A stretch of DNA of 39,465 nt from a bacterium (GCA_030607655.1 JAUWJN010000001.1:1-39465); one strand, 5' to 3'. Positions 1 through 39,465 are shown, counted from the first letter of the stretch. Program-made: numbers and translations. Notes: generated by a model not told the origin, from the sequence alone.

Positions 1-247
1 ACACATAGCTAAACGGGGCGGCGGTGTCAGTTCCCACCAACACTCCGTCTATCCGAAACTCTACCTTGTCAGCACCGGCTGATGCCGTCACAGTCACCGC
101 AATGTTTACAGCAGTGCCCTGATCTATGCTGGCCCCAGCGGCCGGTGCAGTGATAGTTACCCCTATGCTCGGGCCACCTTCCCCGTGGCACCCGGCCATA
201 ACCAACACCAGAGCAATTACTGGCACGACCCACAAATACTTATACAT
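1..247 (-). CDS. Lipoprotein N-terminus followed by the first half of a bacterial Ig-like domain; partial, runs off the window start
   Basis: ATG at 247-245 (complement) gives MYKYLWVVPVIALVLVMAGC/HGEGG (signal peptide plus lipobox). It continues ...ITAPAAGASIDQGTAVNIAVTVTASAGADKVEFRIDGVLVGTDTAAPFSYV and is open to base 1. It is absent from the ORF track because it is truncated. Confidence 0.6.
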   Translation of the reverse strand, partial: MYKYLWVVPVIALVLVMAGCHGEGGPSIGVTITAPAAGASIDQGTAVNIAVTVTASAGADKVEFRIDGVLVGTDTAAPFSYV

Positions 248-347
248 AACTACTCCCTCCTTATTTTTGCTTGCTAGTGACGTAGACATTATAGCCATTC
301 TTCGCCTTCCTGTCAATCTTTCCTCCTCACCGACTTCACAACTTCCC

Positions 348-791
348 TTAAAATGGCGGCGGGGGCGGGCCACCTCCCGGCGGCCAGGGCAAAGGCCAGT
401 TGTTGATCGGGTCGACCACTGCCCGCAGCACTGCTATCGCATCGCCAACATCAGGGGCACCACTACCGTCAACATCCGCCAGCCACCGCTCAGTAGACGT
501 GGGCACATCCAGTTGTACGACAAATCGTAGTATTTTAATAGCATCGCCCACGGTGGGGTGACCATCACCATCTATATCCCCCAACAAGTAACCCGTGGCC
601 ATCGGACTCACTGTGTCGCCAGCCCTCAACGGTTGGCCCATAACACGCGAGGCTGGCTGGCTCAGGGGCTGCACTGACTGCGCGGCTGGTGCGGCCAGGT
701 TGTCACCTCCGCCACAGCCGCTGATGACCATCACAAATATCCCGAGAAATACAATGGCTAATATGAGGAAGGTATTGACGCTGCTCATCAT
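348..791 (-). CDS. Small dockerin-domain lipoprotein with a polyproline C-terminal tail
   Basis: Track ORF 348..833. I prefer the ATG at 791 (GGGGGA Shine-Dalgarno about 5 nt upstream), giving MMSSVNTFLILAIVFLGIFVMVISGC/GGGD (lipobox). There are two dockerin-type Ca-loop plus helix repeats: DIDGDGHPTVGDAIKILRFVV and DVDGSGAPDVGDAIAVLRAVV. The protein ends NNWPLPWPPGGGPPPPPF. Confidence 0.75.
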   Translation of the reverse strand: MMSSVNTFLILAIVFLGIFVMVISGCGGGDNLAAPAAQSVQPLSQPASRVMGQPLRAGDTVSPMATGYLLGDIDGDGHPTVGDAIKILRFVVQLDVPTSTERWLADVDGSGAPDVGDAIAVLRAVVDPINNWPLPWPPGGGPPPPPF

Positions 792-1000
792 GGCTTCCCC
801 CTTATAACTATCTGTCTCCGAACAGTACCGCATTGATAGTTTAGACTTTTGCCGGGTTAATAAAGTTCCCTCTACCTTTCATTATCCATAATCCCAGGGA
901 GGTGGAAGATATTGGGACGGCGAAATACATCTTGCTAACAAGCAAGTCGGCATTGGGCAGGGATTTATTAGCTGAGTGCTGAATTATAAGTAAGATAGCC

Positions 1001-1009
1001 TGGTATTAT
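1001..1009 (+). promoter_or_regulatory. Possible extended -10 promoter (TGgTATTAT) for repA
   Basis: tggtattat lies about 27 nt upstream of the repA ATG. There is no good -35, and a tandem acagag-acagag follows it. Confidence 0.3.
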
Positions 1010-1035
1010 ACAGAGAACAGAGTCTAACTATAACC

Positions 1036-2448
1036 ATGAGCTATGATAACATAAAGCTCCCTCGGCTGCAAGAGGAGGATGCCTCCGAGCAGATTACCTT
1101 AGAGCCCCTGCGCATTGGGGGCGACGAGATGAACCTGGCTGAATTCCCCTTTACCCTGCTGGCTGACCGACAGCCCTCAGGCGTGGACACCGTTGAGTTC
1201 TCCGACGTAATCAAGGGCAAAGATGGTGAAGTAATAGAGCGCACTTGGATTGTGACGGGGGCCGAAGAATTCGGCCTACCTGTGGCCAGTGACGAACAGG
1301 TGTACGTCGCCCTAATGGAACTGACCCGCGAGCAGGGCTTTAATAGCCGTGTCATCTATCTAACTCGCTACGAATTGATAAAACGGCTAGGCTGGCCGGA
1401 TAAGGGTGGTAGCTACGCACGCCTGAAGGGCTGTTTGGATAGACTGTTGGGGGTTACTATTACCGCCAATCAAGCCTTCTGGGACAAAACTAAACGCCGC
1501 TATCTGGACGTTGGCTTTCACATAATTGATGATTACGCTTTATACCGGGAACCCGCCGGTCGCAAGCCGCGCTGCGCTCCTATCCGTCAGCCCCTGAGCT
1601 ATATAGCCTGGAATCAGGTAGTCTTCAAGTCGTTCCAGGCAGGTAATATAAAACAATTGGATACCGGCTTTTACTTCGGCCTGCGTAGCGCTGTCTCCCG
1701 CCGATTATTCCGCTATCTGGACAAGAAGCGGCTGGACGGCAAGCGTGCTTTTAGAATAGGGCTGCGGAAGTTAGGCTTTGAGAAGCTGGGCATGAGCCGT
1801 AACTATTATCCTAGCCACATCAAGCAGGAACTCGCCCGCGCCCACCAGGAACTCATTGACAACGCTTTCCTGGCGGGCGTTCAGTATCACCGCCCTGGTC
1901 GTGATGTGGATGAGCAAGTGCTTTACTGGTTCCCCACCGGTAAGTATCAATTCTCTGCCGACTCCGGCCAGCGAGCCCGAGTCACCGAGCTGCTCCAGCA
2001 GCTATCTGAGGTGGGAATCACCCGGTCGGTTGCCGAACAACTATTAGCCCAGCATGGTGAGCAAGTGCAGGCCCAGCTACAGTATCTCCCCTATCGCAAC
2101 CCCCATGATCCTGCTGCGATGTTAGTCGAATCCATACGGAATGACTGGGCTCCTCCAGCTAGCCATCTAAAAGCTCAGGCCGAGGCCGATAAAGCGCGTC
2201 AGGAGGCTGAAGCCGAGCGTCAGCGCCAGCAGGAAAGGCGCCGGCAGCAAGGCAAACGGCAAGCTCGGAAAGAGGCCTGTCACCGCGCCTTAGAGCGCCT
2301 CTCCCCCACCGAGCGCCAGCAGATAGAAGCTACTGCCCGCCGCCAGATCCAGGAGGATAATCCTGCCCTTGCCGCCCACCCCGACACCACTGCCTACCAA
2401 GTCCTCTTTGAGGAGTACATCGCTGAACTACTGTTGCCATCAGACTAG
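1036..2448 (+). CDS. repA: Plasmid replication initiator, replication initiator protein A (RPA/RepA) family
   Basis: 470-aa ORF. The segments MNLAEFPFTLL, LPVASDEQVYVALMELTREQGF and RYELIKRLGW resemble RPA-family winged-helix initiators. The C-terminus is a charged coiled region (KAQAEADKARQEAEAERQRQQERRRQQGKRQARKE). It sits next to parA. The family call is from motif memory only. Confidence 0.65.
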   Translation: MSYDNIKLPRLQEEDASEQITLEPLRIGGDEMNLAEFPFTLLADRQPSGVDTVEFSDVIKGKDGEVIERTWIVTGAEEFGLPVASDEQVYVALMELTREQGFNSRVIYLTRYELIKRLGWPDKGGSYARLKGCLDRLLGVTITANQAFWDKTKRRYLDVGFHIIDDYALYREPAGRKPRCAPIRQPLSYIAWNQVVFKSFQAGNIKQLDTGFYFGLRSAVSRRLFRYLDKKRLDGKRAFRIGLRKLGFEKLGMSRNYYPSHIKQELARAHQELIDNAFLAGVQYHRPGRDVDEQVLYWFPTGKYQFSADSGQRARVTELLQQLSEVGITRSVAEQLLAQHGEQVQAQLQYLPYRNPHDPAAMLVESIRNDWAPPASHLKAQAEADKARQEAEAERQRQQERRRQQGKRQARKEACHRALERLSPTERQQIEATARRQIQEDNPALAAHPDTTAYQVLFEEYIAELLLPSD

Positions 2449-2543
2449 CACGCAAGCTGAGTTGTCCATGTGTTCCTCTGGAGAATAAGCTATCCCTTGT
2501 CCGGCTGCGGCTTTCTCTGCCCCGTCGCTTCCCGTGTTTTCCC

Positions 2544-2909
2544 TCAGGTTCCAGCTCTCTCTTCCAGCAGAGTCGCGATCTGCCCCGTATCCCCCATCAT
2601 CTGCTCTAGTATTACCTCTACCACTTGTGAGCGACTTACTTTCAAGTCCTGATCCAGTAGTAACTGCACCCTGGTCAGCTCTAGCCGCTTTAATAAGTCT
2701 GGCGGCAAATAAAAGGTCACCTTCTCCGTGAAACCGGCCTCAATGGTGCGGGGCGGCCTGGCTTCCGTTGGCACCGGTGTCGGCGGCGCCTCTCTATTAC
2801 TTTTGCCGTTTTGCGGTTTTACCGCTTTGCGTTTAGGACGCTTCGCCTTTTCATTGGGACCACCCCCAAAAAAGTCTGCTGCCATGGGCAATTTAGGCTT
2901 CCCGGCCAC
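2544..2909 (-). CDS. Small ribbon-helix-helix centromere-binding partner of ParA (ParG-like)
   Basis: 121 aa, GTG start at 2909 with GGAGG 9 nt upstream. It overlaps the parA stop by 17 nt. A Lys/Pro-rich disordered N-terminal tail is followed by KVTFYLPPDLLKRLELTRVQLLL...VSRSQVVEVILEQ, a strand-helix-helix pattern. Confidence 0.6.
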   Translation of the reverse strand: MAGKPKLPMAADFFGGGPNEKAKRPKRKAVKPQNGKSNREAPPTPVPTEARPPRTIEAGFTEKVTFYLPPDLLKRLELTRVQLLLDQDLKVSRSQVVEVILEQMMGDTGQIATLLEERAGT

Positions 2910-3669
2910 GTTCGATGACCTCCTTCGCTACCTTACGATATACTTCAGCGGCTTCGCTAGTTGGCGCATACTTGGTGATAGGTTGGCCACTAGCCGGTGA
3001 TTCTTCGAACTTGATAGTGCGGGGTATCACAGTCTTAAACACCAGCTCCCCGAAGCCCTCCCGTACCATCTCGATCACCTGCTGGTGATGTCTCGTGCGC
3101 CGGTCATGCATCGTTAGCAGAATTCCACATATCCTTAAATCTGGTCTTACTCCCTGCACCTGCTTAATATTGCCCGTGATCTGTTGCAGTCCGTGCAGCG
3201 CCAAGTAAGAACACTGCTGGGGTACAATCACCTCGTCTGCCGCGGCCAGCGCCGAAACCGACAGCAAGTGCAACCCCGGGCCTGTATCTATCAAAATGAA
3301 ATCGTAATCGTCTCCCAGCGGACTGACCGCCCGTGCCACAACTTGCTCTCGCTCGCTTGAATCCATATCCGCCAACACCCACTCCGCCGCAGCCAGGTTA
3401 CTATCGGCCGGCGCTACCTCCACCCCTACACCCTCCACGCTCACTATGACTTCCTCCATCCCCATACCTTCCTTGAGCAACCCCTCATACACAGTCCCTA
3501 CCAACCCCTCCTTTACAACACCCAGGTGCGCACTGAGATCGCCGCGTGGGTCAAGATCTATAAGCAGCACCCTTTTCCGCATCTCCACCAGGCCGGCTCC
3601 CAGGTTCACCACCGTTGTCGTCTTCCCCACTCCCCCTTTTTGATTTGCCACTACAATAGTGCGTCCCAT
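2893..3669 (-). CDS. parA: ParA/Soj-type partition ATPase
   Basis: Deviant Walker A in MGRTIVVANQKGGVGKTTTVVNLG, followed by LLIDLDPRGD and DFILIDTGPG. About 258 aa, the size of a type Ib ParA. The ATG at 3669 is preceded by GGGGAG; the track ORF begins at an upstream GTG at 3687. Confidence 0.9.
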   Translation of the reverse strand: MGRTIVVANQKGGVGKTTTVVNLGAGLVEMRKRVLLIDLDPRGDLSAHLGVVKEGLVGTVYEGLLKEGMGMEEVIVSVEGVGVEVAPADSNLAAAEWVLADMDSSEREQVVARAVSPLGDDYDFILIDTGPGLHLLSVSALAAADEVIVPQQCSYLALHGLQQITGNIKQVQGVRPDLRICGILLTMHDRRTRHHQQVIEMVREGFGELVFKTVIPRTIKFEESPASGQPITKYAPTSEAAEVYRKVAKEVIERGREA

Positions 3670-3716
3670 TGTATCTCCCCTCATCACTCTCGTTGCCGTT
3701 TGCGTTTCCGCTGATG

Positions 3717-3946
3717 GCTACCGTTATACCGTAATTCTGCATAAATGTCAATCCTTTTACCTGCATTACCGTTATCCCGCATAGCTGTTATGCGGCCTGA
3801 CCGTTTTACGGCATGCCCGTTGGGCACCCACACGGTTATCCACTCTAGACACCCTAACTCTAGGCCCGATACGTACGGCGATATCTTGCAGCCACGAAGC
3901 TATACCTTCCTTGTCCTAGCGCAGTATAGCGGTAGGGCCGTAATAC
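3717..3946. repeat. Cluster of short direct and inverted repeats upstream of parA: candidate centromere or par operator (possibly origin) region
   Basis: TACCGTTAT-ACCGTAAT (3717-3734), TACCGTTATCC (3765-3775), ACGGTTATCCA (3830-3840). Palindromes: CCGCATA-gctgt-TATGCGG (about 3775-3793), CCGT-ttt-ACGG (about 3799-3809), CCGTA-a-TACGG (3936-3946). All lie in a 478-bp stretch with no credible ORF. Confidence 0.4.
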
Positions 3947-4165
3947 GGTATTGCAGTGGCCACGCCCGGCGCGGCTATCATTGCACAGTAAATCGCCAGT
4001 GGTTCGTTGTGCCGGCTGCCGCCGTGGTGGGGGATGGGGGAGAGGGGGTAGGCTCGCAGGCTGGGCGCACGTGTAGTTCTCTTATGAGGAGTCTGTTTGC
4101 AAAACCCGGGGGCTATGCACACAGTGAGCTATTTGCGGGGATGCGCGCGGAAGGGGTTGTCTTTT

Positions 4166-5944
4166 CTAGAAATCCATTGCGTAGTAAATATCTCTATCTA
4201 GCCCCGGGCACTGTTGGTTAAGGTAATACTTACTTAGCGACACTTGTGCCTCTAGCAGCATCTCCATCTCCTCATTGGTGTGATAGGTGTACGGATTAAA
4301 CTGCGCCAGCCGCTCCTGGCTAATACCAGGCACGCGAGTCGGCACCAATACCTTCTCGCCCCATAGCGGATGCGGCGCATACTCCACCGCGCCGCGCACC
4401 ACCTGAATTAAGAAGAGCTCCGTCTCCTCAATGGCGGGATCAGTGCCCCCTGCCGGCTGCTTCTTACCATGTCTCATCTGGAAGATAGCGCGCGGCACTG
4501 CGTACTCCTGCCCATCCAGCGTCATAGTATGCCACTCGTACTTGGCGCCTATCTTCCCAGTTGTATTTATCTGATAGACCTCAATTGGATCGCCGGCATT
4601 AGCGCGCTTTAGCATGAAATCACGCAGGCGGTGCACATGCTCGGCATTGCCCACGCCCATTGTAAAGGGCAGGCAGTAGCGGCTACAGTATTTGGTCTCA
4701 CCGACCCCTACTTTGCTTTGGGCTGGATGGCCTACCGTGCGCCCGTCAGCTAGGACTTTAGCTGCGAAGTCAATGTCGTTGATTTTCAGCCACGCATAGT
4801 CGTTCGTGTAGCCAGGGCTGATAAACACCATGGCATTGGGTGGGGCCGTTGAATCAACGCTTCCGTCAAAATACCCGGTATCCTCCAGCCGCAGGACGGT
4901 GCGCGCATTCTGATTAAGCTCTCCATGGTACTGAAAGCGCTTGCCTTCGAAGCTGACCTCGCCATCCTCATCCCATTCGGTATTCTCATGCAGGGCGTGC
5001 GGGCTCATCCCGGCCCGATAAATTGCCTGCTGATGGCGGCCTACTCTTTCCGTCTTAGTCCAAGCCCCTTGCTCAGACCCGTATGCTTTATCCTCAAACC
5101 AACCAATGATATCATCATTCTTAATCGCCTGATCATAGACAATATCTGAGAAATCTATCCCAAACCTTTCCCTGAATATCGGGTTAGTTTCCTCATTAAA
5201 TATATACAATGCGTGTGTAGATTTGCCACTCCCTGTCAGCCCCCATACGCCCATTACCACGCGCTTTTCGCTGCCATCTGTCATCTTCACGGTAAACTCC
5301 TTGAGCCCCGCGTGTTCCCCGGTGCCACCACGGTTATAGCAGTGCAGTATCCAGTGTGACAGGAAAGCCTTCTTCACTTCGCCTTGATATGAGCTCCCCG
5401 TGCAGATGGTGTAATTATGATTGGGGAAGCGAATGACCTGCAGTATGGTCTCCGGTTTGCCGGGGATTGGCGGGTTCTGCAGATACTGGGGTATAAAAAA
5501 TAGCTCCGCATCCGGCTTCTCGTTGGGGTCGGCCGGAAAGCACAACTGCTGCCACCGATGAGCTATATCGGGGTACTGAGGATCACAATAAAGCCGGCAG
5601 TGCATCTCAGCCGGGGAGCCCGGGCTGCCCAGGTTAGCATCAATCTGAATCAGTGGCCGCCCTTGGATATGCTCCAAAACTCGCAGCATAAGTTGCCGAT
5701 GGTAGGGTTTGAGTTCGTGCTCGCTGGCCACCACTTCCGTATTGGCTTCACTCCTGTGCCAGATATTTGACCCCCATCCCCAGCTTCCATTCTTATACTG
5801 TACCCCATAGGCTTTTGCCCTTTCCATCAAATCATCAGGGTTATTTTGAGTCGGCTCAATTCCCGCTGCTTGCTTTTCCCTAATCATCTCCCTGAATATG
5901 TTTTGGAAGCTTGCGATAGTAATCTGTCCTGTTGTTATTGGCAT
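4166..5944 (-). CDS. Highly divergent phosphoenolpyruvate carboxykinase (ATP)-family protein
   Basis: Kinase-1a-like P-loop GVWGLTGSGKSTHAL (compare GLSGTGKTTLS). GSSYQGEVKKAFLS matches G-x-x-Y-x-GE-x-KK. NDDIIGWFEDKAYGSEQGAWTKT compares with GDDEHGW..GVFN.EGGCYAK. YQINTTGKIG compares with YLVNTGW.G. The ATG at 5944 follows AGGAGG by 7 nt. Confidence 0.6.
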   Translation of the reverse strand: MPITTGQITIASFQNIFREMIREKQAAGIEPTQNNPDDLMERAKAYGVQYKNGSWGWGSNIWHRSEANTEVVASEHELKPYHRQLMLRVLEHIQGRPLIQIDANLGSPGSPAEMHCRLYCDPQYPDIAHRWQQLCFPADPNEKPDAELFFIPQYLQNPPIPGKPETILQVIRFPNHNYTICTGSSYQGEVKKAFLSHWILHCYNRGGTGEHAGLKEFTVKMTDGSEKRVVMGVWGLTGSGKSTHALYIFNEETNPIFRERFGIDFSDIVYDQAIKNDDIIGWFEDKAYGSEQGAWTKTERVGRHQQAIYRAGMSPHALHENTEWDEDGEVSFEGKRFQYHGELNQNARTVLRLEDTGYFDGSVDSTAPPNAMVFISPGYTNDYAWLKINDIDFAAKVLADGRTVGHPAQSKVGVGETKYCSRYCLPFTMGVGNAEHVHRLRDFMLKRANAGDPIEVYQINTTGKIGAKYEWHTMTLDGQEYAVPRAIFQMRHGKKQPAGGTDPAIEETELFLIQVVRGAVEYAPHPLWGEKVLVPTRVPGISQERLAQFNPYTYHTNEEMEMLLEAQVSLSKYYLNQQCPGLDRDIYYAMDF

Positions 5945-6037
5945 ATGCACCCCTCCTTAAATTTCATGAGCTTCCCGCCTCATACAACTTATCTCTCAAA
6001 CTTGTAATAATAACATATCATTTCCCGGCCTGGCAGA

Positions 6038-6066
6038 ATTATACCTCCCCGCCAGCATAATTGCAA
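6038..6066 (-). promoter_or_regulatory. Sigma70-type promoter for the PEPCK-like gene
   Basis: On the minus strand: TTGCAA (6066-6061), a 17-nt spacer, then TATAAT (6043-6038). Confidence 0.55.
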
Positions 6067-6077
6067 GCGCCAGGGTC

Positions 6078-6164
6078 TTGACAAGAAATTAGGGTTTGTA
6101 TTATAATTGCTCTTGACATAGATTTGGCATTATGATATAATTATAATAGTTCAGTAGGTATAAT
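6078..6164 (+). promoter_or_regulatory. Stacked consensus sigma70 promoters upstream of the PEP-CTERM gene
   Basis: P1: TTGACA 6078-6083, 18-nt spacer, TATAAT 6102-6107. P2: TTGACA 6113-6118, 17-nt spacer, TATAAT 6136-6141. Additional TATAAT hexamers occur at 6142-6147 and 6159-6164. Confidence 0.6.
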
Positions 6165-6227
6165 GACTGTCCCGGGGGGCAGCATTCTGTTATTGCCCTC
6201 TAATTTGCACAAAGGGAGCTGCTGATT

Positions 6228-6806
6228 ATGATCCCAAGAATTGCCCTGCTTGTTTGTCTCCTCGCTGTATTATCTACTGTTGTAGTGGCCGATACTATTA
6301 GTTCGAGTTATGACGCTGGCACAGATAAATGGAATTACGACGTAACCTTTAGCCCAAACGGCCAGTCTTTCCGTGTCTACCTCGACCCCAATATGTCTTG
6401 GAATTATATTACTGGTATCGGCTTTAGTGTGAATAGTGGCACATGGTCCAATCCCGGGAGCCTTGGGACGGATTATAGCTGGAGCGGCATTACCTTGCCA
6501 TACCTAGAGTGGGCCAAAAGCTTTGGCACTACTACCTCAGGCAGCTTTTGGTTTTCTGACGCCCACTATATGGTTGATGGGGTTCACGAAATGGATTTGA
6601 ACAACCACCCCGGACCCCTACTTTATAATCCGCCCTCACATCGCGACGCTCCGGCAGCACAGACGACCGGAACAGGTGATGGCGCTACCTGGTATGGCTA
6701 CGATGGGATTGATACGGCCATTACTCCCGAGCCAACTACTCTTAGTTTACTGGCCCTTGGCCTGTTGGGTTTGGCCGGAGTTGTACGCCGTCGCCGTAGT
6801 ATGTGA
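6228..6806 (+). CDS. Secreted PEP-CTERM sorting-domain protein
   Basis: Signal peptide MIPRIALLVCLLAVLSTVVVA. The C-terminus ITPEPTTLSLLALGLLGLAGVVRRRRSM has the PEP motif, a TM helix and an Arg cluster. AGGGAG Shine-Dalgarno upstream. Confidence 0.85.
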   Translation: MIPRIALLVCLLAVLSTVVVADTISSSYDAGTDKWNYDVTFSPNGQSFRVYLDPNMSWNYITGIGFSVNSGTWSNPGSLGTDYSWSGITLPYLEWAKSFGTTTSGSFWFSDAHYMVDGVHEMDLNNHPGPLLYNPPSHRDAPAAQTTGTGDGATWYGYDGIDTAITPEPTTLSLLALGLLGLAGVVRRRRSM

Positions 6807-6836
6807 GCAACCTCACTAACATTGTATAAGTGAAAG

Positions 6837-6862
6837 ACCGGGCTGCCAGCGCCCGGTTTTTC
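6837..6862 (+). terminator. Rho-independent terminator
   Basis: ACCGGGC-tgccagc-GCCCGGT followed by TTTTT, about 30 nt after the stop codon. Confidence 0.7.
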
Positions 6863-7059
6863 TGTAAAAGGGCTTCGCCCAGCCCGATACAGCGCTCGCT
6901 ACAATTGATAGCGTCTCTGCCCGACTCCTTTTAGTGGTGTCGCCGCAGGCCACAATTTAACTTATACCTTGCGTTCTTTGATATATATTGGTATAATAGT
7001 TGTGTGTGTAACATACCTGCAAACTGGGTATAAGAGTAATATAAAAAGGGGGAACTCTG

Positions 7060-7779
7060 ATGCTACGGACTAGTAATCATAGCCGAGCCGCATTTACTCT
7101 AATTGAGTTGCTTGTAGTTATCGCCATTATCGCTATCCTCGCGGCCATACTTTTCCCTGTGTTTGCGCGGGCTAAGTCTAAGGCCAACCAGGCCACCTGT
7201 CTATCCAACCTTAAACAAATTGGCCTCGCCTTTCATATGTACGCTGGCGACTGGGACGGGCTTTTCCCGCCCCAGAAGGATGGCAATGACGATCTCGCCT
7301 ACATAAACTGGACCTACGGCTGGAATACTATAGATATTGCCCTTTACCCTGGCTTTAAGTACACCATGACGTATACGGTAGAAGCGCTAGACCCCTACAT
7401 GAGAAACTACGACATATGGTTCTGCCGTGATGATCCGTGGGCGGGAGACCGTACTGCTGGTCTTAGCACCACAGAGCTTGCTCAGGCCGGAGAGATTAGC
7501 TACAGTTTTGCTACGCAGTGGGAAACCTGGGGTGGGCTGGAGGATCCGATGTGTCCTGACTCTAGTGGCGAGTTCATCGACTTAGTGACCGGCTCCCCCT
7601 CAAAACGGCTGCTGATGGTAGACAACGGCTTGCCCCAATACCCTAGTTCGAATTCTACCGACTACGACTTCCCGCACTTTAGTGGCACCAATTCCCTCTT
7701 TTTGGATGGCCACGCGGACTTTATTCCCTGGCACCTGTATACTTTTGTCCATCCGCCGCTTGCGCCGTATACTCCTTAG
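7060..7779 (+). CDS. Prepilin-type N-terminal cleavage/methylation protein of the H-X9-DG (DUF1559-like) class
   Basis: [29 protein letters not shown] (type IV pilin-like leader plus helix). Near the C-terminus, [13 protein letters not shown] is an exact H-x9-DG motif. Confidence 0.9.
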
Positions 7780-7806
7780 CGCCGCTTGAGTGTAATTCTA
7801 ACCCAA

Positions 7807-7833
7807 CAGCCCCATCAACGGTGGGGCTGTTTG
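7807..7833 (+). terminator. Rho-independent terminator
   Basis: CAGCCCCA-tcaacgg-TGGGGCTG followed by a T-rich tail (tttgcctgttt). Confidence 0.6.
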
Positions 7834-8070
7834 CCTGTTTGTCCCTATTGTCCAGAGAGCTGCTGTTGCTCCGCCGGGCGGCCTCTTTGCGCTCACACTA
7901 TGGACAATCCCTAATCTCGCTTCTCTGGGCCTATCATTCCGGCCCCTCTCCCTGGGCCCGGCACCTATTTAGCGTCTTCTTTCCTAGCGTATTTAATCCC
8001 TCTCCAATATTATAGCGGGGCGGCCCTTGACCTCAAGATCGCCTCGGCACTGCCTCTGGCTGGCCAGTAA

Positions 8071-8166
8071 TACCGACCTTTAACTTGACTAATTGCCGAC
8101 CCCTGAATTAAAAAATGCCGACCTCCAGCTTTAGCTCTTTACATACTATAACGACCAGCGACCCAA
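8071..8166 (+). repeat. Phased direct repeats (T)GCCGACC(T), iteron- or regulator-array-like, upstream of an AT-rich block (8229-8272)
   Basis: CCGACC occurs at 8073-8078, 8096-8101 and 8118-8123 (spacing 23 and 22 nt). Degenerate CGACC copies occur at about 8152 and 8160. The repeats sit in a 670-bp non-coding gap. Confidence 0.3.
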
Positions 8167-8450
8167 CTAATATAGGCCCCCGGCACAAGCCGGCGGCCAG
8201 TTTGGCTCACGGCTATTGGTCTCCTCTCTATGATAATATTGTATACTATATGTTAATAGTACAACAACATACTTCACGCGTCGCAGGCCCCTATCTAATT
8301 ATCGGCTCATTGCCCGTCTATAAGTACTTGCACCCCACTATTGTTATTAGCTATCTTCCCCCTATATAAAGGGCAAACTATCTCCTATCACGAATTACTA
8401 ACTTGCCCACTTGGAGTTATTGCAGCGACACAACAAAGAGAGGTTTAGTA

Positions 8451-11159
8451 ATGTCTATTCAGCACATTAAGCTAGTTGCCTCTATGTTAGTATTCCTATA
8501 TATAGCCGGCGGCCTCGCTACTAGCCAGGCAACACAAGTACAGGAACAGACTAGTGAACCACCACCAAACACACTGCGACTAGATTCCTTGACGAAAGAT
8601 ACGCCACCTTCCGGGGCAGGGCCTAATACTGATGATAAGAAAGCGACCCCGCCGATAGATTCAAACGGCCCTACCAGTATAACGGCCCGATTCAAGCAGC
8701 TTCCTAGATTCGCGCTACACATTTTTCGCGAAGGTGTAGGACAGCCTCCGGCACTATCCCGAGAGCAAGGGGCACTCCACGCAACCCCTGTCTCTGGGGC
8801 CTATGTACTTGGCCCAGGCGACGTATTGGCGGTACGCTGCTGGCGGGGCCCGCGCGAGAATGTAAATCAAGCAGTAGCAGTGGATGCCGAAGGGAACGTG
8901 CAGCTACCATTCCTCGGAGAGATACCCATAGCCGGCGAAACACTAACTGCCGCAAGCGACCTAATCACAAAAGAATATACGAGGATATACACAAGCACGC
9001 AGGTCAGCGTTACGGTGGCCAGGCCGCGAACCGTAGAGGTTTATGTGATGGGCGAGGCACGATGGCCGGGCAAGTATACCCTTCCGGGGAATGCCACAGT
9101 GCTTATGGCCTTGCGCGCCGCGGGGGGATCCTCTGACATTGGCTCACTGCGCCAGATACGGCTGCTGAGGCACTCCCCAGACGACGCGGCACCTATATGT
9201 CAGAATATAGATTTGTATGACTACTTGGTACATGGGCGACCTACCGAGGAGACAGGCCTACAAACCGGCGACACTGTATTTGTGCCGGTAGCAGGGGCTG
9301 AAGTTGGGATCACTGGCGAGGTGATGAGGCCAGCGAGGTATGAGCTAAAGGAGGACGAGCGGCTACGTGGCCTTATCAACATGAGCGGCGGACTTCAGCC
9401 CACGGCCGACCCTGCCACGATACATATTTGGCGAAGTACGGCTCAAGGGCGACAATTGCTGTCGGTTGATATAAGCCAAATAGACGAGGAGCATGGATCG
9501 ATACAGCTGGCCCCTGGAGATTTTGTGGAAGTGCTAGCGGCACCCGATGCGCCCGTAAATGTAGTGCAAGTCAGTGGGGCAGTGAAACGGCCCGGCACCT
9601 ATACCTATGTGGCAGGGGAGCGCGTAAGCGATCTGATTAGGAAGGCTGGTGGCTTAGGGGAGACAGCGCACACTGAGCGAGGCAAGCTACTTCGGCGCGA
9701 TGAAACACGTCATTATCACGCTCTGTACTTCGCGGTAGGAGCAGCTATGGACGGCGACGGGGTAGAGGACCGGCCCCTTAAAGATTACGATAAAGTAGTG
9801 ATCTATACTCAGGCCGAGATGGAGCCGCCCTCGCAAGTGATAATACGAGGTCCGGTCGGGCGGCCCGGGTGCTATGAGGGGGCCGCCGGAATGAAGGTAA
9901 GCGACCTAGTGCTGCAAGCTGGGGGGTTGCTGGAAGAGGCATATGGACTGTGTGCTCGCATTCTACGCCGGGGCCCAGCGAACAGGCAGCACCTAGTGCC
10001 CGTCGCCCTATACGAAGCAATGCGGGGCGAGAGGGAGGCCGATATTCTCCTTAAGCGCGCGGATATAGTGGAAATTCTAGTCACTGAAGAGGTCGTGACT
10101 CCTAGTGAGGTGCGGATTTCCGGCTATGTAAATAACCCAGGAACTTACAAACGGCATGAGGGAATGCGGGTCACCGACCTAATCCTGATGGCGGGAGGGC
10201 TGATGCCAGGCGCCGGGCCTAGCCTACAGTGTATTAGGGGCAGGACACAGGATACCATTGACACCGTAGAGCTCAGCCTGCAAGAGGACAGCACTGAAGA
10301 GAAATTCTCTGTGGGGCCCGACTTAATCCTAAAGGATGATGACCACGTAGCGGTCCTCGGCTCAGGTGAATTTGTCAGACACCCGCCGGTAGTAATTATA
10401 GAGGGCCAGGTAAAGCGGCCCGGCGCCTATCCATTGCAGAGGCGCGGGGGCACACTATGGGCAGTGCTGCAAGCGGCGGGAGGGTTGATAGAAAGAGCCA
10501 ACCCCCGGGGCATTATCGTATATCGTGTCCAAGAGCAATTTTTCTCGGCGGGCCAGAAATATGAAGCAATTGCTGAGCTGCGGCAGGTGCTAAGTACCTT
10601 TAACCGGGAGCGCAAGGAACAGATACTGGAGAGAGGCGGGCGCAGCGAGGTTGTACAGGGCCAGATAGGCAGGGCCCTGACTAACATATTTTCCTCAGAG
10701 GGCGGGGCGACCGTAGTGGTCCCGCCCCGGCTGCTAAGTGAAGACGTTTGGGCTGAAGCCATACCGGTTAGCGGCGAGCGGCTGATCGCCTCCGGCGGCA
10801 GGGAAGAAGACTTGGAACTAATGGATGGCGACTACATAGTAGTGGCCAAGCGGACAAACACGGTTGGCGTAGTAGGCGCGGTAGTGCGGTCGGGTGCAAT
10901 ACCGTACGAAGGCCCGTATTCGCCGCATAGATATGTAGAGTTGGCCGGAGGCGCGGCTGAGGATGCCAATCTGGAGCGGCTGGTTGTTGTGCGGGCGAAC
11001 ACGCGCGTGGTGCCCGGTAGGAGAGTCAAAGAAGTTTATCCGGGCGATGTCATAATAGTGCCTTCCGACTTCATGGTGCGAACCGTGCGGACCAGCAGCG
11101 GCTATGAGAGAATCATACGGAGTTTAGTTGGATTAGCCACAGCCTTCTTGATATTCTAG
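8451..11159 (+). CDS. Outer-membrane polysaccharide export (OPX, Wza-like) protein with about 7 SLBB domains
   Basis: Poly_export signature YVLGPGDVLAVRCW...VDAEGNVQLPFLGEIPIAGETL. It is followed by seven repeats of the pattern V.V.G.V..PG.Y......v.dli..AGG. and a hydrophobic C-terminal helix (LVGLATAFLIF). I prefer the ATG at 8451 (MSIQHIKLVASMLVFLY, AGAGAGG upstream) over the TTG at 8403. Confidence 0.85.
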   Translation: MSIQHIKLVASMLVFLYIAGGLATSQATQVQEQTSEPPPNTLRLDSLTKDTPPSGAGPNTDDKKATPPIDSNGPTSITARFKQLPRFALHIFREGVGQPPALSREQGALHATPVSGAYVLGPGDVLAVRCWRGPRENVNQAVAVDAEGNVQLPFLGEIPIAGETLTAASDLITKEYTRIYTSTQVSVTVARPRTVEVYVMGEARWPGKYTLPGNATVLMALRAAGGSSDIGSLRQIRLLRHSPDDAAPICQNIDLYDYLVHGRPTEETGLQTGDTVFVPVAGAEVGITGEVMRPARYELKEDERLRGLINMSGGLQPTADPATIHIWRSTAQGRQLLSVDISQIDEEHGSIQLAPGDFVEVLAAPDAPVNVVQVSGAVKRPGTYTYVAGERVSDLIRKAGGLGETAHTERGKLLRRDETRHYHALYFAVGAAMDGDGVEDRPLKDYDKVVIYTQAEMEPPSQVIIRGPVGRPGCYEGAAGMKVSDLVLQAGGLLEEAYGLCARILRRGPANRQHLVPVALYEAMRGEREADILLKRADIVEILVTEEVVTPSEVRISGYVNNPGTYKRHEGMRVTDLILMAGGLMPGAGPSLQCIRGRTQDTIDTVELSLQEDSTEEKFSVGPDLILKDDDHVAVLGSGEFVRHPPVVIIEGQVKRPGAYPLQRRGGTLWAVLQAAGGLIERANPRGIIVYRVQEQFFSAGQKYEAIAELRQVLSTFNRERKEQILERGGRSEVVQGQIGRALTNIFSSEGGATVVVPPRLLSEDVWAEAIPVSGERLIASGGREEDLELMDGDYIVVAKRTNTVGVVGAVVRSGAIPYEGPYSPHRYVELAGGAAEDANLERLVVVRANTRVVPGRRVKEVYPGDVIIVPSDFMVRTVRTSSGYERIIRSLVGLATAFLIF

Positions 11160-11179
11160 GATAGCGGGCAATAGGATGT

Positions 11180-12700
11180 TTGTGCCCGACTTCTTATACA
11201 AACCTAGACAATAAGCCCCTAATGTCGAACCCTGAAGAATATAGAGAAACTACCATACAGGAATATATCTGCCATATTGCAACTCGGTGGCGAACGATAA
11301 CTAGCCTGACCCTAGTCGCTGCGGCCGTAGCGGGACTATACAGCATATTAGTGGCCGGGCAGGTGTATGTTGCTCGGGGTGCGATCATAGCCACCGGGGA
11401 GCTATCTACAGTGCCCATAGGGCTGGAAAAGTTACTGCCAGGCGCAAGCCTCGAAGTGTTGCCGGTAGCAGTTCGGCCCGAGGCAGATATGTGCACAGCA
11501 ATATTGAAAAGCCGAACCGTCCGACAGCAACTGGTTAGGCGGCATAAGCTTGGCCGGATTTGGGGAATCACAAGCGAAGAGGCGGCAGTGAAAGTGCTAC
11601 AAGAAAAGACTCATATTGAGGTGGGGCAGCCCAATGTAGTCGAAATAGAGGTGAGGCTATCGGGGGCCCCGCGAGTATTGGCGGGAGGAGCAAGGAATGA
11701 ACGGATACGGCAGCTATCCGCGCGCCTGGTTAACAGCTATGTCCAGGCATTACAGGATAAGCTCGCTACCCTGCATCTGTCGGCAGCTAAACGCAAACGG
11801 GTTTTCCTCGAGAAGAAAAAATCTCAGAGCCTTATGCAACTGAAGCAGGCCGAGGAAAGCTTGCAGAGATGGGAGAGTGAGAACAAGTTAATCAACGCCC
11901 AGCAAGCTGGCAAGTTAGCGACCGAGGAGCTGGTGGCGTTACAGCAGAAGAGGGTCCAGGCTCAGTTGGAACTAGAGGCCATAGCGGAGGAGATCGCCAA
12001 GGCTAAACAGTTACTAGACGAGCAGCCACAGTTGCAGATAGCGTCCCTGGAGCAGGAAGCGAATCCCCTTATAATCCAACTCCGCGAGAGGCTTGTCCAA
12101 TTAGAGGCCGATCTAGCGACAGCGGTAGAGATAAAAGGGGAAACAGAATTTCATCCCGAAGTGGAAGAATTGCACCAGCAAATAGAGGCGACCCAACAAG
12201 CGCTAGCGCAGCAGCAACAGCAGCAGATGTTCATCGCACGTAAGGTCGAGACGCGCAACCCAGCCACCACGGCACTACTCGAGCAATTACTACCTTTACA
12301 GATAAAGAGGCAGGCACTGGCGGCCAAGCAAGACGGGTTAAAGCGAGCCATAGACGAGGCAGAGAGAGGAATTATAGGGCTATCGGCGCAGGCCATGGAA
12401 TATGGCCGCCTCCTCCGCGAGATTAGCGTCAGGGAGGCAGTATATCAGGCGGTAGTGAGCGAGTACGAACAAGCTCTGATCGCTGAACAGGCAGAAGAGC
12501 CACAGGTATATGTTCTGGACGAGGCGGTGCCGCCAGAGCGAGCTAGTGCTCCCCGGGTAAGCCTAAACATGGGCCTGGCAGGCTTTGCGGCAATGATAGT
12601 AGGGCTATTGTGGGCCCTCAGCCAGGGAGAACTGCCTAACATAAAGCTGGCGAGTAGCGCGCCCCGCGAAGTGAAGGAGGACCAGCCCCAGGGAAAGTGA
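11180..12700 (+). CDS. Polysaccharide co-polymerase / chain-length determinant (Wzz/GumC-like), with no tyrosine-kinase domain
   Basis: TM1 is ITSLTLVAAAVAGLYSILVAG. A long coiled-coil periplasmic region follows, then a Pro-rich segment (VPPERASAPRV) and TM2 (GLAGFAAMIVGLLWAL) at the C-terminus. There is no Walker motif. The start is ambiguous: TTG at 11180 or ATG at 11222. Confidence 0.75.
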   Translation: MCPTSYTNLDNKPLMSNPEEYRETTIQEYICHIATRWRTITSLTLVAAAVAGLYSILVAGQVYVARGAIIATGELSTVPIGLEKLLPGASLEVLPVAVRPEADMCTAILKSRTVRQQLVRRHKLGRIWGITSEEAAVKVLQEKTHIEVGQPNVVEIEVRLSGAPRVLAGGARNERIRQLSARLVNSYVQALQDKLATLHLSAAKRKRVFLEKKKSQSLMQLKQAEESLQRWESENKLINAQQAGKLATEELVALQQKRVQAQLELEAIAEEIAKAKQLLDEQPQLQIASLEQEANPLIIQLRERLVQLEADLATAVEIKGETEFHPEVEELHQQIEATQQALAQQQQQQMFIARKVETRNPATTALLEQLLPLQIKRQALAAKQDGLKRAIDEAERGIIGLSAQAMEYGRLLREISVREAVYQAVVSEYEQALIAEQAEEPQVYVLDEAVPPERASAPRVSLNMGLAGFAAMIVGLLWALSQGELPNIKLASSAPREVKEDQPQGK

Positions 12701-14079
12701 GCTTCTCCACAAGCGCCGAGAAAAATCAGATCATCCGCCAATGGGCGGGCCTGTGTATAGCTGGGGCCGTTGTTGGTATAAGCGTTGGCGCGATAGCAAC
12801 CACCGCTGGCGCCAGCCCTGTATTACTATTAGGGGGCCTGGCATTAGTAGTTGCCGGATGGTTGATAGTAATGGCCAGACGGGCGAGACAGGATTGGCTA
12901 GCGCCACCGGTACTATTCCTGGTGGCGGTAGTATTATATTATGTAGTGCGGCCGGTCAGCCTGGCGCTAGGGATGCAGCCCATAGGGCAGAAGACATCGC
13001 ACCATATACATACGGCGTTGGGGCTAGTGGCATTGACAGTGTTAGGATTTGCGTGGGGATACAAATTGCGGGGCAGCAAGATTATCGCTCGTTGGATACC
13101 CCAGGCCGCCAGTGGCTGGGGCCAGCGAAGGGTTGCGGTAGCAATCGGCGGGCTGTGGGTATTGGGCATGGCCTGTTGGGTGCTTTTGATGTGGCGCAGC
13201 GGGGGAGTAGCCGCCCGCTTCGCCGGATATGGCACAGGCCTAGCCGTCGGCCAGGGGGTTCTGGTTGTCCTGAGTGCCGCCGGGCTGGCACTGGCCTTGA
13301 CGTTGGCCTGGATGCAATACTTGTGGGGGAACGTTGGCCGATTAGCTATGGTTGCTGTGGCGATCATGACCGTGCCAATGCTGGCCATGCACGGCCAGCG
13401 CAGCGCCTTGCTAGTGCCACTACTGATGACAGTGACCATCTATCATTATCAGTGCCAACGCCTAAGTCTAAGGAGTCTGGCAATAATAGGCCTAGTAGTA
13501 ATGATGATATCTGTGGCATTGGCGCTACCCCGATTGCAATTGGCGGCTTGGGCGATGGCGCCGCCCCATGCTCTGGCATACGCCAGAATGGCAGGCTGGT
13601 TATTGGTGCGCAATTTGACTTCGTTTGATGCACTTATGGTGGCAGCGGGCGGAGTGCCGCAGCGAATAGACTATCAATGGGGGCGGGGGTATCTGGATGC
13701 GCTAGCGATGATGGTGCCGCGATGGTTATACGCGGACAAGCCCATGCGCAACTTGTTCAATCGGGTCTTACGGCCGGGCCGAACGACCTCGATGGCTCTA
13801 CCACCGGCGGGGGAGGGGTATTTGAATTTTGGGTGGGGCGGAGCGCTGCTGGAAAGTGTCCTGCTCGGTTTGATATACGGCGTAGCCTACGCATACCGCC
13901 GCCAGCACCCCGCTAATGAGGGCGCCCTATTCACCTACGCATTTTCCGTTGCGTTCTTTATGATTATCTTCCGGGGTGGGTTGATGGGCGGACATATTGG
14001 CCTGCTGATAGTGTGCCTGGTGCTGATAGCGTTAGTCACTATTTTCTGCGCACGGGGCAGGCTTCTGGTCAAAACATAA
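12697..14079 (+). CDS. Polytopic membrane protein, putative repeat-unit polymerase / O-antigen-ligase-like (Wzy-like)
   Basis: 460 aa with at least 10 hydrophobic helices. The GTG start overlaps the upstream stop (GTGA). It lies between the PCP and glycosyltransferase genes. The call rests on topology and position, not on a motif. Confidence 0.5.
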   Translation: MSFSTSAEKNQIIRQWAGLCIAGAVVGISVGAIATTAGASPVLLLGGLALVVAGWLIVMARRARQDWLAPPVLFLVAVVLYYVVRPVSLALGMQPIGQKTSHHIHTALGLVALTVLGFAWGYKLRGSKIIARWIPQAASGWGQRRVAVAIGGLWVLGMACWVLLMWRSGGVAARFAGYGTGLAVGQGVLVVLSAAGLALALTLAWMQYLWGNVGRLAMVAVAIMTVPMLAMHGQRSALLVPLLMTVTIYHYQCQRLSLRSLAIIGLVVMMISVALALPRLQLAAWAMAPPHALAYARMAGWLLVRNLTSFDALMVAAGGVPQRIDYQWGRGYLDALAMMVPRWLYADKPMRNLFNRVLRPGRTTSMALPPAGEGYLNFGWGGALLESVLLGLIYGVAYAYRRQHPANEGALFTYAFSVAFFMIIFRGGLMGGHIGLLIVCLVLIALVTIFCARGRLLVKT

Positions 14080-14126
14080 CCCTAGCCACAATGGTATAAA
14101 TTACCACGCTGGGAAGGGGCGAGCCG

Positions 14127-15074
14127 ATGCTGATAAGAAGCCGCGCACCAGTCAGAGTTGACTTTGCCGGGGCTTGGACGGACGTGCCAGATTTCTATGA
14201 GCCCTTCACCGGAGCGACTCTCAATGCCGCCATACAGCTTTATGTGAGCGGGCAACTGGATACTTATGAGGATGAAGAGAGCCATCAGATAGGCAAGACG
14301 GTATCGGGGCCTAGCGGGAAGTATAGCGCAACCTCACAGGCGGGCCTGAGGGTGCAATACGAAAGTACGATACCCGCAGGCAGTGGGCTGGGCACATCGG
14401 CGGCGCTAAATGTAGTGTGGCTATCATTAGCCAGGCGTACGCCAGTGGAGACAGTGGAGGACAGAATGGACACTGCGGAGTTGGCATATAAGGTTGAAGG
14501 GACGCTGGGGATCCTTGGCGGTAAGCAGGACCAGTATGCCTCGGCAGTGGGCGGGATCAACCTGTTTGAGTTTGATGCCGACGAGGTCCGTCGGCATCCA
14601 GTAAAAATGCCTGCGGAAAACGTGAAGCAACTCGAGGATATGCTGGTGCTGTGTTACACTGGCAAATCGCGGCTGTCTTCTAGTATTCATCGGAACGTCT
14701 GGGCTAACTTCCGGGCGGGCAAGCAAGAAACTGTACGTGCCCTGTTTACGCTTCGCGATACCGCGTATGAGGCAAAGGGCTGTCTGGAGACAGGCAACCT
14801 TGAGCGCTTTGGCGAGTTGTTGACTGTTCAGTTCGAATGCGCCCGGGACCTGGACAGCTCCACCACCAACGAACAGATAGACGAACTATTTGACCTGGCC
14901 GCCCCGATGACCGTTGGGGGTAAGCCCTGCGGAGCAGGCGGGGGAGGTTGCCTGCTATTCCTCGCCAAATCTCCCCAGAGCGCAAAAGACCTTGAGGACG
15001 AACTAAGGCGGCGGCGCCTGACAGTAATAGACCTGCGGGTTGATTTCGAGGGGCTGAAGTTAGGCGCAGATTAA
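14127..15074 (+). CDS. GHMP-family sugar kinase (HddA/fucokinase-like)
   Basis: RAPVRVDFAGAWTDVP at the N-terminus, motif II PAGSGLGTSAALNVV, GGKQDQYASAVGG, and motif III KPCGAGGGGCLLF. Confidence 0.8.
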   Translation: MLIRSRAPVRVDFAGAWTDVPDFYEPFTGATLNAAIQLYVSGQLDTYEDEESHQIGKTVSGPSGKYSATSQAGLRVQYESTIPAGSGLGTSAALNVVWLSLARRTPVETVEDRMDTAELAYKVEGTLGILGGKQDQYASAVGGINLFEFDADEVRRHPVKMPAENVKQLEDMLVLCYTGKSRLSSSIHRNVWANFRAGKQETVRALFTLRDTAYEAKGCLETGNLERFGELLTVQFECARDLDSSTTNEQIDELFDLAAPMTVGGKPCGAGGGGCLLFLAKSPQSAKDLEDELRRRRLTVIDLRVDFEGLKLGAD

Positions 15075-15275
15075 AAGCTTTGCCAGAGTTGCCCGCGCAG
15101 TTCCGCGCCTGCGATAGCAGGCGAAGGACAGTCTGCGACAGGCCTTGCCCGAAGGCAGAAGGCGCGCGGGGAGCTGGCTTTTCCCCGGGGTGAACTTGCG
15201 AACCCCAAGAGCGGATTTCCTGCGTGTAGTGTTTATAAGCTTTTGGCGCTAGGGGGGAAGAGACAGGCACTTCTA

Positions 15276-16421
15276 ATGCGGATTGGAATTGATGCGTTAG
15301 CATGGGCACCGGGCCGCCAGGCCGGGGTAGATACATATTTGCGGCACCAGGTAGCGGCCCTGCAAGAGATTGACAGTAACAATGAATATGTTATTTTTGT
15401 AAGCAGGGAAGCGCGCGCGCGCCTGGGATTAGTGGCGGAGAACTTCCGTGAGGCGACCTGTCCCATATACAGTCAATGGCGGCCGCTACGCGCCGTATGG
15501 GAGCAGACTGCTCTGGCGGCCCGGACTAGGGCAGAGGGAATAGAGGCGCTGCTATGTGTCGGCGGAATAGTACCGCCGAATCTGGGAGCACCGACGATAC
15601 AGGTCATACATGACTTACAGGCGTTTCATTACCCCGAAAACTTTTCATGGACGAAACGACGATTTCTCACCTGGGCACTGCCGCGATCAGCGCAGGCGGC
15701 AGCGCTAACGATAGCCAGCTCAGAGTATACCCGCGGGGACGTCATTAAGTTTCTCGGCCAACCTCCCGAGAAAATACGAGTTGTCCTGCTGGCGGCCGGG
15801 ACTGAATTCCGGCCCGCCTCGCCGGAGGCTATGGCCCAGGTAAGGAGCAAGTACAATATAGCAGGTGAGTATCTACTATGCGTGGCCACGGCCCATCGGC
15901 ATAAGAATATAGCAGGGCTGGTCGCGGCGTATGATGAGGCGATAGGGGAGAAGTGGACAGGGAAGCTAGTGCTGGCCGGGCGGGCTGGTTCCGGCTCGGC
16001 CCAACTGCTGGCCGCGATCCGCGCTAGTCACCACCAGGACAGGATAAGACTATTGGGCCGCGTGGACGAGGGCAGTTTGCCGGCACTGTACAGTGGTGCT
16101 ACCGCCTTCATAATGCCCTCTCTATTTGAAGGTTTTGGGATGACGGTACTCGAGGCAATGCAGTGTGGCTGCCCGGTCGTATGCAGTAATCTTACCGCGG
16201 CCCCGGAGGCAGCAGGTCAGGCCGCCTTACTGTTTGACCCCAGAGATCAGAGGCAGTTTCGCAAGGCACTAGTGCGAATTATTAGTGACGACCAACTGCG
16301 CGATAATTTACGCGAGAGAGGATTTGCGCAGGCGCGACGATTTAGCTGGCAGGACACGGCCCAAAAGACTCTATCTGCAATTCAAGAAGCAGTCCGCAAT
16401 AGTAGAATTTTGTCTGGTTAG
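15276..16421 (+). CDS. Glycosyltransferase, GT4 (GT-B, group 1)
   Basis: MRIGIDALA at the start, and the C-terminal PSLFEGFGMTVLEAMQCGCPVVCSN (E-x7-E region). I prefer the ATG at 15276 to the TTG at 15243. Confidence 0.85.
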   Translation: MRIGIDALAWAPGRQAGVDTYLRHQVAALQEIDSNNEYVIFVSREARARLGLVAENFREATCPIYSQWRPLRAVWEQTALAARTRAEGIEALLCVGGIVPPNLGAPTIQVIHDLQAFHYPENFSWTKRRFLTWALPRSAQAAALTIASSEYTRGDVIKFLGQPPEKIRVVLLAAGTEFRPASPEAMAQVRSKYNIAGEYLLCVATAHRHKNIAGLVAAYDEAIGEKWTGKLVLAGRAGSGSAQLLAAIRASHHQDRIRLLGRVDEGSLPALYSGATAFIMPSLFEGFGMTVLEAMQCGCPVVCSNLTAAPEAAGQAALLFDPRDQRQFRKALVRIISDDQLRDNLRERGFAQARRFSWQDTAQKTLSAIQEAVRNSRILSG

Positions 16422-16554
16422 GCCCGCAGCTTGCTCGAGACACTACAGTAGATAGCCCCATCGAGTCCGCTCAACAGTTCTAGCCCCTCTCTATGTCTTA
16501 GAAGGGCCATCTCTACCCCAACCCTTGCTACCTAGCAACCTCGCCGGCCAGCTA

Positions 16555-16609
16555 TTGACAGTACCTGCCGAATGTGTTACGCTCTCATAAGAGTGTTATA
16601 GGAGCGTAA
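16555..16609 (+). promoter_or_regulatory. Promoter plus inverted-repeat operator in front of the RHH gene
   Basis: TTGACA 16555-16560, 17-nt spacer, TACGCT 16578-16583. The inverted repeat TTACGCTC (16577-16584) / GAGCGTAA (16602-16609) overlaps the -10 box and the AGGAG Shine-Dalgarno. GTGTTA direct repeats occur at 16574 and 16592. Confidence 0.4.
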
Positions 16610-16837
16610 GTGGTTATGCCTGGCCAGAGCGATAAGGTCACCATTAAGATCCCTCGGCCCCTATATAACAGAATAGGCAAGCTCATCGAGGAATCTGGAT
16701 ATAACTCGGTAACGGATTTCGTCGTGTATGTTCTAAGGGACATCGCTAGCGTGCATAATAGGGCAGAGGACGAGGTATATTCGGAGGAAGAACTTCAGCG
16801 GGTTAAAGAACACCTGCACAGGCTGGGGTATCTATAA
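16610..16837 (+). CDS. CopG/ribbon-helix-helix family regulator
   Basis: KVTIKIPRPLYNRIGKLIEESGYNSVTDFVVYVLRDIAS shows a strand-helix-helix pattern. It is the first gene of the sat operon. The start is either the GTG at 16610 or the ATG at 16616. Confidence 0.65.
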   Translation: MVMPGQSDKVTIKIPRPLYNRIGKLIEESGYNSVTDFVVYVLRDIASVHNRAEDEVYSEEELQRVKEHLHRLGYL

Positions 16838-16864
16838 GCTTCCACCTGGCCCCCAGTCTCAGGA

Positions 16865-18031
16865 GTGATTGTTGCAGTGATTGCGCCACACGGCGGCAAG
16901 CTGACGAACCGAGTGTTAGAGGGAGAAGCCCTTCAGGAAGCTCTTAAGGAAGCCAGAGGCCTACCCCGGGTCGAAGTTAACTCTGAACTGGCTACTGAGG
17001 TAAGGAATATTGCTCGTGGCGTCTTCAGCCCACTGGAGGGGGTTACACCCTCGGAGGCCTTCCAGAGCATCATAGAAAGTGATGCGTTGGCCTCGGGGGT
17101 GGCCTGGACTATTCCCATTATTTTCGACGTGCCCAGCCGAGATGCTATCCCCGAGGGCCAGCGAACTTGCTTGGTGGAGAATGGCCAGGCTAGGCCGCTA
17201 GCCATCTTGGATGTGGAAGATATTTACCTTTGGGATAAACAGAAGGCGGCAGCAGCGGTCTTCGGGACTACTGATAGCAACCACCCGGGGGTGAAGGGGT
17301 TCTACGAGCGTGGCGACTATTTGGTAGGGGGGAAGGTGGAACTGCTCGACAATAACCGCGGCCCCTATGAGAAGCTTAATCTCTCCCCGGTGGAAACGCG
17401 TGCGGTGTTCGAGGAGCGGGGCTGGCGGACAGTGTGTGCCTTCCAGACCCGCAACGTGCCCCACCGGGGCCACGAGGAGCTGCAGAAGACGGTCCTGGGG
17501 CTGGTAGACGGCTTGTTCATTCAGCCGGTTATCGGCAGGAAGAAGCCGGGAGACTTCCGCGACGATGTTATTCTGGCCACTTATGAAGCCCTCATTGACA
17601 ATTACTATGCCAAGGACAGGGTGTTTCTTAACATTTTGCCTTTTGTGATGCGTTATGCCGGGCCGAAAGAAGCCATTATGCACGCGATTATGCGGAAGAA
17701 CTACGGCTGCACCCATATAATAATTGGCCGTGACCACGCCGGAGTCGGCGATTACTATGGCGAAGAGGACGCCATTGAGATATTTGATGAGCCGCGCTTT
17801 GCCGACTTGGGGATCCGCCCCATTACTATCCGTGGGGATTTCTGGTACTGCCAGAAGTGCGGACGGGTAGCCAGCAACCGGACTTGTCCTCACGGCAAGG
17901 AGTGGCAGATTTCCTTCAGCGGGACAAAAATTCGCCAGCTTATCACCGAAGGAGAGGCACCCCCGCCCGAGATTATGCGCCCTGAGGTCTTCGCAGTTAT
18001 TCAGCAGTTCGACAATCCTTTTGTGACTTAG
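16865..18031 (+). CDS. sat: Sulfate adenylyltransferase (ATP sulfurylase)
   Basis: QTRNVPHRGHEEL, GRDHAGVGDYYG and PHGGKL at the N-terminus. There is a C-x2-C-x8-C-x-H cluster (CQKCGRVASNRTCPH). The start is ambiguous between 16865 and 16877. Confidence 0.9.
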   Translation: MIVAVIAPHGGKLTNRVLEGEALQEALKEARGLPRVEVNSELATEVRNIARGVFSPLEGVTPSEAFQSIIESDALASGVAWTIPIIFDVPSRDAIPEGQRTCLVENGQARPLAILDVEDIYLWDKQKAAAAVFGTTDSNHPGVKGFYERGDYLVGGKVELLDNNRGPYEKLNLSPVETRAVFEERGWRTVCAFQTRNVPHRGHEELQKTVLGLVDGLFIQPVIGRKKPGDFRDDVILATYEALIDNYYAKDRVFLNILPFVMRYAGPKEAIMHAIMRKNYGCTHIIIGRDHAGVGDYYGEEDAIEIFDEPRFADLGIRPITIRGDFWYCQKCGRVASNRTCPHGKEWQISFSGTKIRQLITEGEAPPPEIMRPEVFAVIQQFDNPFVT

Positions 18032-18123
18032 CCCACTATTAGACACATTGGCAAGCAGGTGTGTTTAGCTAATCCCGCCTTGAATACCGGAGTACTATGT
18101 GACAGTGGAAGGACACTTGTGAC

Positions 18124-19512
18124 ATGGCAGCGATAAATCGAGTAGTTATCATCGGCTGGGATTGCGCGCCCGCCGATTTGCTGTCGGACGAGTGGCTGGC
18201 GGAGATGCCCAATCTGCGCGGGATGGTTAACCAGGGACTGAGCGGGCCCCTGCGCAGCAGCGACCCGCCGATTACCGTGCCCGCGTGGACGTGTATGGTC
18301 AGCTCTAAGAATCCGGGCCAATTGGGGTTTTACGGATTCCGCAACCGCAAGATTGGTGAATACGACGGGATGTGGATTGCCACCAGCGCGGCGGTACGGG
18401 CTAGACGACTGTGGGATATATTGGGCGCCCGGGGCAAGCGGTGCGCTGTGTTTAATGTGCCTCAGACCTATCCGGTCAAGCCGGTTAATGGTGTGCTGAT
18501 CTCCAGCTTCCTGACTCCTGGCACCGACAGCCAGTATACCCATCCACCAGAGTTGAAGACAGATATTGACCGCGTGGCTGACGGCTACATAATTGATTGT
18601 GAGAACTTTCGCACTGACGATAAAGGACGGTTGCTCGACCAGATTTACCAGATTACTGACAAGCGTTTCGCTGTAGCGAAGTACCTGTGGGAGCAGGAGG
18701 CCTGGGATTTCTTTATGATGGTGTATATGGGCCCCGACCGCATCCAACACGGCTTCTGGAAGTATCACGATCCGCAGCATCGCAAGTTTCAGCCCGGCAA
18801 TCCATTCGAGAGGGCCATCCGGGACTACTACAAACATCTGGACCAACAACTGGGTGAACTGGTTAGTATGGCCGGTGAGGATGCCGCCATTATGGTAGTG
18901 TCTGACCACGGCGCCAAGCGAATGGAGGGCTCCTTTAACATCAATGATTGGCTGATTAAGCAAGGGCTCCTGACCCTCAACGCGCCTATAGACGGCCCGA
19001 CCAAATTCTCCGTTGATTTGGTGGACTGGTCAAAGACTGTCGCGTGGGCCTGGGGCGGATATTACTCGCGCGTCTTTATGAATGTGCAGGGGCGGGAGCC
19101 TCAGGGGACAGTGACACCTGGTGAATATGAGAGCGTACGAGATGATCTCATTAACCGACTGACTCAGGTTACAGATGATCAAGGACGCGTTATGAACACG
19201 CGGGCCCTGCGGCCCCAGGATTTATTCAGCGGGCCCTATGTCCAGGAGGCTCCTGATTTGTTCGTGTATTTTGATGACTTGTACTGGCGGGCCGGGGAGA
19301 GCCTGGGAAATGCCAGTCTGCACAGCTCTGATACGGAAATCGGCCCTGATGATGCTGTCCACGATTATGATGGCATATTCGTATTGAGCCTCCCTGGCGA
19401 GCAGAGAGGGGAAAGGCTGGCGCGGCTGCAACTTATGGATGTGGCGCCGACTGTGATGAAGCTCCTGGGCACTCAAATCCCAGTTGATTTTGAGGGAACC
19501 AGCGTTGTATAG
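18124..19512 (+). CDS. Alkaline-phosphatase-superfamily enzyme (type I phosphodiesterase / nucleotide pyrophosphatase-like)
   Basis: VVIIGWDCAPADLL and PITVPAWTCMVSSKNPGQLGFYGF (metal-ligand and nucleophile region), plus MVVSDHGAKRM (DHG metal site). Confidence 0.7.
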   Translation: MAAINRVVIIGWDCAPADLLSDEWLAEMPNLRGMVNQGLSGPLRSSDPPITVPAWTCMVSSKNPGQLGFYGFRNRKIGEYDGMWIATSAAVRARRLWDILGARGKRCAVFNVPQTYPVKPVNGVLISSFLTPGTDSQYTHPPELKTDIDRVADGYIIDCENFRTDDKGRLLDQIYQITDKRFAVAKYLWEQEAWDFFMMVYMGPDRIQHGFWKYHDPQHRKFQPGNPFERAIRDYYKHLDQQLGELVSMAGEDAAIMVVSDHGAKRMEGSFNINDWLIKQGLLTLNAPIDGPTKFSVDLVDWSKTVAWAWGGYYSRVFMNVQGREPQGTVTPGEYESVRDDLINRLTQVTDDQGRVMNTRALRPQDLFSGPYVQEAPDLFVYFDDLYWRAGESLGNASLHSSDTEIGPDDAVHDYDGIFVLSLPGEQRGERLARLQLMDVAPTVMKLLGTQIPVDFEGTSVV

Positions 19513-19538
19513 ATAGTATAAGCTGATAGGAGAGAACC

Positions 19539-20072
19539 ATGAACGACCACGGCACTGTAATATGGTTTACTGGCGTGCCCGCTTCGGGCAAATCAACTAT
19601 TGCTAGCCTTGTGGAGAACAAGCTACGTGCTGGGGGGCTGCCAGTCGAAAACCTGGATGCCGACGAAATCCGCGCTAATCTGAGCCCCAATTTGGGATAT
19701 ACGGCCCAAGCCCGGGATGAGAACACCAAGCGCCTGGCGTGGATGGGCCAGATGCTCTCGAAGTATGGAGTGAACGTAATTGTTGCTGCCGTCTCGCCCC
19801 TGCGCTCACATCGCGACCGGGCGCGGGCATGGTGCGCTAGATTTGTGGAGGTATTTGTGGACTGCCCCACCGAAGTCTGCCAGGAGCGCGACCCTAAGGG
19901 CCTGTATGCCCGGGCGGCGAGCGGCGAGGTCAATGACATCGCCGGCATGCACATGCCCTATGAAGTGCCGGCGAGCCCTGAAGTACACTCCCGCACAGAT
20001 CAGGTTGACGCAGAGGCCTGCGCCCAGATGGTAATCGACAAGCTTGTAGAGCTTACCTACATTGGTTCTTAA
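19539..20072 (+). CDS. cysC: Adenylyl-sulfate (APS) kinase
   Basis: P-loop IWFTGVPASGKSTIA, LDADEIR, VIVAAVSPLRSHRDRAR and GLYARAASGEV. AGGAGA Shine-Dalgarno upstream. Confidence 0.9.
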   Translation: MNDHGTVIWFTGVPASGKSTIASLVENKLRAGGLPVENLDADEIRANLSPNLGYTAQARDENTKRLAWMGQMLSKYGVNVIVAAVSPLRSHRDRARAWCARFVEVFVDCPTEVCQERDPKGLYARAASGEVNDIAGMHMPYEVPASPEVHSRTDQVDAEACAQMVIDKLVELTYIGS

Positions 20073-20143
20073 TAGTCGGCTCAGATATATCTGCCCGGCG
20101 TGATGACGCCGTACTGCCCAAAAGTACGGTAGGAGTAAGTGCA

Positions 20144-21055
20144 ATGAACTTCGTGCAGGCCCTGCCGGTTAGCTTTCGGCGGCGCTTCAAGCGCGCGCTG
20201 GTCGTCGTATGGATTACGTCTGCTATCCTCCTCGTGGGCGGTGCGGTCGCTCTCGCGGTACTGGGGAAAGGCGTGGATTTTGCGATAGTACACCATCGCG
20301 GCTGGCTGGTCTTCGGGCTGGCTGTCGTGCTCTCCTTTGTAGCCGAGTATGTGGACAGTTCGATAGGTATGGGTTATGGGACGACTCTCACGCCCATGCT
20401 TCTGCTGCTGGGCTTCGCTCCCTTGCAGATCGTCCCCGCGGTGCTCCTGCAGGAACTGATCTCGGGCTCTCTGGCGGCCTATAGTCACCACTCCCTTGGC
20501 AATGTTGACCTCCGGCCGGGCAAAACCGCCCTGAAGCTCGGCCTCCTGCTCGGCGTATGCGGGTTGGTTGGAGGGAGCATCGCGGCCACAGTAGCCTTGG
20601 AATTGCCCAAGGCGACAATAAAAGTCATGACTGGGATCATAGTTTTGGCTATGGGGGTGCTTGTGGCCTTGGCCGGCCGTATGCGCCTGCGCTTCTCCTG
20701 GCCGCGAGCCGGGGTTCTTGGTCTCATTGCAGCAGCAAACAAGGGTTTCATGGGGGGTGGTTATGGGCCCCTTATCACGTCGGGCCAAGTTGTCAGTGGC
20801 GTGGCAACCCGCGAAGCAATTGGCATCACGTCCCTCGCAGAAGCGTTTACTTGTGTGGGAGGTCTAGCGGGCTACCTGGTGGGTGGCACCCACATCTTTT
20901 GGCCTCTAGCCGGAGGAATGATAGTCGGCGGTGCTATAGCGGCAGTCCTTGGGGCAGCGACGGTCAGAGCCATATCGCCGGCCAAACTCACTATCGCTGT
21001 GTCTGCTGGCTGCGTGTTCCTTGGCGTATTGACCCTAATGCGAGCGCTGATGTAG
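20144..21055 (+). CDS. TauE/SafE (DUF81) family anion (sulfite/sulfonate-type) transporter
   Basis: 303 aa with about 8 TM helices and an internal duplication carrying Gly-rich motifs (IGMGYGTTL and FMGGGYGPLI). It lies in the operon with sat and cysC. Confidence 0.75.
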   Translation: MNFVQALPVSFRRRFKRALVVVWITSAILLVGGAVALAVLGKGVDFAIVHHRGWLVFGLAVVLSFVAEYVDSSIGMGYGTTLTPMLLLLGFAPLQIVPAVLLQELISGSLAAYSHHSLGNVDLRPGKTALKLGLLLGVCGLVGGSIAATVALELPKATIKVMTGIIVLAMGVLVALAGRMRLRFSWPRAGVLGLIAAANKGFMGGGYGPLITSGQVVSGVATREAIGITSLAEAFTCVGGLAGYLVGGTHIFWPLAGGMIVGGAIAAVLGAATVRAISPAKLTIAVSAGCVFLGVLTLMRALM

Positions 21056-21257
21056 CTCCTTTCGGGGGTTATAAACGCCGTAGACATCCATTTTATTTAG
21101 CGGTCAGGGCTGTACTATCAACACCAGTAGCGGCGGTAACTACTCAACGGTTTGGCACCAAAAAATCCTTAAAGAGATTATTGCTACTTTAGTTATAATT
21201 ATGGCCTTGCTAACCCTGTATAAGGTCGTTTGCTAATCTATCCCCTTGTTGCTCTCT

Positions 21258-21271
21258 GGTAGTTAACTACC
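21258..21271. promoter_or_regulatory. 14-bp perfect palindrome GGTAGTTAACTACC (operator-like)
   Basis: Read directly from the sequence. It lies in the 475-bp non-coding gap upstream of the BadF/SIS genes. Confidence 0.35.
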
Positions 21272-21347
21272 CTATCTGCTATGCTGGCCAGGTGGTTGTG
21301 CACGACCCTGCAATAATTTGTTCACATTTTGTACATAATTCTGCAAT

Positions 21348-21373
21348 AAAAGGTGACCCTAGGGTCACCTTTT
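21348..21373. repeat. 26-bp perfect palindrome AAAAGGTGACCC-TA-GGGTCACCTTTT: bidirectional terminator-like hairpin or operator
   Basis: Read directly from the sequence. It is flanked by the CTGCAATAA direct repeats at 21308-21316 and 21341-21349. Confidence 0.5.
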
Positions 21374-21530
21374 GCACGCTAAGTATGAACCAATTATTCA
21401 TAAACTGCGAATGTTTAGCAGGGAATGTGATGCCAACAGAGAACGTACAAGGGAACTGTTGGATCGGCCGCTCGCAATTCAGAGCTTTCCAGTTCTAGCT
21501 CTTGAACTGTCTGAGAGGAGAGAGGCCTAA

Positions 21531-22523
21531 TTGCGATTCTTTTTAGGTGTTGATGGCGGTGGTTCGAAGTGCGACGTAGCCCTGATTGACGAGACTGGAA
21601 CCGTCCTCGGCTGGGGAACAGGGGGATCTACCCGTACGACCTATATCCCCGCAGAAGCCGTCATCCAGTCTTATAGGCAGGCCATGGCCGGGGCTTTAGG
21701 CGAAAATTTCCCTGGTGAACTGTGGGTCTGCGGCGATACGTTGGACGATGTGGTTCAGGAGTGGTTGACGGCTCAAAATATCACCGTCCACCAATTACCG
21801 GTCGGGGAAATGGACCGTTTGTACGGCGCGGCCCTGCGGAGCTGGGGTATTGTGGTGCTCGCCGGCACCGGCTCCTTTGTCCACGGCCGCACTCCGGCAG
21901 GCAAGGAAATCCATCTTGGCTCGCTGGGGTACATTTTGGGAGACGAAGGCGGCGGTTATGATATTGGGAGACGAGGACTAAAGGCTGCCTGGGAAGCTTC
22001 CTGGACAGCCCGGAAACGAACAAGCCTGGCCGAGGCCATACCCAAAGTTATAGGAGACTTTGAGTTGAATTGGACTATGGTGTACACCGGCGAAATGGGG
22101 CCCAAGGAAATCGCAGCGCTGGCCCCGGTTGTAACCGAGCAAGCTATGGCCGGTGACCGCATTTCGCTCGCAATATTGCACCAAGGGGCAGAGAGCCTGG
22201 CCGAGCTAGCCGCAATTATCCTTGACAAGCTGGACGTAATCGGCCAAGCCTACCCCGTAATCGGCATTGGCGGGGTCATCCAGGGCGCGCCGATGTACTG
22301 GCAGATATTATCCGAAAAGATTCTACAGCACGACCCGACCTTAGTGCCCACAGTGCCACTGGTAAAGCCTGCCGTGGGGGCCGCGTTTGTGGGCATGCAA
22401 CAGGTGGGTTTGCCGGTTACCGGTGAAATCCGTGACCGGGTCGTGGCAACCCAACAGGCCTTCCCTGAAGCCCGCGTAAATACCGTTATTCCAAGGCCGT
22501 CCGATGCCACTGGAGGTGTTTGA
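21531..22523 (+). CDS. BadF/BadG/BcrA/BcrD-type ATPase, N-acetylglucosamine-kinase-like sugar kinase
   Basis: FLGVDGGGSKCDVALIDETGTVLGWG (ASKHA phosphate-1 motif), LAGTGSF and GYILGDEGGGYDIG. TTG start with a GAGGAGAGAGG Shine-Dalgarno. Confidence 0.8.
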   Translation: MRFFLGVDGGGSKCDVALIDETGTVLGWGTGGSTRTTYIPAEAVIQSYRQAMAGALGENFPGELWVCGDTLDDVVQEWLTAQNITVHQLPVGEMDRLYGAALRSWGIVVLAGTGSFVHGRTPAGKEIHLGSLGYILGDEGGGYDIGRRGLKAAWEASWTARKRTSLAEAIPKVIGDFELNWTMVYTGEMGPKEIAALAPVVTEQAMAGDRISLAILHQGAESLAELAAIILDKLDVIGQAYPVIGIGGVIQGAPMYWQILSEKILQHDPTLVPTVPLVKPAVGAAFVGMQQVGLPVTGEIRDRVVATQQAFPEARVNTVIPRPSDATGGV

Positions 22524-22524
22524 T

Positions 22525-23265
22525 ATGCTTCAGCACCAATACTTGCAAAAAGTGCGGGAGCTGATAGATAAGATCGAAATTGCCCAGGATATGCAGATAG
22601 ACGTGGCGGCCGAGGCTATCGCTGTAGCCCTGGCTAGCGGTCACGGCTTTTTCATTAGCTCATTAGGCCATGGCAACGATGGCGACCTGCTTAACCGAGC
22701 TGGGGGGCTGATGGCCGCTCAGCGCTTTAATTTTAACTGGCAGGTGAATAGTCCCATCGCGGACGCGCTGCAAGATCGTCCCCGCCCCGAACCATTCGAC
22801 GCAGAGCTTGAAGCGGCCCGAGTGGCAGTCCGCTCCAGTCAGCTCCGCAGCGGCGACTGCCTGATAACCGGTTCCGTCTCGGGGCGCTCCTCTCGGCCCA
22901 TCTCCACGGCTATTGGGGCCCGCGAGATCGGCGTCACCGTTATTGCCATCATGTCTCTGCAATATACACAACAAGTTCAGTCGCTGCACACCTCAGGCAA
23001 GCGGCTTTTCGAGGTGGTCGACATTGTCATTGACAATTGCGTGCCCTACGGCGATGCCTGTTTGGAAGTGGAGGGGCTTCCAGCACCTGTATTCCCGCTC
23101 TCCGGCATTGCAAACACTATTGTCTGCTGGATGATCTGTGCCCAGGTTATTGAGAAAATGCTGGCCCAGGGCCTCCAGCCGCATGTCTACATGAGCGTAA
23201 ACCGCGAAGGCGGGTCGGAATTTAACGAGAAACAGCAGGCCGAGTATAACCGGGTTGGATATTAG
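22525..23265 (+). CDS. SIS-domain protein (UPF0309-like sugar-phosphate isomerase/deaminase fold), paralogue 1
   Basis: AAEAIAVALASGHGFFISSLGHG, GDCLITGSVSGRSSRPI and VTVIAIMS. The ATG at 22525 lies 1 nt after the upstream stop, with GGAGG upstream. Confidence 0.75.
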   Translation: MLQHQYLQKVRELIDKIEIAQDMQIDVAAEAIAVALASGHGFFISSLGHGNDGDLLNRAGGLMAAQRFNFNWQVNSPIADALQDRPRPEPFDAELEAARVAVRSSQLRSGDCLITGSVSGRSSRPISTAIGAREIGVTVIAIMSLQYTQQVQSLHTSGKRLFEVVDIVIDNCVPYGDACLEVEGLPAPVFPLSGIANTIVCWMICAQVIEKMLAQGLQPHVYMSVNREGGSEFNEKQQAEYNRVGY

Positions 23266-23323
23266 ATAACGGCAAAGAAGTACGGCACTACTGCTCAATG
23301 TTCTTTAGAAAGGGGCAAGTATT

Positions 23324-24061
23324 ATGTCGGCAGAAGTGTACTTTGACGCGACAAGTGATTTATTGCAGAAACTGCGCACTACGCAGCTTCCCCAGATTAA
23401 GGCAGTCGCTGAGTTGCTGGCGGAGACCATAGCGTCGGGACATACCATCTTCGCGTTTGGGGCTACACATTCCTTTGCCCTTGCCGCCGAGATGGTATAT
23501 CGAAGCGGGGGGCTAATGCTCGTAAACCCCATCTATCCCCATGGCATGGATCTTTCCGTTATTCCTGCGCCGCAGACGTCAGAAACCGAACGTCTCCTGG
23601 GGCTGGGGCGTATACTGCTGGAAAACAGCCCCGCACGCGCAGGTGATGCCCTCCTGATTGCTTCGGTCTCGGGGCGCAATGCGGTGGCTATTGATATGGC
23701 CATCGCGGCAGCGGAGCGAGGCCTTACAACAATTGCGATAACTTCAGTTGAGTACAGCCGGGCGGTCACCAGCCGTCATCCCAGTGGCAAACGGCTGATG
23801 GAGCTGTGTGATATGGTAATTGATAACTGTGTGCCCAAAGGGGACAGCGCTGTCCAGGTGCCCGAGCTGCCCCAAAAGACCGGCCCCCTCTCAACTGTGC
23901 TGGGATGTGTGGTGGTGAATGCTGTGCTGTGCCAGACCGTTGCTAATCTCGTTGAGCGAGGAGTTGAACCGCCAGTGTTTATGAGTGCTAACCTCGACGG
24001 CGGTGATGAGCATAACGCCCGGTTACTGGAGCAGTTTCGCGACCGGATTTTTTATTTATAG
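23324..24061 (+). CDS. SIS-domain protein (UPF0309-like), paralogue 2
   Basis: VAELLAETIASGHTIFAFGATHSFALAAEMVYRSGGL, GDALLIASVSGRNAVAIDMA and TTIAITS. It is colinear with the preceding paralogue, including DMVIDNCVPKGD against DIVIDNCVPYGD. Confidence 0.75.
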   Translation: MSAEVYFDATSDLLQKLRTTQLPQIKAVAELLAETIASGHTIFAFGATHSFALAAEMVYRSGGLMLVNPIYPHGMDLSVIPAPQTSETERLLGLGRILLENSPARAGDALLIASVSGRNAVAIDMAIAAAERGLTTIAITSVEYSRAVTSRHPSGKRLMELCDMVIDNCVPKGDSAVQVPELPQKTGPLSTVLGCVVVNAVLCQTVANLVERGVEPPVFMSANLDGGDEHNARLLEQFRDRIFYL

Positions 24062-24206
24062 CATGGCTAAGGCAGAGGATATCAATGGCTTGCCGAGGGC
24101 TGCTGTTTAACATAATATAACTTATGCGAAGCTGGCTGCAGCACTACTGGCGGGGTTGTTTGAGGGGCGAGCAACGAAAATATCGGCCTCGGTCAGCTCA
24201 ACGGCA

Positions 24207-26546
24207 TTACTGCTGAGAACCATCAAAGCCCCAGTGAGGCGCTGGTACTGGGCCAGTCCCCGCTGAGAATGCATCTTTGTTGCTTAGGTTCTTCTTGAAG
24301 CTGTTTTCTAGATGCAACCTTAACTGGTCTAGCTCCTGGCCGAATGAGCACAGCATTTCTTCCCATAGTCTCATATTAGACAGTAGTCCGTTTTCGGGGA
24401 AGATGACGTTGTCCTGGGGCGTCCACTTGTCCTCAGATGCCTGCATGTCGAGGCCCTGGAAAAACTGATTTGCCGCCGGCGGGAAATTCTTTTTGATGAA
24501 CTCCTCAGCCTGGCGAAGAAGAACTTCGCACTCCCCCACCCCGCGGTCTAGCGCCCCGTTGCCACCGTCAAAGCCTAGCTTTGACTCCAGGCGGAGAAAT
24601 TCCAGCCTTACCAGGCCCAATTCCGTTACCTGGATTTTCCAGTCAATATCACCGGCATATTCCTGGTGAAAGTCTGTCTCTGCCCTTCCGCGCCTGAGCA
24701 GTGACAAGCCCTCCTCTGTCAGGACCTTGGTTTGAACCCAGTACTCCATGCATTCTCGAAAGGTGCCTTTGTCCAGGTAGGGATTCCAGTTACGCCTGCC
24801 GCATATGAGAGATTCCGGATGGTAAAGGGGGATGATCTCTGTTTGGTCAATCAATCGTAAACATAGTGCCTTGGCAATATGCGTCCCGGCCTGCTCACCA
24901 TAAATAGCCCTGCAAACCTCCATGACCGCACCATGCTCGCCGTAGACTTCATTAGGATAATAGTGCCCGCGATAGGCACCGTGGTATATGTTGACCCATT
25001 CTCGATCACTCTCTGGCAGCTCGTGGAACCTGTTAGTTTTTGAGTTCCACGAAAAGTCAGCGCTGAATATCATATTGACCTCTCGGTCACTGACTGCCTC
25101 CATTGAGGCAACCGTCGCCGCGCCGTCAAATGTTGAGTAGAAAACGGGTGTGGCAACAACAGATCTGGTATAAGTAACGCCGGGAGTAGCCCATTTTCTG
25201 GCCGCGCCCGCACCAGGGGGACCAACGAAAACAATAACGAATATCCCGTGGCCGTTTGCGTTCTGCTTCACTCTATCCGCAAGTTCTTTGACCCTCAGCG
25301 AATTTTTCTCTTTTCGGCAACCTTGCTCCCTTATTATTAGCTGAACGTTGTCAACGTACTTTAAGCCTTTGCTAAACTGCTCATAGAACCGCAGCTCCCC
25401 CTCCCAATCGTCATCGTCTTCGGTGTAATAGGTGTATGGAGGAGTGACCAGCCCGATGATGCAATCTCTCCTGGCATCGTAACCCGTGGATTCGTTCTTT
25501 ACGCTGAAGACTGCCTCGCACAACATATTGTCGATGTAAGCATATGCCCCGGCCATGCCACGCGGAGATTCTATGGTGTCATCAGACCACAGTTCTCGGC
25601 ACTGCGTGCATCGCGACTTCCAGGTTTCTGTGGTGTCCCAATAGAAGCCTCTGTCAAAGCTGTGCAGGTACAAAGCGCCCGGTTCGCCCGCTTTTACGTA
25701 GTCCTGCAGCTTTGCACATTTGATTTGCCACGCTTCTTCATTGGAAACACACCACGCGCCAGTGAATGCGTCTTGCTAGTCCTCTGGGTATGCAATACCC
25801 ATACATGGGTAGGTCTCCCCGTCTGGGTAGGAGGTTCTGTTTCTCATTCCAAAGGCAGTGGTTCCGCCAGACATAAGCCGGATACCGCGCTCTCGTGCAT
25901 ACCTGTTAAGGGTTGAGGCTATTTGGCTAAAGCCAGGGAACATTTGGATCCTGAAGTCGGCATAGGAGCAATCCAGGTAAATCATGTTGATCTTGTACTT
26001 CAAAGCCCAGTCTATACGCTGCTTCCCGGCTTCAATGAACTTCGCAATGCCCTGGCCGCGGTCATAACCCCATCGCGCAACCTCATAGTTTTGTAGCCAA
26101 TTGGCTGCCAGCCTGTATTTGTAATCAGGCCAATCCTCAACCTCGAATTTTGGGAGATTGGGGGTGGCCTGCTCATATATCTGGGTCAACGTCTGGACAC
26201 CATATAACACGCCGTTCGCGGACGAGCCTACTATTGAGATAGTGCCCGAGCAGTCATTGGTGAGGATGTAGGCTTGGCCGGTAGCGTCTTCCAGAATGTT
26301 CTCGTCCACACTCAAAGTGATGACAAGTGGCGCTCTCCTGTCTTCTGGGCCAGACGTGTCAAATAGGCGGCTGAGGTATTCGGTGGAAAGTTTGATCATG
26401 CAGGCATGGACATCGCAGTTGTCCGTAACAACTGTGACGTGCTTGCCCCGGACAGGAAGCACTTTCTCCTCATCGATAATCATTTTCTGGGGCTTAGGGT
26501 AGAGGCGAATCACGGGTCCCCCGCTGTCGGATGGACTCGGCAGCAC
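24207..26546 (-). pseudogene. GH20-like (hexosaminidase-related) protein interrupted by a single in-frame TAG at 25778-25776
   Basis: Track ORFs 25776..26546 and 24207..25673 are in the same frame, and the span is 780 codons. The N-terminal part carries GH20 domain-2-like motifs: RLYPKPQKMII, GVLYGVQTLTQIY and EVEDWPDYKYRL. The 34 codons between the TAG and the second ORF are open and protein-like (QDAFTGAWCVSNEEAWQIKCAKLQDYVKAGEPGA). Confidence 0.55.
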
Positions 26547-27532
26547 GCATATCCGTGCTGCTGGAATTTCTTCTGCACCTCAGGAAGCCTCTCGTCGCTG
26601 CAGATGCCGACGATTGCCCCTCCGGACCCAGGGAGCTTGGCGGGGAGACCCAATTCGCGAGCAATGCTAATCATCTCCAGATTTATAGCGCCTAGATGGT
26701 CATCACCATATAGACGGCGCCGGAGGTCAAAATTCTTATTCATTAACTCTCCTAGCAGATCGGTTTGGCCTGCCTTCAGCGCTTGGCGAGCGCTGAGAGC
26801 AAGTTCGGCAATTTCTTTCATTGTCGCAATTACTAGCTGGTCACCCTGCTTATAGCGCGCATGCATCTGTCCGTGTGCCTTCGCAGAATTAGTTGGTTTC
26901 GCGCAATAAGCCAGGAATAAGGGGGGCAGCAGTGATATGTCGAGGTTTTCGTAGATGCCGTGATTGTGGCTCTTCATAAACTCATCATTGAAATCCATAT
27001 ACACAGTACCCCCGTATACTTGCACGACGCGGTCTTGGAGGCCGGCCCAAATTCCTAATTCTTCGGTTTCTACGCTTAGGACTATATTAGGTTGAATCGG
27101 CTTAGGGATATCTGCCTCGGTGAGCCGGTAAAACTCCATAAGCGCCTTAAATACAGCAGTGATAATTGCGCTGGAGCCACCTAAGCCCACCTGGAGGGGG
27201 ATGCTACTTTCGTAGCGAAGCTCGAAGTTGTTATCCGGCAATTGTACTAAATGGCTAGCACAATATTCCCAGAACTTTTTGCACGTGGCTGCTACTAACT
27301 TATCGGCGGCCGGCAATTCCCCCCTCTGGAGCTTATTAGCTAGGTCGTCGCGGTCGCGAAAAGTAGTTAAAGTCGGCGCGTCCTGATGGCCTATGCAAAG
27401 CCGTGAGCCCTCAGATAGTGTAGCAGTAGCCTGGAAATTGCCAATCACACTCGCGATCGCTTTGCCTCCAAATCCATCTGATGGGTTGCCGGATAGGCCG
27501 ATGCGTGCTCCTGTCGATTGCTTTATTGCCAT
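26510..27532 (-). CDS. GHMP-family sugar kinase, glucuronokinase-like
   Basis: ARIGLSGNPSDGFGGKAIASVIGNF resembles the glucuronokinase N-terminus. Motif II is IPLQVGLGGSSAIITA and motif III is LPGSGGAIVGI. Confidence 0.7.
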   Translation of the reverse strand: MAIKQSTGARIGLSGNPSDGFGGKAIASVIGNFQATATLSEGSRLCIGHQDAPTLTTFRDRDDLANKLQRGELPAADKLVAATCKKFWEYCASHLVQLPDNNFELRYESSIPLQVGLGGSSAIITAVFKALMEFYRLTEADIPKPIQPNIVLSVETEELGIWAGLQDRVVQVYGGTVYMDFNDEFMKSHNHGIYENLDISLLPPLFLAYCAKPTNSAKAHGQMHARYKQGDQLVIATMKEIAELALSARQALKAGQTDLLGELMNKNFDLRRRLYGDDHLGAINLEMISIARELGLPAKLPGSGGAIVGICSDERLPEVQKKFQQHGYACCRVHPTAGDP

Positions 27533-27692
27533 AGCTATGCCCTCATGATTCTATTGAAATACGAAACTGCTGATAGCTTGTAGACAGGGAGATTAGTGCC
27601 TGAAGTTGGCGGAGAGTAAAGCGCCCGTTGTTTTTGGGTAGCTTGCTGCTGATAATGCTGGGCGCGGGCTCCTGTTAGCAAACTGTGTCGGC

Positions 27693-30600
27693 TTAGCCGG
27701 CCAGCAACAAGGCTCCCACTATTGGGCCTAAGGCCCTAAGCACTCGCTCAAATCCCGTTTGAGTACGTATGGTCCGCAGCAGATAATCTGATGGGATTAG
27801 AATTATGTCGCCAGCCCTAATCTCTCTGATGTCCGATGCTAGGTATGTAGCACTGTTAGCCCGTATTACCACCGTCCGCTGCTGAGCTGCGTCATCAGTC
27901 AGACCACCGGCCTTCCTTATATAGTCGGCGAGTTTAGCCTGCGGTTGATACAGTACCGTACCAGGCCGGACGACAGAGCCTAATACCGCCACCGTATGCT
28001 TCCGCGGCGGCACAACGATAGTGTCACCGCCACGCAATGGAATATCGCCCTCCTGCCCTTGGGTATCTAGCAGCCTTTGTCCCTCTATGGGGATACCAGT
28101 TATCCAGTTTGCTAGCGACAGTACTCGGGGAGGAAATGCAACAGTGGCAGCTCCTTCCTGCGTAAAAATTTCAGCGGCTTGTACAATCGTCTGCTCGCCT
28201 AGTACAGTCCGCTGCCACGCCTCTTTCTCTGCTACAACAGGGCCGGCCGTCTCTCGGTTATACATTCTCATAATCTGTTGTAGGTTTTGCTGCTGGCTGA
28301 GGGTCATTGCTTTTTCCGTCGGGCGATATACTATAATGCCATCTACATTGGCATCAGCCAGCAGGGGCCCAGCTCTTTGTAGCAAGTCGTATACTGTCTC
28401 AGTTTCTTCGGTGCTGGTACGGAGTATATAGGCCCCCGGGGTAGTCATTTGCCCGTTTACCTCAACCACCTCTGCCTGCTGCCTAAAGTCCCCTACTCCC
28501 AGCACTGTAACTTGATCGTCAGGCTTCAGCAGCAAATCAGGCACAACTGTCACTTGATCTTCCTGCTCCCAATTTAGCTCAATCTCTTGGATCTTAGGTG
28601 TGCCGGGTTGGCGCCCCCGCGTATATTGGATTTTGTGGGCAGCGCCAGGCATCAGGCCCCCAGCGGCGAAAACAAGGTCACTTATTTTCATCTCCGCATA
28701 GTATTGGTAACTATCAGGGCGCTGCACGAACCCATCAATATGCACCTGCCGCGGCGATACTGCCGCTTCCTGAGTAGGTATCTCCAATATATCGCCAGCC
28801 GCCAGCACTAGGTTAGCGTCTATGTCGCCAGCCAAGGCCTCAACCAGCCTTACTTTCAAAACTCGGCGATTGCCATCAGGCTGTAGCCGCAATAGGCGTG
28901 CCTGCAACAAATAAGCTTCGTCGGTTACTCCGCCAGCTTGGTCAATCAGGTCCCGCACTGTCATCTGCTCTACCCACTGGTATTGGTCCGGATTTTGCAC
29001 CGGCCCGCGGACCTCAACATAAGTTAAGGGTGTAATCTCCTCGCGATAGTAGATGCGGATATCATCGTACGGCTTAACGACAATATCAACTTCTTCGGTT
29101 TGCTTTAGAGCCTCCTTTACTGAAAAGCCTATATGCTGAGGTTGCTTGTGGGCATCCAGGCGCTTAATCTCGCCGCGCTCCAGGTAAGCTCCTTCATCCA
29201 GCCCTTGGGCTGCCACCCGTATGACGTCGCTGAGTCGCATCCCTTCTTCTACCTCATAGATTCCTGGTCGCCGCACCGCACCGCTGATCCGCACTGCATT
29301 CTCAGGAATTGGGAGCACTGCTGGAACTACTACCACATCTCCTCCTTGTAGTCTGAAGTCAGCTCCAACCATTTCGCCGGATGATAAGTCCAATTGGAGG
29401 TTCACATTGATAACCGCTTGGCGCTGGTGCTCAGCTACTCGCCATACCTGAAGATTTTGAGCGTATGCTACAGGAGCTAAGCCGCCAGCCAAGGCAATTG
29501 CCTCCGCACAGGCAATAGATTCGGTTACCTCGTATCGGGCGGGCCGTTGCACCTGGCCAGTTATACCGATCTCTGGTCCAATTGAACCTGCAAAAATGGT
29601 GTCACCAGGCCGTAGCGGCTGGTCACTAAGAGGCGCGCCGGTCAACAGATACGGATATAAATCAATATGAACAGGTTCCTGCCCACGCCTAATCCAGCGA
29701 ATATTGCGTAAAGACCCAGATGTACTAGGGCCTCCGGCCGCATATAGAGCTGTTAGGACCGTTGCGGTTCCGTCCAGCTCATAGCGCCCGGGGCGCCTTA
29801 CATCTCCTGTTACATATATGGTTACTAGCCGCGTGGTTGCTACCGTTACCGAGACTTGACTGTTAGCATAGAACTCGCGGAGTTTTTGAGTTAGCAGACT
29901 ACGCGCGGTGCCTAAGCTTTCATCCGCGACAAATATTTCCCCTAACAAAGGCACGTAAATATTGCCCTCTGCTGAGACTGTTGCCGTGCTGTTGAGATGC
30001 TCGATGCCCTCGCCCCAGCACCGGATTGCCAATTCATCTCCCGCGCCCAACAAATATCCTGGAGGGACGGGCATATTTGCTGGGGGCTTACCCACTTCGA
30101 TTCCAGCCTTCGCAAACAACTCTTCGCCAAACCTAGGCAAGTTCGCTAGCTGCCTCTCTTCGGGCAGTATCCAGAGTTGGCGCAGCTCCTCACCCCTGGG
30201 CCGCGCTTCTGCAAGGGGTTCTTCCGGCTCTACCAATATTTTGACCAAAGACTCCGCGGCATTTTCGCAAACCTGCTGATCTTCGTCCCTCAATGCCTTC
30301 GTGAGTGCGGCCATGACATCAGGCGTTACTACCCCAATCTTTCCTAGAACTTCAGCAGTACGCCGCCGTATCGGGATACTCTCGTATTGCAGCGCAGCAA
30401 TGAGAGCGGGGATAGCCGGCTCCCCAAGTGCTTGTAATGCTTCCGGGGCGGCTTCTGGGCGATAAGACAGTGCAGTGATGAGGGCGGGGATGGCTGGTTC
30501 CCCAAGTGCTTGTAATGCTTCGATGGCCGCTTCTGGGTGATAGGACAGCACAACGATAAGGGCAGGGATGGCCGGTTCCCCGAGGGCTTGTAATGCTTCG

Positions 30601-30818
30601 ATGGCGGCCGCTCGGCGATAGGGTTCTTCGTCTGCCAATTGAGCAATCCACTGCTGTAGTGTCTTGCCTTGGTAGGCTAAAGAGGCCACTGGCTCAGCTT
30701 CAACGGGCGACTCTCCCCCGCCCTCGGGCTGTTGCCCCGCAGGGATAGTCTCTCCCCAGCCCCAATTAACTACCAACCCAATGAGTAGTACGACAAACAA
30801 CCAGCGTGGCAAACGCAT
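27693..30818 (-). CDS. HEAT-repeat / Wza-like OPX fusion with about 7 SLBB domains
   Basis: Signal peptide MRLPRWLFVVLLIGLVV. PBS-lyase-type HEAT repeats (EALQALGEPAIPALI x3, RRRTAEVLGKIG, LRDEDQQVCENAAESL). Poly_export signature YLLGAGDELAIRCW...VSAEGNIYVPLLGEI. Seven SLBB repeats follow. The C-terminus (LRTIRTQTGFERVLRALGPIVGALLLAG) parallels that of the 8451..11159 protein. Confidence 0.85.
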   Translation of the reverse strand: MRLPRWLFVVLLIGLVVNWGWGETIPAGQQPEGGGESPVEAEPVASLAYQGKTLQQWIAQLADEEPYRRAAAIEALQALGEPAIPALIVVLSYHPEAAIEALQALGEPAIPALITALSYRPEAAPEALQALGEPAIPALIAALQYESIPIRRRTAEVLGKIGVVTPDVMAALTKALRDEDQQVCENAAESLVKILVEPEEPLAEARPRGEELRQLWILPEERQLANLPRFGEELFAKAGIEVGKPPANMPVPPGYLLGAGDELAIRCWGEGIEHLNSTATVSAEGNIYVPLLGEIFVADESLGTARSLLTQKLREFYANSQVSVTVATTRLVTIYVTGDVRRPGRYELDGTATVLTALYAAGGPSTSGSLRNIRWIRRGQEPVHIDLYPYLLTGAPLSDQPLRPGDTIFAGSIGPEIGITGQVQRPARYEVTESIACAEAIALAGGLAPVAYAQNLQVWRVAEHQRQAVINVNLQLDLSSGEMVGADFRLQGGDVVVVPAVLPIPENAVRISGAVRRPGIYEVEEGMRLSDVIRVAAQGLDEGAYLERGEIKRLDAHKQPQHIGFSVKEALKQTEEVDIVVKPYDDIRIYYREEITPLTYVEVRGPVQNPDQYQWVEQMTVRDLIDQAGGVTDEAYLLQARLLRLQPDGNRRVLKVRLVEALAGDIDANLVLAAGDILEIPTQEAAVSPRQVHIDGFVQRPDSYQYYAEMKISDLVFAAGGLMPGAAHKIQYTRGRQPGTPKIQEIELNWEQEDQVTVVPDLLLKPDDQVTVLGVGDFRQQAEVVEVNGQMTTPGAYILRTSTEETETVYDLLQRAGPLLADANVDGIIVYRPTEKAMTLSQQQNLQQIMRMYNRETAGPVVAEKEAWQRTVLGEQTIVQAAEIFTQEGAATVAFPPRVLSLANWITGIPIEGQRLLDTQGQEGDIPLRGGDTIVVPPRKHTVAVLGSVVRPGTVLYQPQAKLADYIRKAGGLTDDAAQQRTVVIRANSATYLASDIREIRAGDIILIPSDYLLRTIRTQTGFERVLRALGPIVGALLLAG
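30408..30641 (-). repeat. Three tandem 78-bp (26-aa) in-frame repeats inside the HEAT region
   Basis: Units start at 30408, 30486 and 30564. A 23-nt core, tccccaagtgcttgtaatgcttc, is identical in units 1 and 2. The protein repeat is ..PEAAIEALQALGEPAIPALI.ALSY... Confidence 0.9.
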
Positions 30819-30856
30819 GTCTAATCCCTTCCTATATCTGGCAATATATCACTACT

Positions 30857-30871
30857 GTGAATAATATTCAC
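30857..30871. promoter_or_regulatory. 15-bp perfect palindrome GTGAATA-A-TATTCAC in the divergent promoter region
   Basis: Read directly from the sequence, between the HEAT-OPX gene start (30818) and dgt (31020). Confidence 0.35.
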
Positions 30872-31000
30872 TCGCGAGGGAGAAAACCCTTCTTATTATA
30901 TTGGCGCTCTGCCTCCTATTGTTCCCCGGTTAGCATTCGGGTGATATGCAGGAGTTGCCTTGTGTTTTTTGCTGTAGCGTTGTCCGCCCCGCTTTCGTCG

Positions 31001-31009
31001 TGGTATAAT
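31001..31009 (+). promoter_or_regulatory. Extended -10 promoter (TGgTATAAT) implying a leaderless or near-leaderless dgt mRNA
   Basis: The TATAAT at 31004-31009 ends only 10 nt before the ATG at 31020, and there is no Shine-Dalgarno sequence. Confidence 0.45.
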
Positions 31010-31019
31010 AGACCTAATT

Positions 31020-32084
31020 ATGAACATTCGCGAGCAGATACAAGAGCGTGAGCGAGAATACCTCAGTCCCTACGCTATGCTTAGTGCGGAATCAGCCGGG
31101 CGTCTGTATCCCGAAGAACCTTGCCCGGTGCGAACAATATTTCAGCGTGACCGGGACCGAATTATCCATCTGTGCCGTGCCTTTCGTCGTCTGGCCCAGA
31201 AGACTCAGGTATTTATCGCCGCCCGCGAAGACCACGTCCGCACCCGCCTGTCGCATACCCTGGAGGTCTCGCAGATTGCGCGCACCGTTGCTAAGGCCCT
31301 GCGCCTGAACGAAGACCTTATCGAGGCGATGGCCCTGGGCCACGATGTGGGGCATACGCCCTTCGGCCATGCCGGTGAGAATAGCCTTGACGAAATATAT
31401 CGCCACTACGACCCCGAAGCCCACTTTGCTCATCATGAGCATAGCCTACGCGTAGTTGATGTGATAGAAAGGGGCGGCCAAGGCCTTAATCTTAGCCAGG
31501 AGACTCGCCAGGGGATATTATTCCATAGCAAGGGAATGGGCGACTTGGAAGATGATTTTGCTTTAGTCCATGCCCCAACGCTGGAAGCAATGGTCGTCCG
31601 CGTGGCTGACCGTATCGCCTATGTCAATCATGACCTGGACGATTGCCTGCGCGCCGGGTTCTTACTATTAGCACAAGTCCCCTCCGATATTATAGAAGTT
31701 CTCGGCCACAGTCACAGCCAGCGAGTAGGTAAGATGGTCCGCGACCTAATCCAGAATAGTCAGGACCGCCCTCGCCTGAATATGAGCAAGGAAATTATCG
31801 AAGCTACCGACGCCCTGAAAGACTTCCTGTTAGGAAGCGTCTATAATTCGCCCCGAATCCTGCGGGAAGCAGCCAAAGTTCAAGGTATAATCCATAGCCT
31901 GTTTGGAGTCTATATGGAAGATGATGACGCCTTTGCGGAAATTACTGCGCCGGCTCCTGCGACCTCTCAGGAGCGCGCTCGCCTGGTGTGTGACTACGTC
32001 GCCGGTATGACCGACCGCTTCGCCAATGCTCAGTACCGGCGGCACTTCTTGCCTGCCGGCTTCCCCTCGTTTGAAGAACCCTAA
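31020..32084 (+). CDS. dgt: dGTP triphosphohydrolase-like HD-domain protein
   Basis: RDRDRIIH, FRRLAQKTQVF, TRLSHTLEVSQIAR, LGHDVGHTPFGHAGE and ADRIAYVNHDLDD. Confidence 0.85.
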   Translation: MNIREQIQEREREYLSPYAMLSAESAGRLYPEEPCPVRTIFQRDRDRIIHLCRAFRRLAQKTQVFIAAREDHVRTRLSHTLEVSQIARTVAKALRLNEDLIEAMALGHDVGHTPFGHAGENSLDEIYRHYDPEAHFAHHEHSLRVVDVIERGGQGLNLSQETRQGILFHSKGMGDLEDDFALVHAPTLEAMVVRVADRIAYVNHDLDDCLRAGFLLLAQVPSDIIEVLGHSHSQRVGKMVRDLIQNSQDRPRLNMSKEIIEATDALKDFLLGSVYNSPRILREAAKVQGIIHSLFGVYMEDDDAFAEITAPAPATSQERARLVCDYVAGMTDRFANAQYRRHFLPAGFPSFEEP

Positions 32085-32134
32085 TAGACGGCAAAAGGAA
32101 TAAGAGCAGCCCAAAGCAAGAGGGAGGATTTAGT

Positions 32135-32995
32135 ATGAGAATCTATCTTGTCAGTGATCTGGAAGGTGTGGCGGGGGTATATCAGTGGGAGAATGGCACG
32201 GAAGATACTAGTCTGGAGAACCATGAACGGCGCTGTCGGCAGCGGCGTTGGCTCGCTGAAGAGGTCAATGCTGCCGCTCGTGGGTTCTTTGACGGAGGAG
32301 CGAGTGAGGTCTGGGTCAACGACGGCCACGGTGCCGGCTATACCATTGACCTCGACCTTGTTGACCCGCGAGTGCGGATAATCCACGGCAAAGAGCGCTC
32401 CGCGTATTGCATAGGGTTAGACGGAAATTGCGCCGCCATCGGCAGTATTGGTACCCACGCGAAAGCCGAAACATACGGCGCAAATTTGTACCACACCGGT
32501 TCACGACCGGTCCGTGGTCATTGGGTCAATAGTATCAGCGTCGGCGAAACCGGCAAGCAAGCATTCCTAGCTGGCCATTACGGTGTGCCGTACGTATTCT
32601 GTGCCGGAGATGCCTGGGCGTGCAAAGAAATGGAGGAGCTGGCGCCCGGGTGCATAACAGTGCCAGTTAAGGTGGGCTTAAGCCGGCTATCGGCAAAGAC
32701 CCTCGTACCAGCGAAAGCCCGCGAGTTGATATACGAGGGTGCGCGGGAAGCTATTAATAGAATCGAACAGGTAGAGTCGCTACGGCTGGAGACACCCATA
32801 GTTTTTCGCGAGGAATTCTACGAGCCAGCATTTGACTCGGAAAACCCACCTGCGGTTGGGAGGATAATAGATAGTCATACGCGAGAGGTCCAAGCCGAGG
32901 ATATGCCCGCGCTGTTAGCTAAAATGTACGGCCATGATCCTGATTGGCAGCCGTTCTGGGAGCAATACCCTAAGTTTAGTAAGCATCAGATTTAA
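32135..32995 (+). CDS. Peptidase M55 (DppA-type D-aminopeptidase) family, paralogue 1
   Basis: MRIYLVSDLEGVAGV, VNDGHG, GTHAKA, GETG, and AGHYGVPYVFCAGDAWACKEMEEL (compare DppA AGYYDVPVLMVAGDDRAAKEAEEL). Confidence 0.85.
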   Translation: MRIYLVSDLEGVAGVYQWENGTEDTSLENHERRCRQRRWLAEEVNAAARGFFDGGASEVWVNDGHGAGYTIDLDLVDPRVRIIHGKERSAYCIGLDGNCAAIGSIGTHAKAETYGANLYHTGSRPVRGHWVNSISVGETGKQAFLAGHYGVPYVFCAGDAWACKEMEELAPGCITVPVKVGLSRLSAKTLVPAKARELIYEGAREAINRIEQVESLRLETPIVFREEFYEPAFDSENPPAVGRIIDSHTREVQAEDMPALLAKMYGHDPDWQPFWEQYPKFSKHQI

Positions 32996-33006
32996 GGAGC
33001 ATCACC

Positions 33007-33852
33007 ATGAAATTCTACCTGATGACAGATTTGGAGGGCGTAGCTGGTGTATATCAGTGGGAGAACCGTGAAGACGAGAGCCTGGAGAACCACGAGCGCC
33101 GCTGCCGACAGCGGCGGTGGCTGGCCGAGGAGGTTAATGCGGCGGTTGAAGGTTTCTGCGCAGGCGGGGCCACCGAGGTGATAGTCAACGATGGGCACGG
33201 CGCCGGATATACTATTGACTTGGACTATATGGACCCCCGCGCTGAGGTCATAAATGGGGTGGAGCGGCCCTTCTGGCTGCCCTATCTGGACGAGAGCTGC
33301 GACGCCACCGGCATAGTGGGTGCTCACGCCAAAGCAGGTACAATAAATGGGTGCCTATACCATACAATGAATACTGGGGTTCGCGACTGGCAGTTTAATG
33401 GAATCTCCTTGGGCGAAATGGGCCTACAAGCAGCTATAGCCGGCCATTATGGGGTCCCGTTCGTACTCTGCACCGGAGATGCGTGGGCGTGCCAGGAGAT
33501 GGAGGAGTTAATCCCAGGGATAATAACCGCGCCGGTCAAATATGGCACCTCGCGCTTCTCGGCACTGACATGCGCGCCGGAGGAAGCACGACGGCGAACA
33601 GGGGAAGCGGCCGAGCAGGCAATGACAGTGGTTCATCAAATAGAGCCGTTTAAACTCGATAGTCCGGTGCACTTCCGTGATGAGCGCGTCGAGCCGATGT
33701 TCGATGAGGAAAAACCCGCGGAGGGCTTTAAGGTCATCAATCCCCACGTCCGCGAGGCAGAAGCGGACGATATCATCCAACTGATGGCCCTGATCTACGG
33801 CTACGATCCGGATTGGAAGCCACTGGAGTTTATACCCGCCTGGAAAAGGTAA
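33007..33852 (+). CDS. Peptidase M55 (DppA-type) family, paralogue 2
   Basis: MKFYLMTDLEGVAGVYQWEN and ENHERRCRQRRWLAEEVNAA (identical to paralogue 1), plus VNDGHG and AGHYGVPFVLCTGDAWACQEMEEL. Confidence 0.85.
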   Translation: MKFYLMTDLEGVAGVYQWENREDESLENHERRCRQRRWLAEEVNAAVEGFCAGGATEVIVNDGHGAGYTIDLDYMDPRAEVINGVERPFWLPYLDESCDATGIVGAHAKAGTINGCLYHTMNTGVRDWQFNGISLGEMGLQAAIAGHYGVPFVLCTGDAWACQEMEELIPGIITAPVKYGTSRFSALTCAPEEARRRTGEAAEQAMTVVHQIEPFKLDSPVHFRDERVEPMFDEEKPAEGFKVINPHVREAEADDIIQLMALIYGYDPDWKPLEFIPAWKR

Positions 33853-33880
33853 CCGGCCGAGGCAGAGAGCCCCAGTGGGC

Positions 33881-35740
33881 TTATTGTATAAACTGAACTA
33901 CCGCCACGCCGGGACCGGCTAACTCAATAGTCTGTTGCGTGGCTAATGGCAAATCCAGGAATTGAATCTGCTGAGCGGAGGGGTCTACTTTACGGGCCCT
34001 GGCTAAAGCAAGCTTGCCTGCTTGTTTTACTTTTATGGCAAAAACTCGCTGTCCCTCTCCCCCATACGCTATTACTACATTGTTGGCGGTAGCCGTGCGG
34101 ATCGCTGCCACTATCGTTTCATCATCAGGATATAACCAGTGGCATAACTTTGAGCCCCGGGGCATATAAGTGCGCACCAGCCACGCCGCCTGATAAACGG
34201 CAGAGGCTTGCCCTTCTTCATCGACAAAGCCCACCTTGTCCCCTGACAGAGGAGTATATAGCAGTTTGTCAATATAGGGAGCCGCGGCCAGAGCAGCCAT
34301 CGCTAGCCAACTGCCAGTAAAGTATTCCGAAGTCGGCTGCCCAGCACTTGGTGTCGCTGAGTTTAGGCCTGTTTGGGTTGCAAAGACTTCTGGAGGCGGC
34401 CGCCGCTGCCATCTTGCCTGGGCGCCAGCGACCTCAAATGATAGCTGCCCTGGCAAGTCAGGTGATTGCCCTGTGCGGGCTGCCGATAGCAATTGCGCGG
34501 CGTCTGCTACCGGAGTATGCGCCCCCCAAAAGTGATAGGAGAGAAAATCTAGACGGTTGGCGCCTCCTACGAAACCGCTCAGATGTTCCTCCCAAGGCGA
34601 AGCCAGCCCCGGTCCTCCAATCCATGCATCTGGGTCTGCCTGGATTATTTGGTCGGCCAGCAAGTTATAGGCGTTGATAACATCATAAGTAGTTACCAAA
34701 TCAGGCTGGAGCAGAGGCTGACTAAGTAATTCATAGTAGCGCCCCCACGGCTCCCCCGCACGCAGCGTTACTAATCGTCTAACCGTTGCCCTGAATACCT
34801 GCCGCAGACCCTGGCCTTTTTGTGCCTCATCGCCAGGGCGCGTGGGCGGGGAGTGTAAGCAAATAAGGGCCTTGGCCCCCTGCCGCTGGATAAAGTTCAC
34901 GTGCTGGTTAAGCCGAATAATGTCATATTGCTCCTGGTCCCGTCGCAGATAATCATCTAATACAAATCTTACGACGCAGGGCGCCAGCCCGCGAATAACG
35001 CTGCCAACTGTATCTTGTGCCTCCAGGCTAGCCTCGATTGCGGCTCCAGCTGCCCCAAAGTTGCAGCCTATCTGCGTGCGCACCGCCCCTGACCACCTGC
35101 GAAAATCAAGCTCTAACACTTCTTGTTGAGAGACTATTGGGCCGGCCTTAGACTCGGCCCTAAGCTCGTCAACATAGAATCGGCACGGCTCCCACGAGCC
35201 CGCCTTCACAAACTGTAAGAGAGTCAGATGTAGCAAGTCATCTCGGGTTAGGGTCTGGCCGTCTTTATCCTTAAACCCTAAGAAACGCAGCCCCAGCTTC
35301 CGCCATTGCGTGCCGCGTAGGGACACCGGCTGGCTATAAGCTACGTCTGGGTTGTGCGGGCGGTTATAAAAAGCACGCAACACCACGCTCACTTCGCTAT
35401 CTGAACCATCGCCGCGCAGCCACATTGACAGTTCTGTACAGTTATTTTGCGCCCAAGTTTGCCCATTTATGTCAATGGTCACACTAGCCCAGGTACTTTT
35501 GCCTTCCAAAAACTCAATCATTCCTGCCTGCTGGCCCCCGCCAGGCGCACTATCACTAGTGGTATAAATGCCACATAGCTTGGCCGGCTTGGCCCCCGCT
35601 ACTCCCCCATCATTTGTCATCCACGCGCCAGCGCCTGTCTCAAAGTCTTCAATGAGTACCGCCTGAGAGGCCGGGAGCATACCGACAGCAGCCGCGACAA
35701 GTATTAGAGTTGCTAATCCGGATCGGAGCATCTTCCCCAT
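33881..35740 (-). CDS. Secreted protein: N-terminal CBM/jelly-roll-like module plus clan GH-A (GH39/PslG-like) TIM-barrel-like domain
   Basis: Signal peptide MGKMLRSGLATLILVAAAVGMLPASQA. The N-terminal module shows EDFETGAGAW, WLRGDGSDSEV and FYVDELRAE. The C-terminal part shows YYELLSQP, DFLSYHFWG and EVFATQTG. The resemblance is weak and by eye only. Confidence 0.35.
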   Translation of the reverse strand: MGKMLRSGLATLILVAAAVGMLPASQAVLIEDFETGAGAWMTNDGGVAGAKPAKLCGIYTTSDSAPGGGQQAGMIEFLEGKSTWASVTIDINGQTWAQNNCTELSMWLRGDGSDSEVSVVLRAFYNRPHNPDVAYSQPVSLRGTQWRKLGLRFLGFKDKDGQTLTRDDLLHLTLLQFVKAGSWEPCRFYVDELRAESKAGPIVSQQEVLELDFRRWSGAVRTQIGCNFGAAGAAIEASLEAQDTVGSVIRGLAPCVVRFVLDDYLRRDQEQYDIIRLNQHVNFIQRQGAKALICLHSPPTRPGDEAQKGQGLRQVFRATVRRLVTLRAGEPWGRYYELLSQPLLQPDLVTTYDVINAYNLLADQIIQADPDAWIGGPGLASPWEEHLSGFVGGANRLDFLSYHFWGAHTPVADAAQLLSAARTGQSPDLPGQLSFEVAGAQARWQRRPPPEVFATQTGLNSATPSAGQPTSEYFTGSWLAMAALAAAPYIDKLLYTPLSGDKVGFVDEEGQASAVYQAAWLVRTYMPRGSKLCHWLYPDDETIVAAIRTATANNVVIAYGGEGQRVFAIKVKQAGKLALARARKVDPSAQQIQFLDLPLATQQTIELAGPGVAVVQFIQ

Positions 35741-35774
35741 CTCTTGCCACCGTCTCCCTGAGAAATTAGACCTA

Positions 35775-36941
35775 TTAGTCTGTTGCTTTCACAGCCTCGG
35801 CTACGTTCACTACATACATTTGCCGGTGGCCCTCGTGAGTAGAGTCAAAACAGACCTGCGTGCCATCGCGATTCCAACGCGCATGAAGGTCGCAACGCAT
35901 CTCTCCCTTGAATTCCTCAGGGGCGAAGAACCGCCCGATATCTACCCGGAGCCCACCTTCAGGACGATACAGGATAAGCGTCTGATAGTGTTCTTCGGAT
36001 GGATAGGTATCAGTCAAAATCCACTTGTCATCCGGCGAATAGGTGCAATGCCCATTCTCAGTCAGCACGTCCTCCCCAACAATCTCTACCTCGCCGGTTT
36101 GGTCCGTGTATAAATAGTAGTGAGGGCCTGTGGGCTCCGGCCACGCCCAGGCTATTACGTGCCGTGAGTTGCGCCAATCAAAATGCGACACCCCTTCGTC
36201 AATGAGCAAATACCGGTCCGAACCGTCGAGCCTAGCGGTGATCATCTGCTGCCCCCAACCCTCAGCTCTCTGCCAGCGATGTAGAAAAATAAAGCGGGAA
36301 CCATCATCGTTAAGTAGTAGATGGTTAAACCAATGGGCACCATCACCCGGTCGGGGCTCGGAGAACCGGGCAGCAATTTCGCCCAGCGAAACGATGAACT
36401 TGTTCTCCCCAGTGGTCAGGTCCATCCAATAGATACCGTCATCATCAGGAGCAGGATCGTCCACCCACGCATCAGGGACACCGTTGTACCCATAGCCCGG
36501 CCGCGTTCGGTGTATGCGAGAGAAATTCGGGCAGACTCCCTGTGTGCCATCACGGCTAACGGCGTATACTGCCCGAGGCAGGACAGTCGCCTTCCCACTG
36601 TGGACGTCTCGGATAACTGCCACATAGTGATCCTCAACGCGATCATTGTAAATAATCAGGCGGTCCGGAGCCGATCCTAACCATTGCAGCATCGCCCCCT
36701 GCTGCCAGTTCCAAGCAGTTGTTTCGGCAAGCGGCTCAAACCTGTTATTCGCCTGTAAATCAATAAGGCCGACGGTGGCCTTGTCCTCGGGGCTAGGAGA
36801 CCGATCGGCAAACGACACCTCTAAGGCTAATAGGTACTGTCCCGTCGCATCCCATTGCATCTTGTCATAATACCCAAAAAAATGATGCAGTGGACCGGAA
36901 GTTACAGCTTGGACCGGAAGTGTATGCGTTACTCTGGGCAT
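35775..36941 (-). CDS. Cytoplasmic beta-propeller protein, oligogalacturonate-lyase (PL22)-like
   Basis: HFFGYYDKMQWDATGQYLL near the N-terminus, and CDLHARWNRDGTQVCFDSTHEGHRQMYVV at the C-terminus (compare Ogl H.HPSFTPDDKQILFTSD.EG...LY). No signal peptide. Confidence 0.4.
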   Translation of the reverse strand: MPRVTHTLPVQAVTSGPLHHFFGYYDKMQWDATGQYLLALEVSFADRSPSPEDKATVGLIDLQANNRFEPLAETTAWNWQQGAMLQWLGSAPDRLIIYNDRVEDHYVAVIRDVHSGKATVLPRAVYAVSRDGTQGVCPNFSRIHRTRPGYGYNGVPDAWVDDPAPDDDGIYWMDLTTGENKFIVSLGEIAARFSEPRPGDGAHWFNHLLLNDDGSRFIFLHRWQRAEGWGQQMITARLDGSDRYLLIDEGVSHFDWRNSRHVIAWAWPEPTGPHYYLYTDQTGEVEIVGEDVLTENGHCTYSPDDKWILTDTYPSEEHYQTLILYRPEGGLRVDIGRFFAPEEFKGEMRCDLHARWNRDGTQVCFDSTHEGHRQMYVVNVAEAVKATD

Positions 36942-37185
36942 AATAGAATTTGTCCTTTCTCAACATGTCTGGCAAGTTGCCGTCGCTATATTGCACTATC
37001 TACAGACATATGCTATAGTATCTTAAAGCATTATTTTGGGGCCCGTCAACAGCTTCGGCGGCTTCCCTTTATTGTGCTCTCCTTGAGTATGGTATATTAT
37101 TGCTGATATACAAGAGGGTTTATAGACTTTTTAGCAAAATATAACAAGGAAGTATAAATCTTAGGCCTTAATAGGAGGGATTTGT

Positions 37186-38844
37186 ATGTCCTACCGCGTG
37201 ATATTGATTGCTCCAATGTTGTTGGGCCTCTTGATTATTGCAGGCTGTGGAGGCGATGGCGGCCCCGCCACCCTTTCTCAAGTAGCACCCTCGGCTGGCC
37301 GCCCCGGCTCCCTGACAATGTATCCTGCCCAGGAGCAGGGTGAACTGCTGGGCGATCTAGATGAGGACCTGCTGGCCAGCGTCGGTGATGCCATAAAGAT
37401 ATTGCTTATCGTGGTGCACGTAGATCCACCGAATGCACTCGCCGATGCTAACGAAAATGGCACCACTGATGTAGGAGATGCCATCAAGGTACTGCGCTGT
37501 GTGGTGAAGCTTGATGAGTGGCCCATAGGCCATTATGGTGGCGGCGGCTCAGCAGATATTAGCGATGGGTTGAATGCGCCCCAAGCCACTTCTCCAGCCT
37601 CTGAGGGGCCTGGAGATGACGCGGTGACCTTGCTCGAAAACTGGGAAGGTGACCCACCTGAGGATACTTCCGACCTTGATGACATGCTGACTGACTTCAC
37701 TGATTTGGTGAATAGTGACCCTAATTCGTCAGCCGGGCAGTTAGGACTATCTCTGGCCCTGGTGGCCGCGGGGGCGCAGAATGCCGCCGATGAACTAGGC
37801 TATGACATATTTGATGGGGTAGGTGTCCAGTCGGTGGCCTCCTTGGCGTTTTCGGATAAATACAGTGCGTCCCGAGCTATCAACAAAGCTGTGGACATTG
37901 CGCTGGTTAGGCCCTGGCAGAGGCCAAAGGCTGGCGTGTACCCCCAGGGGCAGATACCCGATACCTACTACACCACTGAGGAGATCCAGCAGGTTGTCCG
38001 CGACAATATCCTTCCGGTGTTAAATGATGCTATCGCCCGCCTGGATATTCTTTCCCAGGCTCCGGCCGGCACTGTGCTAATTACCTACGTAGACAATGGG
38101 GACACCTATAAGCTGTATCACGCCGATTTCGATCTCCTAGTAGCTGGCCTGCAACTGGTAAGGGCTTTTAGGCTGCAGCTAGTAGCTTATGACCTGGACG
38201 CCGGGAGTTACGACTGGGAAGTTGACCTCTGGGAACGCGATGCCAACGCCAACAACATATTGACCGTCGCTGAGTATGCCCCGCCCGATCCCTTCTTAAC
38301 TCTCCTCAGCGCTCAGGATATGAACAATGCGGGTGACGCCATTGAGGATGCGCTGCAGAGAACAATAGACGCTATAGATAACCGCGTCAGTAGTGATCCT
38401 GATGAAGTGATAAATATGTTGTTAGAGGACGAATCAGCCTCGGATATTCAAGACATCCGCGATATGGCACAGAATGCTCTGAATATATTCAGCGGGGCGG
38501 TGAATATGGATGTCCAGTACGCTCACTACAATTGGGTCAACGGCCAATGGTCGGGCGACGGCACTGAGACCATTCAAATCAATCTGTCCCGTATCTGGAG
38601 TAATTCCATTGCCGATGTCAAAGACCTGTTCCCAACGCTCCACATCACCACCCCAGGTGTCGACCACTACACGATGGCCTACAGTGACTGGCCCGACCCT
38701 ACTATGAACGGTGTCTTCCCCGATGCACAGGACATGAAGGATCTCTGGGACGCCGATTACGAGTATCTGGAGATTATTTATGATGATATTGAGATAGAAA
38801 TCAATGACAACTACCTACCCTCGAACCCTCCCCCATTCCTCTAA
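37186..38844 (+). CDS. Dockerin-domain lipoprotein with a large acidic domain of unknown function
   Basis: MSYRVILIAPMLLGLLIIAGC/GGDGG (lipobox). Dockerin repeats DLDEDLLASVGDAIKILLIVV and DANENGTTDVGDAIKVLRCVV. About 420 further residues are rich in D/E and match no motif I recognise. The protein ends INDNYLPSNPPPFL. Confidence 0.7.
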   Translation: MSYRVILIAPMLLGLLIIAGCGGDGGPATLSQVAPSAGRPGSLTMYPAQEQGELLGDLDEDLLASVGDAIKILLIVVHVDPPNALADANENGTTDVGDAIKVLRCVVKLDEWPIGHYGGGGSADISDGLNAPQATSPASEGPGDDAVTLLENWEGDPPEDTSDLDDMLTDFTDLVNSDPNSSAGQLGLSLALVAAGAQNAADELGYDIFDGVGVQSVASLAFSDKYSASRAINKAVDIALVRPWQRPKAGVYPQGQIPDTYYTTEEIQQVVRDNILPVLNDAIARLDILSQAPAGTVLITYVDNGDTYKLYHADFDLLVAGLQLVRAFRLQLVAYDLDAGSYDWEVDLWERDANANNILTVAEYAPPDPFLTLLSAQDMNNAGDAIEDALQRTIDAIDNRVSSDPDEVINMLLEDESASDIQDIRDMAQNALNIFSGAVNMDVQYAHYNWVNGQWSGDGTETIQINLSRIWSNSIADVKDLFPTLHITTPGVDHYTMAYSDWPDPTMNGVFPDAQDMKDLWDADYEYLEIIYDDIEIEINDNYLPSNPPPFL

Positions 38845-38873
38845 ATTGGTAGCTGGCTAAGCTCTACACACAG

Positions 38874-38912
38874 AAAAAAGGGGCCGGCCTGAGAAGGTCG
38901 GCCCCTTCGTTA
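38874..38912. terminator. Bidirectional rho-independent terminator between convergent genes
   Basis: AAAAAA-GGGGCCG-gcctgagaaggt-CGGCCCC-TTCGTT. The A-tract and the T-rich tail flank a GC stem. Confidence 0.7.
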
Positions 38913-38934
38913 GTTGCGCCGTTACGCGGTAGAC

Positions 38935-39465
38935 CTACTGGACGGTAACCGTCCCGTCTACTGCCACCGGCTGAGGAGTAATATCACTACCGGTATTGTC
39001 CTTAAACGCCAGCGGGGTAGGCGCTCCGCCAGTCTCGTCAATGTCTATATCGGTATCCCCAGTTGGCCCAAGGGAGCCGAAGTTGATGGTGAGGATCTCA
39101 TCCTTGGCGGCGTCGAAGTTCGTCGTACCGGCTACCGCTATCGTAATAACGCCCGGCGTAAGAGTAGTATCCCGCACCAGGAGCGGGCTAGCGGCCGCGG
39201 CTGATTCACCAAGCTGGACGCCAGCATCGCCACCCACTACCTGCAAGGCGACCTGATCATAGTTGATGGTCATCTGGAAGCCGGCCACGCCGGTAGTGTC
39301 GGTCATCTTTATCGAGACCGTGGTAGAACCACCGCTGGCTACGTTGGTATCCTCTACATAGATGGTAAAGTTATCTACCGTCACATCTATGGTATCCGAG
39401 CCAGTAACAGTAAGGGTATCCGTAGCTACTGCCGTGATGGCATGGGTGCCGTTAGAAAGCTGAGT
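38935..39465 (-). CDS. Second half of an Ig-like domain plus a C-terminal cohesin domain; partial, 5' end runs off the window end
   Basis: The frame is open from 39465 with no stop in the 27 codons upstream of the track ORF: TQLSNGTHAITAVATDTLTVTGSDTIDVTVDN. A cohesin-like module follows: FTIYVEDTNVASGGSTTVSIKMTDTTGVAGFQMTINYDQVALQVV...GVITIAVAG...EILTINFGSLGPTGDTDIDID...VAVDGTVTVQ. Confidence 0.65.
   Translation of the reverse strand, partial: TQLSNGTHAITAVATDTLTVTGSDTIDVTVDNFTIYVEDTNVASGGSTTVSIKMTDTTGVAGFQMTINYDQVALQVVGGDAGVQLGESAAAASPLLVRDTTLTPGVITIAVAGTTNFDAAKDEILTINFGSLGPTGDTDIDIDETGGAPTPLAFKDNTGSDITPQPVAVDGTVTVQ

Follow-up and report, generated by a model that had tools for sequence, protein, structure and literature searches.

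A predicted non-cellulosomal cohesin–dockerin set of lipoproteins on a plasmid-like replicon of uncultured Armatimonadota

Introduction

Cohesins adopt a nine-stranded beta-sandwich (jelly-roll) fold, while dockerins are built from two tandem segments of ~22 residues, each made of a 12-residue Ca-binding loop (ligands at positions 1, 3, 5, 9, and 12) and a helix. The plug-and-socket pairing of cohesins with dockerins or dockerin-like modules extends beyond cellulose breakdown, for instance to the amylosome of Ruminococcus bromii and to the toxin and glycosidase complexes of Clostridium perfringens, which act in Firmicutes and draw in secreted enzymes. Although catalogues of non-cellulosomal cohesins and dockerins go back to 2009, hardly any of these modules has, to our knowledge, been assigned a role. 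Such modules occur in organisms without cellulosomes where, according to Peer et al. (2009, FEMS Microbiol Lett 291:1) as cited in PMC13487519, the proteins bearing them are for the most part non-catalytic, and a pair from Archaeoglobus fulgidus is given as a non-cellulosomal example in a citation within PMC12484212. In our literature search, no paper connected cohesins with Armatimonadota or Zipacnadia; the paper on Zipacnadia is silent on them, and Fervidibacter has been reported to be without them.

Here, we analyze a bacterial stretch of 39,465 nt (GCA_030607655.1 JAUWJN010000001.1:1-39465; hereafter the window), for which a first-pass annotation had proposed one cohesin and two dockerin lipoproteins. 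We estimate a probability of about 0.7 that the cohesin lipoprotein is a lipid-anchored receptor for dockerin-tagged lipoproteins, and that these form a non-cellulosomal docking system at the cell envelope. Unlike in the amylosome and the C. perfringens complexes, the cargo would be either an acidic domain or absent altogether, and all components are predicted to be lipid-anchored.

Results

A plasmid-like replicon whose ends fall in one gene

The window is a complete or near-complete plasmid-like replicon of an uncultured 'Ca. Zipacnadia'-type Armatimonadota, assigned as such because it encodes both RepA and ParA (Table 1). The host lineage is known from marine sediment. The window RepA shares 33–38% identity with proteins annotated as 'replication initiator protein A' on plasmids of Isosphaeraceae and other planctomycetes, and ParA is conserved in the syntenic loci of relatives. 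When the cohesin and the 552-aa dockerin protein were compared by tblastn with the PLSDB plasmids, no match was returned. A role of the set in conjugation or entry exclusion was considered and rejected, the Pfam scan of the window revealing no relaxase or T4SS genes.

Both contig ends lie inside the cohesin lipoprotein gene, across which the contigs of relatives run continuously. Simple circular closure was tested: the two ends do not overlap and their direct junction is out of frame, with at least 2+3n nt missing and possibly whole Ig repeats. Such ends could reflect an assembly artefact, in which they would derive from different genes or replicons and the three lipoprotein genes would not be contiguous, and it would also fit this view that the Ig half at the 3' end resembles Ig module 2 or 3 of the intact homologue L001, while the 5' half resembles module 1. 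However, the intact gene and the same gene order are found on continuous contigs from other samples (L001/L017, L002, L003, L004, L015/L016, and L027), and we regard such an artefact as extremely improbable. The break is best explained by the repeated Ig modules, and the element appears to behave as a circular RepA/ParA replicon.

Table 1. Coordinates of the docking set and of adjoining replicon genes in the window.
Feature	Position	Strand	Basis or details
5' part of cohesin lipoprotein gene	1..247	-	Lipoprotein signal MYKYLWVVPVIALVLVMAGC (Cys20); N-terminal part of Big_7 Ig module
Sigma-70 consensus promoter-like site	288..316	-	TTGACA-17-TATAAT; 12/12 consensus match; ~40 nt upstream of cohesin ATG
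Small lipoprotein gene, 147 aa	348..791 (alternative start 833)	-	ORF; identical to NCBI protein P0019
Layout of small protein	348..791	-	Lipobox, linker, two-repeat dockerin, tail WPLPWPPGGGPPPPPF
Two-repeat dockerin of small protein	about 402-590	-	Dockerin HMM 1e-29
RepA-type replication initiator	1036..2448	+	Pfam RPA 2.2e-11; adjoins docking set
ParA-type partition ATPase	2893..3687	-	Pfam AAA_31/CbiA/ParA
552-aa lipoprotein gene	37186..38844	+	ORF; identical to NCBI protein P0001; 16 homologues
Layout of 552-aa protein	37186..38844	+	Lipobox (Cys21), disordered linker, dockerin, acidic 'D420', C-terminal PPPFL
Dockerin module, aa 53-118	37342..37539	+	Motif scan; repeat 1 DLDEDLLASVGDAIKILL, repeat 2 DANENGTTDVGDAIKVLR
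Acidic domain 'D420', aa 121-552, mixed alpha/beta	37546..38841	+	pI 4.05; net charge about -58
EF-hand-type Ca-binding loop in acidic domain, aa 352-364	38239..38277	+	DANANNILTVAEY; PROSITE PS00018 pattern
3' part of cohesin lipoprotein gene	38935..39465	-	Pfam Cohesin; profile vs solved cohesins; intact homologues aligned
Cohesin module	38938-39375	-	Stop codon at 38935-38937
C-terminal half of Ig-like module	39376-39465	-	Within 3' cohesin gene part

A single cohesin in a lipoprotein with Ig spacers

The cohesin signature that had been noticed in the 3' gene part was borne out by Pfam, with PF00963 scoring 39.6 bits against a gathering cut-off of 24.1 and aligning over positions 3–139 of 139. 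A profile of 11 family cohesins matched >20 solved cohesins in the PDB, the best being ScaB (3l8q, 2.4e-13), with CipA, CipC, and SdbA also among the matches. The AF2 model of the cohesin homologue P0018, computed from the single sequence with no alignment, had a pLDDT <40 in its cohesin part. Only one cohesin was detected in the window, the assembly gap falling within the Ig modules. While a word-indexed protein search with the cohesin fragment recovered a single homologue, a DNA-pattern scan of metagenomes yielded more.

The reading frame at 247–1 had been taken as the probable N-terminus of the cohesin protein, an assignment we retain because relatives carry the gene intact. Both fragments are matched by the intact genes of L001 (451 aa) and P0018 (267 aa), which start MYKYLW..AGCHGEG and finish ..VDGTVTIQ, and the N-terminus encoded at 1..247 is the same as in L001, L002, L003, and P0018. 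Its Ig part matches Pfam Big_7 (4e-14, profile positions 3–54 of 70). Across relatives, the number of Ig spacers per cohesin lipoprotein varies from 1 to 3, and in minimal cohesin lipoproteins (183–190 aa) only ~10–15 residues separate the lipid anchor from the cohesin. The gene is preceded by a full-consensus promoter-like site; sigma-70-type sites with ≤1 mismatch number 3 in the window, compared to 0.08 expected.

Two divergent dockerins without glycoside hydrolases

Both two-repeat dockerins were recovered where the first-pass annotation had placed them, and the D/N residues that it described at loop positions 1, 3, 5, and 12 are present in three of the four loops; loop 2 of the small protein instead has S at position 5. 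The Pfam check it had suggested gave a split result: Cohesin PF00963 passes, whereas Dockerin_1 PF00404 stays below cut-off on the window's two proteins (13.6 bits against 22.9 for the small protein, no match for the 552-aa protein). The dockerin call stands despite this failure because of family-level evidence. Dockerin_1 matches 7 of 14 relatives (best E 7.2e-7), and a profile of 14 dockerin sequences reaches solved dockerins at 8e-4 to 5e-3, a range that includes 2ccl_B, 2mte_A, and 1daq_A (~8e-4) as well as 4uyp_B. Structure comparison points the same way: in an AF2 model of the 552-aa protein (pLDDT 73.5, pTM 0.70), Foldseek matched the dockerin part to the ScaB dockerin 4uyp_B/4uyq_B (probability 1.00, target TM 0.68–0.70, rmsd 2.3–2.9 over 63–68 columns), and a BFVD search with the same model returned 'Dockerin type 1' (probability 1.00). 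Both window dockerins are thus divergent predicted modules, called at the family and fold level.

Among 67 lipo-dockerin proteins, the Ca-ligand positions D1 and D12, along with R18, are invariant in both repeats, a pattern that points to selection on the dockerin. We infer cohesin–dockerin binding and its Ca dependence, with Ca-dependent folding and binding of the dockerins deduced solely from the loop ligands that are conserved. In the 552-aa dockerin, repeat 1 is degenerate, with L in place of both G6 and R18, two residues that relatives conserve (alignment A1). The loss of these two residues and the Dockerin_1 result on the window proteins both speak against the main reading.

Lipoboxes were assigned with a PROSITE PS51257-type rule, i.e., a hydrophobic region followed by [LVI..][ASTG..][GAS]-C around residues 15–35. 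Those attributed earlier to the two dockerin proteins were placed by this rule at Cys21 (552 aa) and Cys26 (147 aa); that of the frame at 247–1, VMAGC with Cys20, was read from the translation, and for its homologue P0018 (267 aa) the rule likewise places the Cys at residue 20. Alignment A1 shows an invariant Cys21 in the 552-aa protein, and of the 176 relatives retrieved, 122 have a lipobox by the rule. Translation of the small gene may begin at 791 or 833, a choice of start codon on which its n-region depends. By this rule, all three proteins are predicted lipoproteins.

As previously noted, neither dockerin is attached to a glycoside hydrolase, Pfam finding no GH domain on either protein. 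The description of the small protein as a bare dockerin with a polyproline tail was accurate, and its homologues all end in PPPPPF or PPPPPPI. The ~430-aa acidic domain of the other protein likewise proved to be without a recognized fold: Pfam and NCBIfam returned no family for the 552-aa protein, phmmer returned nothing from the PDB, and Foldseek searches of the model against the PDB and BFVD matched only its dockerin part. All Foldseek hits of the acidic domain in these databases, such as those to IDO1, IFIT, and TPR proteins, had TM ≤0.13 and were rejected as noise. The PS00018 pattern is present in 14/14 members of the acidic-domain family, with D352, N354, and E363 invariant. At E<1e-30 this family comprises >70 clusters, most of them lipoproteins that lack a dockerin, and its chromosomal lipoprotein genes are always followed by a gene for a barrel-like, signal-peptide-bearing protein of ~475–570 aa with an aromatic last residue. 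This partner protein matches no Pfam family, and its gene is absent from the window and from the plasmid loci.

A proposed docking mechanism at the envelope

In the proposed docking system, all three proteins would be exported and lipid-anchored on the envelope, and each dockerin, folded around a pair of Ca ions, would plug into the cohesin at a ratio of one to one; the cohesin lipoprotein would therefore tether dockerin-tagged lipoproteins into defined complexes. The small dockerin–polyproline protein may be a default or competing occupant, or an adaptor acting via its Pro tail, while the acidic-domain protein and other, chromosomal lipo-dockerin proteins would represent alternative cargo. 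The set is surrounded by genes for OPX exporters, a Wzz-like co-polymerase, a Wzy-like polymerase, and a GT4 glycosyltransferase, together with sulfate-activation genes and a gene for a PEP-CTERM protein with weak likeness to PepA, a flocculation protein (38.6 bits against a cut-off of 80). This neighborhood suggests that the complexes may act at the outer envelope, the site of export of a probably sulfated exopolysaccharide.

Two features sit uneasily with the main reading: lipid anchors on both partners are unusual for cohesin–dockerin systems, and a receptor with a single cohesin cannot by itself assemble several partners. The double anchoring, which would make simple recruitment redundant, could be explained if the cohesin and dockerin lipoproteins paired in trans, i.e., from different membranes or cells, so that a Ca-dependent contact bridged the inner and outer membranes or glued cells together, as in aggregation or flocculation with exopolysaccharide. 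The 1–3 Ig spacers that raise the cohesin off its anchor, as well as the presence of the PepA-like protein and of exopolysaccharide export genes on the same replicon, are also consistent with such contacts. However, the short linker of the minimal cohesin lipoproteins would be insufficient to span the periplasm and awkward for reaching another cell, and the partners, encoded together, are probably also expressed together within one cell, such that we consider pairing in trans unlikely.

Conserved gene order and parallel divergence in relatives

The adjacency of dockerin, cohesin, and dockerin genes, which the first-pass annotation had made contingent on circularity, is seen directly in continuous contigs of relatives. 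Synteny was reached in two ways, from the 552-aa protein and, independently, from the cohesin in metagenomes. In 13 distinct contigs the small dockerin gene is the immediate upstream neighbor of the cohesin gene, ~40–150 nt away; the gene of the 552-aa (D420) type is downstream and convergent in 8, and RepA adjoins the set in 8. Homologues therefore do co-occur, in a fixed order on many independent contigs. The notion of a trio holds insofar as all three genes co-occur, but the conserved unit at its core has two members, the small dockerin followed by the cohesin, with the 552-aa protein present only in a subset of the loci. Those parts of the first-pass annotation that can be tested by sequence have held, and we thus do not regard it as refuted; the exception is Dockerin_1 on the two window sequences.

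Adjacency of the small dockerin and cohesin genes is kept across subfamilies, at identities between about 40% and 80%. The two dockerins of the L004/L027 subfamily have changed alike (xxDAxxxM in repeat 1, GDALxVLR in repeat 2), and its cohesin is also divergent (PAGYQMTVEYD). If one cohesin serves both dockerins, such parallel change is what would be expected. It could also reflect shared ancestry rather than co-adaptation.

The family also extends beyond these loci. The lipobox–dockerin N-module is fused to unrelated cargo, including beta-propellers, S8 and M28 peptidases, and FGE-sulfatase-like domains, and cohesin–dockerin–cohesin adaptor proteins are found in L002, L003, L018, and L020. 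No glycoside hydrolase appears among the 25 most frequent cargo families of the 67 lipo-dockerin relatives. Judging from these homologues, the putative docking set is part of a larger system, wider than the trio.

That lipo-dockerin proteins far outnumber the cohesins found could instead indicate that the modules, though real, do not pair with each other, and that the dockerin-like repeats are generic EF-hand-type Ca-binding stabilizers or linkers while the cohesin-like beta-sandwich binds polysaccharide, the polyproline tail, or another ligand. The dockerin profile does match EF-hand proteins, e.g., calcineurin-B-like proteins, Dockerin_1 falls below cut-off, and many genomes have dockerin-like modules without cohesins (Peer et al. 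2009, as cited in PMC13487519). However, cellulosomes too normally have more dockerins than cohesins, and three observations argue for partnership, namely the tight small dockerin–cohesin adjacency down to ~40% identity, the divergence of the two dockerins in parallel with the cohesin, and the single proteins that join both modules as adaptor scaffoldins do. We consequently find it quite improbable that the modules are not partners.

With docking as the preferred reading, a broader and more tentative scenario, which we hold to be possible though doubtful, joins these observations. The lipobox–linker–dockerin N-module would serve as a lineage-wide address tag on hundreds of protein clusters whose genes are scattered over the chromosome, while the cognate cohesin receptors would reside mainly on a small, vertically conserved RepA/ParA replicon with sulfated-exopolysaccharide export, so that the plasmid would control which chromosomal lipoproteins assemble at the envelope. 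If true, a diderm phylum would display proteins in two dimensions on lipid anchors, in a 'lipo-cellulosome-like' manner, and an acidic Ca-binding domain of new fold would be the dedicated cargo encoded on the plasmid.

Discussion

The locus offers a clean test case for non-cellulosomal docking: a minimal socket and plug kept in synteny on a small replicon, with a strong promoter-like site of their own, to which are added a second cargo of unrecognized fold and a whole family of similarly tagged lipoproteins. Were binding confirmed, it would represent cohesin–dockerin docking between two lipid-anchored partners in a diderm phylum, provide orthogonal, naturally co-evolved pairs for synthetic surface display, and give a pointer to how the envelope is organized around exopolysaccharide export in an uncultured marine-sediment lineage.

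For the acidic domain, a functional analogy may be drawn with SusD–SusC, in that a chromosomal lipoprotein gene is paired with a gene for a barrel-like partner; there is, however, no sequence or fold similarity, and the plasmid copies are without the partner. The set as a whole resembles previously described non-cellulosomal modules in its low copy number, its occurrence in organisms without cellulosomes, and its mostly non-catalytic parent proteins. It differs from them in that both partners are predicted lipoproteins, in that a syntenic pair or trio is located beside a plasmid repA, and in that the lipobox–dockerin tag has expanded over many cargo types within one lineage.

The first-pass annotation had called the system unrelated to cellulosomes. 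We keep 'non-cellulosomal' but not 'unrelated', since its modules are homologous to those of the cellulosomes of Clostridium thermocellum, Acetivibrio cellulolyticus (ScaB/ScaC), and C. cellulolyticum (CipC). The nearest solved structures are the ScaB cohesins (3l8q), the Xyn10B and CelS dockerins (~8e-4), and, by fold, the ScaB dockerin; the two near-symmetric 22-residue Ca-loop repeats and the adaptor-like proteins of relatives, which combine cohesin and dockerin, are further points of likeness. Unlike in cellulosomes, however, no glycoside hydrolases or CBMs are found here, and one cohesin is detected rather than the two or more of a scaffoldin, although some relatives have a protein with two. 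Anchoring is predicted to occur through a lipobox instead of SLH or sortase, and the dockerin is N-terminal, right after the lipid anchor, rather than C-terminal on a secreted enzyme. Finally, VGDAIK(I/V)LR is an unusual helix motif, the host belongs to the Armatimonadota, and the genes are carried on a plasmid.

A predicted lipid-anchored cohesin and its candidate dockerin partners

The computed module identities, lipoboxes, conserved synteny, Ca-ligand conservation and modular reuse of an N-terminal lipo-dockerin tag point, with a probability of about 70% for the mechanism as a whole, to a lipid-anchored cohesin receptor that would dock Ca-bound dockerin lipoproteins at the outer envelope. 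Six-frame ORFs recovered all three genes named in the first-pass annotation (see table). The cohesin call was borne out by Pfam PF00963, at 39.6 bits (cut-off 24.1) with the whole profile covered, and a profile from 11 family cohesins matched more than 20 solved cohesins, including ScaB (2.4e-13), CipA, CipC and SdbA. The ORF at one contig end had been proposed as the N-terminus of the same protein, and intact homologues (451, 364 and 368 aa in the related loci L001, L002 and L003; 267 aa for P0018) indeed begin MYKYLW..AGCHGEG and end ..VDGTVTIQ, as the two fragments do; judged by these termini, both are parts of one gene. The N-fragment covers positions 3-54 of 70 of the Pfam Big_7 profile, and the C-fragment opens with the other half of an Ig module. 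No overlap was found between the contig ends, and their direct junction is out of frame, requiring 2+3n nt. Because the 5' half is closest to the first Ig module of L001 and the 3' half to its second or third, one or two Ig modules may be absent from the assembly, the break likely being caused by repeated Ig modules.

Failure of the profiles to call cohesin or dockerin had been named beforehand as a refuting outcome, and read to the letter it occurred for the dockerins on the window's own sequences: Dockerin_1 scored 13.6 bits (cut-off 22.9) on the small protein and did not match the 552-aa protein. At the family level, in contrast, the assignment stood: of 14 relatives, 7 were matched by Dockerin_1, the best at E 7e-7, a 14-sequence dockerin profile matched the Clostridium thermocellum Xyn10B and CelS and A. 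cellulolyticus ScaB dockerins (E 8e-4 to 5e-3), and an AF2 model (pLDDT 73.5, pTM 0.70) superposed through its dockerin part on the ScaB dockerin (prob 1.00, TM 0.68-0.70). In 67 further proteins that share the N-module, neither repeat varies at loop positions 1 and 12 or at helix Arg 18, the pattern expected of a Ca-loaded, near-symmetric dockerin. Repeat 1 of the window 552-aa protein departs from it (position 6 Gly to Leu, position 18 Arg to Leu), and repeat 2 alone looks fully competent there.

The lipoboxes described earlier follow a PS51257-type rule in both dockerin proteins (Cys21 in the 552-aa, Cys26 in the 147-aa protein), as in 122 of the 176 retrieved relatives; that of the cohesin N-fragment (VMAGC, Cys20) was read from translation, and its homologue P0018 follows the rule. 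A run of prolines with a single hydrophobic residue (PPPPPF, PPPPPPI, PPPPPDI or SPPFP) forms the C-terminus of the two dockerin proteins on the plasmid and of several further lipo-dockerin proteins (compared: P0019-P0029, P0002-P0010, P0110, P0115, P0128, P0130); it may serve as a recognition or sorting signal.

Features of the window and related loci (window positions unless a locus is named)
Feature	Position	Strand	Remarks
Cohesin gene, 5' fragment	247-1	-	82 aa, begins MYKYLW...
Cohesin gene, 3' fragment	39465-38935	-	176 aa, ends ...DGTVTVQ-stop
Small dockerin protein gene	348-791	-	147 aa; 161 aa if upstream ATG at 833 is start
552-aa dockerin protein gene	37186-38844	+	six-frame ORF
Proline-run ending, small protein	348-401	-	
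Proline-run ending, 552-aa protein	38824-38841	+	
RPA-family replication initiator (RepA)	1036-2448	+	Pfam
ParA	2893-3687	-	Pfam
Two Wza-like OPX exporters			polysaccharide gene set
Wzz/GNVR co-polymerase			polysaccharide gene set
Wzy-like polymerase			polysaccharide gene set
GT4 glycosyltransferase			polysaccharide gene set
ATP sulfurylase, phosphodiesterase/sulfatase-like protein, APS kinase, TauE-family protein	16865-21055	+	adjoin EPS genes
PEP-CTERM protein	gene at 6228		
Pilin-like N-methyl/DUF1559 protein			
Tandem M55 D-aminopeptidase genes	32135-33852	+	two paralogues
619-aa gene	33881-35740		upstream of 552-aa gene
388-aa gene	35775-36941		upstream of 552-aa gene
Promoter-like site	288-316	-	just upstream of cohesin gene
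Promoter-like site	6113-6141	+	just upstream of PEP-CTERM gene
Promoter-like site	3723-3751	-	just upstream of parA
Cohesin-dockerin-Big_5-Ig-cohesin proteins	L002:6817-8637	-	
	L003:8107-9966	-	
	L018:810-2702	+	
	L020:2846-4777	+	

Conserved gene order and adaptor-type fusions

In continuous relatives the order is D420-dockerin(+) (the acidic-domain type of the 552-aa protein), cohesin gene(s)(-), small dockerin(-), RepA(+) ... ParA, so that the trio is contiguous, on a replicon that is probably circular or else circularly permuted, and the adjacency first proposed for a circular element is seen directly in these relatives. The search from the 552-aa protein led to syntenic contigs in other samples and MAGs (27-35 kb), and an independent metagenome scan from the cohesin returned 17 loci, all loci being annotated with home-made HMMs; an assembly artefact is highly improbable. 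By this annotation, 13 distinct contigs have the small dockerin-polyproline gene immediately upstream of the cohesin gene and in the same orientation, and 8 have a convergent D420-dockerin gene downstream; the conserved core is thus the pair, and the trio a frequent extension. RepA adjoins the set in 8 contigs.

The 13 contigs include a subfamily with minimal cohesin proteins of 183-190 aa, comprising a lipobox and a cohesin only. The main alternative concerns topology, with cohesin and dockerin pairing in trans to bridge inner and outer membranes or to join cells; lipidation of both partners would suit it, but the anchor-to-cohesin spacer is very short in these minimal forms, and we consider it unlikely. 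In a divergent subfamily (L004/L027), both dockerins are altered in parallel (repeat 1 xxDAxxxM, repeat 2 GDALxVLR), and the cohesin alongside them (PAGYQMTVEYD versus VAGFQMTINYD), as a common cohesin partner for the two dockerins would predict; shared ancestry could also yield this. Another subfamily (L022:1871-3112(+), L023:4721-5182(+)) has its dockerin lipoprotein after, not before, a 490-aa cohesin lipoprotein with 3-4 Ig modules; the C-terminal domain of this dockerin protein is cohesin-like by eye (..DLSGFSVGMTYNTTRLE..) and had no cohesin match in the HMM scan.

Lipoproteins of about 610-640 aa built as cohesin-dockerin-Big_5-Ig-cohesin occur in four relatives but not in the window; they resemble adaptor scaffoldins and would permit branching or self-assembly. 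Such fusions and the conserved adjacency both argue against the second-ranked alternative, that the modules are real yet not partners, which we likewise hold to be improbable.

Acidic domain and the wider tag family

The domain C-terminal to the dockerin in the 552-aa protein is as acidic as claimed (pI 4.05, net charge about -58) and, as also claimed, its fold is unmatched (none better than TM 0.13 in PDB or BFVD); no family in Pfam or NCBIfam covers it, and its sequence has no match in PDB. A PS00018 EF-hand loop (DANANNILTVAEY) at aa 352-364 of the acidic domain is kept in 14/14 members. In every chromosomal locus (L005-L013, L034-L038), the next gene on the same strand, 60-160 nt after that for the acidic-domain lipoprotein, encodes a signal-peptide protein of 475-570 aa (for instance, L034:8001-9590 then 9656-11086; L037:5893-7548 then 7608-9068). 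This partner ends ..YYF, ..YCF or ..RQF (outer-membrane-barrel-like), has no Pfam family, and is absent from the window and the plasmid-type loci.

The 1,188 cluster representatives from an exhaustive profile search fall into two classes. In the first, the acidic domain stands alone, mostly in lipoproteins that lack a dockerin; in the second, proteins of 120-1,200 aa join the lipobox-linker-dockerin N-module to C-terminal cargo of other kinds, including NHL, SGL and PD40 propellers, CarboxypepD_reg, FGE-sulfatase-like domains, S8 and M28 peptidases, and rhodanese. The label "enzyme-less" thus fits the two plasmid-borne partners and fails for the whole tag family, given its peptidase and FGE-sulfatase-like cargo. 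Two genes of the second class that were examined lie among housekeeping genes, near dnaA and acc genes.

The replicon

The window is an entire NCBI contig, and the 552-aa product is present in the protein database. The replication initiator of the window shares 33-38% identity with annotated RepA of Isosphaeraceae and other planctomycete plasmids, and the remaining replicon genes have envelope/polysaccharide functions by Pfam/NCBIfam. The MAGs behind the related contigs bear the label 'Candidatus Zipacnadia' or Armatimonadota, and the taxonomy follows these labels. Replicons of 27-39 kb in several samples and MAGs share the backbone (RepA, ParA, ParB-like, PEPCK-like, OPX, HD phosphohydrolase, cohesin-dockerin set) at 50-80% protein identity (window versus L001, L002, L003 and L015). 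The replicon appears to be a long-established secondary one and not a recent mobile plasmid. A Pfam scan of the window showed neither relaxase nor T4SS genes. In sample ERZ3603971, plasmid-type contig NODE_71 (L015) has coverage 33.7 versus 18.6 for NODE_30 (L040), a chromosomal-type contig with a lipo-dockerin gene; if both belong to one organism, there would be ~2 replicon copies per chromosome.

The sulfate-activation genes beside the EPS genes, together with sulfotransferases in relatives (L015:17984-20804), suggest that the exported polysaccharide is sulfated. The M55 genes and the 388-aa gene are kept in L002; the latter has a faint TolB-propeller likeness, and neither it nor the 619-aa gene has a family. 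Three perfect or near-perfect sigma-70 consensus sites (TTGACA-17-TATAAT; at most 1 mismatch) occur in the window versus 0.08 expected by chance, and a perfect one also precedes a D420-dockerin paralogue (L006:3078-3106).

Proposed mechanism

All three proteins would be lipid-anchored on the envelope, which the EPS gene context would set as the outer one, with the cohesin lipoprotein as receptor and the dockerins binding Ca and plugging into it. The small dockerin-polyproline protein may be the default or a competing partner, or an adaptor, with the acidic-domain protein and chromosomal lipo-dockerin proteins as putative alternative cargo.

Comparison with known systems

Both module types are homologues of those in cellulosomes. 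As defined in PMC13487519, a cellulosome has a scaffoldin with at least 2 cohesins and dockerin-fused GH; the window was checked for both and neither was found, and by that definition the set is not a cellulosome. Non-cellulosomal cohesin and dockerin modules mostly occur in non-catalytic parent proteins (Peer et al. 2009, as cited there), a known example being the Archaeoglobus fulgidus pair (cited in PMC12484212). No report of cohesins in Armatimonadota was found in the searchable literature, nor do they appear in the text of the Zipacnadia description; Fervidibacter is stated to lack them. Four features set the present case apart: both partners are predicted to be lipoprotein-anchored, the dockerin is N-terminal, straight after the anchor, the pair or trio has conserved synteny beside a plasmid repA, and the lipo-dockerin tag is expanded in an uncultured Armatimonadota class. 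For the specialist, this is a neat, testable case rather than a shock.
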